Positions 1-64,000 of a stretch of DNA of 64,000 nt are shown piece by piece (within the stretch, counting starts at the first letter, position 1; each line of letters starts with the position of its first letter). The translations under genes and the position numbers were made by a program. The DNA comes from a virus. The notes beneath the pieces were generated by a model, which did not search any database, was not told the origin of the DNA, and worked only from the letters and a program-made list of their open reading frames with translations. The stretch is from positions 1 through 64,000 of the IMG/VR virus record IMGVR_UViG_3300028822_000042; one strand, 5' to 3'.

Positions 1-480
1 CTACCCCTTGTATATAGGGGCTGTTGTCATGCGTACTCCATGTACACATGCGTCCACACACGTACCCATACAGGTACATGCACATACGTATGTCGACATA
101 GAGCTATGCATAGAGGGGTGGATAGATGGGTGTATGAGTACAGGTGTAGTGCTGTGCATGTCATAGCTGGCAGTGACACACACTGTACTAGTGTAGCTTC
201 GGATACACAGGTACACACGTACACACACGTACACAGGGACACCCATCTATCTGTTAGTACTACCAGCAGTGTACTGGTAGCGTACTATCTATGCTGTACT
301 AGCTCACCCTGATGGGCCAGCTCACACAGACAGACACAGTAGTCCACTAGTAGAGGGTACTAGCAGACAGAGAGATATACATACCAGCAGATACACACCA
401 CAGTGCACTACACAGTACGTACTGGTGGAGGGACAGCTACTGAGATCAACATACATGACAAGAGACAGAGATAGCCTGGT
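1..480. other. Non-coding tract strongly depleted of AA/TT, rich in GTAC and purine-pyrimidine alternation
   Basis: Hand count: 6 AA/TT dinucleotides and 16 GTAC in 480 bp. Perfect RY alternation at 74-93 and 211-235. 13-bp inverted repeat at 121-133/239-251. The ORFs here are low-complexity V/C/T/H strings with no RBS. Confidence 0.85.
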
Positions 481-852
481 AGTTTAGCAGTCTCATTGCG
501 GAGACAGATACATCAACTAGCACAATGTACTAGCACATACTCACTGTTTATCAGTCTCTGTGAGCATGATGCGTCATGTTATCTCAGTAATAGAGATTCA
601 ACATCAGTAGGAGTGCACAACATCACCTATCTAGTAGTTATTAACACTGAGTCGATGGTAGGAGTGCACATTCTCTCCATCTCAGTGTCTTTATCGAAGA
701 AAGCCGCTTCGACACAGCGATTCAGACCTACTGAATCATTGGACAATCTACTTCTCCGCATGTCAGGGCGCAGAGAGAGATCGTCATACCTCACAGGACC
801 ACCCCGTGGGCTCGAAACGTAGGGCGGTACCCTACCACCACTACTCAACACT

Positions 853-1002
853 AGGTTCCGGCAGAATTTTCCCAAATCCTTCTATATAGAGACTTATTTA
901 CAGTCTGTATTTATTTCTTAAAGGTACCGACAGAATTTTCTAAATTTCATCTCTATAGGGGTTTATTCTAATTATTGTTTCAAAGGTATCAGCAAAATAT
1001 TT
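853..1002 (+). repeat. Three imperfect direct repeats (iteron/pac-like)
   Basis: AGGTTCCGGCAGAATTTTC (853), AGGTACCGACAGAATTTTC (922), AGGTATCAGCAAAATATTT (984). Copies 1 and 2 stay similar for about 45 bp. AT-rich context. Confidence 0.75.
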
Positions 1003-1038
1003 TGTTTCAAGAGATCTAAAAAATATTATTTATAAGAA

Positions 1039-1068
1039 TTGACTTTATATAGTGTTAGCATATATATT
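1039..1068 (+). promoter_or_regulatory. Sigma70-type promoter upstream of hsp20
   Basis: TTGACT at 1039-1044, TATATA/TATATT 16-18 bp downstream, AT-rich UP-like region, SD GGAGGT at 1130-1135. Confidence 0.6.
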
Positions 1069-1141
1069 TTTTTTGAGGGCTATAAGTCCTTTAGTTTTAT
1101 AGGAATAGACCTATAGGCTATTTTACATTGGAGGTGTAGTC

Positions 1142-1561
1142 ATGAGGAGTTTAGTTTTAGACATTCCTGAGATCAATCGAGCATTCGAATCATTTTTTCA
1201 CAGTTGGCCGACTGAGCCGAAGCCTCCGATAGAGGGGTTTCCTATTGTGGATCCTAATTCTAGTGATACAGAGAGTGTAAGGGGTTGGGAGATACAGATG
1301 GCGGTAGCTGGTTTTGGTGAGGAGAATGTAGAGGTATGGTCAGAGGGCAAGGTATTACATATAAAGGGTAGTAATAAGGAGAACGATGTTGCTCCCAGAT
1401 TCAGCTGTAGTTTTTACCACAAGATACCTTGTTCTAAGTATTTAGATATAGACCGTGCGGAGGCGAAGCTTGTTAACGGTATTTTAAGTATAAAGATACC
1501 AGTAGAGGAGGAGAGGGTAGAGCAGCGCAGGTATTTATTAAAGAAGGAGGAAATAAAATAA
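1142..1561 (+). CDS. Small heat shock protein (Hsp20/IbpA-like alpha-crystallin)
   Basis: IQMAVAGFGEENVEV, LHIKGS and AEAKLVNGILSIKIP alpha-crystallin signatures; strong SD. Confidence 0.9.
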   Translation: MRSLVLDIPEINRAFESFFHSWPTEPKPPIEGFPIVDPNSSDTESVRGWEIQMAVAGFGEENVEVWSEGKVLHIKGSNKENDVAPRFSCSFYHKIPCSKYLDIDRAEAKLVNGILSIKIPVEEERVEQRRYLLKKEEIK

Positions 1562-1605
1562 GTTTTTTATGTTATACTGGGGTGCCATAGATATTAGGAG
1601 GGTGA

Positions 1606-1992
1606 ATGGTACCGCAGTTAATGACCCCCAGGGAAGAATTTTTTCCTCACGAGACTACGACAAGTACTAGAATCCCGACAGTAGAATCTTATCAGAGGCA
1701 AGACGTAACGAAGTGGATTGCTTTATTATTTACTTTCATAGCGATGATAGTGGGGATGGTAGTATGGGCGACTAATGAGCATAGTGAGATAAGAGAGTGG
1801 ACAGTAGACAGGGATTATACTAACAAGAAAGAGTTAAAGGAGATAATAAAGGACAGTTATGTACCTTTACATGAGTTTACGAAGTTAAAACAAAAGTTAG
1901 AGGATCAGAGTAAGAAGATGGATGACATGAGTTTAAAAATTGATAAGATGCTTGAGGAGATACACAAGGTAAGTAGTAGGAGAAGAAGATGA
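1606..1992 (+). CDS. Single-TM protein with C-terminal coiled coil (holin-like?)
   Basis: WIALLFTFIAMIVGMVVWA hydrophobic helix, then a heptad-rich tail with a basic end; SD AGGAGG. Confidence 0.55.
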   Translation: MVPQLMTPREEFFPHETTTSTRIPTVESYQRQDVTKWIALLFTFIAMIVGMVVWATNEHSEIREWTVDRDYTNKKELKEIIKDSYVPLHEFTKLKQKLEDQSKKMDDMSLKIDKMLEEIHKVSSRRRR

Positions 1993-2294
1993 GTCAGAGA
2001 GACAAGACGATGGTAGGGTTAGCTCTTCTCAGGGAATCATTGAGAAACATTTTACATGTGCAGGTTCTCAAGAATCTAACTAATTTACTAGATGCTCTTG
2101 GAGGGGACAGGGACAGTTTTGTTAGTCAGTATAATCACTGGTCAAAAAGGAATGGTCCTGATTGCAGATATGCCTCTTATGCAAAGGAGTTTTTCCTTAG
2201 AGACCAAGCAGAGAGTGTAGCCAAATCAATTATTTGGTTATATAAAAACTTCGCTAAGGAATACGAAGATAAAGCAAATGAGGAGAAGAAATGA
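1989..2294 (+). CDS. Hypothetical protein
   Basis: 101-aa ORF coupled to both neighbours by ATGA overlaps. Confidence 0.6.
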   Translation: MSQRDKTMVGLALLRESLRNILHVQVLKNLTNLLDALGGDRDSFVSQYNHWSKRNGPDCRYASYAKEFFLRDQAESVAKSIIWLYKNFAKEYEDKANEEKK

Positions 2295-2554
2295 CATTGA
2301 AACCGACGAAAGACTGGATTCTGACACAAGTAGTTAAAGATGAAGAGCAAGGTGGTCTGATTAAGTTAGTTAAGAAGGATGAGTCTACAAAGAAGGTAAA
2401 GGTTCTTTCTTTTGGGCCGGATGCGAATAGATCAAACCTTCTAAAGAAAGATGATGTTGTTCTTGTAATGAAGCATACTGGGCTTAAACATGAAGTAGAT
2501 GGTGAAGAGTTTGAATTTGCCAAAGAGCATAACTTCCTTGGAGTTGTAGAATGA
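2291..2554 (+). CDS. groES: GroES/Cpn10-like co-chaperonin
   Basis: LKPTKDWIL start, GGLI mobile loop, VLSFGPD, LKKDDVVL..KHTG..EVDGEEF...E.NFLGVVE all follow the Cpn10 pattern. Confidence 0.85.
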   Translation: MTLKPTKDWILTQVVKDEEQGGLIKLVKKDESTKKVKVLSFGPDANRSNLLKKDDVVLVMKHTGLKHEVDGEEFEFAKEHNFLGVVE

Positions 2555-3084
2555 GAAATAGACTGTTTAGCCTTGTATGTAAGATAGACAAGTCTACAAG
2601 TAGATTCTTCAATAGGATCAAGAACAAACTAAATCCTTTAGGGTCAGTTAATACATTTCATCCAATGGAGTCTGAATATGTATCTTATGCTGGCACAGAC
2701 ATAAAGGTTCAGATTCTTGATCCACATCAACCTGTACGGACAGGGAACAACCCTCAGGGTCAACTGAATGGAGTCTTTGGCAATGTACAAGGTCTTTCTT
2801 TCGGTCGGCGGGACTCAAAAGAGACAGGTGGTACTTTCTCTGGCATCGTCTATGACTCAATGAGACCATTCCATCTTCTCCTGGGTCAAGAGAAGAGACT
2901 TATTCTCAGCGGAGCCAATGAGATTGGCAAAGTATGTACTCTCTATGATGGTATCATTAAGTTTGATGATTACCTAGAATGGGGAGTCAGTGTAGATGAC
3001 ATAGTAGTTGAAGTCCATATTAATTTTACTCAATTATCTCAAAAACTAGACTTAGACAAAGAGGCACCCTATGAAGCTAATTAA
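2551..3084 (+). CDS. Tail-tube-like paralogue (displaced from tail module)
   Basis: SYAGTDIK, GNVQGLSF, ANEIG and GVSVDDIV align with SFSGVDIK, GTLQGISY, ANEYG and GVSIDDIV of 29481..30155. Confidence 0.7.
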   Translation: MRNRLFSLVCKIDKSTSRFFNRIKNKLNPLGSVNTFHPMESEYVSYAGTDIKVQILDPHQPVRTGNNPQGQLNGVFGNVQGLSFGRRDSKETGGTFSGIVYDSMRPFHLLLGQEKRLILSGANEIGKVCTLYDGIIKFDDYLEWGVSVDDIVVEVHINFTQLSQKLDLDKEAPYEAN

Positions 3085-3514
3085 AATAGATCCTATGGAT
3101 CATCCTTTAAAAGAGGGAGAGTCATGGTGGGTAATTCCGCCAAATTACAAGAATTGTGAGTTTAACATTCCTCAAGGAGGTGTAGCAGTTTGTTCTGCTG
3201 GCACAGGGGACCGAAGTTTAGAAAATTTTGATTTTCAGTATGGCCGGGCGTATCAAATTGTAGATAATGATCCTCACAATGGTTGGTTAACAGTATGTTC
3301 AGCAAGATACATGGTGCGTATGCCTTACTATGTTTTTGCGAGACATTTTGATGCTGAAGCTTTTATTAAGGGCACATTTACTGTTAAGGGAAAAGAGACA
3401 AAGCCATTTGATTATAAACCTACAATTCCAGGCAAACCTAAACAGCAGTTAGAAATGTTCAATGATCAACAGCTTGGTCTTCGGCCCAAAGACGAACCTG
3501 AATGGAGACGATAG
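3071..3514 (+). CDS. Hypothetical protein
   Basis: 147-aa ORF with a GAGG SD, overlapping the upstream gene. Confidence 0.6.
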   Translation: MKLIKIDPMDHPLKEGESWWVIPPNYKNCEFNIPQGGVAVCSAGTGDRSLENFDFQYGRAYQIVDNDPHNGWLTVCSARYMVRMPYYVFARHFDAEAFIKGTFTVKGKETKPFDYKPTIPGKPKQQLEMFNDQQLGLRPKDEPEWRR

Positions 3515-4303
3515 ATGGGAGGTGAAGGTTCAGGCAAGGCTAAGGGAGATTTACTTATCCTTGATGGCCATAAAGTAGAGAATGGCAAGGTCTCTAAGAC
3601 AGACTTCTTTAACTTCCTGGCCACAGACATCTCTGACTATTCAGATGTCAAGATGACTCCTAAACAGGCCCTCAAGTTCAAGAATTCCTTTGTCCGGATG
3701 ACACATGGAGTGGGAGCAGCCATTCCTATGATCTGTGTTGGCCCTAAGTGTCCAAACAAGCTTTGTGTTTTTCATGAGACAAAGACATGGCCCCTTTCGA
3801 GGCAGTGCTTGTACGAGGCCCGAATGGTCCAGTACCTCTTTCAAGCCTACATGGAAGACCTCGGTGTTGACCCTGAGAGCCCAACAGAGCTAACTCTTGT
3901 CAATGAGCTTGTAGAGGCAGACATCCTGAGCTATAGGGCTAATCTTGGTCTCTCTGGCGCCATAGACGAAGAGGCAGCCACACTTCTAAAGACCTCAGTC
4001 ATTGAGAAAGGTGAACATCTAGCAGAGACTACTGTTGTTCACCCTCTACTTGAAGTTAAAGAGCGAGCTAACCGTACCCGCATGAGAATCCTAGAGTCTC
4101 TAGCTGCTACACGTAGAGAAAAATACAAGAAAGCAGCAGCCCTCAAGAAATCAGAAGATTCAGATGCTTCTAATTTCCTCGCCGAGCTAAGAGAGCAATT
4201 CTCCACTTCTTCCGAGAAACAGATCGATTCTCTTGATAAAATAAGAGAAGACGCTAAGAAAGTAGCAAATGATCTAATTATAGATGCTGATTGGGAGCAG
4301 TGA
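3515..4303 (+). CDS. Probable terminase small subunit (Cys-cluster protein)
   Basis: C-x4-C-x4-C...C cluster followed by helical segments and a basic LAATRREKYK motif. Size and position upstream of TerL fit TerS. Function inferred from synteny only. Confidence 0.4.
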   Translation: MGGEGSGKAKGDLLILDGHKVENGKVSKTDFFNFLATDISDYSDVKMTPKQALKFKNSFVRMTHGVGAAIPMICVGPKCPNKLCVFHETKTWPLSRQCLYEARMVQYLFQAYMEDLGVDPESPTELTLVNELVEADILSYRANLGLSGAIDEEAATLLKTSVIEKGEHLAETTVVHPLLEVKERANRTRMRILESLAATRREKYKKAAALKKSEDSDASNFLAELREQFSTSSEKQIDSLDKIREDAKKVANDLIIDADWEQ

Positions 4304-4309
4304 TGTCCA

Positions 4310-7300
4310 GTGGCAAAACTTACAGATAAAGAAGTCCAGAGATTTTTTGATGATATTAATAAATCTCCTGGAGGAGTAAAGTCTACTGAGCCAGCTTTCC
4401 AAAGATATAGAAAGCAATTCCTCAGAAATATAGACTTTAATGACATTAAGAAGTACAGACCTGAACAACTTATCAGAGGAGCACGTACTTCAGAAGAACT
4501 CTTTATAATAGGAGAATATCTTAGTAAAGAGTGGGGGTCTAATAATTGGTGGTGGCAAGAGTACCACCAACGTAGAGTTACCCTTGCTCACCTGCCAAGT
4601 CTATATGGTTCTACAATTGACAAAGCAACAGGGAAACAGAGAGGACTTTGGGGTGTTCCTGTTAAACCAGAGACCTATATTCGTTCTTCTAAGGCCGGAC
4701 CACAAAAGTTTGGTGTCAATAGAAGACTTTTTTCTAGGTTTGCCAACTGGGAACAGATAACAGGCCAACAGAATCTATTCTCTTTAACAGAGACTCCTAG
4801 TGGACCTGCTATTAGAGGTTGGAAGCCAATTAAACCACCTGTTCTTCCTTCTAATGCTCCTGCAAATGCTATTGTTTTTGATTTGGAGACCACAGGTCTT
4901 CTTGATAATGAGAACCTAAATGTTATCTCTGCAGGATACTTTGATACTGGAAAACCAGATAAAGCTCCTATAGGCAAATACGCTTCTTTCGATAAAAGCC
5001 TTAAATATGATGCGCCGATTAGAAATAAGATTATCCCTCAATGGGAAAAAGCTGTTGCTGAACTAAAACCAAAATTATTATCAGAACAACAGCTAGTAGA
5101 AGACTTTATCAAAAGAGCAGAATCTAGTTCTAAGACTCATGCCCTGATGGGCTATAACATTAAGCAGTTTGATCTGCCAGTTCTGTTCTCTTCAGCTAAG
5201 AAATATGGTCTTGAGGGTAAACTAGAAAAAGCTGTTAAACAGTCTCATATTGTTGATGTAGCTGAATATGCTCAGGCTTTTATATCTAAACAGCTAGGCG
5301 GAACAGTAGTTGGCTGGGAGCAATCAGAACTTGGATTTAAACCTTTAGGGTGGCAATTAGAGAATGTAGCAGCATCGCTTGGATATAAGAATTTAGGTGG
5401 TGCTCATGAAGCCAGAACTGATGTTGATATGACTCAGTTTGTCTGGCGAAAGCTTAAAGACACTAAGAAATGGGATGAAGCTGCTAAACAATTTGATAAA
5501 GATCTTTTATTAAAATCCATACCAAGAGCAAAAGGTTACTCTCCTGTTGTCATTAAGAAAGGCATGGAGAGAGTTAATTTTGCTGCTGAGATGCTAAAAG
5601 ACGAATCTAAGTATCTTAGATCGTTTACTCATCACTTAGAAGAACTTTATGGTAAGGGGAAGCCTACATCAACACTAGGCAAGGCTGTTAAAGGCAAAGG
5701 TCTTGGGCTTGGTAGCATAGCTAGTTATTCAGCCTCATTTGTGGGCTTGAATATGATTCTTCCAGGTAATTTCTGGCAGAATGCATTTACCTCTGTTACT
5801 TGGGAAGCAGCTAGATTAGGAGCCAAGAAAGCAGGTGTTAAAGGCTGGAAGACTTGGCTTGCAGCAGGACTTGGTTCTGCTGTCGGTAATGCTATGTGGA
5901 TGGGAGCTAGTGCTCTCTCTAGTGATCCATCAGATGTAGCAGTAACTGAGTCTGGGTTTTCAGGCAAAGATGATGCTTATAATTTCATTCAGGGCTTAGG
6001 AGAACAAGGTCTAGCTCCAGAGGTAAGACATGAATTAACAGAATTTGGTTCCGGCTGGCGCGGAAGTAGAGATCTTCCTTCTTCTCTTATGGGAGTGCCA
6101 ATAGACCCTCAGGTTTTGGCCTTCAGAAGAGATGTTATTGAAGATAAAGAAGAATTAGCAGAACTAAAACAAGACATTAAAGAAAAACAAGCTGAAGCTC
6201 AAGCTAAGCTTGGTGATTTTGATCCTTCTCAGTTAGGTCCTATATCAGGCCCTGTTGCAGGTCTAGCCAGAAATAAAAGTCTTAAAGAAGTAAATCTATC
6301 TGACTACAAATTAACAGTAGAAGATGCAGACACTATTTTCCTTAGCAGAAAAGGTCTTGCTGGTCTCTTCTCTAAAGATATTGCAGTACGTCTTTCAGGT
6401 GTAGATGCTCCTGAGGTTGCAAGTCATGCAGATGATCCTATGGAAGATGTACGTATCTGGCAGGAACAAGCTGGAGGACAATGGGCTACTGAACAGTATA
6501 AGAAGCTAGTAGAAGAACAAGATAACTTAAGACTTGTTATTGATGCGAACAACAAGACTTATGGTCGTCGTCTTGGTGTTCTAATTGGAGATGAAGGAAC
6601 AAACCTTGCTTTAGAGAGTGTTAGGAAAGGTTTAGTTGCTGCTCTTCCTTTTGGTAAGTCATCAGAAGATGTTGTTAGCCGTAGAGCAATAGCCCAAGCA
6701 GAAGAAGAAGCCAAACAGAACGAAGCTGGTATCTGGCAGTTTGCTAGATATAAGGCCATTTCTGAGGCTACTGAAGAAATTGGTCAACCAATTACTTTCA
6801 ATGTTCTTACTGAACTTACTAAAGTTGCTAGGAATCTTAATCTTGGTACTTATGGTTCATTCTTAGAATCCTTAGGCGAACAACAAAGAGAACTTACTTA
6901 TCAAGAAGCTCATACCGCTCGTCGAATTGGCCGTGTTCTCAAGAAGACACATGGCAAAGCTAGATTCTCTCAAAAATTTAGCGGCAAAGACGACAACTAT
7001 AATACTGTTGAGGGACTAAGACATGATGGAGGCTTATCAGAAGATATTCGTAAAGATTTAACTCAATTTGGTTCTGGATTCGATATATTCAAACCAGTGC
7101 TACAATATGAATCTATCAGTGAAGCTAAGGATAGATTTATTGAAGACAAGAAGAAGAGATATGCAGTAGATAAGAAGTCTAGATTCTCCGGCCGGGACGA
7201 CCAATATAACACCATTGAGGGCTTGCTTCATACAGGTATGGCTAAAGATGTCCGTCAAGCCTTAACAGAATTCGGCTCTGGTTGGGACCCTGTACGTGCT

Positions 7301-8650
7301 ATGGCTAGAGCTATTTATAAGAATCTAGATGAAGAAGAAGCACTTGATGTATTTAGAAGGAGTGATCTTTTTAAGGGAGCAGTTTCTAAAGCTCTTAAAA
7401 CTCCAGAAAAACAATTAGGTAAAGGTGTTGCTGGTTCTGTTAAAGGATATACAGCTGAAATAAAACACGGCATTGAAGGAGTCCCTACTCAGTTTGGTTT
7501 TGCTGTTAAAGAAGCAAGTAGAGGGGAAGCATTTGCAGAGCATATGGCGATAGCAAAACTAGATGAAGTAGAGCAACTATTGCTTAAGAAGAGATACAAA
7601 AACCTAGAGGATGCCATGATTGAAGCAGAGAAAAGTGCTTTGAGCAAACAAGCACATGATCTTCCCTCTCTGTATGGCACTGGTAAGGATTTTGGTCTTG
7701 ATGAAGATACGATTATCATGGAGCAATTCAAAGGCACTCCTATTAGAAATATTAATAGAGAATTGACTCCTGGTGAGATTACAGATTTAAGTCAATCAGT
7801 TCAGAGAATGCATGCTGCTGGCATTACACATGGCGACCTTCATAGAGGTAATGTCATGCTTACAGAAGAAGGAAAGATAGGAATCATAGACTTAGGAATG
7901 GCCGAACGTCTAACAGACCCCAGAATGAGTAAACATCACTGGCAAGCAGTCATGAACGATCCTGTACAGAAAGCAGCACAGAAAGAATTAGGAAGAAAGG
8001 TAGATGTTGAAGAGTTTTCTAATATGCTAGATGTAGCAAATGTACATGCTGTTGATCTTATTTCGCAAGGTGCAAAGAAAGAAGCAAGACCTTATGTACA
8101 AGTTATAAATCAATTATTAAGCACAACTGAAGCTAATTTAATTGAAGCAAAAGCCTCACAAGTGTTTCAGATGTATAAGCAAATAGGAAAACCAGCTTCT
8201 ATACCCAAGAGAGTTGGTTCTAGTAGTAAAGTTATTCCTCCTGTTCAAGATGATTATATTAGCCCTACAGCCAAGACAGATTTAAATACTTTGCCTTTTG
8301 ACAAGACTCAACCTATGACGTCTAAAATTGACGTTCAAGACAATATGCTTAATCAGAATCAGCAAGGAATCTCTTCATCACCAAATTTACCTATGGGCGA
8401 AGGTACTGGAACAGGAGGAGGTCGGATAAAGAAGAATTCTGAATCGATCAGAAGAATGAGAGCTGAAAGGAAGAAGAGTGCATACGAAGATAGAGTTGTT
8501 AATGCTTCTGATGTTAACATTCCTAAAGACTCTCAGAGAAGTAAAAGAATGAAGAGATTTAGAGAGGTTAGTCGTTCTGCTGTAGGTATAGGACATAGAT
8601 CTGCCCACAATGCAGGCAGAAAACACTCAAAATTTAGTACTGTAGTATAA
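4310..8650 (+). CDS. Polyvalent multi-enzyme protein: DEDDh 3'-5' exonuclease + thermonuclease (SNase) + Ser/Thr protein kinase, with three internal repeats
   Basis: Exo motifs DLETTG / GYNIKQFD / HEARTD. SNase motifs EDADT / RLSGVDAPE / YGR / GIW. Kinase motifs GKGVAG / FAVK / HGDLHRGN / DLG. Repeats at 5957, 6977 and 7184. Confidence 0.88.
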   Translation: MAKLTDKEVQRFFDDINKSPGGVKSTEPAFQRYRKQFLRNIDFNDIKKYRPEQLIRGARTSEELFIIGEYLSKEWGSNNWWWQEYHQRRVTLAHLPSLYGSTIDKATGKQRGLWGVPVKPETYIRSSKAGPQKFGVNRRLFSRFANWEQITGQQNLFSLTETPSGPAIRGWKPIKPPVLPSNAPANAIVFDLETTGLLDNENLNVISAGYFDTGKPDKAPIGKYASFDKSLKYDAPIRNKIIPQWEKAVAELKPKLLSEQQLVEDFIKRAESSSKTHALMGYNIKQFDLPVLFSSAKKYGLEGKLEKAVKQSHIVDVAEYAQAFISKQLGGTVVGWEQSELGFKPLGWQLENVAASLGYKNLGGAHEARTDVDMTQFVWRKLKDTKKWDEAAKQFDKDLLLKSIPRAKGYSPVVIKKGMERVNFAAEMLKDESKYLRSFTHHLEELYGKGKPTSTLGKAVKGKGLGLGSIASYSASFVGLNMILPGNFWQNAFTSVTWEAARLGAKKAGVKGWKTWLAAGLGSAVGNAMWMGASALSSDPSDVAVTESGFSGKDDAYNFIQGLGEQGLAPEVRHELTEFGSGWRGSRDLPSSLMGVPIDPQVLAFRRDVIEDKEELAELKQDIKEKQAEAQAKLGDFDPSQLGPISGPVAGLARNKSLKEVNLSDYKLTVEDADTIFLSRKGLAGLFSKDIAVRLSGVDAPEVASHADDPMEDVRIWQEQAGGQWATEQYKKLVEEQDNLRLVIDANNKTYGRRLGVLIGDEGTNLALESVRKGLVAALPFGKSSEDVVSRRAIAQAEEEAKQNEAGIWQFARYKAISEATEEIGQPITFNVLTELTKVARNLNLGTYGSFLESLGEQQRELTYQEAHTARRIGRVLKKTHGKARFSQKFSGKDDNYNTVEGLRHDGGLSEDIRKDLTQFGSGFDIFKPVLQYESISEAKDRFIEDKKKRYAVDKKSRFSGRDDQYNTIEGLLHTGMAKDVRQALTEFGSGWDPVRAMARAIYKNLDEEEALDVFRRSDLFKGAVSKALKTPEKQLGKGVAGSVKGYTAEIKHGIEGVPTQFGFAVKEASRGEAFAEHMAIAKLDEVEQLLLKKRYKNLEDAMIEAEKSALSKQAHDLPSLYGTGKDFGLDEDTIIMEQFKGTPIRNINRELTPGEITDLSQSVQRMHAAGITHGDLHRGNVMLTEEGKIGIIDLGMAERLTDPRMSKHHWQAVMNDPVQKAAQKELGRKVDVEEFSNMLDVANVHAVDLISQGAKKEARPYVQVINQLLSTTEANLIEAKASQVFQMYKQIGKPASIPKRVGSSSKVIPPVQDDYISPTAKTDLNTLPFDKTQPMTSKIDVQDNMLNQNQQGISSSPNLPMGEGTGTGGGRIKKNSESIRRMRAERKKSAYEDRVVNASDVNIPKDSQRSKRMKRFREVSRSAVGIGHRSAHNAGRKHSKFSTVV
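5957..7285 (+). repeat. Three copies of a 34-35 aa protein repeat (5957-6058, 6977-7081, 7184-7285)
   Basis: FSGKDDAYNFIQGLGEQGLAPEVRHELTEFGSGW / FSGKDDNYNTVEGLRHDGGLSEDIRKDLTQFGSGF / FSGRDDQYNTIEGLLHTGMAKDVRQALTEFGSGW. Confidence 0.95.
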
Positions 8651-8682
8651 TATAAGAGGACAACCTTTAAGGAGGTATAAAT

Positions 8683-9069
8683 ATGAGTTTTTTTGGTAGG
8701 GCAATAGGTGGCGGTATAGCTGGCGGCCTATTGACTGGTGACCTTGGTGGTATAGCTGGTGGTGCTGCTGCTGGTGGACTTGGTGGATGGGCAATCGGCA
8801 AGACACTTGCCGACAGAACCACTGGCATGTTTACAGGTGGCATGGGAATGATAGGAGATGCTGCACTGAGGGCAACTTCTACTATTGGCAAACGTGGAGC
8901 ATTTAATGCTGCAAGAAGAATGGATAGAGGCATAACTAGAGCAGCTAGCTTCTTGGGAAAGAATCAATTAACGACAAACAAAGTTGGAGGTGCTGCTATG
9001 ACTGCATTAGGAACAGGAGCAGGCATACATATTGGTTCTTCTGTCTTAGCGTCTAACAGGAGGTACTAG
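8683..9069 (+). CDS. Glycine-zipper small protein (paralogue 1)
   Basis: SD AAGGAGGT; GxxxG-rich; end-to-end similarity to 9072..9461. Confidence 0.75.
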   Translation: MSFFGRAIGGGIAGGLLTGDLGGIAGGAAAGGLGGWAIGKTLADRTTGMFTGGMGMIGDAALRATSTIGKRGAFNAARRMDRGITRAASFLGKNQLTTNKVGGAAMTALGTGAGIHIGSSVLASNRRY

Positions 9070-9071
9070 TA

Positions 9072-9461
9072 ATGAATTTTTTTAGAAATGCATTAATGGG
9101 TGGTGCTATTGGTGGTTTAGCCACAGGTGATCTCGGTGGTGTAGCCGGTGGTGCTTTAGCTGGTAGTGCTGGCGTTTGGGGTGCGCGTAAACTGTTAAGT
9201 AATAAGAATGCTTCTGGAATGGGAGCTGCTCTCCTTGAGAGAGGGGGATATGGTCTTACTGCAGCGGCTTCTACTATTGGCAACCGTAAGCTGTTTGATG
9301 CTTCAATGAAGATGAAAGGCATGGCAGGTAGAGCTGCTGGTTATTTAGGACAGAACTCTGCTATGACAAATAAGGTTGGAGGATATGCCTTTGCAGGATT
9401 AGGTGCTATGGCTGCCGGGAATATCGGTTCTTCTGTTCTTAGGTCTAATGGAGGTTACTAG
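9072..9461 (+). CDS. Glycine-zipper small protein (paralogue 2)
   Basis: SD AGGAGGT; shares TGDLGG.AGG, STIG.R, RAA..LG.N, TNKVGG and IGSSVL.SN with paralogue 1. Confidence 0.75.
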   Translation: MNFFRNALMGGAIGGLATGDLGGVAGGALAGSAGVWGARKLLSNKNASGMGAALLERGGYGLTAAASTIGNRKLFDASMKMKGMAGRAAGYLGQNSAMTNKVGGYAFAGLGAMAAGNIGSSVLRSNGGY

Positions 9462-9464
9462 TCT

Positions 9465-10259
9465 ATGGATTGGTTCGATAAGAATCCTTTAGGCCCACAA
9501 GATATAAGTACATTTGGTGGCTTCCGCAGAGAGGCCATGTTTGATGCACATAAGTGGGGTCGATCTGTCTTTGCAAACTCATTTGCTAGACAAGGATTCG
9601 CATCTGTTGCCTTCGCTCCTACTGCAGGTGAAGCATGGAAGGCTTCTTGGAGAAGAACTAAGAGACAAGGAAGTGCTAAACATATTCAGAATTTAAGATC
9701 TATGCTTTCTAATGTGGCTCCTGGTTCTTCTGAATATAGAAATATTAATAAAGCACTATCGAAGGCAGAACAAGGTACAACCAAGATGGGACTTGCTAAG
9801 CGAGTGGGTGGGTTCGCATTAGGTGGTGCTTTTGCTCTTCTGCCTGCATTCATAACTCCTGGTGGTCTTCCTGAGAAGGGTAGAGCTGTAGCAGGTGGTT
9901 TGGCTGGTCTTGCTGGTTGGGAAGTTGGCTCTAAGGCGGGTATGGGTGTAGGTGCAGCAATAGGCATGATGATACCTATTCCTGGCATGGCAGCTGTTGG
10001 AGGTGCTCTTGGATATGTGGCTGGTGGTTTTCTTGGGGCTATTGGTGCAGACGAAGGTACACAAGCCTTAATGCGTATTCCAGATAATATGGTAGAGAGA
10101 GAACGCAAGAGAAGAAATCTTAACTGGAGAGGAGATCAAACTGCATTCATGACTCGTTCAGCTCATACTATGAGACAACAGTCTTTGCAAGCTATGAATA
10201 GAGGTATGAACAATGCTCGCTCTATGTTAGGCAGAGAAGGTGTGTTTCTGCACCAATAA
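9465..10259 (+). CDS. Glycine-zipper, probably membrane-interacting virion protein
   Basis: Long GxxxG hydrophobic stretch (GMGVGAAIGMMIPIPGMAAVGGALGYVAGGFLG) and a basic C-terminal helix. Confidence 0.65.
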   Translation: MDWFDKNPLGPQDISTFGGFRREAMFDAHKWGRSVFANSFARQGFASVAFAPTAGEAWKASWRRTKRQGSAKHIQNLRSMLSNVAPGSSEYRNINKALSKAEQGTTKMGLAKRVGGFALGGAFALLPAFITPGGLPEKGRAVAGGLAGLAGWEVGSKAGMGVGAAIGMMIPIPGMAAVGGALGYVAGGFLGAIGADEGTQALMRIPDNMVERERKRRNLNWRGDQTAFMTRSAHTMRQQSLQAMNRGMNNARSMLGREGVFLHQ

Positions 10260-10328
10260 ATCTATATCTTAATAAATACTTATGTTAGGTTTGTAATTGT
10301 TTTTTGTTCGATATCAAGGAGAATAAGT

Positions 10329-13300
10329 TTGGATAATGAGATTGATAATTTAGAGGATTTAAGAAAATTAGATCTGCCGTTTGATGTAGATGAAGTATCG
10401 TCTCAGTGTCATCAATGTGTAAGAGATCAGCTAGAAAAGTACAAAAAACAGGTAGATGAGTCAGGTAAATCTGTTGCAAATAGATTTATAGTTCCTTGTC
10501 ATGGCATCAAGAAAACAATTATAGATCCTGTTAAAGAAGCGACTCTTACAGATAAACAGATAGAAACATTAAAAGCAGTAAATGATGTTGTCAGTTTTGC
10601 AGGTCATTATCTCAAGTTACCTGATAGTAGTTTATGGAATGCTAGATGGTACCAAGAGCAAGTTCTTAAATGCACTTCAAAGCGTAAAGTTTTAAGAATT
10701 GGCCGACGATGTTTAGTTCCTGGTTCTATGGTCCTGATGGCCAATGGCAAATGGAAGCCTATTGAAGATATTAGAGTTGGAGAATATGTTGCTTCTCGAA
10801 ACGCAAAAAACCAGTTAGTCTCAAAGAAAGTTCTTTATGAACATGATAATGGAATTAAAGATGTCTTTAATATTAAGATATCTAATGGAATGGAGATCAC
10901 ATGCACTTCAAACCATCCATTGCTGGCACTAGAGACACTAGAGTTTGGTAAAGGAGTTAGAAAGGTTTGGAAGTCTTTAGAAGATGGTTTATCTGTTGGA
11001 ACTAAAATTGTTGTTGCCAAACATTATGACCGCTGGGGTGAAAAACATAATCCTAGTTTGATGAAGTTGTTTGGTTATATGTTGACAGATGGTTATTTTG
11101 GCAAACCAGGTCAAACTCCAAAATTTACAAATAATAACAGACAAATGGTTTCAGAGGTTCAATGTCTTGCCAAAGAACTTTTTGATTATGACTGTTCTAT
11201 CCGGCCTAAAGGAAATGGATTCGATATCTATCTTACAGATGGAGATCATAGTTCTATTAATAAATTCTCTGAGACACTTAAGACGTTTGGGCTTCACGGT
11301 GTAAAGTCTGCCAGAAAACATATCTCAGATTTGTTTTTTGATTATGATAAACAAAGTCAAATGGCTTTAGTCAATCGCATGTTTTCTGGTGATGGTGGTG
11401 TTTCATTACACAACAAGAGAGAAGAACCTAGAGCAGAAGTCTTCTTAGTCTCATCTAGTAAAGAAATAATTAGACAGGTTCAACTTATCCTTCGCAAAAT
11501 TAATGTTGAATCATTCATTTCTCATGACAATAGACAGATTGATGTTATGAGCTGTGGAGTCATTACTGAATCTGACTCTTGGAAACTCCGTATATCTAGA
11601 GCAGAAAGTATTGAGAATTTCTTTGCAAATGTTGGTCTTGTTTACGGCAAAGAAGATGTTTCAAACAAAGCAATATCTATTGCCAATTCAATCAAGAAGA
11701 GAAGAAGATCAGGAAGTAAGCAGTTTAGACATGAGACGATTAAGTCTATTGAGCATATAGGCGAATCACAAACATATGATATTGAAGTAGAAGATACTCA
11801 TAATTTTATTGTAGACAATATCGTATCTCATAATACCGGAAAGACAGACTTGGTCTGTGTTGAGATCTGTTATTACCTTTTTACTAGAAGAAACATAAAA
11901 CTTGTAGTTGTTGGTCCCCAGAAATCTCATACAGAAGAGATTATTAATCGTGTCAGAGCCTTTATTTCTAATAATCCCATGATGAAGGATTCTGTGGTTA
12001 GAGATGTTTCTGCTCCATATTATGAGATAAAACTTCGTAATGGTTCTCGCTTAAGGGGATTTGCTGCTGGAACTAAAGGCAAACAGCAGGGCGTATCTGT
12101 TCGTGGTCAAGATGCGGATAGAATCTACATTGAGGAGATGGATTACGTTGATGAGAATGCTATTCAGGGAGCTATATTCCCTATCATGATGACGAATCCA
12201 GATACTGCTCTTATCGGATTCTCAACTCCTTCAGGTTTCAGAAGTCCTTATTATAACCTCTGTGAAGAGAGCCCTCAGTATAAAGAGTTTCATTTTACAT
12301 ACAAAGTACTTCCATGGTGGAGAAATGTTGAGTTAGAGAGAAATTCATTCACAGAGGAACAATGGACTCATGAGTATCTAGCAGAGTGGGGTACTTCAGA
12401 GTCTGGTGTTTATAAGCCAGAATATATTGATAGAGCCATAACTGAATACAATTATGATGATATGGTTCGTAATTCAGTCTGGAAATATACTATTGGTACA
12501 GATTGGAATGAGAAATTTGGTACTGAGATTGTCGTTCTTGGTTACAATACTCTAACTACAATGTTTCAAGTAGTTGAGTCAGTTCATATTGAAAGATCAG
12601 AGTTTACACAGCTTGCAGGAGTATCAAAACTTATAGAAATGAACCGTAAATGGAGACCTTCTTTCATTTATATAGATGCCGGTAACGGTTCAACTAATTA
12701 TGAACTTCTTAGGAAAAAAGCCTATGATAATAGTAGATTTGATGGAGATAGAGACACTGCACGTCTATTAAGCATCCTTAAAAAATATGATGCTGGTGCT
12801 GCTTTAGAGGTTAGAGATCCTGTTTCACAGCAGAAACACAAAACTCCAGCTAAACCTTTTATGGTTAATTCCTCTGTGCGCATGTTTGAGCAAGGTAAAA
12901 TTAGAATCTCTAGTCGCGATAAAGTCTTAGAAAAACAGCTCAGAAGTTATATTATTGAGAGATATACACCTACAAAGACTCCTGTTTATGGTCTAGATGA
13001 TCCAAAATTGGGAGATCATAAGCTAGATGCACTAAATCTTTCTATTGTTGCTTTTCAGCTAGAATTTAATGATTTACATGCTACTAAAGTCATAACAGAT
13101 ATAGGCGTATCTGTTGACCCAAGAACGATATCTAAGAAATCTTCTAACCCTAGAGAAGAGTCATTTCAGCATAAGAGACCAGAACCAAGAGACTTAAATG
13201 GAGGAATTAGAACTCCTCTAGAAGAACGAGTATTTGCTCATACTCCTGGCAGGATAGATAATGGTCTTGAAGGTATTAGAACCAATCGTCCTGGATGGTC

Positions 13301-13397
13301 TACAGATGAAGAAGACAAGCATATACAGAAATTTTTACAGAAGAGACGTTCAAGGTTTAGACTTCGCTCTGGTCGACCAAGAAGAACAAATATTTAG
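10329..13397 (+). CDS. terL: Terminase large subunit interrupted by an intein
   Basis: Walker A GRR|TGKT split by the intein, RGQDADRIYIEEMDY Walker B, FSTP motif, YTIGTDWN RNase-H-like nuclease, DHKLDAL. TTG start with AGGAG SD. Confidence 0.93.
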   Translation: MDNEIDNLEDLRKLDLPFDVDEVSSQCHQCVRDQLEKYKKQVDESGKSVANRFIVPCHGIKKTIIDPVKEATLTDKQIETLKAVNDVVSFAGHYLKLPDSSLWNARWYQEQVLKCTSKRKVLRIGRRCLVPGSMVLMANGKWKPIEDIRVGEYVASRNAKNQLVSKKVLYEHDNGIKDVFNIKISNGMEITCTSNHPLLALETLEFGKGVRKVWKSLEDGLSVGTKIVVAKHYDRWGEKHNPSLMKLFGYMLTDGYFGKPGQTPKFTNNNRQMVSEVQCLAKELFDYDCSIRPKGNGFDIYLTDGDHSSINKFSETLKTFGLHGVKSARKHISDLFFDYDKQSQMALVNRMFSGDGGVSLHNKREEPRAEVFLVSSSKEIIRQVQLILRKINVESFISHDNRQIDVMSCGVITESDSWKLRISRAESIENFFANVGLVYGKEDVSNKAISIANSIKKRRRSGSKQFRHETIKSIEHIGESQTYDIEVEDTHNFIVDNIVSHNTGKTDLVCVEICYYLFTRRNIKLVVVGPQKSHTEEIINRVRAFISNNPMMKDSVVRDVSAPYYEIKLRNGSRLRGFAAGTKGKQQGVSVRGQDADRIYIEEMDYVDENAIQGAIFPIMMTNPDTALIGFSTPSGFRSPYYNLCEESPQYKEFHFTYKVLPWWRNVELERNSFTEEQWTHEYLAEWGTSESGVYKPEYIDRAITEYNYDDMVRNSVWKYTIGTDWNEKFGTEIVVLGYNTLTTMFQVVESVHIERSEFTQLAGVSKLIEMNRKWRPSFIYIDAGNGSTNYELLRKKAYDNSRFDGDRDTARLLSILKKYDAGAALEVRDPVSQQKHKTPAKPFMVNSSVRMFEQGKIRISSRDKVLEKQLRSYIIERYTPTKTPVYGLDDPKLGDHKLDALNLSIVAFQLEFNDLHATKVITDIGVSVDPRTISKKSSNPREESFQHKRPEPRDLNGGIRTPLEERVFAHTPGRIDNGLEGIRTNRPGWSTDEEDKHIQKFLQKRRSRFRLRSGRPRRTNI
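10710..11834 (+). mobile_element. Intein (375 aa) with LAGLIDADG homing endonuclease
   Basis: Begins CLVPGSMV, block B TSNHP, LAGLIDADG-like FGYMLTDG and RMFSGDG, ends YDIEVEDTHNF...SHN followed by +1 Thr. Confidence 0.93.
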
Positions 13398-13406
13398 GAG
13401 GATGTA

Positions 13407-13871
13407 ATGTCACTTAAGTTATACTATAAAGATTCTGATGGCTCATTTGTTGATGCGTCTACTGGCGATGATACTTCTACTCCCATATCAACTACTCATG
13501 AAGGTAAGACAGGAGATACCAAGACTGTAGATCTATATGTTCGAAATGATGATAACAGCAAATGGTATTCTAATATCACTATTGAGCCTGTAGATTTAGT
13601 AGAGGCAGATCCTTATGGAGATGTAGCCTATACAGAAACTGGTTGGGGTGTAAAACTCAGTAAAGGAGCAACGGAACCTACAGAGAATGAGTGGGAAGAC
13701 ATTAACTGGGGTGAAAAGATTACAATGGATAATATTGGCTCTGATGGTTCATTTGACACAACAACTTACTTCCCCTTCTGGTATCTTATCTCCTGTCCGC
13801 CTAATACAGATGCTCAGAACAAAGAAGACATAGTTTTGAAAGTTAACTACACAGAGAATGCAGTGATCTAA
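13407..13871 (+). CDS. Putative virion structural protein
   Basis: SD AGGAGG; acidic, Thr/Asp-rich, beta-strand-like; in the head module. Confidence 0.55.
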   Translation: MSLKLYYKDSDGSFVDASTGDDTSTPISTTHEGKTGDTKTVDLYVRNDDNSKWYSNITIEPVDLVEADPYGDVAYTETGWGVKLSKGATEPTENEWEDINWGEKITMDNIGSDGSFDTTTYFPFWYLISCPPNTDAQNKEDIVLKVNYTENAVI

Positions 13872-14287
13872 TGACTGACCTTTCTAAGCTTTTAACTCCT
13901 GATGATAGGCAGATTCTAAATGCGACTGGAGCCAATAATTGGGTTCCACCAAATCCAAGAGAAATTCTTGTTCCTTATATGGGAGATGAAGAACCAAAAG
14001 AAGGCAAACAAGATATTGAAACAAGAAGAGAGAAAGCAAAGAAAGTAATAGATGAATATTCTAAAATCATAGAAGAGTGCAAAAGACTTGAAGCACAGAT
14101 AGAAGATCGTTGTAAAGATGTTGTTGTTGATATAACCGATCCAAATCTATATCCTGTCCGCAAGGCCATGGCTAGAGTTTTTGGTCCGGGTGATCATAAA
14201 AAAATAACATTTCAACAGTACAAGATATGTGTTCAAGAGCTAGCTAAAGTAAGTAGTAAATTACCAAAACCGGAGAGTAAGACATGA
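13871..14287 (+). CDS. Hypothetical protein
   Basis: TAATG-coupled ORF with a coiled-coil segment. Confidence 0.6.
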   Translation: MTDLSKLLTPDDRQILNATGANNWVPPNPREILVPYMGDEEPKEGKQDIETRREKAKKVIDEYSKIIEECKRLEAQIEDRCKDVVVDITDPNLYPVRKAMARVFGPGDHKKITFQQYKICVQELAKVSSKLPKPESKT

Positions 14288-14670
14288 TGGAGATGGCATC
14301 AATAGACCTTGAAAAGTTTGATCTTGTTGCTACTAAGGTCACTTATTACAAGCTTTTTGAGTATATAGTAGAAGATTTTGTTACTAGAGAAGACTCTAAA
14401 GAGATGATGAAGTCTTCAAACCTTCCCGTGTCTACAGACGTTACCTCTATGGTCAATACAACTGTACAAGTAGCCATTCCGGCAGGAACTGGTACAGGTA
14501 TTGGTAAGGGAACAGGAAAGGGGACAGGAAGATCTACTCCTATCTATAATGGCGGGAATATGAGTGGTGGTTCTCTATCACTTAAATCAAAATACAAGGC
14601 AGCCGAGGAAGCAGGAGGAGAGACTATTGAAGGTCTTAAGTCTGGTATTGAGACTGCAGCTGGTCTTTAG
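14284..14670 (+). CDS. Hypothetical protein with Gly-Thr repeat
   Basis: GTGTGIGKGTGKGTG tract; ATGA overlap with the upstream gene. Confidence 0.6.
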   Translation: MMEMASIDLEKFDLVATKVTYYKLFEYIVEDFVTREDSKEMMKSSNLPVSTDVTSMVNTTVQVAIPAGTGTGIGKGTGKGTGRSTPIYNGGNMSGGSLSLKSKYKAAEEAGGETIEGLKSGIETAAGL

Positions 14671-14678
14671 GAGACAAT

Positions 14679-16652
14679 ATGTCTACAAGTGATGAGTATA
14701 AAAGTACTAAATCTTCAGATGCAGTTTCTGACAAGACAGAAGAACCACAAGTTAATTCCGCTAATCCATTCTCTAGTCAGGACTATCATCAAATTGTTTC
14801 TGCTTTTGAGAAACAATCTACTGATTGGGCAGAAGAAGACTATGCTTTAGCATCTCATTACAAAGATACTTACTCTACTAGAAATTTCTCTGAGAGAGTA
14901 AAAGAGCAGATGGCTCACTATCCAGGTCTTCATCAACCCGCCACTGGTGTGCCTGATGAAGATCCGTATAAAACAAATGCTGAAAAACAAGCAGAAAGAA
15001 GGCAGAATTTTTGGACAGATGCAATGAGCAGTCCAGATGCCTTTATGAATGGTCTGCGCTCTAGAGAACAAGACTTTGATTATACTACTGTATTTGGTTC
15101 TGACGCATCAGCTAAAACTAAAGCAGAGAATGTAGGAAAAATTCTTACAGAATGCATTCCTTGCTTTGGTCGATTACTAGATGCTGATGGATTAGTGCCA
15201 GATGGAGACCTTTTAGAAGTACATGCTTTAAATATAAATCTAAGAAAAGATCTTATTTCAGACACAAAGAAGCTTTTAAATAATCCTGGTTCGTATTTGG
15301 ACATTTGTGAGCTTCTCAATTTGCTATCTCATCAATGTGTTCAGGATCTTTTTGCTATATTGGCTCTGCTGACTCAGTATTTAGCTAAGTTGAACCTAGA
15401 TATCAAATTTAATTTTGACTTTATAGAAAATCTTGTTGGAGCTATTTTAAGCCCATTCCTTGATGCTCTTAGTCAGTGGTTAGATAAATGGATACAGCTA
15501 ATTATTGAACCTCTAGTTTGTGTAGTTGACCACATTAATGAAGTTATAGTTACTTCGCAAACTATGAAGATTCCTCTCTCTTCTGCTGGTATTGGCATTG
15601 ATGCTGATCTTGGCGTACAAGATGGAGTTTTCAGCAAACAAGATTCAGCTTCTACAAAGAAAAGACAACATAAGACTAAAAAGTCTAAATGGTCTGACTC
15701 AGAGATGGATAGATTTAGCGATCTCCCTCCTGGGCACTATACTCCAAGAAGACCTACTGTTCCAGATGAAGAAATACAGATGTCTGCTACAGAGATTAAG
15801 GAGTCTTGGAATCCAAGTATGTCTGAGCAGCAGAGAGAAGAAACAAATCAAAAGTGGGAAGAAATCAATAAACAGAGAAAAGACAAGAAACTTAGCTATA
15901 CTTCTGACATTTATAAAGAAAGAAGAGATGGGACTAGATGGAGTAAGGATAATGTTCCTAATTCTGAGAAGTTTAGCGCTGGTTTTCAGTTTGGTGATGA
16001 ATACCATCCACCTGAAAAACAAAGCCTTCCTAAGACAGCAGACAGCTACTTTGACACCGGACCATTAACAAACTCAATTGTTCAATTGAGAAATATTCTT
16101 CAAGCTGGGATTCAGTATGTAAGAGATTGGTTTATCTATATTACACAGATGGTATACGATCTTCTTGGTACTGACTTCGGTTGGATGAAAAACAAGACAG
16201 GTTCTAGTTTTCTAAAATCAGATCTTATTAAGATGATTTCTCTTGTGAAGGCAATTATTCAAGCAGTTTCTAAAAATGGACTTAGATGTGGAATAAATAC
16301 TAATTTAGATCAAGATCAAGTAAAGTTTATTCTAGAAGACACCTTAAACAAATTCTCTCCTACTAAGTTTGAAGTTATGGAGAATGGAGATATTAAGGTT
16401 ATACCTTCTGGAGGAAGTTTGCCTGATACTAAAGATACATCTGATGCTGTGCAAGCTCAGATAGAAGAACAAGATAAAATAGATATGGGAGAAGGGATAG
16501 GTAAAGTAACAGATAAAAAGACAGAAGAGACTCTGCAGGATTCTGTTAAATCAGGTATCATAGTTAAAAATTGCTTAAGAGACTTAACCTCTGATGAGGC
16601 AGCCAGAGCAAGGGAGTGGATCTTAGAATATGAGAGGAGATCAAATGGCTGA
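14679..16652 (+). CDS. Hypothetical virion protein (helical, Cys-containing)
   Basis: 657 aa, SD AGGAG, amphipathic helices around a disordered middle; directly upstream of the portal. Confidence 0.6.
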   Translation: MSTSDEYKSTKSSDAVSDKTEEPQVNSANPFSSQDYHQIVSAFEKQSTDWAEEDYALASHYKDTYSTRNFSERVKEQMAHYPGLHQPATGVPDEDPYKTNAEKQAERRQNFWTDAMSSPDAFMNGLRSREQDFDYTTVFGSDASAKTKAENVGKILTECIPCFGRLLDADGLVPDGDLLEVHALNINLRKDLISDTKKLLNNPGSYLDICELLNLLSHQCVQDLFAILALLTQYLAKLNLDIKFNFDFIENLVGAILSPFLDALSQWLDKWIQLIIEPLVCVVDHINEVIVTSQTMKIPLSSAGIGIDADLGVQDGVFSKQDSASTKKRQHKTKKSKWSDSEMDRFSDLPPGHYTPRRPTVPDEEIQMSATEIKESWNPSMSEQQREETNQKWEEINKQRKDKKLSYTSDIYKERRDGTRWSKDNVPNSEKFSAGFQFGDEYHPPEKQSLPKTADSYFDTGPLTNSIVQLRNILQAGIQYVRDWFIYITQMVYDLLGTDFGWMKNKTGSSFLKSDLIKMISLVKAIIQAVSKNGLRCGINTNLDQDQVKFILEDTLNKFSPTKFEVMENGDIKVIPSGGSLPDTKDTSDAVQAQIEEQDKIDMGEGIGKVTDKKTEETLQDSVKSGIIVKNCLRDLTSDEAARAREWILEYERRSNG

Positions 16653-18804
16653 AACAACAAAATTAACACCAGCTAAAAATACTGGTTTCTCTACTCCTGA
16701 GAAGAAATCCATCATCCCTGCTACTCTTCCTGCGCCCACAAAGGTGTATACCACTAATATTGGTAGAGGAAGAGCACCTACACTCAGATGGGAAGTACCT
16801 GAGTGGGATCTTGTTGAGACAGGTAGAATCTTAGATACAGAGTCAATTGTTAGAAGAGCTTTTAGAGTAAAGAAGAACCTTTTCCTTAAAGAAGGATATG
16901 AATTTACAGGTTCTAATCTAGACAGAGTAGCTTATGTAAAGAAGAGACTTCAACAGATAGAGGTAGCTTCTGGCATACCATTTCCTATTTTAATCTCTCA
17001 GACAATCTCTTCGCTGATAAGATGCGCTAATGCATTTTGGGTTAAAGTCAGAAAGACAGAAGCTTCTGGTGGCAAAGTACGTACTGTTGGTAATAAGAAA
17101 CTAAAACCTGTTGCAGGTTATTTCTTACTTCCTGCTGAAACAGTCAGATTCAAAAGAGATGAATACGGAAAAATTGTTAAGTATCAACAGGAGATATATG
17201 GAAAAGTTGCTAAGGAGTTTAGACCTGAAGATGTAATTCATTTCTATTTAGACAAGAGAGAAGGATATTCTGTAGGGACTCCTATCCTTACTCCAGTTAA
17301 GGATGACATTCGTGCTCTTCGACGAATAGAAGAAAACTTAGAGCTTCTTGTATATCAGCATCTCTTTCCGTTGTTTCATTATCAGGTAGGAACAGAAGAT
17401 GCTCCAGCAGCTATTTTTCCTGATGGCACATCTGAGATTGATGTTGTTCAGACTAAAGTTGCTGAGATGCCCTCAGATGGATGTTGGGTTACTCCCGAGC
17501 GGCATAAAATCACTCCATTACAGGCAGGAAGTTCTCCTGTAGCTGTAGACAAGGTCATAGATCACTTTAAGCAGAGAATCTATACTGGTATTGGTGTTTC
17601 ATCGGTAGACATGGGTGAAGGTGGAACTGCAAATAGATCCACAGCCCAAACAATGTCAAGAAACCTAGTTGATGACACTAAGGCTGACCAGAAAGAATTC
17701 GGTGCTCAATTCTACAGTAAAGTTATTGTAGAGCTTCTAAAAGAATCTACATTCTCTCAGGCTACTCTTTTAGATGAACCAAACAGAGTATACCTGAAGT
17801 TCAAAGAGATAGATTTTGAAGCTAGACAGGCAAAAGAGAATCATCTTGTAGACATCTTCATTAAGAACGCAATCACTCACTCTGAGATGAGACAGATGAT
17901 GGGTCTTGAACCATTTGCTGGTGATGGATGGCCTACAGGCACTAAGAAGTCTCAGATGTTCTCTAAAGGAGATGGGGATTGGTCTCAGACAAATTATGGT
18001 CTTATTGAGAGAGATAAGGTTATACTTCAGTCTCTTGATGAACCAGGCACAGATGCTTCTAAAGCAGAAGCCGCTTCACGTACAAAAGCTACTAGTGCAA
18101 AAGCAGCAGGTGGTAGTTCTGTCAATAATAAAAACCAGCCTTCAAATCAGCATGGTACTCGCTCCAGTACAAAAATTAACAAAGATAATTTAGAAAGTTT
18201 AATAGGATACAGTACTCCTATACATGATATCTTTAATAAACTTAGAGAGTCAATAGCTTCTGATATCAGGTCTAGCGGAACCAAACTTAAAGTTATAGAT
18301 TTTAATCTTGATGTAGCTTTTTCTGATGCAAAGAAAACTCTAGTCAGAAAGTCTAAGCTCGCCTACAGAGCTGGTCTTCGTGAGTCTGGGGCAGATATAT
18401 TCTCTGTAAATTATAATAGCGCGTACACTAAGATTCAAAAACATATAGAGAAATATATCTTGAAACTCAAAGAGGATTTATATAATCAGATCAAAAGACA
18501 TACAATTAGAGATATGAGATTAAAGCAAGAGGATGCTGTGTTTGTAGAGATGATATTTGATGCTCTAAGACATAGAACAGATATGATTGACAAGAGTGAA
18601 CCTATGAGAGCATATAACTTTGGTCTTGCATCTGGGTTTAGGTCTTTAGGTAATATGAATATGAGGTCTGTCCCTACAAGTGATTCTGCATGTAACATAT
18701 GCAAAGAGCAGTTTTTGATATACAAAGAGTCGGATGCTATAATTTACGAAGAGTTACCGCCTCTGCATCCTCACTGCAAATGTAAAATGAAGGTAACCAA
18801 TTAA
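16645..18804 (+). CDS. Portal protein fused to a C-terminal MuF (SPP1 gp7-like) domain
   Basis: Portal-like core (NAFWVKVR, FRPEDVIHF, GTPIL, GVSSVDMGEGGTANRSTA, AITHSEMRQMMGLEP) plus a MuF-type tail (DKSEPMRAYNFG...CNIC...PPLHPHCKC). Start moved to ATG 16645, which has an AGGAG SD. Confidence 0.85.
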   Translation: MAETTKLTPAKNTGFSTPEKKSIIPATLPAPTKVYTTNIGRGRAPTLRWEVPEWDLVETGRILDTESIVRRAFRVKKNLFLKEGYEFTGSNLDRVAYVKKRLQQIEVASGIPFPILISQTISSLIRCANAFWVKVRKTEASGGKVRTVGNKKLKPVAGYFLLPAETVRFKRDEYGKIVKYQQEIYGKVAKEFRPEDVIHFYLDKREGYSVGTPILTPVKDDIRALRRIEENLELLVYQHLFPLFHYQVGTEDAPAAIFPDGTSEIDVVQTKVAEMPSDGCWVTPERHKITPLQAGSSPVAVDKVIDHFKQRIYTGIGVSSVDMGEGGTANRSTAQTMSRNLVDDTKADQKEFGAQFYSKVIVELLKESTFSQATLLDEPNRVYLKFKEIDFEARQAKENHLVDIFIKNAITHSEMRQMMGLEPFAGDGWPTGTKKSQMFSKGDGDWSQTNYGLIERDKVILQSLDEPGTDASKAEAASRTKATSAKAAGGSSVNNKNQPSNQHGTRSSTKINKDNLESLIGYSTPIHDIFNKLRESIASDIRSSGTKLKVIDFNLDVAFSDAKKTLVRKSKLAYRAGLRESGADIFSVNYNSAYTKIQKHIEKYILKLKEDLYNQIKRHTIRDMRLKQEDAVFVEMIFDALRHRTDMIDKSEPMRAYNFGLASGFRSLGNMNMRSVPTSDSACNICKEQFLIYKESDAIIYEELPPLHPHCKCKMKVTN

Positions 18805-18821
18805 GGAGGGAAGAGGTAACT

Positions 18822-20945
18822 ATGGAACCATTGTTTAACGATTATTGTAAGGTACAACCTCTGTCAGACAATCAAGTGTCTGAAATGAAGGATTTCTTTT
18901 CAAGTCCTGAAGATAAAGGCTTAGAGGTTACCTTAGAGGCGACTCACTCTGGGTTTATGAATGATAACCTTAGATTCTATATTCCATCAAGAATGAGAGA
19001 TGGAGCTAAGACATTCACACAAAGAAGGAAACCAGCAAAAATCTTAAAGCATCATGATGCACAGTCTGACCCTGTAGGTATCATTGTTGATGCTGAATAT
19101 ATAGATACAACTCCAGAATATTTGCAGAAGAATAAAGATGTCCAAATCCTTAATGATAGCAGTTTCCCAATGAAGAAACAGATTTCTGCGGCTAAGAGAC
19201 TAATGAAATCTGGAGTAATGGATTCTGAAGACTGGAAAGGACTTGGGTATGTTAAACTTAAAGCAGTAGTACTTGACGAGAGGACCATAAAGCAGGTACA
19301 AACTGGATTGTTTGATGCTGTCTCAACTTCTTTTAGTTCTCCAGGCCATGTTTATTGTAATGTCTGTGGCCAGAATCTAGTAACTGACGGATTCTGTGAA
19401 CATGAGCCTGGAACTATATATAAAGACAATGAAGAAGACTCTGATGATCCAGGTGTTGTTTGTGGAATGATACCTGGAGTTCATAATTACCAAGAGTGTA
19501 GTTTTGTTGTCATGGATGGCGACCCACTCACTGGTATAAAGATTGGATTCGAGGATTCTCTTAAAACTTATGACATTCCAGTTGAGGACTGGAGAAGCAA
19601 CTCATTTGCAAAAGAGACTAAATTTGTATATGAGTTTAAAGACTTTAAGGAGGCAAATAACATGGATCCGACAAAACTTTCTGATGCTCAGAAAGAAGTC
19701 TTTGAGGTGATTAAGAAGCTTCGTCCTGAACTGGATGATAATGCTATCTCTGAGTTGGCTGTTAAAGTTAGTCAATTAAGACAAGAAGATGGTAAATATC
19801 CTTATCAGGAAGACGCCGATATCACTAATGAGCTAGCAATCCAGTATGCAGTTGACAACTTTGAGACCAAAGAACAAGAAATTAATGCTGATAGCATTGT
19901 TGATGAAATGCAGATAGAGCTTAAGAAGATGCTTGATGAAGGTGTCATCAGTGAAGAGATTTGGAAGGTGGCTGATGCTCAGCTAAGTGCTGAGGAGAGA
20001 AAAAAGCTACCTAGTTCTGCTTTCTGTGGTCCAGATAGGTCATTTCCAGTTCCAGACTGTGCACATGTAACTGCAGCGAGAAGACTTATTGGTAGATATG
20101 AAGGTCCTGGAGACAAGTCCAAAATACGTGCATGCATTAACAGAAAAGCTAAGGCGCTTGGATGTGATGATGAGAAAGAAGATAGCGCTGTGCCTTCAAA
20201 AAATACAACAGATGACAACAAAGATGCATTGTTTACATTGCCCACATGTGAACAGCTTAAAGACCTAGAGAACAAAGATGCTCAGACATTATTCGCTATG
20301 GCTGAGTCTGAATTGATTTCTAGAGATTTGAAAGTACAAAGAGATTGTAGTAAATGTGCAGAGTCTGCTGATCTTCTTGATAAAGCAAAACAAGAGTTGA
20401 AAGACAGTAAAGAAGAAATAAATGACCTTAAAACAACACTTAAGGTTTTAAGAGTCGAAATGAAGAATCAGATGGAAGACTATTTCCGCCAAGTTGATGA
20501 TTATGTTGCTCTTGGTTCTGAGCTTACAACTGTAAAATCAGAAAAACTTGCACTTATTGGTGTTCTTAGTGGAAAGTATGATACTCTTGAGAAAGGAATT
20601 GATGCACTAAAAGATGCTGATTTGACAAAAGAAGAACCTGTTCTGATGGATAACTTCAAAATTGATGATGTAATGACCAAACTTAATGATGGTCTTGCAC
20701 AGCAAAATCCAGAAGATACTGTGGATGATCCTACTGTCAACATAGATAGTGATAATTCACAATTTCCTGATGGTCTTTCAGGTCCAGCGGTGGCAGCAAT
20801 CGAAAACATTAGAGATTTCATACATTCCAATGAGATTGGACGTGCCAAGAATCTTTATGCTAGAATGATTGCTAGGAAAGTATTTGATGAGAAACAAGTA
20901 CCATTTGATAGTCTTCAGCAAAAAAGTCAGACCCTTGCTGAATAA
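18822..20945 (+). CDS. Prohead protease-scaffold fusion
   Basis: ATHSG..N.N.RFY, KHHD...PVG, AVSTSF, CNVCG...CEH, ECSFV in the N-terminal half; acidic coiled-coil C-terminal half; between portal and capsid genes. Confidence 0.75.
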   Translation: MEPLFNDYCKVQPLSDNQVSEMKDFFSSPEDKGLEVTLEATHSGFMNDNLRFYIPSRMRDGAKTFTQRRKPAKILKHHDAQSDPVGIIVDAEYIDTTPEYLQKNKDVQILNDSSFPMKKQISAAKRLMKSGVMDSEDWKGLGYVKLKAVVLDERTIKQVQTGLFDAVSTSFSSPGHVYCNVCGQNLVTDGFCEHEPGTIYKDNEEDSDDPGVVCGMIPGVHNYQECSFVVMDGDPLTGIKIGFEDSLKTYDIPVEDWRSNSFAKETKFVYEFKDFKEANNMDPTKLSDAQKEVFEVIKKLRPELDDNAISELAVKVSQLRQEDGKYPYQEDADITNELAIQYAVDNFETKEQEINADSIVDEMQIELKKMLDEGVISEEIWKVADAQLSAEERKKLPSSAFCGPDRSFPVPDCAHVTAARRLIGRYEGPGDKSKIRACINRKAKALGCDDEKEDSAVPSKNTTDDNKDALFTLPTCEQLKDLENKDAQTLFAMAESELISRDLKVQRDCSKCAESADLLDKAKQELKDSKEEINDLKTTLKVLRVEMKNQMEDYFRQVDDYVALGSELTTVKSEKLALIGVLSGKYDTLEKGIDALKDADLTKEEPVLMDNFKIDDVMTKLNDGLAQQNPEDTVDDPTVNIDSDNSQFPDGLSGPAVAAIENIRDFIHSNEIGRAKNLYARMIARKVFDEKQVPFDSLQQKSQTLAE
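19662..20945 (+). CDS. Putative nested scaffold protein from an internal in-frame start
   Basis: AAGGAGG at 19647-19653, 8 nt before in-frame ATG 19662, at the protease/scaffold boundary. Confidence 0.55.
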   Translation: MDPTKLSDAQKEVFEVIKKLRPELDDNAISELAVKVSQLRQEDGKYPYQEDADITNELAIQYAVDNFETKEQEINADSIVDEMQIELKKMLDEGVISEEIWKVADAQLSAEERKKLPSSAFCGPDRSFPVPDCAHVTAARRLIGRYEGPGDKSKIRACINRKAKALGCDDEKEDSAVPSKNTTDDNKDALFTLPTCEQLKDLENKDAQTLFAMAESELISRDLKVQRDCSKCAESADLLDKAKQELKDSKEEINDLKTTLKVLRVEMKNQMEDYFRQVDDYVALGSELTTVKSEKLALIGVLSGKYDTLEKGIDALKDADLTKEEPVLMDNFKIDDVMTKLNDGLAQQNPEDTVDDPTVNIDSDNSQFPDGLSGPAVAAIENIRDFIHSNEIGRAKNLYARMIARKVFDEKQVPFDSLQQKSQTLAE

Positions 20946-20964
20946 TATAGGGAGGTAGAAGATT

Positions 20965-22371
20965 ATGACTATTGCAAGAGGTTACGTAGCCGACCATAAG
21001 TTTTGGGACAGAATGGGCCGCATCACTCCTAATGTGGACTGGTCAGAGTCTGATCGTCCACATTTTGAGAGTATGCCAGCTCCTTGGCTTCCAGTTCAGC
21101 GTAAAGAAGAAGAGATTGAATATTACATTGTAGTGTCTTCAGGTAAGGTTATTGCTGAGGATCGTAATGGACATCTTGTTCCTGCTGGCCTGAGAAAATC
21201 TTGGAATGTAGCGACTGGAACAACTATTCTTACTTATACGGCTACTGATGTTTCAGAAAATGTCATTGACTTGACAACTGGCGTAGCAGTAACAGCAGCA
21301 ACTTCTTATACGGAGACTCAAGTTACTTCGGCTCTTCGTGAGAGAGGGCTAATTCGACACACAGAGAGAGCTACTGATTTTATCAGTAAGCCGATTGGTA
21401 TCGCTTCTTACAACTACTATAAAGCAGCTGGTACTGATCATTACAATCCTGCAAATCTGTTTCAGCATAACTTTAGACCACAAGCTCTGGCTGCTGTCAC
21501 ATGCGATTATGCAGTAACCTATCCAGTTCTTCCTGCGTTGGCCACAACAGAGACAATGGCAAATGACAACACAGGTGGAGCAGCTGGCGCCCTAGAAGAT
21601 TTCTTCGATGGTTCAACAACTCCTCGTGTTGCTGGTTGGTTCAGCTCAACGCAGATTCATGAAGTAACTCGTTATGCTTCTGATGTTGCTGCGGGTGATA
21701 ACATCGTTGGCTACATGACAGTCAATTATCCTCTAGCACATGATACAGCAGAGAGTACAATTGAAGCTTCAGTGTCTGGTTTAACTAGACAGGTTAGTTC
21801 AATTACAGACATCAGCTCTGCAGGTGACTACTTCATCGATCATGAAGTTGGAATGATCTTCTTCTATGAAGCAGGCGGAGATGCAATTCCTTCTCCATGG
21901 AGTGTGTCTGCTACTCTGACGTACTATCATTATGGGAGTACAGGAACAGCCACGAATACTGTTACTACGTACTCATGCGCTACAGGCAATATTGAGTATG
22001 GTGACTTCCTCACCTACGACACAAACAGCAACCTTATCAAAGCTACTCTGGATATCTCAGATGCTGAGGGTTATGACGCAAGTGGTGACCTTTACAGTGC
22101 TGACCCAGAGTATGATACTGAATCAGATAATGGAGTTGTTTCTCTCCAGCTTGAGAAAGCAATCCAAAACTGGATGGAAGGAATTGTTGGTCAAGTTATT
22201 GGTGTAGTCACTTATCCGAGAGATTACCTCGATAGAGTGCATACTGCCTATAGTGGCCAAACTGCTGCCAACATGAGAACTCCTGGTAGTGCAACTGGTG
22301 GCCGGAGTGACCAGCTCACATATTCAAATTCTGCCGAACGAATGGTCATCGTTAACTTAATCTTCCGCTAA
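20965..22371 (+). CDS. Capsid decoration/head-associated structural protein
   Basis: Between scaffold and MCP; Thr/Ala/Ser-rich; SD GGAGGT. Confidence 0.55.
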   Translation: MTIARGYVADHKFWDRMGRITPNVDWSESDRPHFESMPAPWLPVQRKEEEIEYYIVVSSGKVIAEDRNGHLVPAGLRKSWNVATGTTILTYTATDVSENVIDLTTGVAVTAATSYTETQVTSALRERGLIRHTERATDFISKPIGIASYNYYKAAGTDHYNPANLFQHNFRPQALAAVTCDYAVTYPVLPALATTETMANDNTGGAAGALEDFFDGSTTPRVAGWFSSTQIHEVTRYASDVAAGDNIVGYMTVNYPLAHDTAESTIEASVSGLTRQVSSITDISSAGDYFIDHEVGMIFFYEAGGDAIPSPWSVSATLTYYHYGSTGTATNTVTTYSCATGNIEYGDFLTYDTNSNLIKATLDISDAEGYDASGDLYSADPEYDTESDNGVVSLQLEKAIQNWMEGIVGQVIGVVTYPRDYLDRVHTAYSGQTAANMRTPGSATGGRSDQLTYSNSAERMVIVNLIFR

Positions 22372-22394
22372 GCCGAAGAAGGAGGAACCTTACA

Positions 22395-23654
22395 ATGCCT
22401 AGAAAGATTGATCATGCGACAGCCTTCGGCGACAGCTATGAGCTTTTCCGCGATACGTGGTTTGCTAATGGATTCAATGAGCCTACACAGCAGCAAATTG
22501 AATTCAAAGATATTATGGCCACTCCGAATGCTCAGTACTGGATGCCTAAGGTAGTTGAGGAGATTGTTCGTGAGCCTGTTGAGCCTATGCTCATTGTTCC
22601 TAGCTTGCTAGACAGGATCGCTTACACTCCAGCTGCTAGAATTACATTCCCAGCAGTAGGTGCTTTGGTTGCATTTGACCTTGCTGAAGGTCAGGCATAT
22701 CCAGAACAACAGTTAAATGTTGCTCCTGGTAGCATCACAATCAATGTTGGGAAAACTGGTGTTGCGTTTAAGATTACTGAAGAGATGCAGAAGTATTCTC
22801 AGTACGATGTGATGAACATGCACATCCGTGCTGCTCGACGTGCTCTTGATCGACACAAAGAGAAGAAAGGTATGGACTATATCACTGGTATGGGCGTATC
22901 TCTCTTCGATAATAAGAATCCGACAACATCTGTCTATGGCACATGCACAGGTCGGTCAATTACAGGTGCTGGTAATGGCTCTTGTAGAATGGAAGACCTT
23001 CTAAAGGCATATGCCCACATCATGATGCAGGGTTACACTCCTGATACCATCCTGATGCATCCTCTGACATGGTCTATGTGGATGGCTGATCCTCTGCTTC
23101 AGACTATTGTCAAGAATACAGGTAATGGTAGTTGGTTCCAGCCGCACAATATGCCTAAATCTGGTTTGCCTTGGGCTAACGCCTCACAGAACAAAATGGG
23201 TATCCATGGTGGTTACGGCCAGTATACACCTCCGGATAACAATGCTTCTGCTACACCTACTGGTGTGGATGAGATCGATCAAAATCTCAACAGTGCACCT
23301 GTTATCCCTAATTACTTCCCGCATCCGCTGAAAGTATTGGTTAGCCCATTTGCTCCGTTCAATGTCCACAACAATAGTTGTGACATCATGATCTTCGACT
23401 CTAGCAACCTTGGTGCTCTAGTTGTTGATGAGGATGTCAGCATTGACCAATGGGAAGATATGTCAACAGACATCATGAAGGTTAAACTGAAAGAGCGTTA
23501 TGCTTTTGCTATCTATGAAGATGGTTTGGCAGTTGGTGTTCTGAAACATGTCCCAGTTAAGGCTAATGAGATTGCTCTGCCAGTAACAGCTACTATTTCT
23601 GCTGCTGGATCTCTTGACGAACTGGACCAAACAACATCTATTAGTGGTCTCTAA
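22395..23654 (+). CDS. Major capsid protein (HK97 fold)
   Basis: AFDLAEGQAYPE, VGKTGVAFKITEEM, PDTILMHP, KLKERYAF; very strong SD AAGGAGG; followed by a terminator. Confidence 0.88.
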   Translation: MPRKIDHATAFGDSYELFRDTWFANGFNEPTQQQIEFKDIMATPNAQYWMPKVVEEIVREPVEPMLIVPSLLDRIAYTPAARITFPAVGALVAFDLAEGQAYPEQQLNVAPGSITINVGKTGVAFKITEEMQKYSQYDVMNMHIRAARRALDRHKEKKGMDYITGMGVSLFDNKNPTTSVYGTCTGRSITGAGNGSCRMEDLLKAYAHIMMQGYTPDTILMHPLTWSMWMADPLLQTIVKNTGNGSWFQPHNMPKSGLPWANASQNKMGIHGGYGQYTPPDNNASATPTGVDEIDQNLNSAPVIPNYFPHPLKVLVSPFAPFNVHNNSCDIMIFDSSNLGALVVDEDVSIDQWEDMSTDIMKVKLKERYAFAIYEDGLAVGVLKHVPVKANEIALPVTATISAAGSLDELDQTTSISGL

Positions 23655-23682
23655 TTAGAGAACCGCATTGATGTGGTAAACT

Positions 23683-23719
23683 AAAGGGAGGAGGAGCGGT
23701 GGTTCCTTCTCCCTTTTTT
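23683..23719 (+). terminator. Rho-independent terminator after MCP
   Basis: AAAGGGAGGAGGAGC-GGTG-GTTCCTTCTCCCTTT stem-loop running into a T tract. Confidence 0.85.
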
Positions 23720-23745
23720 GTTTTTCTTCAATAAGGAATTTAGCC

Positions 23746-24291
23746 ATGAGATTGGTTAAAATTAAACTCTGTCCTCAAAATCCCTTCTGGTTTCTTGGAG
23801 ATATCATCAATCTCACAAAAGAGAATCCTGAGAGCCCTCTGATAAATTTAGACTCATTAGAGGAAGAACAAGTTAAAACAATTAACCAAGCTGCAAATCA
23901 GATGGAAGTTAAATTGTTTGATAGTGAAGGGAATAAGCTAAAGAAAACTAATGATGCTATCTTTATATCTGGCGACCATGCTGTAGATGTAAACGATATA
24001 GATAAGGAGGAATCAGAACAAGACTTTTTAGGAATTGAATCTGTTACTGTGTCAGAAGAATCAGAAGAATCTGAAGAAAAACAAATAATAGTAGAAGAAC
24101 AGGATTTGAAGGATGCTAGTATCTTTCTTAGCAAGAATGGAAATACTGTTAGGAAGATGATTAAATCCTTACCTAGGTCTGACGATAGTCTCGTGTTTTT
24201 GCATGCTCTTCTTCAGGTTGAATCAAGCACTAAGAACAGACATGGTGTTGTCAGTAGGATAGAAGAGGTGATTGATGAGTGCCAACAATAG
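23746..24291 (+). CDS. Hypothetical acidic protein
   Basis: 181 aa with SD AAGGA, directly after MCP. Confidence 0.6.
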   Translation: MRLVKIKLCPQNPFWFLGDIINLTKENPESPLINLDSLEEEQVKTINQAANQMEVKLFDSEGNKLKKTNDAIFISGDHAVDVNDIDKEESEQDFLGIESVTVSEESEESEEKQIIVEEQDLKDASIFLSKNGNTVRKMIKSLPRSDDSLVFLHALLQVESSTKNRHGVVSRIEEVIDECQQ

Positions 24292-24505
24292 AGAAGTATT
24301 CGTAGAAGAAGGCGAATTTAAAGTTGGAATGGATTTCATTATGAAGCTTAGAACAGAAGCCAATAGGCAGAAAGCCTATAGGAGTTCGAAAGATTTTGCA
24401 AAAATGCTTGGTAATGATGGTTCTGACATCCCTGACTTCAAACAAGATTCTCTGTCAGAACTAGATAAGATAGCTGATTCTCTTGAAATCATAGAGGAAG
24501 AATAA
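24272..24505 (+). CDS. Hypothetical protein
   Basis: Short ORF with GAGGTG SD, coupled to the next gene by TAATG. Confidence 0.55.
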   Translation: MMSANNREVFVEEGEFKVGMDFIMKLRTEANRQKAYRSSKDFAKMLGNDGSDIPDFKQDSLSELDKIADSLEIIEEE

Positions 24506-26295
24506 TGGCTACCACTCCTCATATTTTAGACGTATATCCTGCTCCAGGTTCGTCTGGAATTCCTATTGGTGATCAAGTAACAGTTACATTCGATCAGGAG
24601 ATGGACCACTCTTCTATCAATACAGGTACTTTTGTGCTTGCTGCTCCAGACAGAAGCACTACAATTGGTGAAGGGTGGAATTTTCCTGATACAGCAGGCT
24701 CAGAAGATGAAGATATGCTTAGCTCTCCTTATTATGGAGGGTTTGTTAAAGGTACTATCTCATTTTCAAGAGTAAATGCATATGGCTCTCCAGTAGAAGA
24801 TAGCGAAACAGACACAACTGGTGATGGTACACTATGGAGAACAGTTGCTCTTTTTACTCCATCTCAACCTTTATCTCCTAATGTTCAATATACTGTTTTA
24901 GTTGCTGGTGATGAAGATCCTACAAATCAGTTTGATAGTGGTGTCAAAACTAGGACTGTATTTGACCCTGTAGCTATATCTGTAACAGGGACTGGTAATA
25001 TCTCTTTCAGCGGCGGGTATACTGGCTCAACAAGCAGAACCTATACTGTAGAGATAGTTGCTTCTGGTACAGTAGGCAATGCTACTTACCAGTGGTGGGA
25101 TAATTCAGATCCTCTTACCGTTTATCAAGGCATCACTACTACTGGCGAGAGAGAGCTAGATAATGGATTGTTAGTCTCATTTGATCCTGATGGTACTTTG
25201 GCATCAGGCGATAAGTGGACTGTTCATTGTGTGCCGTTTATCTCTCTCTCGAACACATATAAGTGGACATTCACTACCGGCTCAGGAGAACTTCTTGCTC
25301 CTCCATCTTCTTCAAGCACTAGTGGAATAGAAGAGTTGTCTTCTGCTTCTACTTCTGCCTTCTCAGTCTCTGAAGTAAATCCTGAAGGAGCAAAGTATGG
25401 CGTCTCTATATCTGAGGACCCATACCAAGGAGAAGTAATTACAGTAACATTTACAAGCACCTCTATAGTAGATGCAGCAACACTTGTAGATGCTGTAGAG
25501 GTCAGAATGGAAGCTGCTAATGGAGATGTAAATTTAGTCCCTGTTACCGATCTTGATTTTGAGACTACATTGTTGGACAACGTTCTCACAATTACACTAG
25601 ATCCAGGTCAGCTTGTACAAAATTCTATTGTTGTTGTTACCCTTGACAAGACTATAGCGGATACAGATGGCAATATGCTCGGGTCTGATTATGTGACCTA
25701 TTTCTCTACAACATATACACCTCTATATTCTAGCTTAAGAAGAATAAGATTTGATCTTGGTAACTTCATCTCTGGAATACAAGATGAAACAATCATGCTA
25801 GCTATATTAGAAGCTAGTATATATACAGATGCAATCAAGTTTGCTACTACAATAAGCAATTCTTCATTTTATATGCAAGCAAAACGTGAGTTCACTACAT
25901 GTCTTGCTGAGTTAAAGTTGCTTAAAGGTCTTTCTGCTGATGTGGTATCAGGAGATAGAATGTCAAAAACATTAGGTGACCTTTCTGTGTCCAGAACAGG
26001 TACAGGAAACGCTCTTAAAGAGACAATGAGTGATTTGCAAGACTGTATAAATTACTGGAGAGTTGTGATTGAGTCTGGAGGCGCAGTCGCTCCAAATACT
26101 TCTCTGTCTCCAGAGTACACTGTTAAAGGAGCTGATGCCTCTGATGCTATCACTGTTGCAAGACAATGGGAACCAACAAGTGGTCTTGGTAGTTATCGCT
26201 CCGCAGCAAATACAAAAGTTTCGAACTATAATAGTAGCTCTAGAAAGAGATATAGGACGTTTAGAAACAAGACAACTTGGAGAAATAGAGACTAA
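24505..26295 (+). CDS. Ig-like (SbsA/Big_5-type) domains fused to a putative head-tail adaptor
   Basis: PHILDVYPA...VTVTFDQEMD...FTPSQPLSPNVQYTV and a second ITVTF...IADTDGNML..DY..FST Ig-like unit; helical C-terminal domain in the neck position. Confidence 0.65.
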   Translation: MATTPHILDVYPAPGSSGIPIGDQVTVTFDQEMDHSSINTGTFVLAAPDRSTTIGEGWNFPDTAGSEDEDMLSSPYYGGFVKGTISFSRVNAYGSPVEDSETDTTGDGTLWRTVALFTPSQPLSPNVQYTVLVAGDEDPTNQFDSGVKTRTVFDPVAISVTGTGNISFSGGYTGSTSRTYTVEIVASGTVGNATYQWWDNSDPLTVYQGITTTGERELDNGLLVSFDPDGTLASGDKWTVHCVPFISLSNTYKWTFTTGSGELLAPPSSSSTSGIEELSSASTSAFSVSEVNPEGAKYGVSISEDPYQGEVITVTFTSTSIVDAATLVDAVEVRMEAANGDVNLVPVTDLDFETTLLDNVLTITLDPGQLVQNSIVVVTLDKTIADTDGNMLGSDYVTYFSTTYTPLYSSLRRIRFDLGNFISGIQDETIMLAILEASIYTDAIKFATTISNSSFYMQAKREFTTCLAELKLLKGLSADVVSGDRMSKTLGDLSVSRTGTGNALKETMSDLQDCINYWRVVIESGGAVAPNTSLSPEYTVKGADASDAITVARQWEPTSGLGSYRSAANTKVSNYNSSSRKRYRTFRNKTTWRNRD

Positions 26296-26861
26296 TGTCG
26301 AAAAACCCTTATATGGATATATATCCGACTAATTCTTCTAATCTCGAACTTGATTTGAGAAGAGAGATCAGTCGTTTGCTTTATGGAGCAAAAGATGAAA
26401 TTGCTAAAGGCAGACAAGGTCTCTTAAGAAGAATGCGTAAAGACAATAATGGAGACTTAATACGTTGTCCTTGTAGAAACAGAAATACAGATGAGCCAGA
26501 TAGAGACTACTATTGCAGATACTGTGTCGGCATGGGGTACTTTTGGGATGAAGTAAAAATAGTGTATTATAGAAATGATGAGTCTTTTCGTAAGAGAGAA
26601 GGAAAGGTTAAGGAATTCGAAGGAGATATGTTCTATCTTGCATATGATACAATCATATCCAGTAGTGACTATATCATAACAGTTGATTTAGATCAGAATG
26701 GGAATCCTTCAGTGCCTGTAACTAGAGACAAGTATTTTAAGATTTTGAGTGCTGATCCATTCAGAGCAGATAATGGACGAATAGAATTTTGGGCAATTAG
26801 AGCTATAGAGGAACGCAAGTGGAGTACTTGGTATGGTGTCAAGAATAGACAATATAACTAG
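26295..26861 (+). CDS. Putative head-closure/neck protein with Zn ribbon
   Basis: CPC...CRYCVGMG; neck synteny. Confidence 0.55.
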   Translation: MSKNPYMDIYPTNSSNLELDLRREISRLLYGAKDEIAKGRQGLLRRMRKDNNGDLIRCPCRNRNTDEPDRDYYCRYCVGMGYFWDEVKIVYYRNDESFRKREGKVKEFEGDMFYLAYDTIISSSDYIITVDLDQNGNPSVPVTRDKYFKILSADPFRADNGRIEFWAIRAIEERKWSTWYGVKNRQYN

Positions 26862-27549
26862 TGTTCCTGATATAGAGGATCCAGAAGTTAAGGTGCGTTA
26901 TTCTGAGACAGAATGCAATAGGATCCTACGTGTATACCTTGAGACAATACAAGCCCAAAAGCAATTTTCTAATGGTTCAGAACTGAATGATTTTTTTGAT
27001 TTGGTTCATAATGCCATTATTTCAAGACAAGATTCTGAAGGCGTACTTAAGTCTAAGAGGATACTTTTCTTAGAGGAAGATCCTCCAAGTGAGAGTGAAA
27101 TTGACACAGAAGCAATTACTTTCATCTTAAGGTCTAGAGTACCTGGAAGATTCGACCAAGGTCCTGCTGGTACTGGTAGGATTAAAGAGGTTACTGGACA
27201 CCAGAGATCTATAATTGAACATCCAGAGCATCCTGGAGAGAAGCTTGTTACTATGGGTCGGTTTTACGACAACTGGATAACATTCAATGTCTATGCTCGT
27301 ACAGCCAAAGTAGCAAGACATAGACTTCTTTGGTTTGAGCGTCTAATGGATGCTTTTACATGGTATTATAGATTACATGGGTTTCGAGTGATAGAGGAGG
27401 GTTGTGGAGATAAAGAGTCTATAAATCTAGGAGAATTAGAAATAACAAAATATCCTATATCATACATGGTAAGGACAGACGATACATTCCATATTAGTAC
27501 GCAAGAGCTTAAGTCTGTAGTGTTTAATATAGGTGTATCAAGACAATAA
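26833..27549 (+). CDS. Putative tail terminator/neck protein
   Basis: Immediately before the sheath; DNWITFNVYARTAKVA pattern typical of tail-completion proteins. Confidence 0.5.
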   Translation: MVSRIDNITSVPDIEDPEVKVRYSETECNRILRVYLETIQAQKQFSNGSELNDFFDLVHNAIISRQDSEGVLKSKRILFLEEDPPSESEIDTEAITFILRSRVPGRFDQGPAGTGRIKEVTGHQRSIIEHPEHPGEKLVTMGRFYDNWITFNVYARTAKVARHRLLWFERLMDAFTWYYRLHGFRVIEEGCGDKESINLGELEITKYPISYMVRTDDTFHISTQELKSVVFNIGVSRQ

Positions 27550-27567
27550 ATACAGGAGGGTTCGATT

Positions 27568-29460
27568 ATGACGTTACAGAATCTCCCCCGCGTAACAGTT
27601 ACAAAGCCTGATGGGAACTTGGTTCCTGAGCAGACAACACGTGCTCCACGTGTTCTTGTTGTCGGCACTGCTGGGTCTGGTGTTGGCGATACTGCATACT
27701 TTGTTTCTACTACAACTCAAGCTAGATCAGAATTTGGTTCAGATGGAACCTTGATTAGAGGTATGTGGGAAGCAAAGAAAACCGGAGCTGAAGAAATCCT
27801 TCTTTATAGGATTGGTTCCACATCAGCTATTGTATCTGGCATTGGAGACTCGACAGGCTCTACAGGTTACACTGTAACTACTATTGAGCAAGATGCTTCT
27901 GCTGGTGACAATTATGCTCTCTATTATGACAATTCGAATGACCGTCTTGTCGTAAAGAGAAACAGTGATGATCTTATTGTCTTTGACAATGACTCTACAA
28001 ATCCAATTGATTTGTTTGAAGTTACTGTTTCTGGCTATAAAGCTACTGGTGGTGGCCCTGATATAGGTAGTGCATCAAGTTATGTGAACTTGAGTTCTAT
28101 TGATGCTTCTGCATATTCAGGAACATCTTATACTGCAGGCACAGATGGTCTTGGTCTCTCAAGAATGGAAATGTACCAGGAACTGTATGTTGCCTATAAG
28201 AATCTGCTTCAGGAAGAATTTGATGTTATCGTTCCTATGGATGTCTATATGGACGACTATAATGTAGTCGATCAAGGACATTATAAGGGTTCGGTTACAC
28301 CTGTTGTTCCTGGTGGACAGTCATTTCCGACTGCTGGAGCATATCAACCTGGTACAGACGTAGACTCTCTTGGTAAGGTCTATGTTGAAGAGTATGAAGG
28401 CGAATATTACTTCTGGTGGTGGTTTAGCGGCGGTGCATTTGCGGCTGCAGACATTACTCCTGCAAATGTTCCTGGCTCTGGTAGTTCAACAACTAAAATT
28501 GATGGCACTACAATAACAGAAGATGACTTCCATGAAGTTAACTTCGCATATCAGCTTGGTCGGTTTCTTTATGACTATAGCACTGACATTGTTGATGCAA
28601 CTGGTGTCATTGGCGCTCTTCCGCCAGCAAGTAACTCTCTTAGAGACAAAGCTCGTTGGTTGGGTAAAGCTCCTACTTGGACATTGAATACATCAACAGG
28701 TGAATACTATGTCGCATCTAGTGGAGATAATGGCTCTGGTCTATTAGGAAATAAATTTACCGTTGGTAAAAGTGACCATAGATCTGGTGAGTTTGGTGGT
28801 GGTTTTATTCTAACTGATTCTGAGTTCATGGATGGAACTGAACAGGTAGATCAAAACGACATCCCTGTAGATCTTGGAAAGTATTTCTCCATCGTTGTAG
28901 ATACACCATTTCTGAGAAACAATTGGTATAATGCTGGCTATAGGGCTTCATTCGCAGCGTCATATGCTGGCTTTTATGTTGGCATGGTTCCATCTAGCGC
29001 TCCTACCAACAAACGTGTTAGCTCTTCAATATCTCTCATTTATAAGATGAGCTTAGGTTCTCTTGATGCACTTGCTGGTGCAGGATATGTCGTCATGAGA
29101 AACAAGCCTCAGGGTCTTGTTGTGGCTGATGCACCTACAGCTACGATGCCAAACTCTGACTGGAAGAGACTCTCAACAGTTAGAATTGTTAAGTCTGTCG
29201 TTGACGGGATTAGGGTAGCAGTTGATTCATTCCTTGGCGAAGGCATGAACGATGGTTCCAGAGCCTCTATGAGGAATGAAATTGATAAGATTTTGCTTTC
29301 TGCCAAGTCGGCTGGATATCTACAGGACTATAAACCTTTCGATATCATCCAAACACCTTCTATGGAGGTCGCTGGAAGAGCAGAAATCAATCTAACGCTA
29401 ATTCCGTCTTTCGAACTGAGAGTCATCGACCTGACTGTTTCTCTTTCTAAGTCAGGCTAA
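27568..29460 (+). CDS. Tail sheath protein
   Basis: RVLVVGTA N-terminus; SDWKRLSTVRIV...FLGE...INLTLIPSFELRVIDLTVSL sheath C-terminus. Confidence 0.9.
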   Translation: MTLQNLPRVTVTKPDGNLVPEQTTRAPRVLVVGTAGSGVGDTAYFVSTTTQARSEFGSDGTLIRGMWEAKKTGAEEILLYRIGSTSAIVSGIGDSTGSTGYTVTTIEQDASAGDNYALYYDNSNDRLVVKRNSDDLIVFDNDSTNPIDLFEVTVSGYKATGGGPDIGSASSYVNLSSIDASAYSGTSYTAGTDGLGLSRMEMYQELYVAYKNLLQEEFDVIVPMDVYMDDYNVVDQGHYKGSVTPVVPGGQSFPTAGAYQPGTDVDSLGKVYVEEYEGEYYFWWWFSGGAFAAADITPANVPGSGSSTTKIDGTTITEDDFHEVNFAYQLGRFLYDYSTDIVDATGVIGALPPASNSLRDKARWLGKAPTWTLNTSTGEYYVASSGDNGSGLLGNKFTVGKSDHRSGEFGGGFILTDSEFMDGTEQVDQNDIPVDLGKYFSIVVDTPFLRNNWYNAGYRASFAASYAGFYVGMVPSSAPTNKRVSSSISLIYKMSLGSLDALAGAGYVVMRNKPQGLVVADAPTATMPNSDWKRLSTVRIVKSVVDGIRVAVDSFLGEGMNDGSRASMRNEIDKILLSAKSAGYLQDYKPFDIIQTPSMEVAGRAEINLTLIPSFELRVIDLTVSLSKSG

Positions 29461-29480
29461 CAATGGAGGTAGGGTAGACA

Positions 29481-30155
29481 ATGGCACAAATTAGTTCATT
29501 TACTAGAGGCTACAATAGCTTCAGTGGTGTAGACATCAAAGCTACTATCGGCGCAAAGGCAATTGGTACTTTGCAAGGTATTAGCTATCAGGTGTCTCGT
29601 GAAAAAGCTCCTATTTATACAATGGGTACTGCCGATCCTAGAGCTTTTGCTAGAGGCAAAAGAGCTATTGCTGGATCACTGGTCTTTATCCAGTTTGATG
29701 CAGAGCCATTGATGTATGAGCTTGCTAACCCCAATGACGAAACAAGGCAATTGTATTTCTTGTCTGATGTTGATGATCTCAGACCAGAATATAACATGAA
29801 TGACGAAATCCCAGTCGCTGATACAACTGTTACTCCTGTTGGAGAAAGCAGTCCTAACGTGCCTGGTGCGCCTGCTGGTGGACAAGAGTCAGATGTTACT
29901 TCTGCTGCATCAGATCAGAAGAGAGCATTGCCTTGGTATCCTGATCAACTTCCACCCTTTGATGTTGTATTGACTGCAGCCAATGAATATGGTGCACTTG
30001 CCATCATGAAGATTCTTGGTGTTGAGCTTATGAACTCAGGTCATGGTGTCAGTATTGATGATATCGTGTCTGAGCACAGCTACACATATGTAGCCCATGG
30101 AATGGTCCCCTGGGTCTCTCAGGGCGTCCATGAAGACATGGAAAGCGCTATATAG
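29481..30155 (+). CDS. Tail tube protein
   Basis: Directly after the sheath; SFSGVDIK, LQGISYQVSREKAPIY, RGKRAIAGSLVF, DQLPPFDV, ANEYG. Confidence 0.8.
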   Translation: MAQISSFTRGYNSFSGVDIKATIGAKAIGTLQGISYQVSREKAPIYTMGTADPRAFARGKRAIAGSLVFIQFDAEPLMYELANPNDETRQLYFLSDVDDLRPEYNMNDEIPVADTTVTPVGESSPNVPGAPAGGQESDVTSAASDQKRALPWYPDQLPPFDVVLTAANEYGALAIMKILGVELMNSGHGVSIDDIVSEHSYTYVAHGMVPWVSQGVHEDMESAI

Positions 30156-30175
30156 TTAATGTCATGTCTATCCTA

Positions 30176-30205
30176 AAGGGCTAGGGGAATAGGCTCCTAG
30201 CCCTT
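30176..30205 (+). terminator. Stem-loop after tail tube gene (attenuator/terminator)
   Basis: AAGGGCTAGGGG-AATAGG-CTCCTAGCCCTT, followed by a pyrimidine tract rather than a clean U run. Confidence 0.55.
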
Positions 30206-30225
30206 CTCTCCCCTTAGGAGTCATA

Positions 30226-31158
30226 ATGTCTAATGGCGGCACACAAAAAACATTAGCCTCTTATCGAACAACAAGTGTTGATAAGAAAATTAGCTATCCT
30301 AACAATATAGAGAATGTAGGCAGAGCTTTACATCCTGCAGAAAGTACTAATTCTGTAGTTTCTGATTATATGGGATATGGTAGTTTCTCTGGGGCTGATG
30401 TTAAGGTTGTTGTCCATTATCCAAGAAATCACTTCTTAGAGAAGAGACTGGCTGAAGAGAAGAGAGACGCCATAAGAGAGATAAATGAAATAACTGATGA
30501 CATTAACTCATTTAGCGTTATAGATACTTCAAGACTAGAAGGCAGAAGACAATCTGCATATAAAAAGCTAGAAGAAATTGATGAAGAGATTGATAAATTT
30601 CACAATATACCTACATCTAAAGTTTTAGCTGAGCTTCAGACTATCAGCTATTCTATATTTAGAGAAAAAACTCCTGTACGTACATTAGGTTCTGTATACC
30701 CTAGAGCATATGTTCGTGGTCCGCGTACTATTGGTGGCTCTATGATCTTTACTGTGTTTCACAAACATGTTCTTCATGAGGTACTAAGCATGAACATGGG
30801 AGTATACAGTACAGGAACTAGTGATCATGATAGATACAGATATTCTACAAATTTACCTGATCAAATACCTCCTCTAGATATGAGTATCATATTTGCTAAT
30901 GAATATGGTGCTATATCTCATATGGGGCTGTGGGGGGTTGAATTTGTGCAGGAAGGATCTACTTTTTCAATTGAAGACATCTTTACTGAGAACACAGTGC
31001 AATATGTTGCTAGAGACTTAGACCCTATGAGGGTAGTAAATGCAAGAGAAATTGACGGGAAAGGTGTAAGTAAAGAATGGACCAAAACAGCTTCTATATT
31101 GTTATATGAGAAGCAACAGTTAAATAGTCATCTGACTAGAAGGAATCCTTTCTTATAA
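30226..31158 (+). CDS. Tube-like paralogue (tube initiator) with coiled-coil insertion
   Basis: SFSGADVK, LQTISYSIFREKTPV, RGPRTIGGSMIF, DQIPPLD, ANEYG, SIEDI. Confidence 0.75.
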   Translation: MSNGGTQKTLASYRTTSVDKKISYPNNIENVGRALHPAESTNSVVSDYMGYGSFSGADVKVVVHYPRNHFLEKRLAEEKRDAIREINEITDDINSFSVIDTSRLEGRRQSAYKKLEEIDEEIDKFHNIPTSKVLAELQTISYSIFREKTPVRTLGSVYPRAYVRGPRTIGGSMIFTVFHKHVLHEVLSMNMGVYSTGTSDHDRYRYSTNLPDQIPPLDMSIIFANEYGAISHMGLWGVEFVQEGSTFSIEDIFTENTVQYVARDLDPMRVVNAREIDGKGVSKEWTKTASILLYEKQQLNSHLTRRNPFL

Positions 31159-32051
31159 TGGCTATTAGAGACGAATATAACAATCTTGTTGGTAGCAAAT
31201 TCTCTGGAGAGAGAGTTTACGAATATGATTGGTTTTCTGGGTCTCAGATTAACATTATGTTAGGTGATGTTGTTATTGATAGTGCTGTAGGTATTTCCTT
31301 TAATATCCAACAGACAAAAACACCTGTTTATGGATATGCTAGTCAGTATTACAAGTTTGTGACTAACGGACATGTTCTTGTGCAGGGCAACTTGACCATT
31401 GCTTTTAAAGAAACAGGATACCTTATGTATCCTATTCAGAGGCTCTTAAACAATCAGGTCAATACAAAGAATCTTGACTATTCTGACTTGGCTAAACAAG
31501 AATTCTCTAGTTCTCCTAAATACTCAATGGAGAATGGTGAATTTCAGAGAGGTTATAAGAGTTCCACTAATAGTCTTACAGAAGCAGCTGATGCAGCTAG
31601 AAGAAAACGCACTATGAAGGCTAATGTGGAACAGATGTTTGAGTGGGAAGCTCGTGGCGGAGATCCTAAATTACAGAGAAGATACAACAAATTCTGGAGA
31701 GGGCTTTCAAGTCTTCCCGATGATAAGTTTGAAGACTGGGCAGAAACTTTTGAAGATGCAGTTTGGTTCGGATCAGATAGTAGCAATCCTGTAGTTAGAG
31801 ATAAATTTTTTAGCAACAATATTGATGACACAACTAGTCTTGCAGATGAAGATGTTTTGATGCATCGGCGTTTAGATCAATATCCAGAAATTGATATTAT
31901 TATCTCTTATGGAGATCAATCCATACATTCAGCAAATCACACCGTCAAGAAGATACTTGATGTCAATTTTACTGGTCAGTCTCAAACAATAGAAATTTCT
32001 GGCCAGCCTGTGTATGAACAGTACAGCTTCATTGCTAGAAATCTAGTTTAA
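31158..32051 (+). CDS. Tube-like paralogue/baseplate hub component
   Basis: WFSGSQI, ISFNIQQTKTPVYGY, GHVLVQGNLTI, EQYSFIAR. Confidence 0.65.
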   Translation: MAIRDEYNNLVGSKFSGERVYEYDWFSGSQINIMLGDVVIDSAVGISFNIQQTKTPVYGYASQYYKFVTNGHVLVQGNLTIAFKETGYLMYPIQRLLNNQVNTKNLDYSDLAKQEFSSSPKYSMENGEFQRGYKSSTNSLTEAADAARRKRTMKANVEQMFEWEARGGDPKLQRRYNKFWRGLSSLPDDKFEDWAETFEDAVWFGSDSSNPVVRDKFFSNNIDDTTSLADEDVLMHRRLDQYPEIDIIISYGDQSIHSANHTVKKILDVNFTGQSQTIEISGQPVYEQYSFIARNLV

Positions 32052-32078
32052 GAATTTTCTATATCTATAATTTAAGTC

Positions 32079-32111
32079 TTGCATGTTTTAGATTATTACA
32101 TGTAATCTAAA
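32079..32111 (+). promoter_or_regulatory. Candidate promoter overlapped by an inverted repeat
   Basis: TTGCAT (32079) and TAATCT (32103) 18 bp apart; TTTAGATTA-7nt-TAATCTAAA palindrome at 32087-32111. Confidence 0.45.
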
Positions 32112-32133
32112 TCATAACCTATTGGAGGAATAG

Positions 32134-32775
32134 ATGACTAAAGGCAAAAAACTATCAAATGAAGAAGCTCAGATGCTTGCAGAAGCAGAGAAGGCAGCAA
32201 AGGCAGGTTTTGACCAAAAAACAAAGCAGTTAAATGAAGAAATATATGGATCAATAACAACAAAGTTTGATCCTACAGTAGAAATGAAAGATAAAGCTTC
32301 TATGGAAAATGATTCTACAGTAGAGACCTCTTCTCATAGACCTGAAGAAGACCCATCTTTAGAGGGGGAAGAGCCTGGAGATACAGTCCCTGAAGATCCT
32401 GAAGAGAGGATGAAATGGACTGCCAAGATGCTGCAGAAGGTAAACCCTAAAGCACCTGGATACAATGCTCTTAGGCAGTGGAAACAGATGCATGGGGATA
32501 TCTTCATTCTAAATATACAAGATAAAGTCTTTATCTATCGGTATATTAAGAGACAAGAATGGGCACAACTTCAATCGAGTGATAGTTTCAACAACATGAA
32601 TCCTGTTCAACAGGAAGATCATATTACAGAACGTTGTGTTCTTTGGCCAGAAATGAATCCTATGGTTAAGGCATCTATGCCTGCAGGTGCATTGAGTATG
32701 CTTGCAGAACAGATCAGAATTCAGAGTATGTTCTTAGATCCTGTACAAGTGGCCAATATCACATTGAAGCTCTAA
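32134..32775 (+). CDS. Tail assembly chaperone 1
   Basis: Position after the tube genes; WKQMHGDIF...FIYRYIKRQEW...CVLWP...PAG. Confidence 0.6.
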   Translation: MTKGKKLSNEEAQMLAEAEKAAKAGFDQKTKQLNEEIYGSITTKFDPTVEMKDKASMENDSTVETSSHRPEEDPSLEGEEPGDTVPEDPEERMKWTAKMLQKVNPKAPGYNALRQWKQMHGDIFILNIQDKVFIYRYIKRQEWAQLQSSDSFNNMNPVQQEDHITERCVLWPEMNPMVKASMPAGALSMLAEQIRIQSMFLDPVQVANITLKL

Positions 32776-33467
32776 TGACTTCTCTCCATCATGCATTAGA
32801 TGCAATAAGAAAGGCAGATGATGCCTTATATGCTGTTCCGTTTCCTGATGGTACAGAGATAGTTTTTCGTCTGCCTTCTTATAGAAAAGCTCTACAGTAT
32901 TCTGAGCTTATATCTATTAGCAAAGAAGACTCTCAACTTTCTTCTCATATCTACAACTATATATTTAAATCTGTATGTCAGGATAAATTTCTGGCAAATG
33001 ATAGCGACATGCTTCCAGCAGGTGTCCCTGAGACGGTTGCTAAATTAGTCCTACTCTTCTCTGGTGTAGATGAATCTTCATTAGACTATACAGAGACTCT
33101 TCTTAACTCATATAGATCTAGAGTTAATAATGTCATCTGTACAATGAAGAGGTGTATCTGCAAAGTGTTTTCTGGGTATAAGTATCATGAGCTAGATAGT
33201 CTTAACTATCAGCAACTTATTGAAGTATTTGTTCAAGCAGAGAAAGTTTTACAAGATGAAGGTATAATATCTGAAGAGGGTCTTGTTATTCAAAGACCTG
33301 AAGATAGTAAACAAAAAGATCTTGATGTTGGACAAATGATCAATAAGGACATTAAGGAATACAATCAATTTGAACATGGTGGTTCTTCAGGACAATCCCT
33401 GTATGACAGCCCAGAATATAAATCTAGACTAGAACAAGAGAAGATGAGAAGGATGAGACAGTCTTAG
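32775..33467 (+). CDS. Tail assembly chaperone 2 (paralogue of chaperone 1)
   Basis: IVFRLPS...LPAGVPETVAKLV..SG parallels FIYRYIK...MPAGALSMLAEQI..S; TAATG coupling. Confidence 0.55.
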   Translation: MTSLHHALDAIRKADDALYAVPFPDGTEIVFRLPSYRKALQYSELISISKEDSQLSSHIYNYIFKSVCQDKFLANDSDMLPAGVPETVAKLVLLFSGVDESSLDYTETLLNSYRSRVNNVICTMKRCICKVFSGYKYHELDSLNYQQLIEVFVQAEKVLQDEGIISEEGLVIQRPEDSKQKDLDVGQMINKDIKEYNQFEHGGSSGQSLYDSPEYKSRLEQEKMRRMRQS

Positions 33468-33480
33468 GAGGGTACTTGAC

Positions 33481-36400
33481 TTGGTCAAAAAAATTCTTGC
33501 AGAAGGGGAACAACCAGGTTTACCTGGTGAAGGGTTCCAAGATAATTCTGGTTCTTTAACAGCTCTTGCATTTGGCGCTGGAGGTCTTGCCGCTACTGGA
33601 TTTATTCCTGTTGGCAAAGGTCGGATGTGGGATAAGTATCTCTCTGGAATTAGAAGTGTAGAAACTGCTTTTCCCGGCGCAATACTAAGAACATTTAGGA
33701 CATCTGAGTTCCTCTCTCCTCTTGAGAGCTGGTCCAAGCTTGGTCTTGCTGAAGCTGAGCTTAAGGGTGCTGGAGTATATTCAGATTACCTTAAGACTAC
33801 TTTTGGCCAGGGCATAAAGGCACTAGATGTTACTAGAACTGGATCTGTATTTGGTGAAGTCAGAGACGAGGCTGGAAGACTTGTTGGTATGGCAGCCCAG
33901 ATGGAGGCTGGTACTCTCAAGGGTTCTGCTATCTCTGACTACTATGCTCGTGTTCAAGGATTAAATCTTACTCAGTATGATTCTTTAAATGAATCTTTGC
34001 TCAGAGCCAAGTGGAAAGCTGCTAAGAGTACTCTTCCTTATAATGAATGGGTAAAGACTCTTGAGCCTCATCTGCGTAGAGAACGTATAATACTTGGGGC
34101 TAAGATTAGAAACAAAGCCAATCTCATGGGGCTTAATCTTGAACTCTCTGAGAGGATGGCTCGCAATGTAGCTAAAGCAGAAATAGCAGGAAATATCCTT
34201 AGAGCTAAGGCAGCATCTACTGCCGGTAGACTAAACAATCTACTTACAAAACCATTAGAAGTTCCTGTTCTTGGTGATGTTCTAGAGAAAATACCTGGCC
34301 TGCGTAGTATGGCCGTTCGTCCTGGCACCAACTTACAGATACTTGGAAGGCTTACTGCCAAAGGTGCTGTAGCTGGTGCTGCTTGGAAGGGTTTAGATTA
34401 TGTAGACTATCTTCGTTCTGAAGGGTCTATATGGGCTGCTCCACTGTCTGTAGCTGGTGGGGCTGCAGCTGGTGCTTTTATAGCTAGAAGACCTGGTATG
34501 AAATTCTCTAAAGGAGGATTGATTGCCGGTGCAGCTCTTGGTCTGTTTACTTCCATATCTCCTAGATTTAGTGAAGGCATATTCTATGGTGCAGCATCTA
34601 CTACTGCAGATATAAATCTTGCTAGATCAGAATTGTCTAGTACCGTTGGGATCACAGAGTCTCTTCAAGAACAAGAGGAAGTAACTTCTGGTCTTGTAAC
34701 TCCTCAAGCTGCATTAGCATTTGGTGGTATTGGTGCTTTAGGTGTTGGATTCGCTGACTATTTTTCCTTTCTTGGTCGCGCAAGTAAAGAGAAGTTGGCT
34801 ACTAAAGAACCGTTCTTTAAAGTTCTTGAACGATTCAGAGAGAGAGAGGGCAACTTAGTATCTAATTTGTGGGAGTCTTCTCTTGGTAAGAAAATAGCTA
34901 AAACTCCTATTCTAAAACATCTTACTAAGATTAAGAGTGCAGCAGGACTTGGCTTTGTTGCTGGCCTTGCTGCATGGCAAGGAATTACATCTGGTCTTTC
35001 TCTCCTTGCTGGCAATCCATTGGCAGCTATACCTGGTGTTCCTTTTATAGGAACCACAGAAACTCCTGAAGAGCTTAGTGCTGTTTATTCAGGTGAGAAA
35101 GATGTAGCTGTACGTAAAGGCAGATGGTGGGAGTTTGGTAGATCAACTGGTTACGAAGGTGGACGTATAGAATACTATCGTCCGCACTTTCTACATAGAT
35201 TAAGAACTAGAGCGTATCAGAAAGGACTGTATGGTTCAGAAGAGGAGAAATGGGAATACGACCCCATGATAAATCCTCTTAAAGCTCTTTTCGGCTCGGA
35301 TGAGTGGAAATACCACTATGAGAAAAAACATCAGTATGATAGACCTGCTCCTCTTACAGGCACATATGGAGAAGATATTCCGTTCATAGGGCCTCTAGTT
35401 GCAGCTACATTTGGTAAGCTCTTCAAGCCTCGTAAGAAAGTACGTCCAGAAGAATGGAATCTTGGTGGTGGTGAATATGTAGATATTACTGACCCTAGAG
35501 GAGAGACAGAACCTGCATATGGTCTTGGTGGTTTAGGTCCCGGTGCACCTGTTGCTCCAGAAGAAGGCAGCCAACTATTAAACCAACTTAACTATAGGAG
35601 ACGTGAAGCTGTAGGTCTTGTAGGTTTCCTTGAGGGAGCCCTTACTAAGAGAGCTATTGGTAGAGAAGAATTTTTTCAGAACAAAAGAACCCTAGAAGGA
35701 ATGGGAGAAGAGACAGGTTCTGAATACTGGTTATGGAAACATCTTAATCTTGGCGGTGGGTTAGGCACTACAGAAGCAGTTAGACGTTTTATTCCTAGAA
35801 CTCCTAGCTATCTAGAGACATATAATCCTCTAAAGAATGCTCTTCCTTCTTGGATGCCAGATGACTACTTTCTAGATCTAAAGCATGGTAACCCCTTCAA
35901 GAAGATACCTGAAGCAGAGATAAGACTTCCTGGTGAAGGCTATGCCACCCTACATCCAGAAGTTGAAGGTCTATCTCCTGAAGAATATCCATTAGCACAT
36001 AGAGTTAAGATCCTTGGCGATGTAGCTATGTGGTCTAATGAATATAAAAGCACAATTAGATATGCCAAGTCTAGATTAGATCAATTCTCTCCTGAAGAAG
36101 CTCAGATGATTCAGGAGACAGAGGAACAAGTAAGAGCCAAGAAGGAGAGAAGAGAGTTTTCTCCCTATATATTTGGTGGCGACCAACTAGAAGAGATGGA
36201 TGTAACTGTCTCTGAAGTCTTAAGTCCTAGACATATTAAGACTAAAGAGATGGGAGATATGATTCTTGAGATTCAAGGTATTGGTGCAGTTAAGAATACA
36301 AAGGAAGCCTTAAACTTTGTTCAGCAGTCTCTTGAAGGCAGCAAGGTATCTGTCCATACACCTAAACTAGAACCTAGAAGATACAGCTCTATAACTAGAG

Positions 36401-37662
36401 GTCCTAGAATGAAGGTAGTTCCTATGGTTGAGGGACAGCCTATTAGTTCTTTAATGGCAGAGGAAGGTATTTCTGAAGCGAGGCCACTAGAAGATGAGTT
36501 CAAACAATTACAATTTTCAACGGCAGAACGTCTTGCAGGTAGATTAGGTGAATATGTCACTCATGGAATAGAGACTCCGCTTGAATATCTAACTCCTGTA
36601 TCTCCAGCATCAAAACTTATTCGTAAGAGATCTCCAGTTGAAGAATATGTTGCTACAGAAGCTATAGGAACTGGAGCCTCATTCTGGGATAGGCCTGTAG
36701 AGAATTTTCTAAAGCCTGCTTATAACATGGCTAAATACAAAGCAGGTATAGTTGATGTCCCTGAAAACGTAGAAGAAAGACGAGATATTCAAGAATACTT
36801 CGATATGCTGAAGTGGGTTAAAATGTCTCGTCTTGAGAAGAAAGCTCGACAAATAGGTGATGATACAGCTGCTGCTGAATATAGCAAAGCTAAATCCTCT
36901 ACTGTATTTGGTGTAGATGTCTTTAAGAGTCCTGTAAATATTATGAGGGCTCTTCCTCGTCGAGAGAGAGATTTCTTTGGCGAATTTGTTGACGCAAGAA
37001 CAGAAGAAGAGAGAGCACAAATCCTTCAACTCATACCTGAGAACGAGAGAAGAATTTATCTTTCTCAATGGATGAGACAAGAAGAAAGAGCAGCCTATTC
37101 AAAGAGGAATGCAAAGATAGAGACAGAAGAGGACGATAAGATAATAAACATGACTGCTAGAATGAGAGCCTCTGAAGGTTTTTCTTATCCTGAAGGTGCA
37201 GAAGAACAATGGCTTAAAGAGACTGGCGGTCGAATAGAATTTGATGAGTGGATTAGAGAACGTAAAGCAGAAGAATACTTTGAGACTCACTCTCTCCCTG
37301 GAGCAGACTGGCTAGGTTGGCATCCATCAGTGGACCTTGAAGATGTTAAAATGCTCATGGTTGAGCAAGCAGGCCTTGACCACCATGACTTTGATCTCTG
37401 GGGACAGAGAAGAAGAGCCCTTGCACGTAAGCCATATATAGAACCATCTCTCCTTCAAGGTATGACTGAAAGAGCTGAATATGAAGATTCTTGGAAGGTT
37501 GCTGAGAATTCTAGAACTCTTACAAGAATGTTTAATGACCATCAAGCAGAAATATATGTTTCTCAGTTAGATACCCATGGAGATGACAATAAATATGATA
37601 TCCAGGTTAAGGATAGCCGCAGAGACCTTATTGAGAAAGCCTACAGACATCTAGGAGCTTAA
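33481..37662 (+). CDS. Tape-measure-like/ejected virion protein with hydrophobic Gly/Ala helices and a degenerate SNase-like domain
   Basis: 1393 aa right after the chaperones; several TM-like Ala/Gly segments; SNase-like pattern near 36196-36480 lacking catalytic Asp residues; TTG start with AGGAGG SD. Confidence 0.6.
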   Translation: MVKKILAEGEQPGLPGEGFQDNSGSLTALAFGAGGLAATGFIPVGKGRMWDKYLSGIRSVETAFPGAILRTFRTSEFLSPLESWSKLGLAEAELKGAGVYSDYLKTTFGQGIKALDVTRTGSVFGEVRDEAGRLVGMAAQMEAGTLKGSAISDYYARVQGLNLTQYDSLNESLLRAKWKAAKSTLPYNEWVKTLEPHLRRERIILGAKIRNKANLMGLNLELSERMARNVAKAEIAGNILRAKAASTAGRLNNLLTKPLEVPVLGDVLEKIPGLRSMAVRPGTNLQILGRLTAKGAVAGAAWKGLDYVDYLRSEGSIWAAPLSVAGGAAAGAFIARRPGMKFSKGGLIAGAALGLFTSISPRFSEGIFYGAASTTADINLARSELSSTVGITESLQEQEEVTSGLVTPQAALAFGGIGALGVGFADYFSFLGRASKEKLATKEPFFKVLERFREREGNLVSNLWESSLGKKIAKTPILKHLTKIKSAAGLGFVAGLAAWQGITSGLSLLAGNPLAAIPGVPFIGTTETPEELSAVYSGEKDVAVRKGRWWEFGRSTGYEGGRIEYYRPHFLHRLRTRAYQKGLYGSEEEKWEYDPMINPLKALFGSDEWKYHYEKKHQYDRPAPLTGTYGEDIPFIGPLVAATFGKLFKPRKKVRPEEWNLGGGEYVDITDPRGETEPAYGLGGLGPGAPVAPEEGSQLLNQLNYRRREAVGLVGFLEGALTKRAIGREEFFQNKRTLEGMGEETGSEYWLWKHLNLGGGLGTTEAVRRFIPRTPSYLETYNPLKNALPSWMPDDYFLDLKHGNPFKKIPEAEIRLPGEGYATLHPEVEGLSPEEYPLAHRVKILGDVAMWSNEYKSTIRYAKSRLDQFSPEEAQMIQETEEQVRAKKERREFSPYIFGGDQLEEMDVTVSEVLSPRHIKTKEMGDMILEIQGIGAVKNTKEALNFVQQSLEGSKVSVHTPKLEPRRYSSITRGPRMKVVPMVEGQPISSLMAEEGISEARPLEDEFKQLQFSTAERLAGRLGEYVTHGIETPLEYLTPVSPASKLIRKRSPVEEYVATEAIGTGASFWDRPVENFLKPAYNMAKYKAGIVDVPENVEERRDIQEYFDMLKWVKMSRLEKKARQIGDDTAAAEYSKAKSSTVFGVDVFKSPVNIMRALPRRERDFFGEFVDARTEEERAQILQLIPENERRIYLSQWMRQEERAAYSKRNAKIETEEDDKIINMTARMRASEGFSYPEGAEEQWLKETGGRIEFDEWIRERKAEEYFETHSLPGADWLGWHPSVDLEDVKMLMVEQAGLDHHDFDLWGQRRRALARKPYIEPSLLQGMTERAEYEDSWKVAENSRTLTRMFNDHQAEIYVSQLDTHGDDNKYDIQVKDSRRDLIEKAYRHLGA

Positions 37663-37663
37663 T

Positions 37664-40600
37664 ATGTTTGGACAAGATGAACGATCACCTCTATGGGGTT
37701 TAGCTGCTGGCGGAAGTCTTATTGGCGGTGCCGCATATGCTTTTAGTAAAAACAAATCAGCATTTGCTGATGTTCTTAAATCTAATCTAGATGTGGCCTC
37801 TTCAGTGGGGTCTAGAATTGCTGATGCTCCTGGCTTTGTTACAGTTAGAAATATGCCTTCAGCAGTAGGTTCTGTTAGTAGTGAATTGTCTTCACTAGTT
37901 CAGGATCTACCTAAGAGCACAATACGAGACATAGAACAACTTACATACAGATCTATCATGGCAGGCAAAACAGCAACCCATGAAGAAGCATTGTCAGCTT
38001 TGTCTGTAGTTAGAAAACAGGGATCTCCTCTAGAAGCATATGAAGCAGCAGTTGAGAAAGCTGGAGCATTAGGCGGAGACATAGGAGAGATAGAAAGAGG
38101 AATGAAAGGAATTGGAAGTGTTCCTTCAGAATCTATAGTTAGACGTGCAGGAGTTTCTGAGGGAGGATTTGGTTTTGGCTTTCAATATGAGAAATTTGCT
38201 GATCTTAGTGAAGATGCCCAATCCAGATATACAAGACTTAAAAGCAACCTTGAGTCAGCAGCTGGCAGAAAAATAGATATTAGAGTTAAGAACATAAGTG
38301 ATATTATTGACAATGAGGTTGTAACTACTCCTATGGCTACAGCAGAAATTGCAGGAGAGTCATTTAATATTCCACTTGCTGATACAAAATATACTTATGG
38401 AGGCAAAGGATATACTGCTAGATACGCAACTAGAGGGGCCTATACTGCTACTGGCCATAAGATGACTTATTCTCAACTTGCTGAACAGACACTTATAGAT
38501 GCTTTGTCTGGCGCACAATCTCATAGAGAAGTTAAGCAAAATTTACTTCAAGCACATCAAACACTGATAGATCAAATGAACTCTAGAGATTCAGATGCTA
38601 GAGCAGCAGCAGTATGGACTCTTCCTGAGCCTGTTGCTCCTTCTGGATCTAAAGCTAGAACACGTATACTTGCACAAGAGGCAATTGCATCAGGCAAGAT
38701 TACAGAGGAAGAAGTAATTAATCTTTTAGGACATGGCTTCTATGGATACACAAGTCCCTCTGCTGCAGCAAAGGGAACATTAGCTACTCAAAATCTAGCA
38801 ACTGGTCTCTATGGTCCTCTTGGGGCTTTTATGAGTGCAGAGCAGAAACCTACTCAATTCATTAGAGGAGAATGGGGTGTTACAGGAGAAGCTAAAAGAA
38901 GAGCTAAAGCTTTTAAAGGTGCATTCGGACAAGCATACTCTCGTTTAGATAGAAAGATGAAGGGAGAACTATATGACCCTCTAATATATGGTAAAGGAGT
39001 TAATCCCCTATCTGCAGAAGCTTACTCCTCTCCTCAATTACTTACATTTTATGCAAAGCCTGCTGCAAAGAAAGAATATGGTATTGGCTATAAGTCAGGA
39101 GCTCTTAATGAACTTCTTTCAGCAGAAGAAGGAGTTATATCTAAATCTGTTACCGGACAGATGGAACATGAAAGAGTAATTCAGAAGAAGATTGCTCTTG
39201 ATGAAGGTTTTAGAGTTAACAAACAAATCTCAGAACAACTTAAAGATGTACCTCCAGGTTCTGGAGTTTCTCCTGTATTCTTAGGCGAAAATCAGTTTGT
39301 TGGAATAGAGAAAGGCACAGGTAAAGAAATAATAACTAGTAGAGGAGATGCTATTGAAAATGTTGTTGGTGCTGAGATTACTGGGCCTAATGAGGCTAAT
39401 GTTTTTATAAGAGAACGTAGAAGATTGTCAGAAGATGAATATTGGAAGTTCTTCTCAGAAGAGAACAAATTTATGGCTTCTGCTGCTTCTGAAGAGAAGA
39501 TGAGAAAGACTATTAAAGCAGCTGGGGTAGGAGACCTCAGAAAAATAGCTGGTCAGGAAATAGAAGCTGTGTTCTCCGGTAAGCTTGTTGGCAGAAACAA
39601 AATGGCACTTCTAAACCAGCAGATAGAAGCAGCAAGTATGTTTCTTGGTAGAAAGATAGATAGAGGAACAATTGCTTCTCCTGCGGCGCAAGAATTCTTA
39701 GCTGACCCTATAAAAGCTCTCAATGTAAAAAGTCTTATGGCTTCAAGTGCAGCAGATGCTGATTTTCAAATACAGAAGAACTTGGTTGGCTTAACAAGAA
39801 AGTGGGGCTTCTCTGGATTTGAAACACAGTTAACATTTGGTCTTACTGATCTTGATGTAGCAGCTAAGCTTGAGAAACAGACAAACTTTAGAGGCTTTTC
39901 TAGATTAGTTGAGAGAGCACCTGGTGTAGTCGGTCTTGGCAAAATGAAGCTTGGCGATAGAGCAGCTGAAGGTGGAGCTGGAAGAATAGGATCATTTGAA
40001 ACTACAGGTTTTAGAGCCTTGGCGATGAAAGGCGAAACAGGAGAAAGCTTTGCTGCTGAACTAAGAAATAGACTTCTTGGTAAAGGTGATATTACAGAAT
40101 CAGACAGAATGTTTGCCTCTGTTATTGGAGAACAAGGCTTCTTTGATAAGTTTAAACGTAGAGGTTTAGAAAATTTAACAGATATAGATCCTGAAGAACT
40201 GTTTGTTCCTGAAGGTAGAGAAGTTAGTCTTGGTCGGAGGATGAAAGAACTAGGAGGATCCTCTTCTTTATATGTCCCAGGTCTTGAGACATCTCCTGAT
40301 ATAATGGCTCCGTCTATCGTTAAAGGTGAAAGAGTACAGTCTCCAGCCGCTAAAAGCATAATGTCTTTCCAAGGCTCTCTTAGTAAACATGTCGCCGGTA
40401 AAATAGGAGATGAAGAACTTGAGGCTGCAGCTGCCACTCTCAGAACTAATCTAGCTAGAGTCTCAGAGCAGCAAGCATTTGCTAAGAGTAAAGTACTTGG
40501 CTCTAGAGTTCTTACAGGCATCAGAGGAAACTTTGCCAAGGATAGAGATACTTTTAGAATATCTAAATCTGCAGCAGAAGGAATGTTTGATGAGCTTATT

Positions 40601-42049
40601 GACAGAGCTGAATCAGGCGAACAAGTAGATTTCCTTAAGCAACAGAGAAAAGCAGCCATGGAAGAACAGGTTCTTACTGGAGGAATGTGGAGACACCCCA
40701 CTACAGGACCTGAGTCATTTCAGTTCGTAAAATACAAAGTAGATAAAGATCTAGCTGATGGGATGCTAGCTGCTCCTAAAGAATATGGGAAGCTTCATAT
40801 AGAAGGCAAGACTAGACCTGTAGATGTTTCTGCTATGGTTGGGTTTAAAGGTGACTTTGACAGAGATCAATTCGTTATATCTGCAATAGCCGATAGAGAT
40901 AACTCTAATAGAATAGCTAAACAGATAGATCATGGCATGAAAGAACAGTATAACAGATATGTGTTTAATCATTATGCTATGAAAGATTCCATCGAAGGCA
41001 GACTAGGCAAAAGTTCTGTCCTTGATATGACTTCAAAAGAAGCCCTTGAGATGGGATACAAACAACACACAACAGCAAAGACCTCAACTGGTAAAGTTAA
41101 TCTAGCTTTACAAAAACTAAAGATTGGTGTTTCAGCTGCAGCTCCTGAAAAGTATAGACCTTTAGCTGAAATGTTCTGGCATTTAGAAGAAGCGGCTATC
41201 AGTGGCAAGCATGGTGTACTAGAATCAGAACTTTATCAGGCAATTGCTAGTTCGGTTAATAAAGGTGGAGAACGGGGAATTAGAGATATGGAGGCTGTAA
41301 TAAAAAGTCTCATGGGAGAAGCAAGAACAATAAGAGGTGAAATAACTGATTCTTTTGGTAATAGGATTACTCAACAGATTGATTATAATCCAAGACAATG
41401 GGCTGAGACAGCTGTCGGTTCGTTAGATGCTGTTAGAGACGATGTTAATGCTGTTATGCGTTCGGCTTCATTTGCTAAAGGAAATGTAGACGCAAATATA
41501 AAACAGCTTACTGAACAATTCCATGCTAGAAGATCTGGTTCTGTTGATATAGCTCAAAGCCTTATGCAAGGAACAAGTGATGAGTTTACAACTAAAACAT
41601 CAAGAGCAATGAGACGAGGAGCTGTAAGAGCTAAAGGATTTATGTCTGCAGTTAAGAAAGGTTCTAAACCTCTTATGGTTGGAGCTGCAGCTGCTGCAGG
41701 TATTATGCTTATGTCACCTAGCACATCAGGTGTACTTAGAAAACCTGAAGGCTCTGCTGGCGGACGTAATATGCCACCAGAAGACTATGGTCCACCTAAT
41801 GGCGGTCCAATACAACCACCACCACCAGGACCAAATAGATCTCCTAGAACCTATGACATAGGTAGCGGAAACAGAACATCTCATGCTAATATTAGAATGC
41901 GTATTAACGATTTAGATTCTTCATCTAGAGACTTTATGGCTAGTGCTCGTGCCCTATCAGATGGTTCTGGAGTTAGAATTAATGCTAAAGATGACAGAAG
42001 TATCTTAGATCCTAGATTACTCGCTAGTAAGATCCATGAGAGGCTATAG
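37664..42049 (+). CDS. Putative single-chain two-barrel (DPBB) RNA polymerase-like virion protein
   Basis: Beta'-like MWRHPT (R1010) and VGFKGDFDRDQ (D1064/D1066/D1068). Beta-like SAEEGVISKS and VFIRERRRLSEDEYWKFFSEENK (K595, K602). Confidence 0.7.
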   Translation: MFGQDERSPLWGLAAGGSLIGGAAYAFSKNKSAFADVLKSNLDVASSVGSRIADAPGFVTVRNMPSAVGSVSSELSSLVQDLPKSTIRDIEQLTYRSIMAGKTATHEEALSALSVVRKQGSPLEAYEAAVEKAGALGGDIGEIERGMKGIGSVPSESIVRRAGVSEGGFGFGFQYEKFADLSEDAQSRYTRLKSNLESAAGRKIDIRVKNISDIIDNEVVTTPMATAEIAGESFNIPLADTKYTYGGKGYTARYATRGAYTATGHKMTYSQLAEQTLIDALSGAQSHREVKQNLLQAHQTLIDQMNSRDSDARAAAVWTLPEPVAPSGSKARTRILAQEAIASGKITEEEVINLLGHGFYGYTSPSAAAKGTLATQNLATGLYGPLGAFMSAEQKPTQFIRGEWGVTGEAKRRAKAFKGAFGQAYSRLDRKMKGELYDPLIYGKGVNPLSAEAYSSPQLLTFYAKPAAKKEYGIGYKSGALNELLSAEEGVISKSVTGQMEHERVIQKKIALDEGFRVNKQISEQLKDVPPGSGVSPVFLGENQFVGIEKGTGKEIITSRGDAIENVVGAEITGPNEANVFIRERRRLSEDEYWKFFSEENKFMASAASEEKMRKTIKAAGVGDLRKIAGQEIEAVFSGKLVGRNKMALLNQQIEAASMFLGRKIDRGTIASPAAQEFLADPIKALNVKSLMASSAADADFQIQKNLVGLTRKWGFSGFETQLTFGLTDLDVAAKLEKQTNFRGFSRLVERAPGVVGLGKMKLGDRAAEGGAGRIGSFETTGFRALAMKGETGESFAAELRNRLLGKGDITESDRMFASVIGEQGFFDKFKRRGLENLTDIDPEELFVPEGREVSLGRRMKELGGSSSLYVPGLETSPDIMAPSIVKGERVQSPAAKSIMSFQGSLSKHVAGKIGDEELEAAAATLRTNLARVSEQQAFAKSKVLGSRVLTGIRGNFAKDRDTFRISKSAAEGMFDELIDRAESGEQVDFLKQQRKAAMEEQVLTGGMWRHPTTGPESFQFVKYKVDKDLADGMLAAPKEYGKLHIEGKTRPVDVSAMVGFKGDFDRDQFVISAIADRDNSNRIAKQIDHGMKEQYNRYVFNHYAMKDSIEGRLGKSSVLDMTSKEALEMGYKQHTTAKTSTGKVNLALQKLKIGVSAAAPEKYRPLAEMFWHLEEAAISGKHGVLESELYQAIASSVNKGGERGIRDMEAVIKSLMGEARTIRGEITDSFGNRITQQIDYNPRQWAETAVGSLDAVRDDVNAVMRSASFAKGNVDANIKQLTEQFHARRSGSVDIAQSLMQGTSDEFTTKTSRAMRRGAVRAKGFMSAVKKGSKPLMVGAAAAAGIMLMSPSTSGVLRKPEGSAGGRNMPPEDYGPPNGGPIQPPPPGPNRSPRTYDIGSGNRTSHANIRMRINDLDSSSRDFMASARALSDGSGVRINAKDDRSILDPRLLASKIHERL

Positions 42050-42052
42050 TAA

Positions 42053-45000
42053 ATGACAAAGAAGAAAAAACCAACTCGTGAAGAGCACCTAAAGTATATG
42101 AAGACAGACACTTCATCTATACTTGGTAAGTTAGGTTCTTTTCCTGTACGTAGGTTACATCAAGAAAGAGACTATTCTACCTCTCCTCGCACATCACTTA
42201 GATATATATCATCTACGATTGAGAGAAGTCGTCCTTCATTTGATAAAGCAAGAACAACTGGATTTGATTATAATCCAGGTTATGTAATTCCTTCAGACAT
42301 TGAGTTAAATACAGGTTTTAGTGACGAAAGAGAACTTCAGTTAGAGAACGACTTTGCTGAACCTATTAGCAGTGAATCTATTGAAGGCGGAACAAATAGA
42401 CCTGATCTACTAGAGCAAGAAATAGAAGAAGCTATTTCTAAAGATACTAAGCTAGCTACAAAATTTTCTTTTAATACTTTTTCAGATGATTTTCTCATCA
42501 TAAATGATGTCTTTCTCTATAACGTTCCTACAGCAAGTATCTCAATTCGGTCACAAACTGATGTTTTTGTTGGTGAGACACTTAGAACTAGAGCACCTGT
42601 AATCTCTACAGAAGGTCGACAAGATTTCATTTTGAATTTAAGTTTAGTCTTTAATCCTGGTAGAGAACAAACAGAAGATTTACGTAGACTTATATCTGAA
42701 CTATCAAGACATCCTCTTGTCTTTATCTTCAATAACAAAGTTAGAAAGTCAATTGGTGTTGGTGAATTCGACACCACAATGTTTATTCTTGAAGCGGGTA
42801 CACTTAGAAGCTCATCTGAATCTGTAGGTGCTGTAGTACTAGATTTACAGATGCACTATTTCAATCATAAACCTTTCAGCAATAACTTCTTCTTCAACGC
42901 GAAGATGCCCGGTATTTCATATTCTTCTGAGATTGAAGACTCAAAGGCAAGAGAGCCACTTAGTTTAGATAGTCTTGAAGGATATGAGTCGTCTGATTAT
43001 ATTCTTGACCAAAAAGCACAAGATATAAGAGAAAGAATAAGAAAGAGTGTTACTCAAGTTGCAGATTCTAAGACAAGAAATATTCCTGTAAACTTTCCTT
43101 CAGAGTCTGATTCTTGGAAGTATTATGCAGATCATCTTACTGATTTGACTCCTATCATCTCTGAGAAGCCATCAGACTATATGAGCTTTTCTGTTAAGGT
43201 CTTCGAAGTAAAAGACCCTCCTAAAGAAGCAAAACAAGGACTTGGTACGATTCAGGGCGCCTTAACAAGCACAGTTACTCGTCCTTCTGTCAAGTCTATG
43301 TATGATGCTACTAAGCCTCTTCCTGAATCCAAAACATACCAACAGAAAGAGGTAGAGGCTACGTATGATTCTAATGTACAGCCATCTGCTCTTGAAGGCA
43401 CACCTATTGATTTTTATAGTTATGACTCTGGCAGGTCTGACAGTATTATACTTACTGCTTCTCCTGGTGTTGTTCATAGTGATGCCTCAAGTAGACTTTC
43501 TGATTTAATTAATGTTGGGAAGGATGAAGGCGCCCCTGCAATTCAACCTGGATTAATTCTACATATGCAAAAAGTAGCTAATAGATTTCCAGGTAGAAAA
43601 ATTTTAGTTAATTCAGGTTCCAGGTTTCCTAAAAACCCAGAGAAATTCTATTCTAAACCAGTAGAGAGAAGAAGTAGACATGCTACTGGAAACGCCATGG
43701 ACTTTAAGGTTCAAGGCGTATCAAATAGAGAACTTTTTAAGTTCTTAAGAACTCTTCCTAATTGTGGATCAGGATACTATCCTAATTCTACATTCTGCCA
43801 TGCTGATTATAGATCTAGAAAGGATTATTGGGTTGATATTTCTGGCCCGGGAGAAAAATCACATTATCTTAGAGGCCAAGACAGAGCAGATTACCTTAGA
43901 CAACATGTCTATGATGGGTCTGCACAATCAGACAATGTAGAGGCAGAAGCCGACAAGAGAAGTCGTCAGGCTAAATCAAAACCTCATGAGCAACGTAAAG
44001 ATGCTGCCGCTCCTAAATCAAGTGAATACGCTAAACAAGAAGAAGAATTATACAAGAAACAAACAAAACAAGATCCTTCTATTGGACATAAAGTAAACGA
44101 CCCAGTAAAGAGGTCGTGGCAGGCTAGAGCTGATTGGATAGAAAAACTCTATAGAGAAGGAGGTTGGATCTATTATTCAGGAGAAGATAATAAGATAAGA
44201 AATGTATTCTATAAGGAGTACTCTGTAGAAATCTCTTCTGGTATAGATTCAAATAGAGATCCTGACATTCTTAGAAATATTGTTTGTTCTGCAATCTCAA
44301 TTCAGTTTGGTCATAGAATTGCTCCTATGAGATTGCTTAGTCAACATACATACACTTATCAATTTCTTGGCGCTGGTAATAAATCTGGACAAATGGTTTT
44401 TACTTTCTCTGGCAAGAAAGGTCGTGAGTCTGCAGATGCTCTGAAGAGACTAATTATTTTTGCTAGAGATAATGCAAGAAATTTTGGAGGTGTAATCAAA
44501 GAAGCAGGAACTATATATATAAATGGCCTCAACTACAATAATGGAGACACTAATACAATTCTGTCTCTGCTTAATATAGAGAATATCATTATTACAGATA
44601 TTAAGGAGTCTTCTCTTCCGGACTCTGTAGATAAACACCAACTTGTACTTGAGTTTATTATTCAGGATTTTCAAGAAGAGACTTTTGAAAAACTATTTGT
44701 TGAATCTGTTGAGAATAGAAGAAGAATAATAAAACAAATATTTAAGTATCTTACTAGAAACAAATATGGTGTGGTTCCTGTCCCTTCAGTGGCCACCTAT
44801 GATCCATCTCAATATAGACCGTATGTTTTAAACAAGGAGACTCCTTCTTGGGTTTCAAGTATTATTAGCAGAGCGGCTACTATAACTAGAAATATAGAGA
44901 AGCAGATGCCTCCTCTTGACTGGAAGTTAGAGCCTAGATCTTCAAGAACATGGAGAGACATATATGCAGAGTGGGGAGCTGATAAAGTAATAAAGGGAGA

Positions 45001-48000
45001 CTATTCAAATGTCTCTTCTTCAGACTTCAATGCTTCTTCTTTAACTGTAGGTAGAAGTGTGTCTTTGTCTGCAGTTCAAGACCTAACAGAAAGACGCAAG
45101 TTCGAGAGTAATGGAGGATCAGAAACCAACAATACTCATAATGATCTATATAGAGAATGGCTATCACAGATGACCAACCTCACTAAAGAGGTCAAGAAGT
45201 ATATAGAAGACGAGAAGAACTTTGAAAAGTACTTTGGTTCTCTTGGTGATGATTTATTAGATGCTGTTACTCAGACTATGGGTGAGTGCTATGGAGATAT
45301 GCTTCTTCCTAATCTTCCACATGCTAACATTCCCGTACCTCCAGAATTCTATGTCTATGACGACTCAGATGAAAGCCCTATCTTATCCAATATTACAGAC
45401 CCTGCTAATATGGAGAAGTTTTTAAAAGAACATATTAGGAATGAAGTTCAATCTATATCTTTGTACATGAGAGAACGTTGGCTTGGTGGATCATACTTAG
45501 CAAAGAATCTTCCTCGTATATTAGAAAATAGGAAATATTACGATAGACAGATGCAAGGAGAGTTTGATTTTATAGATAATTTTTGGAAGATATATCAAGA
45601 AGGAGCAACAGCTTGGGAACCAATAACATATAAAGAGGACCCTTCTATTGATAACAATTCTCAAGTTAAGAAGTGGAAAGAATTTACTTATGCTGGTATA
45701 GGAGCCACTAATCCTGAAGACGCTAGATTTAAATACATGGAAAGTCTTGTTGGCTTAAGTCAATATCTTAATAAAGGTAGACATTGGCAAACAAGTTATA
45801 CTGAACAAGATAACCGTAACCTAGTGACAAATATATATGGCGACCTGTATGATAAGACATCTTTTGGTCCCAATCCACAATATAACAAAGCAGATGCTGC
45901 ATCTAATGGCAAAGCTCTTCCAGAACGAACACTAACTCAGATACAAGCGATAACAAACCAAGCGTATTCTAAAGTAGCTAAAGACAATAATGTAGCTATT
46001 CCTATTGGTTCTGATAGAACCGCGTTACCAAACGGTGATATTGTTATAGGAGACACGAAAGAAGAAAGATTAGCTGAAGAATACTCAACAAGTGTTGCTA
46101 TGATTAATGCAGCTAAAGAGAGTGTCGATAGGATGAAGAGACGCTCTCAGAATAGCTTATTGGGGTATATCGGTAGTGTTGGTGGTCTTGCTCTTGTCTC
46201 TATGCTTGATTTTACTGACACCTATGATGTTGATGCTTCTGATTTAATATATAGAGGAAATGCTGATGCTGTAAATAGAGCTAGCGCAGCACAGCATATA
46301 TCTAATGTAATTAAAACTTTAGATCATAATATTAAAGAAAACGTAGATGAAACCAACCAAGAAGACAAGATGGCATCTATGTTTGCTGGGATGGCTATTG
46401 GCTCTAAGGCAGATGATCTTAGCATTCGAAGAGCATATCCAACATTTAAAATATATTTTATTGAAGAAGACGCTCAAGATAGCGAAATGATAGATGGGAA
46501 GGTCGTCAGAGCATTTGATGACTTTTACAGTTATTCAGCTATTCAAGAAATAAAGATAACTAGGTCTCGCAAAATAGCTTCTGATCTTGCTGTTATAAGA
46601 ATGACTAATGTTGGTGGTCTTCTTCTAAGACGTAGATTTGGAGATAGAGATCCTAGACAAAATAGTACTGGTGAAATGCAAGGTGTTTTTGCAGATACCG
46701 CTAAAGAGCATCCATTTGAGAAGATGGTTCTTCAAGATGGAGTAAAGGTTCAAATCAGACTTGGTTATGCCTCAGACCCAAGTAATCTAGAGTCAGTATT
46801 TCTTGGTCAGATAGTTGAGATAGCGCCTTCAGAACATGGCAAAATCTTAGAAATAATGTGTCAGGGATATGGAGCTGAACTTGAATCTATTGAACTTGGC
46901 GAGCTAGAGGATGGACCTATATATACTAGCACTCAACAAGCTCTGTCTTCTGCTATCATTCAAGATAGCGTGTCTACATTTGGTAGACAAAGTAATTTTA
47001 ATAGATTCAATCCTGCAGAAATAAGACATGCTTGGACAGGAGGTACTGGAGATAGTATTCTTGGAAAAATAAATCCTGCTACTGCTGTCAGAGATTGGGC
47101 AGACCATAATATGGATAAACACTTCCAGAAGTACACCTTCTTGAATTTTCCTCAAGATGATAATATTTTTGCTCCTCCTCCTTCTGCTTATGCCTCAGCA
47201 TGGATGAGGTTTTATAACAATGCCTGTATCTACAGACCTTTAAAACAAACTCCATGGCAAATATTCAAAGAACATGAACTTAGACATCCTGGATATATTT
47301 CTATGGCTGTACCATATGGACATTCACCTAGAATGACAATGTTCTTTGGTTCAAAGATGCAGCACTATTGGTCTAAACCTCCTTCATCTTTAGAACTATT
47401 TGCGTCTGAGAATGCATATAATGCTCTTGTTAGAATGAGAGGCAAAGTTGCTTCAGGCGATTTTAAGTCTTTACAAGGTTTAATTAGTCGACTGACTAAA
47501 GAGTCAGGAGAAAAGCCTAAGCTTATATCTGCGATGCTTAGAGATATTGCTTTGTCTGGTGCTCCTACAAGAACATCTCAAGCAATTGCTAAAGAGACAG
47601 GAAGATATAAACCATTTAGAAACTATCATTACTTTGATAGCTATCACCATATTTTAAAAAATGAAATTCGTACTTCTACAGATGGAACATTTAATGAAGT
47701 AGAAATACTATTCTTTACTGATGAAGATGATATTCAAGAACAATATGCAGAAGATCTAATAAAAAGCATTCAAAGTCTTGGATCAAAACAGGAAGGTGTA
47801 TTTTCTGTTAAGCTAGATGAAAATATACTTGAAAGTTCACTAAGGTCTTACAGAGAAGAATTTCCGTCATGTGTCACTGTAGATATGGCAAGAAGGTATG
47901 CTCAGGGTATTTTTGCAAGACACCTTAGAGACGCCTATAAAGGAGAGCTTATTGTTCTTGGCAAAGAAACACTAAAGCCATATGATATTTGTTATCTCAA

Positions 48001-48508
48001 TGATGCAAGTATCAATATGACAGGGCCTATAGAAGTTGAAGCTGTCACTCATGTCTTTAATAGAGATAATGGATTTATTTCAATAATAACTCCTGACTTA
48101 TGTGTTGACGTAAATGATATGTTTAGTACTACTGTATTTGATGTAGCTGCTGCTGGATATAGTTCGGTATGGAGCTGGAATGATGCTTTAAACCCACCAG
48201 CGGCTATTCTTAGTTCTATTGCTGGGTTTCTTGCTATGTCTGCTGGTGTTAAACTATCAATGTGGACGCAAGATGGCGATCCTGTAGTTCCAACACCTCT
48301 AACACTTGGCGGTAAGCCTTTTATGAGTGTATCGCTTGGGCCAAATCAATCTTCATTGTTCTTGAACTTCTATGGCAAATGGGTTCAATATTGGGATGAT
48401 CTTGAAGATGCTTGGCATAAATTTGATATTGCAGAAGAAATCTTTGATAAGAGAGTTGGCTTTAGGACTAAGATTCTATCTATGTTGGGAACAGGAACAG
48501 GAGAGTAA
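42053..48508 (+). CDS. Giant baseplate hub protein with an inserted peptidase M15 (peptidoglycan hydrolase) domain
   Basis: VNSGSR...SRHATGNAMD (H543-x6-D550)...GYYPNSTFCHAD (H583). Hub-like QIRLGY...VFLGQIVEI...CQGYGAEL and YKGELIVLG...LKPYD...VEAVTHVF. Confidence 0.75.
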   Translation: MTKKKKPTREEHLKYMKTDTSSILGKLGSFPVRRLHQERDYSTSPRTSLRYISSTIERSRPSFDKARTTGFDYNPGYVIPSDIELNTGFSDERELQLENDFAEPISSESIEGGTNRPDLLEQEIEEAISKDTKLATKFSFNTFSDDFLIINDVFLYNVPTASISIRSQTDVFVGETLRTRAPVISTEGRQDFILNLSLVFNPGREQTEDLRRLISELSRHPLVFIFNNKVRKSIGVGEFDTTMFILEAGTLRSSSESVGAVVLDLQMHYFNHKPFSNNFFFNAKMPGISYSSEIEDSKAREPLSLDSLEGYESSDYILDQKAQDIRERIRKSVTQVADSKTRNIPVNFPSESDSWKYYADHLTDLTPIISEKPSDYMSFSVKVFEVKDPPKEAKQGLGTIQGALTSTVTRPSVKSMYDATKPLPESKTYQQKEVEATYDSNVQPSALEGTPIDFYSYDSGRSDSIILTASPGVVHSDASSRLSDLINVGKDEGAPAIQPGLILHMQKVANRFPGRKILVNSGSRFPKNPEKFYSKPVERRSRHATGNAMDFKVQGVSNRELFKFLRTLPNCGSGYYPNSTFCHADYRSRKDYWVDISGPGEKSHYLRGQDRADYLRQHVYDGSAQSDNVEAEADKRSRQAKSKPHEQRKDAAAPKSSEYAKQEEELYKKQTKQDPSIGHKVNDPVKRSWQARADWIEKLYREGGWIYYSGEDNKIRNVFYKEYSVEISSGIDSNRDPDILRNIVCSAISIQFGHRIAPMRLLSQHTYTYQFLGAGNKSGQMVFTFSGKKGRESADALKRLIIFARDNARNFGGVIKEAGTIYINGLNYNNGDTNTILSLLNIENIIITDIKESSLPDSVDKHQLVLEFIIQDFQEETFEKLFVESVENRRRIIKQIFKYLTRNKYGVVPVPSVATYDPSQYRPYVLNKETPSWVSSIISRAATITRNIEKQMPPLDWKLEPRSSRTWRDIYAEWGADKVIKGDYSNVSSSDFNASSLTVGRSVSLSAVQDLTERRKFESNGGSETNNTHNDLYREWLSQMTNLTKEVKKYIEDEKNFEKYFGSLGDDLLDAVTQTMGECYGDMLLPNLPHANIPVPPEFYVYDDSDESPILSNITDPANMEKFLKEHIRNEVQSISLYMRERWLGGSYLAKNLPRILENRKYYDRQMQGEFDFIDNFWKIYQEGATAWEPITYKEDPSIDNNSQVKKWKEFTYAGIGATNPEDARFKYMESLVGLSQYLNKGRHWQTSYTEQDNRNLVTNIYGDLYDKTSFGPNPQYNKADAASNGKALPERTLTQIQAITNQAYSKVAKDNNVAIPIGSDRTALPNGDIVIGDTKEERLAEEYSTSVAMINAAKESVDRMKRRSQNSLLGYIGSVGGLALVSMLDFTDTYDVDASDLIYRGNADAVNRASAAQHISNVIKTLDHNIKENVDETNQEDKMASMFAGMAIGSKADDLSIRRAYPTFKIYFIEEDAQDSEMIDGKVVRAFDDFYSYSAIQEIKITRSRKIASDLAVIRMTNVGGLLLRRRFGDRDPRQNSTGEMQGVFADTAKEHPFEKMVLQDGVKVQIRLGYASDPSNLESVFLGQIVEIAPSEHGKILEIMCQGYGAELESIELGELEDGPIYTSTQQALSSAIIQDSVSTFGRQSNFNRFNPAEIRHAWTGGTGDSILGKINPATAVRDWADHNMDKHFQKYTFLNFPQDDNIFAPPPSAYASAWMRFYNNACIYRPLKQTPWQIFKEHELRHPGYISMAVPYGHSPRMTMFFGSKMQHYWSKPPSSLELFASENAYNALVRMRGKVASGDFKSLQGLISRLTKESGEKPKLISAMLRDIALSGAPTRTSQAIAKETGRYKPFRNYHYFDSYHHILKNEIRTSTDGTFNEVEILFFTDEDDIQEQYAEDLIKSIQSLGSKQEGVFSVKLDENILESSLRSYREEFPSCVTVDMARRYAQGIFARHLRDAYKGELIVLGKETLKPYDICYLNDASINMTGPIEVEAVTHVFNRDNGFISIITPDLCVDVNDMFSTTVFDVAAAGYSSVWSWNDALNPPAAILSSIAGFLAMSAGVKLSMWTQDGDPVVPTPLTLGGKPFMSVSLGPNQSSLFLNFYGKWVQYWDDLEDAWHKFDIAEEIFDKRVGFRTKILSMLGTGTGE

Positions 48509-48510
48509 TT

Positions 48511-48939
48511 TTGCCTAGAATATATGGCGGTCATACAAATCTTGGTTCTCAGATTAATAATATATCTCAGAAGACTGCTCAGACTAATACAAGCAGAGCA
48601 AGACAGAAGAGAGCTATTATCAAGAAGAGCTATAATAACATGTATGTCTTTTATATGGATCTTCTTGATTCTAGAGGAAAGATTGAGAGAACTACAGGGC
48701 CTATTCCTATTGTTGGATCACCAGAAGATTTAGCTATGAGGTATGGCTCTCCATCAGAGATGGAAGGTTTGTGGGAAGTACTTATCTCTTATAAGGGGCC
48801 TTCTGTTACTACTGGCAGCGCTCAGATTATTAGAAGAGTTGGCTCTACATATGGTGGACAGATTGAAAACACAGAACAATCTAACCAAGTTCCTCTTAAG
48901 GGGGTAGCATATGCACCTCCTGGGTCTGGAATGATATAA
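48511..48939 (+). CDS. Hypothetical baseplate protein
   Basis: TTG start with AGGAG SD; after the hub gene. Confidence 0.5.
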   Translation: MPRIYGGHTNLGSQINNISQKTAQTNTSRARQKRAIIKKSYNNMYVFYMDLLDSRGKIERTTGPIPIVGSPEDLAMRYGSPSEMEGLWEVLISYKGPSVTTGSAQIIRRVGSTYGGQIENTEQSNQVPLKGVAYAPPGSGMI

Positions 48940-48956
48940 TAAGTCTGGAGAAAGCT

Positions 48957-49295
48957 ATGGGAACTAAAGTAATAAAGTCAAATGCTGAATCTGATGCTGG
49001 TGTTGTTGTCTCTGATACTGTCGTCCGCATGAACGTAAACAAAGACAATGGTGTAATGGTTGACGAGAGAGGGACAACAATAACTGGTCCTATCAGCATA
49101 GCTTCTGCTACAAATCATATACGTGTTGGTGGCTTGTGGACTTTTAATACTCCTATAAATCTCTCTTTGCCATCGACTATAGCCACACCAACACCTGTGT
49201 TAATGGTCGACCCTCCAATGAAGCAGTATGCAAACTTGATGAAGGATGCAGCTGTCATGATAGGCTTGATTGGTAGTCTTACAGCAGTAGGATAA
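48957..49295 (+). CDS. Putative baseplate spike-like small protein
   Basis: Beta-strand-rich, between the hub and the gp25-like gene. Confidence 0.45.
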   Translation: MGTKVIKSNAESDAGVVVSDTVVRMNVNKDNGVMVDERGTTITGPISIASATNHIRVGGLWTFNTPINLSLPSTIATPTPVLMVDPPMKQYANLMKDAAVMIGLIGSLTAVG

Positions 49296-49296
49296 T

Positions 49297-49737
49297 ATGG
49301 CTAAAATATATGACAATACTGATTTAACATGGACTTCTCGTGGAGATTTTGTTGTAGGACATGATGGTGATATCTCAGATACTTCTGCCGACCCACTAAG
49401 GTCTATATATCAGGAGATTCGCACAAGGGTTATGTCTGGTATTGGAGATTGGGCCTTCTATCAAGACGTAGGTGCCTCATTGTCCGACTTTGTTGGCGAG
49501 CCTAATAACAAAGTTACTGCTGAAGCCATTAAAACTAGAATTATTTCATCTGTGGCTAGACATGGTCTGGTTGCTAGAGAAGATATATCTATTAGATACA
49601 TGCCTGTAGATATAGATCAGATCTTATTTCGTGTTTCTTTGAGTGTTATGCCTACAGCTCAGAATGCTGGCAGTGCTTATTTGCAAATCAATCTTCTCTA
49701 CAATTACGCTGAGAATAACGTTTATACTGTCATATAG
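49297..49737 (+). CDS. Baseplate wedge protein, T4 gp25/P2 gpW-like
   Basis: QEIRTRVMSGIGDWAFYQDVGASLSDFVGEPN pattern; size; position before J. Confidence 0.8.
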   Translation: MAKIYDNTDLTWTSRGDFVVGHDGDISDTSADPLRSIYQEIRTRVMSGIGDWAFYQDVGASLSDFVGEPNNKVTAEAIKTRIISSVARHGLVAREDISIRYMPVDIDQILFRVSLSVMPTAQNAGSAYLQINLLYNYAENNVYTVI

Positions 49738-49747
49738 GAGCTGATCT

Positions 49748-51010
49748 ATGGCGTTTTTTGATAGGACACAACAACAGATAATTTCTGCTTCTCTAGATAG
49801 ACTTTCAGAAAATACAGAGATTACTCAGCTTGCTCCTGGTAGTAAGATGAGATTCCTTATAGATACATTTGCCGAAGAACAAGCTTCTCAGCATACAACA
49901 TTCGATGAGAACCTTATGCAGGCTTTCATTAAGTATGCTGATGGTAAGTTTCTAGATTTCTTCGGTGATATGTTAAATGCTCCACGCTATGAAGCCACTC
50001 ACGCATACACAGAAGACAATAATTTCATGTTCTATGTTAGCAGTGGTGTGTTTGGTGATATCAATGGAGGTGTTGATTTTGTTATACCTTACAATACAAA
50101 TGTCTCAACAGTTCCATTTGATGGCCAAATAATTACTCCTGGTATTACTGAATACGATCAGATCTCATACGTAACCACTGCAGATGTTACTTGTTCTGCA
50201 TCTGATTCCTTTGTTTATGCGCCAATCAGAGCAACTGTTGAAGGAGCTGGCTCTGATGTCCCAAGAGGAGTCCTTAATCAACATGACTTCTCGAATTACG
50301 TTCTAAACAATACAGCTTCTCTCAGGTGCACAAACAAGTATTCTATTTCTAGTGGCCGAGATAGAGAAAGTAATGAGTCCTATAGGTTTAGGCTTACTGA
50401 ACTTTTCAGAGCTAGACAGTTAGCTATATATCCTTCAATTAGATTAGCTGCTTTAAGTGTGCCCGGTGTGGCTGATATAAAGATGGTTAATTGCGAACAA
50501 GGACCTGGTAGCTTTTCTGTTTATATTAAGTCTCTATCCTCAACTCCAAGTCCTAGACTTATTGATGAAGTCTCTACAAATGTCGCTGCTGTGTCTTCCT
50601 ATGGAGTCAGACCTTTTGTTCTTGCTCCAGAGCCAATAGGTCTAGAGTTTGTTGCTGCTGTTTTGTGGTCTCCTAGAGCAACACAGGCCCAAGTTGCTGA
50701 AGGCTACAATCAGATGAGACTTGCTTTAGAGGACGAGCTAAACAATAAAGATATTGGAGAAGAGATAGTCTTTTCAGACCTTATAGATGTCTTGTTGTCT
50801 GCAAGTCCATATGCAAATAGTATTGGTCTTAATCGACCAAACAAGTTTGAAGAAGTTTATGCTTATAGAGCTGATCCTTCAGGACAAAATACAGCTATAA
50901 GAAATTTAGTCAAATCAGACAGAATTGTTCCTCTCTATAACGAGAGAGCTATTCTTGAGACATCAGGCAGATTTAGAGGCATTCAATTCTTAACCCGTCA
51001 GCAGGTATAA
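49748..51010 (+). CDS. Baseplate J-like wedge protein
   Basis: ADGKFLDFFGDML..R, CTNKYSISSGRDRESNESYRFR, ALSVPGVADI, GPGSFSVYI. Confidence 0.88.
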   Translation: MAFFDRTQQQIISASLDRLSENTEITQLAPGSKMRFLIDTFAEEQASQHTTFDENLMQAFIKYADGKFLDFFGDMLNAPRYEATHAYTEDNNFMFYVSSGVFGDINGGVDFVIPYNTNVSTVPFDGQIITPGITEYDQISYVTTADVTCSASDSFVYAPIRATVEGAGSDVPRGVLNQHDFSNYVLNNTASLRCTNKYSISSGRDRESNESYRFRLTELFRARQLAIYPSIRLAALSVPGVADIKMVNCEQGPGSFSVYIKSLSSTPSPRLIDEVSTNVAAVSSYGVRPFVLAPEPIGLEFVAAVLWSPRATQAQVAEGYNQMRLALEDELNNKDIGEEIVFSDLIDVLLSASPYANSIGLNRPNKFEEVYAYRADPSGQNTAIRNLVKSDRIVPLYNERAILETSGRFRGIQFLTRQQV

Positions 51011-51013
51011 AAC

Positions 51014-52657
51014 ATGACAAAACTTGGATCATATCCATCTCATAGATACTCTAGATCATGGATTACCCAGAGACTTATGAATCGTGCTCCAGAGTGGACT
51101 GATATTAGGAAGAATCATGCCTCTGTAGGTCAACAAGTTGTAAACTCTATGGCTCTTGATATCCAAGATACATATCAACAGCTTTCGCAGGAGAGGTATA
51201 ATACCTTTGTCTCTACTGCTGATGTGTCTATGCTGGATATGCTCTATAGGTTTGATCTTACTCCAGGCATGTCCTTCAACCATACAGAAGATTCTTCTGG
51301 TACAGTAAAATATATACCGCCTACTGTTTATGCCACGATTAGCAATACTGAGCATCAGATAACTCAAGCAGAGAATAATGACATAAATTCTTTAGCCTAT
51401 GATTGCTTGCCATCAAGAGTAGAGGATGGGGCTGTCTCATATGCGTATGATGATGTAGTTACAGCCACTTCTGTTGCTAGTTTGGCATCCATAACTCCAA
51501 ATTCTCTACCTATTAATGGCCATCTATATATTACTATCAGGAACAATACTACTTGGAGTATAACGTTCAGAGATACTATATATTATCCTAAGATCTATAT
51601 AACAGGAACAACTCGTAAGGGAACTTCTGTTACTGAAGCCCTTCCTCTAAGATACAATGGTACTTTTAGAACCGTAAATGAATGGCAATCTGTATCTTCT
51701 GTATTTGTAAGCTATGTTGACTCTACAGCTACAATAGAAATAGAGTCTCTTCCTTTTAGTGCAGATGCTCTTATTGATAAGAGAAACATTTCTGTACCTG
51801 TAGCATTAGGTGAGAGATTTCAATTCCTAAAGTTAGGCACTAGGGTATTTGGATCTACTTTAATAGCAGAAGCCTACACTCTTAGTGATATGGATGTGGT
51901 TAGAGAATCAGGTGTAGATGACAGAGATATACAGTATGAAATTGAATTGCTTGATGAAAGCGAGTCAAATGTAGACCTTACTGGTCATGTGTTTAAAACC
52001 AATTCTAGATTTATGTATGCAGTAGATTCTGACTACTTCTACGTATATGATGTATCTCTTCCTTACGCAGACGCTAAAGACATGTTAGGTCAGAGTTCAG
52101 AGACTAAAATAGATTTGTATTCTGATAGGTGGTCATATGCTCGGAATGAATTAGCTACTATCAAGACAAGAAATCTTGCTGTCTTTGACCCTCCATGGAG
52201 AGTTAGATGGACTCTTCTGGATCCTGATGATGATGAGTATTATATGGGGTTAGATGGTTCCCTCTGGCCAACAACCACTGATGCTTGGATACCAAACTTA
52301 CAATATGAAGACGGCAAATGGAGAGAACAAGAGATTGAGTTTCAGCTTACTAAAACAGGTAGGTATATTGTTTCTATAGAAGCTTCATATCTTAATGAAG
52401 ACACAGGCGAACTCACTACTCTCACTACTAAGTATCTCTTCTTTGTTCCATCAATAACACCTGAAACTCAAATTGAACTTCCTTCAACTCTTAAAAGCCC
52501 TGACGGTATCAGTATAGATTCGGATGGTAGAGCATGGCTCTTAAAATATGGTAGTATAAACTTGTTAAATGTCTATCATGATTATTTTTTAGTCGATTAT
52601 GAGAGGAATAGAGTTTGGTTTAAAGAGGATTACTCTTCTGTCAGGGTGATTGTATAA
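51014..52657 (+). CDS. Baseplate/tail structural protein
   Basis: 547 aa, beta-rich, after J. Confidence 0.55.
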   Translation: MTKLGSYPSHRYSRSWITQRLMNRAPEWTDIRKNHASVGQQVVNSMALDIQDTYQQLSQERYNTFVSTADVSMLDMLYRFDLTPGMSFNHTEDSSGTVKYIPPTVYATISNTEHQITQAENNDINSLAYDCLPSRVEDGAVSYAYDDVVTATSVASLASITPNSLPINGHLYITIRNNTTWSITFRDTIYYPKIYITGTTRKGTSVTEALPLRYNGTFRTVNEWQSVSSVFVSYVDSTATIEIESLPFSADALIDKRNISVPVALGERFQFLKLGTRVFGSTLIAEAYTLSDMDVVRESGVDDRDIQYEIELLDESESNVDLTGHVFKTNSRFMYAVDSDYFYVYDVSLPYADAKDMLGQSSETKIDLYSDRWSYARNELATIKTRNLAVFDPPWRVRWTLLDPDDDEYYMGLDGSLWPTTTDAWIPNLQYEDGKWREQEIEFQLTKTGRYIVSIEASYLNEDTGELTTLTTKYLFFVPSITPETQIELPSTLKSPDGISIDSDGRAWLLKYGSINLLNVYHDYFLVDYERNRVWFKEDYSSVRVIV

Positions 52658-53607
52658 TGGGAAATGGCGTTGAATTACTTGGTTTTTTATTTAATGTAAC
52701 CACTCCTACTCAGGCGAGCGGCAAACCTGAAAAGAAATCAATAGTAAATTCCTTTGATCTTGCTGCAGATCTTGTTTCTTTAGATAGGATTGAAGGAGAA
52801 ACAAATGCTGATTTTAAGCAAAGGATAATGGATGCTTCTGTTAATCCCGGAGCACCAATATATGATGGGTTTGTAAATAACCTGACAAGAGAGCTTGGTT
52901 TTTCAAAAGACAGAGCAATTCTTATTGAGCTTAAACAGAATAGTGCTGGTGATGTTATAGCTAGGAATCCTCGTGTGGATGTTTTGGCAAATAGAGTAGT
53001 CTTATATAGTGACTGGAGACCTGACGGAACAGCAGTTATCGATAAAACAATAAGAACATATAAGACTACAGATACAGGATATATGTTAGATGGTTTAGTT
53101 GCTGCAATAAATACTTCATCATGTTTTACTGCAAGTATGTATTCTGGTGTGCGTTCTAATTTACACTCTTCTAATCTTATTAGAGGCACAACAGATGTTT
53201 ATTCTCTTAGGTCGCCTATAGATTCTTCTAACTTTACAGAATTAGTAGGAGAACATATTGTAGAAGGCAGCTTAGTCTTTGAAGAAGAGGATATTTTCAA
53301 GACAGAAGTTGCAACAACACCTACTGCTGAAGGTGAATATAAAGTTGATTACGAGAATGGTAGGATATATCCATATAGCACGCCATCAGGTACGCTTGGT
53401 GTGACTTATCATTATGGATTGTTTCCATTTGTTGTATACTTTAGCCCTGTCCAATTCTTCTCTCTTCAAGATGAAGATTTTCTAGATGAACTTTTTCACC
53501 TAGAGACTTTAGATTCTGGAGAAGAACAAAGAGGTCTTCCTAATAAAGAAGGCTCAGAAATCTTTCATCAGTTGTTTGAAGAGACTAAAGTCTTTTGGGG
53601 TGAGTAA
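52657..53607 (+). CDS. Baseplate structural protein (P2 gpI-like N-terminus)
   Basis: FDLAADLVSLDRIEGETNADFKQRI motif. Confidence 0.55.
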   Translation: MGNGVELLGFLFNVTTPTQASGKPEKKSIVNSFDLAADLVSLDRIEGETNADFKQRIMDASVNPGAPIYDGFVNNLTRELGFSKDRAILIELKQNSAGDVIARNPRVDVLANRVVLYSDWRPDGTAVIDKTIRTYKTTDTGYMLDGLVAAINTSSCFTASMYSGVRSNLHSSNLIRGTTDVYSLRSPIDSSNFTELVGEHIVEGSLVFEEEDIFKTEVATTPTAEGEYKVDYENGRIYPYSTPSGTLGVTYHYGLFPFVVYFSPVQFFSLQDEDFLDELFHLETLDSGEEQRGLPNKEGSEIFHQLFEETKVFWGE

Positions 53608-55895
53608 TGGCATTAACAAGACCAACATTATACGTTCGGACAAGACAGACTGTAGTTAAAGAGCTTAGCACTAAACCATATGTTGGCTTTGAACATTTAA
53701 CAAGCCTTCCAGATGGCTGGGAGTACGACATCAAGAGATGGTGCAGTCCTTTTGATCTGAGACTGCCAAATATGCCAAGGCTCTTAAATCCTTCTTCTCA
53801 AGGAGTAAGTGAAGAAACTTATTTCACATCTGGTGTTGGCTCTGTGTCTCTTGGTGATCTAGAGATTGAAGATATAATAAATGTTACAGAAAATAATGTA
53901 AGATACTGGGTCCCATTAATTAGACATGGTTTGTATTTTAGAAACAAAACAGATTACTTCTTTTATAGTGATAATAGTGTAGTTCAGTATATCGATCCAT
54001 CTGACAATAGAGACAGTAGAAACTATATTGAGTTGGCAAAGACTCCTAAGCTCTCTACTCCTATATCAGTTGCTTCTTATAAAAGGAATCCTGATACTGA
54101 CTCTCCTAGTTACCATACTAGGTTAGAGCAGATGTATAAATTCACTGGCCTTTATTCTGAAGGTGAGGAATTAGAAACTGTTTCTGATGCTGGTAAGATA
54201 ACATGGTCTAATGTTGACACCACCAAGAGAGAATTTCTTATAGACAATACAATCGATGGTCTTACTCGTCTCTTTATGAACAAAGACTATGTGAAGACTA
54301 TCGGTGTTGATGTCTCGTCATATAAAGATGTGGCTGCTTGTGAGGTTCTTGGTACTTCTACTGGCGCACCATATCAATCGTTCTATCTAGACTATTTTCC
54401 AGTAATATATGACAGCTCATTTCATCTGTATGTCGCGACAGATTCCTCTTATGAAGAGTGGACTCCCGTAGATAGTTGGTGGGACCTGATAACTCAGACA
54501 TGGTCATATGATACTGGAAATAAATATTTTGTAGATAAGGATTTAGGAATTGTTTACTTGGGGGCCTCTGACAATGGTGGAGTCCCAGCTATAGGAAGAA
54601 CTATTGCTGTATCGTATAGAACTACTCTTAGAGTAGAGTATGAAGAAGATGATAAAGATTATGAGATACAGGCTATAGACGCCAACGTTAATCCAATAAC
54701 TCAGGGACTTAATCAAGGCTTTGTTTGTATTACTCATGAAGAAATTGAACCTGCAAATATTACTCTTGGTATAGACAAACGAAGAATACAAGGAACCTAT
54801 AATCCATCAGAATATGGTCCTATTTATGTTGGCTCTGATTATGCTGTTTTAAAATCCACTGTTACTAGCAGAAGCGGTTTGCCTGTTCCTAATGCATCAG
54901 TTGGTTTTGTTATGGAACCTAAAGATGTTGGTTATATTGGCGGGTCAACTACAGATTCTGCAGTTACCAATAGTACAGGTCATGCCTATTCAAACTTTCA
55001 GCCGCCAACATCAGCAGACACTTTAGGCTTCTATAGCACTACTGTCAGAGCGTCTACAAATCCATATTACCCCAACTGTAAAGATGTGATTATTAAACAA
55101 TCAGAGACAGGTCTCGAGGGTAAGGAGAATGAGATATATCTCTATCATATTCTTAAGGATGATGTAATTCTTGGATATGATTCAATAGATGACTTTTTGC
55201 TTTCTCTTTATAACGAGAAGACGCCTAGTTGGGTTAATGATTCTGCAGACTATGCTGTTTGGAAGCAGGAAATGATTCTTGAGTACGATCTTAAGGACTG
55301 GACTGAACCTGTAGAAGGTGAACCCATTGATGGTCGTAAGGTCGTTATTTACAAACAAGACTTTGATAATCCATATCCGTATCCAGATGATACAGCTATA
55401 AATCCTATCACGGGAGAGTATGGAGCTTTTGTTCCTCTGCGGCCGTATCTTGCAGAAAAAATAACTACTGCTGGTGATCCATATTATGGATTGTGGAGAC
55501 TTATCTATCCTGAGGATGCCATTCCTGATGTAGGAACCAACAATATTGGTGGCTACTGGGCAACATCAAGTAGAGTAGTTAAGTTCCAAGCACATTGCTG
55601 GAGTCCACACTATAATAGAATTATCTATAGTAATGAGATCTCTGCTAGAATTTCATTGCCTAGTTATTTGCTAGGTGAGTATCTCAACTCTCTTGGAGAG
55701 AAGATACCTTTTGGATGGAAGATAATTGGACTAGATAATGTTGCTGCAGGTTTGAATGGAGCCACCTTTATCACGATTAACCCACATACAGGACCATATG
55801 AAATTATCGATCTTGTCGGTGATACAGGTGGTACAGGTACATGGGTAGATGGTGCTCCAAATACACTGCATTTTCAATTTGAAGTTATAGAATAA
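53607..55895 (+). CDS. Baseplate/tail structural protein with Ig-like segment
   Basis: LGTSTGAPYQSFYL, YFVDKDLGIVYLG..GGVP wedge-like motifs; Big_1-like GLPVPNASVGF...TNSTGHA. Confidence 0.55.
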   Translation: MALTRPTLYVRTRQTVVKELSTKPYVGFEHLTSLPDGWEYDIKRWCSPFDLRLPNMPRLLNPSSQGVSEETYFTSGVGSVSLGDLEIEDIINVTENNVRYWVPLIRHGLYFRNKTDYFFYSDNSVVQYIDPSDNRDSRNYIELAKTPKLSTPISVASYKRNPDTDSPSYHTRLEQMYKFTGLYSEGEELETVSDAGKITWSNVDTTKREFLIDNTIDGLTRLFMNKDYVKTIGVDVSSYKDVAACEVLGTSTGAPYQSFYLDYFPVIYDSSFHLYVATDSSYEEWTPVDSWWDLITQTWSYDTGNKYFVDKDLGIVYLGASDNGGVPAIGRTIAVSYRTTLRVEYEEDDKDYEIQAIDANVNPITQGLNQGFVCITHEEIEPANITLGIDKRRIQGTYNPSEYGPIYVGSDYAVLKSTVTSRSGLPVPNASVGFVMEPKDVGYIGGSTTDSAVTNSTGHAYSNFQPPTSADTLGFYSTTVRASTNPYYPNCKDVIIKQSETGLEGKENEIYLYHILKDDVILGYDSIDDFLLSLYNEKTPSWVNDSADYAVWKQEMILEYDLKDWTEPVEGEPIDGRKVVIYKQDFDNPYPYPDDTAINPITGEYGAFVPLRPYLAEKITTAGDPYYGLWRLIYPEDAIPDVGTNNIGGYWATSSRVVKFQAHCWSPHYNRIIYSNEISARISLPSYLLGEYLNSLGEKIPFGWKIIGLDNVAAGLNGATFITINPHTGPYEIIDLVGDTGGTGTWVDGAPNTLHFQFEVIE

Positions 55896-55909
55896 CTAGA
55901 GGTGATAAT

Positions 55910-58900
55910 ATGAGTAGAGACCAAATGGAAGATGTTTTTCCTATTGAATTTAATTTCAAACAAGGGGAGCAACCTACTGCAGCAAAGCTAAATGGTCTAG
56001 TTAAGTTTACAGATTCTGCTTTCTCTAGGGTAACTCAGGCTGTTGGCGATCCTTGGGATGCGGCAAACCCTCCTCATACTTCTGCACTAAGTCTTGAGAA
56101 ACTATCTCAAGCTAGTATAGCTCGCATTCTAGGACCTTCAGATTATGCTAGTCCTCTTGGAGGTTGCTGGAATGAACAGATGACAACAACTGTTGAAGTA
56201 ACTCTAGAGGAAAATAAAAACTCATGGACTCTTGGGTATCCTCTTGTAGAGGTCTCTACTCCCGTGACAGAGAAATCTACATCTGTATCTTCTTTTGTAA
56301 CTAAACTCTCTTGGGGTTCTGATATTGTCGTCACTACAGACCCTGATGGAGTGCTTTCTGATATAAAATCATCTATAGATGAAGTTGTAAGTGATGGAGA
56401 TTTCTATGTAGATTTTTATACTGGAACTATTACAGCATATAGTTCTTCTTCTAGTAGTATCATATTAACAATAAGTAATCTTCATATGCTTGGTGCAGGT
56501 GTGCCATGGGGTACACATAATGTAATTCCTAACTGGGAGGAAACTACCTTATGCAATCTTGCAGAGATTTCTAGCACTGCTACAACGACGACATATACAC
56601 TTACTTTACCCACAGTTAGTAGGTCTCCTAGATATGACTCTTCTCCTATTAAAATGGGAAAGAAGCCAGAAGAAGTAGATGATTATGATTCTTCATGGTC
56701 AGCAAATGTTCCTAATGTAAGTAGTAATTACAGATTGCCTAAAGCACTAATAGATGGTTATACATCTGATAGTGAAATCCCTGAAGGTTATATTCTTCTT
56801 TATTATGAAGACAATGAAAGAATAATCCCTAGTTCTCTAATTACATTTTATTACTTAAATGAGAATTCTCTTAATATTGTTACTTCTAAAGATTACTTGA
56901 CAGAAGGAAGTTCTTATAGACTGTTTACTTCAGGCACAAGTCTTGCCGAGGCAGTCAGTCATCTTCTTCAGGTTCAGCGAAACAATAACCATGTTGGCTT
57001 AACAGCAAATCCAACAATATCATACACTGTGCCTCTGTCTCATGGCTCTATGGATAACTTGTATACAGGTGATCTGGATGCTTCAGCTACAGATGTCCAT
57101 AGATTCAAGTTCACAAAGTCTAACTACGAAACGAACTGCCATCCTCAATACCTACATAGATACGGTTGGATGGAAAACGATAAACCAAGTGACGATTCTG
57201 AGAAGGGTAATAGTGGAAATGCCATGAGAGGGAATATAGTCTTCTCTGGCAACAATGATGATATGTATGTAGGAGTTTGGAATAAGTCTGGAAACTGGAC
57301 TTCTACGTATGGAATCATGTGGGGAGGTGGAGACCAAAACAGCGGATATGGCAATACAGAGCTTTCTTTTCAGGGCGGTGAGGATGTTGCAACATGGGTC
57401 CCTGGTGATCCTCCTCAAAGATTCCCCTTCGTATCGAGCCATACAGGAGGAAGTGATAGTGATAGATATGGTGCACTAACCTATCGTCCATGGTATGGAA
57501 CTCCTCTTTACCTCAGAGGTAGAAATCCTTCTGCTGTTGTTGATGGAGCTATGCTTGGGTTTGACCTTGCAAGGCAGGGTGAACTTAACTACATCAAACT
57601 GTTCCCTGGATACAGAAGCACATATGATCCAGTTCATCAATGTGCAAATACAGGTCAAACAGCAACTACTGCTCTCTACATAACACCAGGCCTTTCAGGT
57701 GCTTCATTTGAGCGTCTTGCTGCTGAACAGGTAAGAGAGTTTAGGTTCCGTGGCATTCCATATCTTAGCTCTGCTACTAATACTGACAACTCAATAGGTG
57801 ACGGTTTAGGATCATCAGAGTTTGAGCATAGCTTTGTCTCTCCAGGTATGGTCGGAGCAGACTTCTTTAATGTCTACTCTAATGCTATATTCTTCTCTGA
57901 TGATGGTGATGGTAGCAGAACTTCATTCACAGAGCATGGCAAGAACTGGCTAGATACAGGCACTGGTACCTATGTGCCTTCAGGGATTTACTATATCCCA
58001 AACAATGGAGGCACAGCAGCTAGATTCTCATTCGTCACTCAAGAGGATTCTACTACTGCCTCTGGCGATGATATGTTCCAGGTTGGCTCTGCACATGGTC
58101 TTAGATACTATGGTGAACGCCTAGACCTCATAACTAGAGATACTACGACATTTGCTGGCAACTCAGTAAATATTGATAGTTCGATTGCGACTCTAAGAAG
58201 CCCCTTGTTTAGTACTTGGTTTGGATATGAGAGCATTCTCATGGATGCCACAGAGGATAAGAATCTTGGCATCCTTAGCTATGATGGCAGAGTAGATATA
58301 TGGGCATGTAATAGTTATAGCTACACGACTAACCCTGGTAAGGGTAGACATATAAACATTAAGACAGCTAGTACACATGGGGACCAATATTCAGCTCTAC
58401 AAGATTGTGGGAACATAACATTACATGCTGGTTATGTCTTCGGGGCTACAGCTCCTAGTTCTACTGGAAGTAAACTCTACCTGAAGGCCTATAACGATGT
58501 AAACATAGAGAGTGAGTCTCAAGACGTAAACATCACTTCTACTCTTGGGGATATTAATATAGACGCACATGATAATGCGTATATCAATAGTACTGACTTC
58601 ACTAAGCTCACTACAGATGGCTCTTCTGGCAAGATAGAGATCAGTACAGACTCTTCTAATGCTACTTCCGAAAGTGGAGATATATCAATAGAGGCATCTG
58701 GAAATCAAGGTAGAATCTATCTAAGCAGTGCAGATTATCATAATATAGATGTTTCATCTAACTATGCTCTTACAATGAGAGCATATCAATATATAGCATT
58801 AGGCACCAATATGAGTGAGAATCATGTTACTAATGCTAGCAACTTTGACGATAACACTATAACTTTATCAAGTAGAATTAATAAAACTAATACAGGAGCT

Positions 58901-59416
58901 ACTGGTAAGATACTATTAGATTCTATAAATGATGTTCATTTGTATGCTCTTGATGATGTTCTTATTGATGCAACTGATCGTTTCTATGTAACTGCTGGTG
59001 GAGATTGTACTTTTGAAGTTACAGGAAATATAGATTTAGATGCTGATGGCAAGTATTACATGAATGAACCTACAGCTGGTGCTGGAACAGGTGGCCTGAG
59101 ATTAGATACAAATACGAGAGAGATTAAGTATCAAGTATCTTCTTTGAGATACAAAGAAAATATTAAAGATATACCAGATACATCATGGATATATGATGTC
59201 AGGCCTGTTGCTTTTAACTATATCAAAGAGGATAGAACTTGTTATGGCCTTATTGCAGAAGAGACTATTAAGTTCAATACAGATGTTGTTTGCGTTGATA
59301 AACATAATAGGCCAGAGTCAGTAATGTATGAATCTGTATTTAGTGCTTTAATTAAAGCAGTACAAGATCAGAAGAAAGAGATCGATGCTTTAAAAGCTCA
59401 GCTTATTGGAAAGTAG
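55910..59416 (+). CDS. Tail fibre/spike with C-terminal intramolecular chaperone (peptidase S74)
   Basis: SSLRYKENI (59138), GLIAEE, LIKAVQDQKKEIDALK; preceded by beta-helix-like repeats. Confidence 0.85.
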   Translation: MSRDQMEDVFPIEFNFKQGEQPTAAKLNGLVKFTDSAFSRVTQAVGDPWDAANPPHTSALSLEKLSQASIARILGPSDYASPLGGCWNEQMTTTVEVTLEENKNSWTLGYPLVEVSTPVTEKSTSVSSFVTKLSWGSDIVVTTDPDGVLSDIKSSIDEVVSDGDFYVDFYTGTITAYSSSSSSIILTISNLHMLGAGVPWGTHNVIPNWEETTLCNLAEISSTATTTTYTLTLPTVSRSPRYDSSPIKMGKKPEEVDDYDSSWSANVPNVSSNYRLPKALIDGYTSDSEIPEGYILLYYEDNERIIPSSLITFYYLNENSLNIVTSKDYLTEGSSYRLFTSGTSLAEAVSHLLQVQRNNNHVGLTANPTISYTVPLSHGSMDNLYTGDLDASATDVHRFKFTKSNYETNCHPQYLHRYGWMENDKPSDDSEKGNSGNAMRGNIVFSGNNDDMYVGVWNKSGNWTSTYGIMWGGGDQNSGYGNTELSFQGGEDVATWVPGDPPQRFPFVSSHTGGSDSDRYGALTYRPWYGTPLYLRGRNPSAVVDGAMLGFDLARQGELNYIKLFPGYRSTYDPVHQCANTGQTATTALYITPGLSGASFERLAAEQVREFRFRGIPYLSSATNTDNSIGDGLGSSEFEHSFVSPGMVGADFFNVYSNAIFFSDDGDGSRTSFTEHGKNWLDTGTGTYVPSGIYYIPNNGGTAARFSFVTQEDSTTASGDDMFQVGSAHGLRYYGERLDLITRDTTTFAGNSVNIDSSIATLRSPLFSTWFGYESILMDATEDKNLGILSYDGRVDIWACNSYSYTTNPGKGRHINIKTASTHGDQYSALQDCGNITLHAGYVFGATAPSSTGSKLYLKAYNDVNIESESQDVNITSTLGDINIDAHDNAYINSTDFTKLTTDGSSGKIEISTDSSNATSESGDISIEASGNQGRIYLSSADYHNIDVSSNYALTMRAYQYIALGTNMSENHVTNASNFDDNTITLSSRINKTNTGATGKILLDSINDVHLYALDDVLIDATDRFYVTAGGDCTFEVTGNIDLDADGKYYMNEPTAGAGTGGLRLDTNTREIKYQVSSLRYKENIKDIPDTSWIYDVRPVAFNYIKEDRTCYGLIAEETIKFNTDVVCVDKHNRPESVMYESVFSALIKAVQDQKKEIDALKAQLIGK

Positions 59417-59419
59417 ATA

Positions 59420-62002
59420 ATGACTACCTCTATATTAAATTTTCAGTTTAGACTTACTGGAGTAGAAGGAGATCCTTTTAATACAAGGACTCGTCAAAAC
59501 GTAAAGAAGTCTATTGGTAAAATCCTATATCTTGAGGAGCCACCTACTAGCGCAGTTAAACTTGCATATGTTGGCTCGCGGGAAATAACACCAACAGCTA
59601 ATATTTTCATTGCTGACAGAAGTGATGTTCTTTATTCTAATTCTAAGACCAGCACTTCTTCAGAGTTTTATGTAGAGAGCACTGCCGCAGAGGTGGTAAG
59701 TGCGAATTTCATTGTTACTGCCGAGTTTAATGAAGCAGATTCAGGCAATATTCCCCTCTATTACAAGCATGAAATAACAAAACATGCTATTCCTGATACG
59801 CTGAAAGTATTTGACCAGAACTTCAATGAAGTTAGTAGTGACAAATACAAGTTAAGATATAATTATAGTTATGATGAGGATACCGGAGAGATAGAGACTA
59901 GTGGTGGCAGTGCTGTAGTAAATAGCTTTTATCTATTTAATTCTTTGGAGAGTTCATTTGATGTTGATACTGGAGATTATAAAGTATATTTCATCCAGTA
60001 TGTTGATGGCTCTACATCTCCTGATACAGTAGTTACTGAGCTTCTCAATAATGAAAATGCATATCTTCCTGCAACATCTGACGACTTTTGGCATGTTACA
60101 TCTTCTTTAAAATATTGGAAAAGAGCATATAGTCTTAGTTCTGATCTTGTTCTGACAATGCCTCAGTCTCCTTGTTCTGTAAAATACATCGAGACAAACA
60201 GAATGAGTCTGCACTTGCCAACAGACTATGATGACGAGAGTCCATGGTTTCCGAGAATAGCTAATGGTAACTTTGTGCATTCTGCTTATGGCAATCTGTA
60301 CAAATATAATATTCCTGAATTTGAAAATCAGGCATTTAATCCTATTGAGCCATACAAATTAGCTGTTAAAGAAAAATGCCAGAAAGTTTCTGATAGGTTA
60401 ATAAAGCTTCCACATAATGAGATCGTCTATGGCTCTTTTACATCATATGTAAATCTTCTGTTTGAGCTTGATGGTACAATCAAGTATGCCATCACAAATG
60501 ATTCTTCAAAAGATGGAGATGAAGTATATGACTTTGACGGTAACAAAGTTCCTGTATCAAATGGAGGCTTTCTTACTTGGTCATATAATAATTTTCTTGG
60601 CATAGATAGACTGTCTGGGATGGTACATGTTAGTTTTGATGTTAAAGATGCTTATGACATCTATGCTACATATCCGTACTATGAGAGGTTCTATAGCTTA
60701 ACAAGTCTTACTATGAATCCTGTCTTCGATAGCGAGGCTCATAAAGAATTGCGTGTTGTTTATGTTGTTCCGGCTGCAATGCCAAATAACAACAATACAA
60801 TTCAGACAGAATCTATCAAATGGCTCAAAGTGTCTTCTGCTGGCAGAATTACATCTTGCAATCAAGACGATACTGGCTACAACGAGAATATAAACTTTGA
60901 TGCTAAGATTCATGATTCAGATGGGTACTATATCGATGGCGTTCTGGGTTTACATTACAAGTGGGAAGCATCCACAACAGCAAATGCTCAGTTTCCTTCT
61001 TCAGAAGTAGAAATTCTACCTGGCAATCAGTTTACTGTAAATTCTACATCTGGATTTCCAAGATCAGGTTGGCTTAGAGCATTAGATACTTCTGGTAAAT
61101 ATAGATATTTTAAATACTTATCAAAAACAGATACTGTATTTAATTTGTCTAGCTCTTCTAACGAAGTACCTTCTAATGGCAGTATAGACATTTCAGATGG
61201 AGAGACAGTAGAGTTAGTTAACTTTGTCGATGAAAGAACTGTTCTTACTTCTAGAGATAAGAGCATAGAAGATTCTGCATGGGGACCTGGTACTGATCCT
61301 TGGGGTAACTTTGAAATCTATCCTAGGATTTACTCTAGATATTTTGTCTTAGGAGAGCTGTCTATCAATCCTCCGCATAGTATAAACACTTTAACTGTTG
61401 TTGATGTGCGTGAAGATGGAGGTGGAGTAGATGAGGACAAATATGATGAAGCAAAAGCTCTAAATCCTGAGATACAATGGTACAACGACTACGAGAAGTT
61501 TGATGGTCAAGTCTATCCTGGTTCTTCAATTGCAGTAGTAAAACTACCTGTGTCTATATTGGAATCATTTACTTTAGACAACCTGAGGAAGATTATAGAA
61601 GAAAACATTCCGTCTGGTGTCTATCCTCTTATTAGATTTTATGGATATGAGCCTAGAGTTGTCAGTATTACTCCTGGCACTGCTTCTGTTACTATTGAGT
61701 GGGCTAAAGAAGGACCTGAATTTACTTATCAGGTATGGTATGCTCGCAAAGAGAATGGAAGATTTGAAAAAGCACACAAGACAAGACTTGTTGACGGCAC
61801 TGACACATATAACTCATTCCAGATATGTGAGACTACAGGTACAGCTCCTGTTGTCGTTAAAGTAACCATGCAAGACAAATACTACCAGTGGTGGCATAGT
61901 TATAGTAGTTATAATAGCATTGAAGGAGGTCTCGGACTTGACGAGACTGCTCCTCTTCCGCCATTTGGTAATGTGGCTAACTTCCAATTTGAAGTAGTAT
62001 AA
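59420..62002 (+). CDS. Large tail/baseplate structural protein with C-terminal FN3-like domain
   Basis: 860 aa; VDVREDGGG motif; VTIEWAKEGPEFTYQVWY FN3-like end. Confidence 0.55.
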   Translation: MTTSILNFQFRLTGVEGDPFNTRTRQNVKKSIGKILYLEEPPTSAVKLAYVGSREITPTANIFIADRSDVLYSNSKTSTSSEFYVESTAAEVVSANFIVTAEFNEADSGNIPLYYKHEITKHAIPDTLKVFDQNFNEVSSDKYKLRYNYSYDEDTGEIETSGGSAVVNSFYLFNSLESSFDVDTGDYKVYFIQYVDGSTSPDTVVTELLNNENAYLPATSDDFWHVTSSLKYWKRAYSLSSDLVLTMPQSPCSVKYIETNRMSLHLPTDYDDESPWFPRIANGNFVHSAYGNLYKYNIPEFENQAFNPIEPYKLAVKEKCQKVSDRLIKLPHNEIVYGSFTSYVNLLFELDGTIKYAITNDSSKDGDEVYDFDGNKVPVSNGGFLTWSYNNFLGIDRLSGMVHVSFDVKDAYDIYATYPYYERFYSLTSLTMNPVFDSEAHKELRVVYVVPAAMPNNNNTIQTESIKWLKVSSAGRITSCNQDDTGYNENINFDAKIHDSDGYYIDGVLGLHYKWEASTTANAQFPSSEVEILPGNQFTVNSTSGFPRSGWLRALDTSGKYRYFKYLSKTDTVFNLSSSSNEVPSNGSIDISDGETVELVNFVDERTVLTSRDKSIEDSAWGPGTDPWGNFEIYPRIYSRYFVLGELSINPPHSINTLTVVDVREDGGGVDEDKYDEAKALNPEIQWYNDYEKFDGQVYPGSSIAVVKLPVSILESFTLDNLRKIIEENIPSGVYPLIRFYGYEPRVVSITPGTASVTIEWAKEGPEFTYQVWYARKENGRFEKAHKTRLVDGTDTYNSFQICETTGTAPVVVKVTMQDKYYQWWHSYSSYNSIEGGLGLDETAPLPPFGNVANFQFEVV

Positions 62003-62012
62003 GGAGATTGCA

Positions 62013-62498
62013 ATGAGTGTTAATATAACCCTATCTGATGCTTCTGGTGGCAATCAGTTGGCAGATGTAAATGACATGGGAAGTGTATCAACAGATTCTG
62101 AGACGGATGCTCAGGATATTTATATTTCTCATGATGCAGTGGTGAATCCTATTACTGATTGTGCAATGTACATTACCAGATATGCTGGTAGTGGCTATTC
62201 TGGTACAGATGCAGATGCAGATTTTACAGAGATTATGGGATGGGGAGATGCAGGTAATGGTGGAGTCTTGATGAAGATGAACACAACCTGGTATCGCTTT
62301 AAGAATGCATTTGGAGATGTTGACAACCAAATAACCTTAGATAAAAATACTCTTGTTATTGGGTCTTCATCTAATGATGGAGAGATACCTGTTGGTGGAG
62401 AAGCCTACATTCAAGTAAAAGTAGAAACTCCACCTACTGTTGGCTCTGCGGGCTATAAAGGATTTTCCTTTGTGTTTGCGTACTCATCAACATCATAG
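62013..62498 (+). CDS. Putative virion structural protein
   Basis: SD AAGGAG; acidic, beta-rich. Confidence 0.55.
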   Translation: MSVNITLSDASGGNQLADVNDMGSVSTDSETDAQDIYISHDAVVNPITDCAMYITRYAGSGYSGTDADADFTEIMGWGDAGNGGVLMKMNTTWYRFKNAFGDVDNQITLDKNTLVIGSSSNDGEIPVGGEAYIQVKVETPPTVGSAGYKGFSFVFAYSSTS

Positions 62499-62657
62499 GA
62501 GGCAGTATGGAAAGTAAAAATGGATCTCCAGGAACTCTCCCCTCTTCTGAATACTCAGCTCAGCCTTTATCATCATAGTTGCACTGTAGTGCTATTTGTG
62601 AGATATTCATTTCTGGTTACATCGGCGTATATGCCAACCTAAATATAGGAGAATGAA

Positions 62658-63152
62658 ATGAAAACAAAGAGAGAAAATGTGATTAGTGTTTTTGGCGTCA
62701 TGAATGTTCTGTCTGAAGAGAAGACAACAGCTAAGGGAGCATATGCTATTGCCAAAAACAAGAAGATCGCAGAGGGAGAAGTAAAAGCAATTGAGGAAGC
62801 TCAAAAGAATGTTATTATTCCTGACAAGTTTAAAGAGTACGATGAGAAACGCATCAAGCTCTGTGAAGAACTTGCTGACAAGGATAAAGATGGTAACCCT
62901 GTTAAGATAAATAACGGACAGCAGTTTGCTATCTCTCCTGAGAGTCAAGAAGTCTTCAATGAAAAACTTCAAAGCCTTAGAGAAGAATACAAAGAGGCTA
63001 TTGAAGAGAAGGATAAGGTCGAGAAAGACTTTCTTGACCTCTTGGCTGAAGAAGTAGAAGTTGATTTTCATAAAGTCAAAATAGATGACTTGCCAGATAA
63101 TGTTACAGCAAGTCAGATAGAAGCTCTAGATGAAATTATCATAATGAGCTAG
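62658..63152 (+). CDS. Hypothetical coiled-coil protein
   Basis: SD AGGAG; K/E-rich helices. Confidence 0.65.
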   Translation: MKTKRENVISVFGVMNVLSEEKTTAKGAYAIAKNKKIAEGEVKAIEEAQKNVIIPDKFKEYDEKRIKLCEELADKDKDGNPVKINNGQQFAISPESQEVFNEKLQSLREEYKEAIEEKDKVEKDFLDLLAEEVEVDFHKVKIDDLPDNVTASQIEALDEIIIMS

Positions 63153-63162
63153 GAGTCTTTTA

Positions 63163-63474
63163 ATGGCACTCGAAGTTACAAGGATATATAAGAATGCTTC
63201 TACTGAAACTCTAAGGGTAGATAGTGTTTATATGGATCCAACTAGCAATACCATTGCTACTGGTACAGCCAGAAGGACATATTATAGAAGATTGAATACT
63301 TCATATTTGTATGGTCCTGCAAGTAGGGTTGTTGACTCTATTGAGGTAATAACAACTGCTGATAGTGCAGAGTCTTCTTCTGGTGATATCACTTGGGTCG
63401 AGTGGACTGCACCTGCATCTGGGGTTATAAGATGTGATATGTCAGACTTGCCTGCTGTAGGAGACACAGTGTAG
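63163..63474 (+). CDS. Hypothetical protein
   Basis: SD AGGAG; 103 aa. Confidence 0.6.
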   Translation: MALEVTRIYKNASTETLRVDSVYMDPTSNTIATGTARRTYYRRLNTSYLYGPASRVVDSIEVITTADSAESSSGDITWVEWTAPASGVIRCDMSDLPAVGDTV

Positions 63475-63484
63475 TTCACATATC

Positions 63485-63958
63485 ATGGGAGCCTGGTTTA
63501 AAATATTCACAGATGGCTCTCGTGAATCTGGCACAGATGGTCAGATAGAGAGTGGTAAGGCATCTTGGTCTCGTGGCCGTCTAGACTCAATAGACTATGT
63601 CATTCTTATAAATGATGTAAGTTCTGCTATCCTCAAGGCTCCTGACACTGAGTGGCATCAATTTGACAGATTAATTGTTGGCCTTGGTGGTCAAGGGCAA
63701 GTAACTCCAACTAGAGTTGCTCGTGTTGTACAGGCTAAAATCTTACCCCATCATGTAGGCATGTCAGTAGTAAGACATGCAGATACTTCTCATTTTGACT
63801 TTTATGAGCTTTATCATTCTAATGAAGGTTTTCTAATTACAAAGAATTATCTTGGTAAATGGATTACAATTGTAGTTAGAAAGAATTCAGTATCTATCAA
63901 TATCTCAGACAAGGGAAAGATGCCTGATGACGACAAAATTCTTGAACAGCATTCTTAG
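63485..63958 (+). CDS. Hypothetical protein
   Basis: 157-aa ORF continuing the + strand operon. Confidence 0.55.
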   Translation: MGAWFKIFTDGSRESGTDGQIESGKASWSRGRLDSIDYVILINDVSSAILKAPDTEWHQFDRLIVGLGGQGQVTPTRVARVVQAKILPHHVGMSVVRHADTSHFDFYELYHSNEGFLITKNYLGKWITIVVRKNSVSINISDKGKMPDDDKILEQHS

Positions 63959-64000
63959 GGTTATGCCTGCTGTGCAGGCTAGACAGATCTCTGAGCTTCT

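Follow-up and report, generated by a model that had tools for sequence, protein, structure and literature searches.

The giant modular protein P0001, encoded in the 64,000-nucleotide stretch of viral DNA analysed here (the window), carries three copies of a 36-residue peptide, R, with the consensus FSG[KR]DDxYNx[IV][EQ]GL...R..LT[EQ]FGSG[WF]. Judged by profile comparison, R defines a family new to the libraries searched. We tentatively interpret it, at somewhat under even confidence, as a linear signal, present once for each module and read in trans, which docks a virion-packaged polyvalent protein and/or marks it for cleavage. The giant ORF and its parts are as follows.

4310..8650, + strand: giant modular ORF P0001, 1446 aa (translation)
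4859..5641, + strand: DnaQ/PolB-type 3'-5' exonuclease region, aa 184-444 (PHROG 192, E 1.7e-13)
5696..5944, + strand: Gly/Ala/Leu-rich hydrophobic (glycine-zipper-like) segment directly upstream of R1, ~aa 463-545, read from sequence
5957..6061, + strand: repeat copy R1, aa 550-584, 88.5 bits
6077..6967, + strand: SNase module, aa 590-886 (module HMM m1)
6977..7081, + strand: repeat copy R2, aa 890-924, 89.0 bits
7184..7288, + strand: repeat copy R3, aa 959-993, 93.8 bits
7301..8641, + strand: kinase module, aa 998-1444, with a Bud32/RIO/ABC1-like catalytic region at ~aa 1127-1208

The bit scores of R1-R3 (88-94 bits) come from an HMM built on those three copies. P0001 runs from an N-terminal region through a DEDD exonuclease, the Gly-rich hydrophobic segment, R1, SNase, R2, a 34-aa spacer and R3 to the kinase module, which terminates in a low-complexity basic tail. 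Exonuclease, SNase and kinase represent different catalytic kinds in one polypeptide (Pfam, PHROGs), and relatives of P0001 also feature a Cas4-like nuclease and a J domain. The Pfam SNase core covers aa 693-810 (E 4.3e-12) and the kinase-like region assigned by Pfam ~aa 1130-1208, the Pfam RNase_H_2 and DNA_pol_B_exo matches in the exonuclease region are weak and under their cut-offs, and the Pfam and NCBIfam matches to the kinase span the catalytic-loop part alone (e.g. Pkinase positions 105-152 of 263). Since Pfam and PHROGs fix the positions of the three enzymes, the R copies lie at module junctions, as the original prediction had proposed; its three copies of the consensus in one ORF were likewise recovered, with exact coordinates, by translation and by pattern and profile searches.

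Across all six translated frames of the 64-kb window, SG.DD.[YFW]N and [FY]GSG[WFY] give three matches each, all within R1-R3, and a profile of the R copies detects just these three in the whole 86.5-kb virus record. The alignment of R1-R3 has 17 invariant columns of 45, and codons differ in 14 of these 17 (for example, Ser TCA/AGC/TCC and Arg AGA/CGT/CGT), so selection acts on the peptide, in agreement with the earlier claim that the peptide is conserved while its codons diverge. R3 carries the FGSGWD tail typical of copies preceding the kinase module. R2 and R3 look like a local duplication of one junction; among 23 relatives with an SNase followed by a kinase, one R lies between them in 16, two in four (P0001-P0003 and P0102) and none in three, at a 15-bit threshold.

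A profile search of 1.84 billion proteins with R returned 553 carriers, whose varied cargos point to a modular system, as had been anticipated; a fixed domain order or a match of R to a known structural repeat would have spoken against modularity, and neither was found in the proteins examined and the libraries searched. The R-bearing proteins are currently annotated just as 'thermonuclease' or 'Bud32'. The family R profile was obtained by trimmed-core HMM iteration. Across 278 copies from 98 very divergent proteins, the F-G-S-G core is 97-100% invariant, and an Asn (91%), an Arg and two Gly residues are conserved at over 90%. The residue before F-G-S-G is D or E in ~74% of copies (D 56%, E 18%) and P or G in ~14%. 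Copies from different proteins are ~59% identical.

The claim that R belongs to no named family held in the libraries searched. Pfam assigned no family to 28 R copies, apart from one chance match at E 0.17, and the Pfam, PHROGs and NCBIfam matches on whole proteins left R uncovered. The best hit of a PDB sequence profile search with R (E 1.2) was a superoxide-dismutase FGSGW string. Against 50,697 GenBank phage records, no match was obtained with P0001 (tblastn, megablast) or with R3 (tblastn, E <= 1), so that no cultured phage with R was found, and an ESM Atlas feature search gave nothing for the R protein. Two scans of 185,579 species genomes also found nothing, an absence that is weak evidence because such scans need exact peptide patterns. 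The strings YNTIEG, DFGSGW, DFGSGY and NTIEGL had five matches in 8.4 million papers and preprints, all unrelated.

The architecture of the carriers is highly mosaic. In 202 proteins, R is present in one to seven copies with a median spacing of 269 aa, and the 730 segments between repeats were grouped into 194 sequence communities (Louvain method after a two-sided coverage filter), forming 181 distinct architecture strings with 265 different adjacent module pairs; 28 different multi-member communities occur immediately before the kinase module. The modules flanking R are mutually unrelated, and the copy number of R tracks module number. In the smallest complete versions, the kinase module is preceded by one strong R (L003, L007) or by two fragmentary matches (L020).

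R had been proposed as a tag in front of each cargo, of which the junctional position stood but the specific link to the following cargo did not. R variants go with their upstream module no less often than with their downstream one (104/303 versus 85/299). Among 215 copies with communities of four or more members on both sides, the nearest copy in a different protein has the same module upstream alone for 44 copies, downstream alone for 32, on both sides for 25 and on neither side for 114, which does not support R as a prefix of downstream cargo. The module-dependent residues of R are the last ones only (FGSGWD[AP] before the kinase). A general role of R as a kinase substrate or docking site was rejected because some giant ORFs have no recognised kinase: module HMMs m0 and m8 detect no kinase in those of L001, L002 and L010/L012/L013, where the ORFs of L001 and L010/L013 are bounded by both neighbour genes and the L002 locus begins ~380 nt upstream of the ORF.

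The phages that encode these proteins form a lineage of uncultured jumbo myoviruses distantly related to Bacillus phage 0305phi8-36. In 21/21 loci, the giant gene has the same syntenic position within the head-gene block, ahead of TerL and the portal gene, and R is confined to one ORF per locus. The shared gene order is gp112-like, giant gene, Gly-zipper proteins, gp115-like and TerL. Around P0001, the window contains the following features.

3515..4303, + strand: conserved upstream neighbour, 262 aa, similar to 0305phi8-36 gp112 and to the C-terminal part of ME3 gp009
8683..9461, + strand: pair of small paralogous Gly-zipper proteins (128 and 129 aa) immediately following the giant ORF
9465..10259, + strand: conserved 264-aa Gly-zipper protein, C-terminus homologous to 0305phi8-36 gp115
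10329..13397, + strand: large terminase split by an intein with a LAGLIDADG endonuclease
18822..20945, + strand: prohead protease/scaffold candidate, 707 aa, whose N-terminal 234 aa resemble 0305phi8-36 gp123 (tblastn E 4.5e-15)
22395..23654, + strand: major capsid protein (HK97-like)

The 262-aa upstream neighbour is present in 17/21 loci (tblastn E 2e-11 and 1e-13) and the 264-aa Gly-zipper protein in 21/21 (hhalign against gp115, probability 96.3%, E 1.8e-9). The gp123-like gene is placed after the portal gene, and gp123 of 0305phi8-36 is annotated as an HK97/P2-type protease/scaffold; residues H78, S168, C179, C182, C192 and H194 of the candidate are invariant in 64 relatives. A portal-MuF label in the original prediction was not confirmed, the portal ORF having no Pfam family at E <= 0.1. 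Of the head proteins sampled, the major capsid protein is the most conserved (59-86% identical in 25 loci); for the protease/scaffold, 62 of the 63 relatives aligned show 27-56% identity and the nearest one reaches 83%. In the same interval of 0305phi8-36, gp113, gp114 and gp116 are virion proteins per annotation (mass spectrometry), and it is through this annotation that virion packaging of the giant protein has support, which is positional only; gp115, the sole interval protein homologous to a window protein, carries no virion-protein annotation. ME3 gp011, encoded at the corresponding position, combines an FDTETTG exonuclease motif with a hydrophobic segment at its C-terminus, and was rejected as an R-bearing relative (BLASTP against the P0001 N-terminus E 0.98; no R by hhalign).

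AlphaFold2 modelled R alone as a single helix with a mean pLDDT of 68 and R2 and R3 in context with a pLDDT below 50, compared with 85-97 for the SNase module and 77-95 for the first 80 residues of the kinase module. R is predicted to be unfolded both alone and in context, and such high conservation in a segment without a fold is what characterises motifs that are recognised by a partner.

According to passages of the study by Iyer, Burroughs, Anand, de Souza and Aravind (2017, PMC5512222), phage polyvalent proteins, for which packaging and processing by proteolysis are predicted, have mosaic and fast-evolving architectures and typically include a truncated protein kinase lacking the C-terminal subdomain. 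P0001 resembles the proteins described there in combining different effector domains, with many catalytic domains per phage polypeptide, and in its gene context beside portal and terminase genes (21/21 loci). Unlike them, it has no MuF or zincin peptidase domain (Pfam) and it has a recurring inter-domain junction motif, for which no counterpart was found in passages of the main text of PMC5512222, where 'linker' occurs 0 times and 'repeat' twice, both on other systems.

In the reading that we prefer, the R copies would form the joints of a hypervariable 'beads-on-a-string' multi-enzyme protein, roughly one per module. The giant protein would be built into the prohead, where a conserved head-assembly component (the protease/scaffold or the capsid shell) may bind each R in trans, and R would act as an internal version of a capsid-targeting sequence, docking each module. 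R would also mark the junction for the prohead protease, which may cut the polyprotein into single enzymes, and the freed nucleases, kinase and many unknown modules would then enter the host with the DNA. The fuller form of this scheme, a portable 'load-and-release' address by which the module behind R is bound into the prohead and then freed by the prohead protease, appears possible but doubtful.

We favour recognition in trans because the core of R is near-invariant while its flanking modules are unrelated, because R is not folded by AlphaFold2, because copy number follows module number, because R occupies one ORF at one syntenic place in all 21 loci, because it is the peptide rather than the DNA that is under selection, because gp113, gp114 and gp116 in the same interval of 0305phi8-36 are annotated virion proteins, and because a gp123-like protease/scaffold homologue is encoded. 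The predicted packaging and processing of polyvalent proteins (PMC5512222) argues in the same direction, and the ejection proteins of SPN3US, reportedly cut by the prohead protease, provide a further precedent. The cleavage part of the preferred reading has several points against it. Prohead-protease sites in T4 and phiKZ comprise 3-4 residues, so the conservation of R over 36 aa counts against cleavage, and with D or E before F-G-S-G in only about three-quarters of copies, a Glu/Asp-specific cut there would not be universal. In T4 and phiKZ, one site is common to all prohead-protease substrates; in the 64-kb window, the R core patterns are confined to the giant ORF and absent from the capsid, portal and scaffold proteins, which also counts against R as such a site. 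The capsid N-terminus has a conserved AFGDSY, which has just F-G-x-x-aromatic in common with R and whose spacing varies among relatives.

Several known elements invite comparison with R. The T4 capsid-targeting sequence is an N-terminal peptide of ~10 aa, present once per separate gene and ending in an (L/I)xE site, which directs a packaged enzyme into the prohead and is then cut by a gp21-type protease; in the jumbo phages phiKZ and SPN3US, many internal proteins are cut by the prohead protease. R would resemble this sequence as a short peptide ahead of a packaged enzyme. Being internal, 36 aa long and without a fixed E before F-G-S-G, R does not qualify as a T4-type capsid-targeting sequence; unlike the latter, it is repeated within one gene, and going by the gp123 annotation, the protease of this phage is of the HK97/P2 type and not of the gp21 type found in T4. 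Pre-toxin junction elements (PT-VENN, PT-TG, Rhs DPxGL), some of which are processing sites, are found singly, each ahead of one C-terminal toxin, in proteins that bacteria secrete. Like these, R is a conserved element bordering highly variable, exchangeable modules, but it occurs in up to seven copies, between modules of a phage head-block protein, and has no Pfam match.

As an unlikely alternative, R could be a docking tag only, binding a head component (candidates are the capsid inner surface, scaffold, portal or gp115-like protein) at several points and pinning the uncut giant protein or ordering its ejection. Conservation of a peptide predicted to be unfolded would suit such a tag, and the capsid matches R in its degree of conservation, with the protease/scaffold lower. 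Encapsulin cargo-loading peptides and the coat-binding helix-turn-helix at the C-terminus of the P22 scaffold are short peptides that bind the inside of an HK97-fold shell and load cargo; R is similarly short and predicted to be unfolded or a single helix, whereas those peptides are terminal, occur once per cargo protein and are dissimilar to R in sequence. One tag per polypeptide would suffice for docking, yet the copies follow module number, and a folded chain of 1400-2400 aa would need to exit the tail uncut.

The hydrophobic segments near R suggest another possibility, which we consider less probable still: that they insert into the host membrane, after ejection or late in infection, and that a conserved host factor (a protease, translocase or chaperone) reads R at the membrane boundary and frees, positions or activates the modules. 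TM-like segments detected with a strict filter end at most 12 aa upstream of 106 of 523 R copies versus 1.1% by chance, and 118 of the 189 such segments having a later R copy directly precede that copy. With a lenient definition, an uncharged run precedes 111/195 first and 52/322 later copies versus 75/2020 random positions, and the neighbour genes encode glycine-zipper proteins. However, 270 of the 322 later copies, R2 and R3 of the window included, lack such a run, a conserved host partner cannot be named, and Pfam shows no likeness of R to known sorting or cleavage signals. The glycine-zipper-like segment before R1 failed the strict TM filter. Our preferred reading leaves the frequent hydrophobic segment before R (20% strict; 57% of first copies lenient) unexplained.

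It is improbable that R is a self-acting joint, which either cuts itself, through an N-to-O acyl shift at the F-G-S-G Ser or Asn cyclisation at the conserved Asn, or is a flexible spacer for independent folding and unfolding of modules. R occupies every junction and has an invariant Ser after an invariant Gly, with His, Asp and Asn conserved within its 36 residues, but known self-cleaving motifs lie within folded, bond-straining domains and R is predicted to be unfolded. No autoproteolytic family was matched (PDB sequences, Pfam), and a mere spacer would not hold ~10 near-invariant positions over 553 proteins.

For pairs of R copies, the median length of the longest exact nucleotide match is 9 nt, and codon-resampled controls give the same value; matches of at least 20 nt are seen in 1.7% of R pairs versus 1.0% in controls, and R copies within one genome share exact runs of 7-15 nt. 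Conservation of the peptide alone accounts for the length of these matches, and the DNA homology handle suggested originally is therefore unsupported. Despite the extreme mosaicism of module order, the many predecessors of the kinase module and the constant coincidence of R with junctions, it is highly improbable that R is kept mainly as homology for module swaps between phages, in the manner proposed for pre-toxin domains of polymorphic toxin loci, given these short runs, the different codons at invariant residues and an invariance at the peptide level that calls for a function of the protein. The mosaicism more probably results from the in-frame joints than explains them.

Whatever its mechanism, R gives exact domain boundaries for a large number of hypervariable phage proteins. 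Should it prove to be a signal for docking or cleavage, it would provide a handle to predict the proteins packed and injected by uncultured jumbo phages, spanning hundreds of module families, most without known function, as well as a compact tag to load foreign proteins into HK97-fold capsids. If the load-and-release scheme is true, jumbo phages would assemble and reshuffle an arsenal of injected enzymes on one string, a natural plug-and-play form of cargo loading into an HK97-fold capsid for which the sources searched contain no description in tailed phages.

The recurring 36-residue peptide R occurs three times in P0001, the giant ORF of the window, where it separates recognisable enzyme modules as follows.

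4310-8650, + strand: giant modular ORF P0001, 1446 aa, a single ORF by translation
P0001 aa 184-444: DEDD-type exonuclease (Pfam/PHROGs)
5957 (start; aa 550), + strand: R1, motif match
P0001 aa 693-810: SNase (Pfam/PHROGs)
6977 (start; aa 890), + strand: R2, motif match
7184 (start; aa 959), + strand: R3, motif match
P0001 about aa 1127-1208: Bud32/RIO/ABC1-like kinase core (Pfam/PHROGs)

The three copies share the pattern FSG[KR]DD.YN..[EQ]GL...R..LT[EQ]FGSG[WF] and lie outside all Pfam and PHROGs domain matches on P0001. Their presence, claimed in the original prediction, is real and far beyond chance: each copy scores 88-94 bits with an HMM made from these copies, loose patterns for the two ends of R gave three matches each in a six-frame translation of the 64-kb window, all in R1-R3, and a profile of the copies detected no further one in the 86.5-kb virus record. 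Among 45 aligned columns, 17 are invariant, and codons differ in 14 of these 17 (e.g. Ser encoded by TCA, AGC and TCC), in agreement with the codon divergence claimed in the original prediction; R1-R3 are maintained through selection acting on the peptide. R2 and R3 together with the 34-aa spacer (window 6977-7288, + strand) resemble a local duplication of one junction. Between the SNase module and a later kinase module, one repeat was present in 16 of 23 proteins, two in four (P0001-P0003 and P0102), and none at threshold in three. The C-terminal ~150 residues of P0001 (aa about 1300-1446; window 8200-8650, + strand) are of low complexity, and the last ~80 are strongly basic, rich in R and K, which would suit contact with packaged DNA.

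R was unmatched in Pfam, NCBIfam, PHROGs, PDB sequences, Atlas clusters and a paper string search, in line with the original prediction, which did not recognise it as a named family. It was not found in 50,697 GenBank phage records, nor in 185,579 species genomes by two pattern scans, a result limited to those patterns. When aa 540-1000 served as query in a word-seeded search, 98 proteins came back, all containing the motif, and the spacing between copies in these first 98 had a median of 269 aa (quartiles 208-332). A family profile, made from 28 R copies of the window and 20 IMG/VR loci, was scored against all of 1.84 billion representative proteins and matched 553 at E ≤ 0.001 (400 at ≤ 1e-10, 137 at ≤ 1e-30), and the best 150 matches all carried 2-7 copies. 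At a threshold of at least 15 bits, the 202 proteins examined contained 579 copies (one copy in 7 proteins, two in 79, three in 66, four in 39, five in 7, six in 3 and seven in 1). All relatives are metagenomic, and many of their ORFs may have been cut short where a contig stops.

Splitting these 202 proteins at each R yielded 730 segments of at least 50 aa in 194 sequence communities, 56 with more than one member, a grouping that depends on the BLAST thresholds used; the cargo is diverse, which the original prediction had named as support for a modular system. Foremost in size are the kinase community, with 100 segments of which 70 are C-terminal, the SNase community, with 68 that are mostly internal, and communities of N-terminal modules. 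Few cargo families are recognisable, namely DEDD exonuclease, SNase, Bud32-like kinase, Cas4-like nuclease and J domain, with DUF2441 and DUF4406 added from precomputed lists. Seven of 14 relatives scanned, including P0067 (2454 aa, 7 copies), had no Pfam match at all, and the remaining seven had one or two modules matched each. The kinase is not universal: it was not found in the giant ORFs of loci L001, L002 and L010, of which L001 and L010 have both neighbour genes and the L002 locus begins close to its ORF. The shortest forms (L003, L007 and L020; 339-677 aa) consist of a short N-terminus, R and the kinase, with one strong copy in L003 and L007 and two fragmentary matches in L020.

R had been described as an element placed in front of each cargo, a view that the module comparison does not uphold. 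When R copies were paired with their closest counterpart from a different protein, the two had the same upstream module in 104 of 303 cases and the same downstream module in 85 of 299 (random partners: 15/303 and 19/299), and R is thus a joint rather than a prefix. Only its last residues track the following module, with FGSGWD[AP] ahead of the kinase.

The consensus of 278 distinct copies is [F]-S-G-[KR]-D-D-x-Y-N-T-I-E-G-L-x-H-x-G-h-A-x-x-x-R-[KR]-x-[LN]-T-[DE]-F-G-S-G-[WYF]-x-G, with F at 100%, G at 97% and S at 99% in the core, R at 93%, two central G at 92% each and N at 91%. Outside R, conservation reaches background within about 8 residues on both flanks. Folded alone with a 28-row alignment, R gave a mean AlphaFold pLDDT of 68 and a single helix over h-A-x-x-x-R-x-x-L. 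In a model of aa 590-1300 of P0001 (22-row alignment), pLDDT was 85-97 for the SNase module, 77-95 for residues 1-80 of the kinase module, then lower at 30-60 across the last 100 modelled residues, and below 50 for model residues 298-349 and 361-402 (aa 887-938 and 950-991, covering R2 and R3). R therefore lies outside both neighbouring folds and forms no confident mini-domain, AlphaFold confidence not being a measurement of disorder. A sequence so conserved without a predicted fold suggests a peptide that a partner recognises.

The virus record is a linear viral contig, 45% complete (CheckV), and nearly all of its ORFs are on one strand. The head and tail genes near P0001 are listed below.

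10329-13397, + strand: large terminase (TerL), 1022 aa, intein with LAGLIDADG
16630-18804: portal gene, downstream of P0001
18822-20945, + strand: protease/scaffold candidate, 707 aa, first 234 aa matching gp123 of Bacillus phage 0305phi8-36
22395-23654, + strand: HK97-like capsid protein, downstream of P0001
27568-29460: tail sheath gene, downstream of P0001

Among cultured phages, two jumbo myoviruses, 0305phi8-36 and Acinetobacter phage ME3, are closest (portal identity about 32%). The 262-aa protein immediately upstream of P0001 resembles gp112 of 0305phi8-36, and a downstream 264-aa Gly-zipper protein has a C-terminus homologous to gp115 (hhalign 96%, E 1.8e-9). Since the gp112-TerL interval of 0305phi8-36 includes gp113, gp114 and gp116, whose annotation as virion proteins cites mass spectrometry, P0001 sits at the counterpart of an interval with virion-protein genes in the only studied relative, which is positional evidence, not homology. 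R is restricted to one ORF per locus in 21 of 21 loci, and the gene order around it is conserved: gp112-like, giant ORF, small Gly-zipper proteins, gp115-like, TerL, two or three small genes, 650-aa gene and portal. Like the polyvalent proteins of Iyer et al. 2017 (PMC5512222), P0001 is multi-enzyme and encoded beside packaging genes; the passages of that paper examined describe no recurring junction motif.

Several neighbours have features of their own. The TerL intein and LAGLIDADG homing endonuclease occupy about aa 127-502 (Pfam Intein_splicing E 1.8e-15, LAGLIDADG_3 E 1.1e-14), and ME3 TerL aligns on both sides; across the 21 loci TerL is 612-1454 aa long, so the insertion is present in some and missing in others. 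Intein domains also occur in three protease/scaffold relatives (P0265, P0294 and P0311). A 657-aa protein between TerL and portal (14679-16652, + strand), conserved in 20 of 21 loci, has a weak Pfam match to the DNA mimic Ocr (aa 545-604, E 6.7e-4, 20.5 bits, below the cut-off of 25). A trio of genes upstream of P0001 (1142-2294, + strand), conserved at that position in 7 loci, starts with an Hsp20-like small heat-shock protein (PHROG 432, E 1.8e-9) and continues with two small genes, of which one weakly matches an Rz-like spanin. The tail region (33481-48508, + strand) has three very large ORFs in succession (1393, 1461 and 2151 aa). ME3 gp011 (locus L024, 5895-7484) is a 529-aa protein encoded at the corresponding position upstream of TerL. 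It contains the exonuclease motif FDTETTG and ends in a hydrophobic segment, and hhalign detected no R; it may be an un-extended form of the N-terminal module of the giant gene (BLASTP not significant, E 0.98).

Any explanation of R has to account for about one copy per module, near-invariant residues between unrelated flanks, the lack of a predicted fold, a fixed head-block position with a protease/scaffold gene, and frequent preceding hydrophobic segments. The leading reading, held tentatively, is a capsid-targeting-like role, in which each R would be bound in trans by a head-assembly component and the prohead protease would cut the polyprotein there. The protease/scaffold candidate, whose gp123 counterpart is annotated 'protease/scaffold', has His78 and Ser168 invariant across 64 relatives; an invariant Cys/His cluster (C179, C182, C192, H194) adjoins the putative catalytic Ser168, and the scaffold part has a strongly conserved CGPDRSFPVPDCAHVTAARRLIGRY block at its centre (PHROG 16160, function unknown). 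However, R far exceeds known prohead-protease sites, which are 3-4 residues long, an acidic residue precedes FGSG in only about 74% of copies, and the R core was not found in the capsid, scaffold and portal proteins by a pattern search of the window. The T4 capsid-targeting sequence and the pre-toxin element of polymorphic toxins are closest to R in its proposed mode of working, yet R fails the defining features of both. At the capsid N-terminus (22395-22520, + strand; loci L026-L049), a conserved AFGDSYELFRDTW string precedes the HK97-like core. It has only F-G-x-x-aromatic in common with R, and its spacing varies among 25 relatives through insertions in L040, L042, L044-L046 and L049, so it is only a weak lead.

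That R docks without being cut is less likely than capsid targeting and cleavage. A host-side or membrane-side signal is more doubtful; it is the sole reading that accounts for the hydrophobic segments. Of 523 copies, 106 have a strictly defined TM-like segment that ends no more than 12 aa upstream of them (1.1% expected), and under a more lenient definition, an uncharged stretch of at least 14 residues precedes 111 of 195 first copies and 52 of 322 later copies, versus 75 of 2020 random positions. In P0001, R1 is preceded by a Gly-rich hydrophobic stretch, and R2 and R3 are not. A self-cleaving or purely mechanical joint is improbable. Least probable is the recombination handle: the longest exact DNA run common to two copies has a median of 9 nt, equal to that of codon-redrawn controls for the same peptides, and measures 7-15 nt within one genome, and therefore R is not maintained as the nucleotide homology once proposed.

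Identity between copies barely differs within one protein (61.4%) and between proteins (58.7%). The 202 proteins have 181 distinct architecture strings, a count inflated by singleton and short-segment classes; a more robust measure of mosaicism is that 28 different multi-member communities precede the kinase module, and that 13 communities precede and 18 follow the SNase module. This mosaicism may still make use of in-frame joints.

Follow-up and report, generated by a model that had tools for sequence, protein, structure and literature searches.

A phage protein of nuclease and kinase-like modules separated by a repeated motif: a putative head-loaded cargo from an uncultivated myovirus

The gene, its neighbours and its lineage

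The window analysed here comprises the first 64,000 nucleotides of IMG/VR virus record IMGVR_UViG_3300028822_000042 (record length 86.5 kb, approximately 45% complete), from a lineage related to Bacillus phage 0305phi8-36. An ORF at 4310..8650 (+ strand, stop codon at 8648-8650) codes for P0001, a protein of 1446 aa with a GTG start at 4310, which is supported by conservation of the N-terminus across 16 homologues. A sequence-only reading had described this ORF as a three-domain enzyme and this was upheld, with every motif that it named located at the residues given: P0001 possesses a DnaQ-type DEDDh exonuclease, a staphylococcal-nuclease and a kinase-like module. It is a member of a large, uncharacterised 'beads-on-a-string' protein family from uncultivated myoviruses, in which enzyme modules of approximately 200-300 aa each, mostly nucleases, are strung in series. 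The organising principle, absent from that reading, is that the modules are parted by a repeated motif of approximately 45 aa. Neither the protein nor the motif was found in the cultured phages searched.

The upstream neighbour (3515..4303, +; 262 aa) is a homolog of 0305phi8-36 gp112, with small-terminase-like as a weak lead only. Downstream lie a large terminase of 1022 aa with an N-terminal extension (10329..13397, +), a portal protein (16630..18804, +) and a prohead protease/scaffold homolog (18822..20945, +), the N-terminal 234 aa of which match 0305phi8-36 gp123. The genes from 1142 to 13871 lie close together on a single strand, which also carries the terminase, portal, protease and capsid genes, and a weak spanin-like match is found at 1606-1992.

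Across 20 related viral contigs the gene occupies a fixed slot, after the gp112-like gene and before the large terminase; a terminase homolog lies downstream in all 20 loci, and a gp112-like gene upstream in all 16 having upstream sequence. It is never among replication genes at these 20 loci. Its position in a late lysis, packaging and head block bears out the earlier placing of the gene among packaging rather than replication genes. A comparison of domain content at the locus, as that reading had proposed, revealed cassette-like variation within this one slot, from 339 aa (motif and kinase) to 2085 aa, with one contig (L005) having the hydrophobic segment, motif and kinase only. Module content is swapped freely among the related phages, and cassette-like swapping at one locus is typical of conflict proteins.

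In the equivalent slot of 0305phi8-36, three of the four genes encode virion proteins identified by mass spectrometry (gp113, gp114, and gp116), none of which has a detectable homolog in the P0001 slot; gp112 is not listed as a virion protein. Acinetobacter phage ME3 has endolysins at the matching place. A promoter scan found sites to be no commoner than in shuffles, so that expression timing is taken from gene order only.

Enzyme modules of P0001

HMM matches, predicted folds and catalytic residues that do not vary among homologs back all three modules, and the catalytic sets are intact, as had been claimed. They are preceded by an N-terminal domain (aa 1-180; 4310..4849, +) of predicted helices then strands, present in 16 of 163 family proteins.

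The 3′-5′ exonuclease module (aa 181-445; 4850..5644, +) has the three DEDDh signatures, namely Exo I DxE (D191/E193, in FDLETTG 190-196), Exo II Nx2-3(F/Y)D (N283 and D288, in YNIKQFD 282-288) and Exo III Hx4D (H366 and D371, HEARTD 366-371), and all six residues are invariant in 16 aligned sequences. It is predicted to have an RNase H-like DnaQ fold, with the AlphaFold2 model (pLDDT ~85 over aa 25-445) giving Foldseek matches to the DnaQ domain 8h2f (TM 0.75), the TREX1 homolog 9mrd (TM 0.63) and RNase T. In the domain scan, the module was matched by PHROG_192, 'DNA polymerase exonuclease subunit' (E-value 1.7e-13), but fell under the curated Pfam thresholds for RNase_T (19.2 vs 22 bits), RNase_H_2 (17.5 vs 24 bits) and the PolB exonuclease (12.5 vs 23 bits); RNase_T was matched by five of 33 sampled relatives (best E-value 6e-26).

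The staphylococcal-nuclease module (aa 600-885; 6107..6964, +) was confirmed by Pfam, with SNase (PF00565) scoring 46.9 bits over aa 693-810 against a gathering cut-off of 21. Its motifs are EDADT (671-675), VRLSGVDAPE (693-702), and TYGRR (750-754, including Y751), within which D672, D674, R694, D699, E702, and R753 are invariant in 22 sequences. The predicted OB-type fold resembles that of 1stn (TM 0.81, 24% identity). The module thus shares its fold with the Staphylococcus aureus thermonuclease, with matching calcium-ligand and catalytic positions, R694/D699/E702/R753 being equivalent to R35/D40/E43/R87 of that enzyme. Staphylococcal-type nucleases are classically calcium-dependent, extracellular enzymes working outside the cytoplasm, whereas in P0001 the nuclease lacks a signal peptide and forms an internal module of approximately 290 aa within a phage protein of 1446 aa. 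Conserved extensions flank the core, before it in 50 and after it in 55 of 163 family proteins.

The kinase-like module (aa 1009-1290; 7334..8179, +) is the commonest of the family (115 of 163 proteins). It has the features of the protein-kinase-like superfamily: a glycine loop (GKGVAG, 1037-1042), an ATP-anchoring Lys (K1067, in AVK 1065-1067), a helix-C Glu (E1107), an HxD...N catalytic loop (H1174/D1176/N1181, in HGDLHRGN 1174-1181) and a metal-binding DxG motif (D1194, in IDLG 1193-1196). K1067, N1181, and D1194 are invariant in 22 sequences, and D1176 and E1107 at least 90% conserved. The earlier label of protein kinase is tentative. Atypical kinase families score best: for the P0001 single sequence APH, ABC1, and Kdo marginally exceed their own Pfam cut-offs, whereas the Hanks-type Pkinase model (PF00069) reached 26.7 of the required 31.7 bits and Bud32 was far under its NCBIfam cut-off. 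The predicted fold matches PknA/PknB. The family profile aligns with DAPK1 and CDPK1 (E-value ~1e-13) over only ~160 positions, which start at the glycine loop and end at the DFG-type motif; alignment to solved kinases ends there, leaving the Hanks-type C-lobe (activation segment, APE motif, helices F-I) uncovered, and the model places four more helices after the DFG region (aa 1204-1289). T7 gp0.7, a phage Ser/Thr kinase and a precedent for the phosphorylation of host machinery, shares the catalytic-loop signature D.H.GN, with marginal pairwise similarity (29% over 56 aa around the catalytic loop, E-value 0.006 in a single comparison). Unlike P0001, gp0.7 comes from an early gene, is produced within the cell and has no nuclease fused to it.

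Spacer motif, hydrophobic segments and C-terminal peptide

The most unusual features of P0001 are its repeated spacer motif, membrane-helix-like segments and conserved C-terminal peptide, none of which figured in the sequence-only reading. The motif, FSGKDDxYNTIEGLxHGGxA...R...TDFGSGW, occurs in three copies between the modules: copy 1 at aa 546-599 (5945..6106, +), copy 2 at aa 886-940 (6965..7129, +) and copy 3 at aa 954-1008 (7169..7333, +), which by HMM boundaries lies only ~19 aa past copy 2, an empty slot. A profile built from these three copies alone retrieved 472 representative protein clusters at E ≤ 1e-3 among 1.84 billion (306 at E ≤ 1e-10), each of the best 150 of the 472 matches having two to seven copies, and all 31 of the first homologs contain the motif in one to six copies. 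Over 452 copies, from proteins otherwise 20-30% identical, conservation is 100% for F, 99% for S, 98% for G, 95% for R, and 93% for N. AlphaFold2 left the motif unfolded in both models (pLDDT < 50, copy 1 included), as expected of an exposed linear motif.

Could the motif be a mere DNA-level recombination scar that enables module shuffling and has no role as a peptide? Shuffling among relatives and the two back-to-back copies, resembling an emptied slot, are what such a scar would leave. However, the three copies use differing codons for invariant residues (Ser being TCA, AGC, and TCC), with a DNA-level mean column identity of 76% against 17 invariant residues. Synonymous differences of this sort show that it is the peptide on which selection acts, and with the near-100% residue conservation across diverged proteins this makes the scar explanation scarcely credible.

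A Gly/Ala-rich segment (aa 446-545; 5645..5944, +; G 16%, A 15%) with three predicted helices at 468-535 (pLDDT 60-69) precedes copy 1. It was described previously as hydrophobic; it is present, but its hydrophobicity is weak, with a maximum Kyte-Doolittle 19-residue mean of 1.25. In a minimal relative of 455 aa the homologous segment also stands immediately before the motif. A hydrophobic helix, with a Kyte-Doolittle 19-residue mean of at least 1.0, is found directly upstream of 142 of 450 motif copies, about a third, and the helix share is 22% at an offset of 10 aa upstream, compared with 0-4% at other offsets. Membrane-helix-like segments occur in 81 of 163 family proteins, and in 21 of 64 proteins a single such helix separates exonuclease from kinase, so that an uncut protein with fixed membrane topology fits poorly.

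The basic tail reported earlier was confirmed as a Ser-rich region (aa 1291-1446; 8180..8647, +) with a net charge of +15 over aa 1271-1446. It ends in a conserved basic peptide (aa 1405-1446, ...AVGIGHRSAHNAGRKHSKF...; 8522..8647, +), shared by 27 of 163 family proteins and lying within 15 aa of the C-terminus in 26 of these 27; it is typical of the closer relatives of P0001, P0001 included. Encapsulin cargo enzymes and the HK97 protease have C-terminal loading or targeting peptides for an HK97-fold shell, and T4 internal proteins carry a capsid-targeting sequence. By analogy only, the short peptide conserved at the very end of P0001 resembles the encapsulin and HK97 examples, from which it differs in being limited to 27 of 163 family members. 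No other frame of the 86.5-kb record contains the motif or the peptide, and there is therefore no label in common with known head proteins.

Possible functions

Packaging and injection have been predicted, though not demonstrated, for the polyvalent proteins of phages and conjugative elements, which combine nuclease and kinase domains (Iyer et al., 2017; PMC5512222). As described in that paper, these have disparate catalytic domains in one polypeptide, mosaic content and virion-gene contexts in terminase-portal phages. P0001 is alike, with three catalytic modules encoded by a terminase-portal phage upstream of the portal, protease and capsid genes. Processing by embedded peptidase domains is also proposed there; profile searches detected none in P0001 or in sampled relatives. 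The kinase clade of the polyvalent proteins occurs in (pro)phages of Verrucomicrobia/Chlamydia and Bacteroidetes; its members have lost the C-terminal kinase subdomain and carry an insert that separates the catalytic His from the Asp (PMC5512222). Such an insert was ruled out for P0001, where His and Asp are two residues apart (HGD). The passages considered from that article describe no junction repeat preceded by a hydrophobic helix, and 'transmembrane' occurs 0 times in its main text. In giant phage SPN3US, much non-structural protein is described as head-loaded, cut by the phage prohead protease and expected to enter the cell (PMC10052503). Like that phage, the phage of P0001 has a prohead protease homolog. 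The SPN3US-type substrates, as presented there, lose N-terminal propeptides at short cleavage motifs and are separate gene products, unlike a chain of swappable enzymes, and no sequence similarity was found between P0001 and internal head or ejection proteins.

The earlier reading of P0001 as a virion-packaged payload is supported in part, by the three modules, the gene position and the cassette-like variation. P0001 is tentatively considered a multi-enzyme cargo of the polyvalent-protein kind that is made late, loaded into the head and probably processed, at somewhat less than an even chance. The protein would be made alongside the head genes and loaded into the prohead, with the motif copies or the C-terminal peptide as possible address labels, and cleavage at the motifs or close to them may follow, carried out by the prohead protease whose gene lies 10 kb downstream or by the chain itself. 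The cargo would leave the capsid with the DNA, and the hydrophobic helices could then tether the freed modules at the host membrane. Nucleic acid of the host or of competitors would be the target of the nucleases, and phosphorylation of host targets would fall to the kinase-like module. Counted for this cargo reading are the three modules, the conserved and unfolded motif copies, the hydrophobic helices upstream of such copies, the C-terminal peptide, the fixed slot, the mosaic content, the packed head-gene block, the virion proteins in the 0305phi8-36 slot and the polyvalent-protein precedent. Counted against it are the absence of protein and motif from the cultured phages searched, the lack of homologs of those virion proteins here, the incompleteness of the record, the promoter scan result, the absence of motif and C-terminal peptide elsewhere in the record, the weak hydrophobic segment of P0001 itself (maximum 1.25) and the classically extracellular nature of staphylococcal-type nucleases. 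An unspecific endonuclease and an exonuclease packaged beside the genome would presumably also need some latency.

A serious rival, though a somewhat less probable one, is that the protein is not packaged and works within the infected cell, where its hydrophobic helices would tether it to the inner membrane. There, it might degrade host DNA for nucleotide salvage, destroy the entering DNA of superinfecting phages or clear DNA at lysis, with the kinase-like module retuning host proteins and the motif being a flexible junction or a site processed by a cellular or phage protease. The predominance of nuclease modules, the membrane-helix-like segments in 81 of 163 family proteins, the gene position just downstream of lysis-type genes (the weak spanin-like match and the ME3 endolysins) and the classical activity of staphylococcal-type nucleases outside the cytoplasm would all suit it. 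However, the single helix in 21 of 64 proteins would, in a chain left uncut, leave two modules that depend on metal or ATP separated by the membrane, the slot between the gp112-like gene and terminase within the head and packaging block is common to 20 loci, and the C-terminal peptide resembles a docking label.

A role as replication or repair accessory, with the N-terminal part a stand-alone proofreading subunit from a family-B DNA polymerase and the nuclease and kinase used in DNA processing, is improbable. It draws on the PHROG_192 match, on several family members matching 'DNA polymerase' PHROGs and on the aa 1-600 model, which aligns ~360-420 columns with whole family-B polymerase chains (RB69 gp43), with a TM by target of only ~0.15 and residue ranges not given. 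Yet the exonuclease is dispensable at the locus, as in L005, and absent from 69 of 163 family proteins, Pfam and PHROG profile searches found no polymerase domain attached to P0001, and the gene is never among replication genes in 20 loci. Even less can be said for a virion-borne enzyme displayed or released outside the cell, cutting extracellular DNA, such as that of biofilm matrix or lysate, as the particle travels to the host surface. Location within a structural gene block and a nuclease chemistry suited to the extracellular milieu fit this, but the commonest module, the kinase-like one, requires ATP, the searches brought up no resemblance to tail, fibre or decoration proteins, and the ten large window proteins have no BLAST match to the family at E ≤ 1e-4.

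Within the head-loaded cargo explanation, a more specific and speculative version, doubtful as it is, would make the ~45-aa motif and its upstream hydrophobic helix a new processing-and-loading signal of a true polyprotein of swappable enzymes, loaded into the head, cut at each junction and delivered as separate enzymes to the next host. The prohead protease would make the cuts, or the chain would cleave itself at the near-invariant Asn or Gly-Ser; each separate enzyme would keep a C-terminal membrane anchor. If true, the motif would act as a transferable tag by which cargo is loaded into phage capsids and released from them.

Enzyme modules of P0001

The IMG/VR record is 86.5 kb in length with a completeness of about 45% (CheckV); the window is its first 64 kb and has all its long ORFs on the + strand. 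The ORF at 4310-8650 codes for the 1446-aa protein P0001 and begins with a GTG codon seven bases past the preceding stop, a start considered sound because the N-terminus is conserved in 16 homologs. Every motif listed for P0001 by the sequence-only reading was found at its position, and its claim of three enzyme domains with intact catalytic sets is confirmed module by module through HMM and PHROG profile matches, predicted folds and invariant residues. The nuclease (SNase) has a Pfam match at aa 693-810 (46.9 bits, cut-off 21). The DEDDh exonuclease lies under the Pfam cut-offs and matches the PHROG family 'DNA polymerase exonuclease subunit' (E-value 1.7e-13). Across 16 aligned homologs, the exonuclease residues D191, E193, N283, D288, H366, and D371 do not vary. 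Across 22 aligned homologs, the same is true of D672, D674, R694, D699, E702, R753, K1067, N1181, and D1194, and conservation of D1176 and E1107 is 90% or higher. AlphaFold2 models of aa 446-1290 and aa 1-600 have mean pLDDT values of 73.3 and 73.1, respectively, rising to about 85-90 in the three enzyme modules. The modeled nuclease resembles staphylococcal nuclease (TM 0.81, 24% identity), and the N-terminal model resembles DnaQ-type exonucleases (TM 0.75 with 8h2f, 0.63 with 9mrd), with whole RB69 polymerase chains aligning to it over about 360-420 columns.

The designation 'protein kinase' holds in part. The module has a kinase-like fold and scores high enough for the Pfam models APH, ABC1 and Kdo, though not for Pkinase (26.7 against 31.7 bits); its top NCBIfam match is Bud32, but far under the cut-off of that model. 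The family kinase profile matches the Ser/Thr kinases CDPK1, DAPK1, MEKK2 and StkP (E-value about 1e-13), with the alignment confined to the stretch between glycine loop and DFG motif. Protein is a probable, not an established, substrate class for this module, and with the kinase of phage T7 (gp0.7) it has only the catalytic-loop signature in common.

The junction motif and its protein family

The modules of P0001 are separated by a conserved motif that the sequence-only reading overlooked, with copies at aa 546-599, 886-940, and 954-1008. Seventeen residues are identical across the three copies, and the same residues are specified by different codons, indicating that selection acts on the peptide itself. 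The motif has a pLDDT below 50 in both AlphaFold2 models, which suits an exposed linear motif and not a folded domain. It is not covered by any Pfam or NCBIfam model and is absent from all other reading frames of the 86.5-kb record.

All 31 proteins of the first homology search possess one to six copies of the motif. A profile built from the three window copies only matched 472 representatives among 1.84 billion at E-values up to 1e-3, 306 at up to 1e-10 and 75 at up to 1e-30; the best 150 of these matches have two to seven copies each and lengths of 382-2454 aa. The 31 proteins and a further 132 taken from these 150 form a set of 163 which, being drawn from the best matches, is biased toward high-scoring, multi-copy members. 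Three of these have one copy, 63 have two, 54 have three and 34 have four, with five copies in four proteins, six in another four and seven in one; the median internal module length is 228 aa. Across 452 copies, the core reads Asn (93%), Ile (85%), Glu (83%), Gly (95%), Gly (97%), Arg (95%), Thr (87%), Phe (100%), Gly (98%), Ser (99%), and Gly (90%), followed by an aromatic residue. The motif has subtypes, among them a His-Gly-Gly and a Pro-Glu-Lys/Arg-Gly form.

When parts of P0001 were used as queries in iterative searches, 94 of the 163 proteins proved to have the exonuclease, located toward the N-terminus, 58 the nuclease, and 115 the kinase, located toward the C-terminus. All three occur together in 29 and none of them in 15, while the N-terminal domain of P0001 and its hydrophobic segment were each found in 16. 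In a Pfam census of every fourth new protein (33 of 132) there were eight matches to ABC1, seven to SNase, five to RNase_T, four to Pkinase, two to DnaJ and one to an intein, with PHROG adding Cas4-type exonuclease (2) and 'CRISPR/Cas associated' (4). Most modules of the sampled members had no match in either database. The intein, present in a single sampled protein, consists of Intein_splicing and LAGLIDADG_3 domains.

A hydrophobic helix often lies directly before the motif. Of 450 copies, 142 have a 19-residue Kyte-Doolittle mean of 1.0 or more in the 30 residues that precede them, and 41 reach 1.6. This enrichment is position-specific (22% at an offset of 10 aa upstream compared to 0-4% at 30 other offsets), and these segments look like a membrane helix preceded by basic residues. 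The counterpart in P0001 is the Gly/Ala-rich segment at aa 446-545. Its presence agrees with the sequence-only reading, but its hydrophobicity is weak (maximum 1.25); it was modeled as three helices (pLDDT 60-69), and a protein atlas search with aa 446-600 returned a best score of 0.84 and no named family. There is also a conserved basic C-terminal peptide, ...AVGIGHRxAHNAGRKHSxF, in 27 of the 163 proteins including P0001, situated within 15 aa of the C-terminus in 26 of them and present in no other frame of the 86.5-kb record.

No GenBank phage record was found for the P0001 gene by megablast, for its protein by tblastn at 1e-5, or for the double-motif region at E-values up to 1. A scan of 185,579 species genomes with two motif patterns gave no confirmed hit, which is weak evidence of absence since the patterns are narrower than the variation of the family. 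One clear relative is present in a viral structure library; it comes from an uncultured phage, is 1342 aa long and carries only the name 'SNase-like'. Literature searches with motif strings and on polyvalent proteins or ejection proteins with kinases turned up no account of the motif or the family, although the domain lists in the supplement to PMC5512222 could be relevant here.

A fixed locus in the packaging and head block

In line with the sequence-only reading, which placed it among packaging genes, the P0001 gene sits in the packaging/head block. Upstream there are genes for an Hsp20-like protein, a weakly spanin-like protein and a protein of 262 aa (3515-4303), while downstream there are three small genes and then the large terminase, followed by the portal, a protease/scaffold homolog (18822-20945), the major capsid protein and then the tail sheath, with baseplate and giant lysin-bearing proteins farther on. 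Genes from 1142 to 13871 are closely spaced. A promoter and terminator scan of positions 1-14000 was uninformative, as its 20 promoter-like sites are no commoner than in shuffled sequences (mean 33.8).

The Hsp20-type small heat-shock gene (1142-1561) heads this closely spaced late block and is similarly placed in eight related loci, among them L005, L008, L011 (two copies), L016, L017, and L020. Directly after P0001 lie tandem genes of 128 and 129 aa (8683-9069 and 9072-9461), which look like paralogs, have Gly/Ala-rich hydrophobic C-termini and gave no Pfam or PHROG match. The large terminase (10329-13397, 1022 aa) has an N-terminal extension of about 480 aa, of which aa 136-359 weakly match a DNA-primase PHROG; in related loci the terminase is 612-680, 1061-1073, or 1454 aa in length. 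Three of these loci (L009, L011, L017) have a separate ORF of 184-194 aa, upstream of their homolog of the 262-aa gene, that matches the window ORF 10329-13397. Between terminase and portal is a conserved 657-aa gene (14679-16652) with a sub-threshold match to the DNA mimic Ocr at aa 545-604 (E-value 6.7e-4, 20.5 bits against 25). Two adjacent genes past the tail sheath (30226-31158 and 31158-32051) match PHROG_9206 'major head protein', a label which may be wrong, the real capsid gene being at 22395-23654. The 2151-aa product of 42053-48508, a probable tail-borne lysin or tape-measure-like protein, has two endolysin-like regions (PHROG_894, aa 499-619; PHROG_20474, aa 1849-2035). A link through PHROG_8809 between this protein and six of the 33 sampled family members was dropped; comparing it with the 163 family proteins by BLAST, phmmer and jackhmmer revealed no similarity.

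The motif led to 20 IMG/VR loci, several being near-duplicates (about 13 distinct). A terminase homolog follows the motif ORF in all 20, and a homolog of the 262-aa gene precedes it in all 16 with upstream sequence, the remaining four beginning at most 381 bases from the motif ORF. Within these loci the exonuclease, nuclease and kinase modules are confined to the motif ORF, whose size ranges from 339 aa (motif and kinase) to 2085 aa, so that domain content at the locus varies while the slot is fixed. In a close relative (portal 78% identical) the protein has just 455 aa, with the hydrophobic segment, motif, kinase and C-terminal peptide only.

Judged by the portal, with 29-34% identity, the closest phages in culture are Bacillus phage 0305phi8-36 and its kin, Acinetobacter phage ME3 and Moorella phage MTATph1. 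When ten conserved genes that flank the P0001 ORF in the window were compared by profile with gp108-gp119 of 0305phi8-36, two matches emerged: the 262-aa gene is a homolog of gp112 (probability 99.3), and a 264-aa window protein has a short C-terminal match to gp115 (probability 90.3). An atlas search with the 262-aa protein gave weak leads only, to small terminase subunits and YonG. In 0305phi8-36 the slot from gp112 to the terminase holds gp113, gp114 and gp116, all annotated as virion proteins by mass spectrometry; profile comparison detected no homology between these and anything in the slot of the window, and the comparative paper on that phage does not mention gp112-gp116 by name. The slot of ME3 has a head-completion-like gene and two hypothetical genes, with endolysins just upstream. 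The gp112 homolog of ME3 (NC_041884.1, 4078-5373, 431 aa) is annotated as an RNA (guanine-N1-)-methyltransferase, suggesting a fusion or a doubtful label.

Possible role and significance

The family has a modular enzyme architecture with a junction motif and a helix, encoded at a fixed locus of variable content. For P0001, the sequence-only reading proposed an injected host-takeover effector. The leading reading, quite possible though short of probable, is that P0001 is synthesized late and packed into the prohead, is cut at its motifs or close to them, and is delivered together with the DNA, in which case each upstream module would retain a C-terminal anchor after cutting. This is favored by the location of the gene within the packaging/head block, the precedent that 0305phi8-36 sets for that position, the presence of an encoded prohead protease homolog, the terminal peptide and the cassette-like variation. 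The helix counts between exonuclease and kinase (none in 36 proteins, one in 21, two in seven) also argue for it, as cutting of the chain would account for one lone helix separating two enzymes that depend on the cytoplasm.

The main rival is that P0001 is not packaged and acts in the infected cell as a membrane-tethered protein, which we consider somewhat less likely. Weighing against packaging, P0001 has no address label in common with other head proteins, and unspecific nucleases would be stored beside the genome. Staphylococcal-type nucleases, moreover, classically act outside the cytoplasm, which also disfavors packaging. A complex prediction with the major capsid protein, the protease domain (aa 1-250) and motif copy 3, run without controls, scored 0.00, a value that speaks neither for nor against binding.

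As regards known systems, the closest concept to P0001 is the polyvalent protein (PMC5512222), whose descriptive features P0001 shares, but without an embedded peptidase and, lacking an insert between the catalytic His and Asp, outside the kinase clade described there. A mechanistic precedent for prohead loading and cutting is provided by giant-phage head proteins cut by the prohead protease (PMC10052503).

To our knowledge, multi-enzyme phage proteins thought to enter with the genome are known from comparative genomics only. The family offers a concrete handle on how they are loaded and released: a strongly conserved linear motif, in many cases accompanied by a hydrophobic helix, marks each module junction in no fewer than 472 protein clusters, and the enzyme content of one fixed locus ranges from one module to six or more. 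If not packaged, the family would still comprise a large number of uncharted nuclease-kinase arrays, tethered to the membrane and encoded by uncultivated large phages, in which many modules have no match to known families. Should the motif prove to signal cleavage or docking, the loading and release of phage cargo would become directly testable, and it may serve as a tag to pack foreign proteins into capsids.
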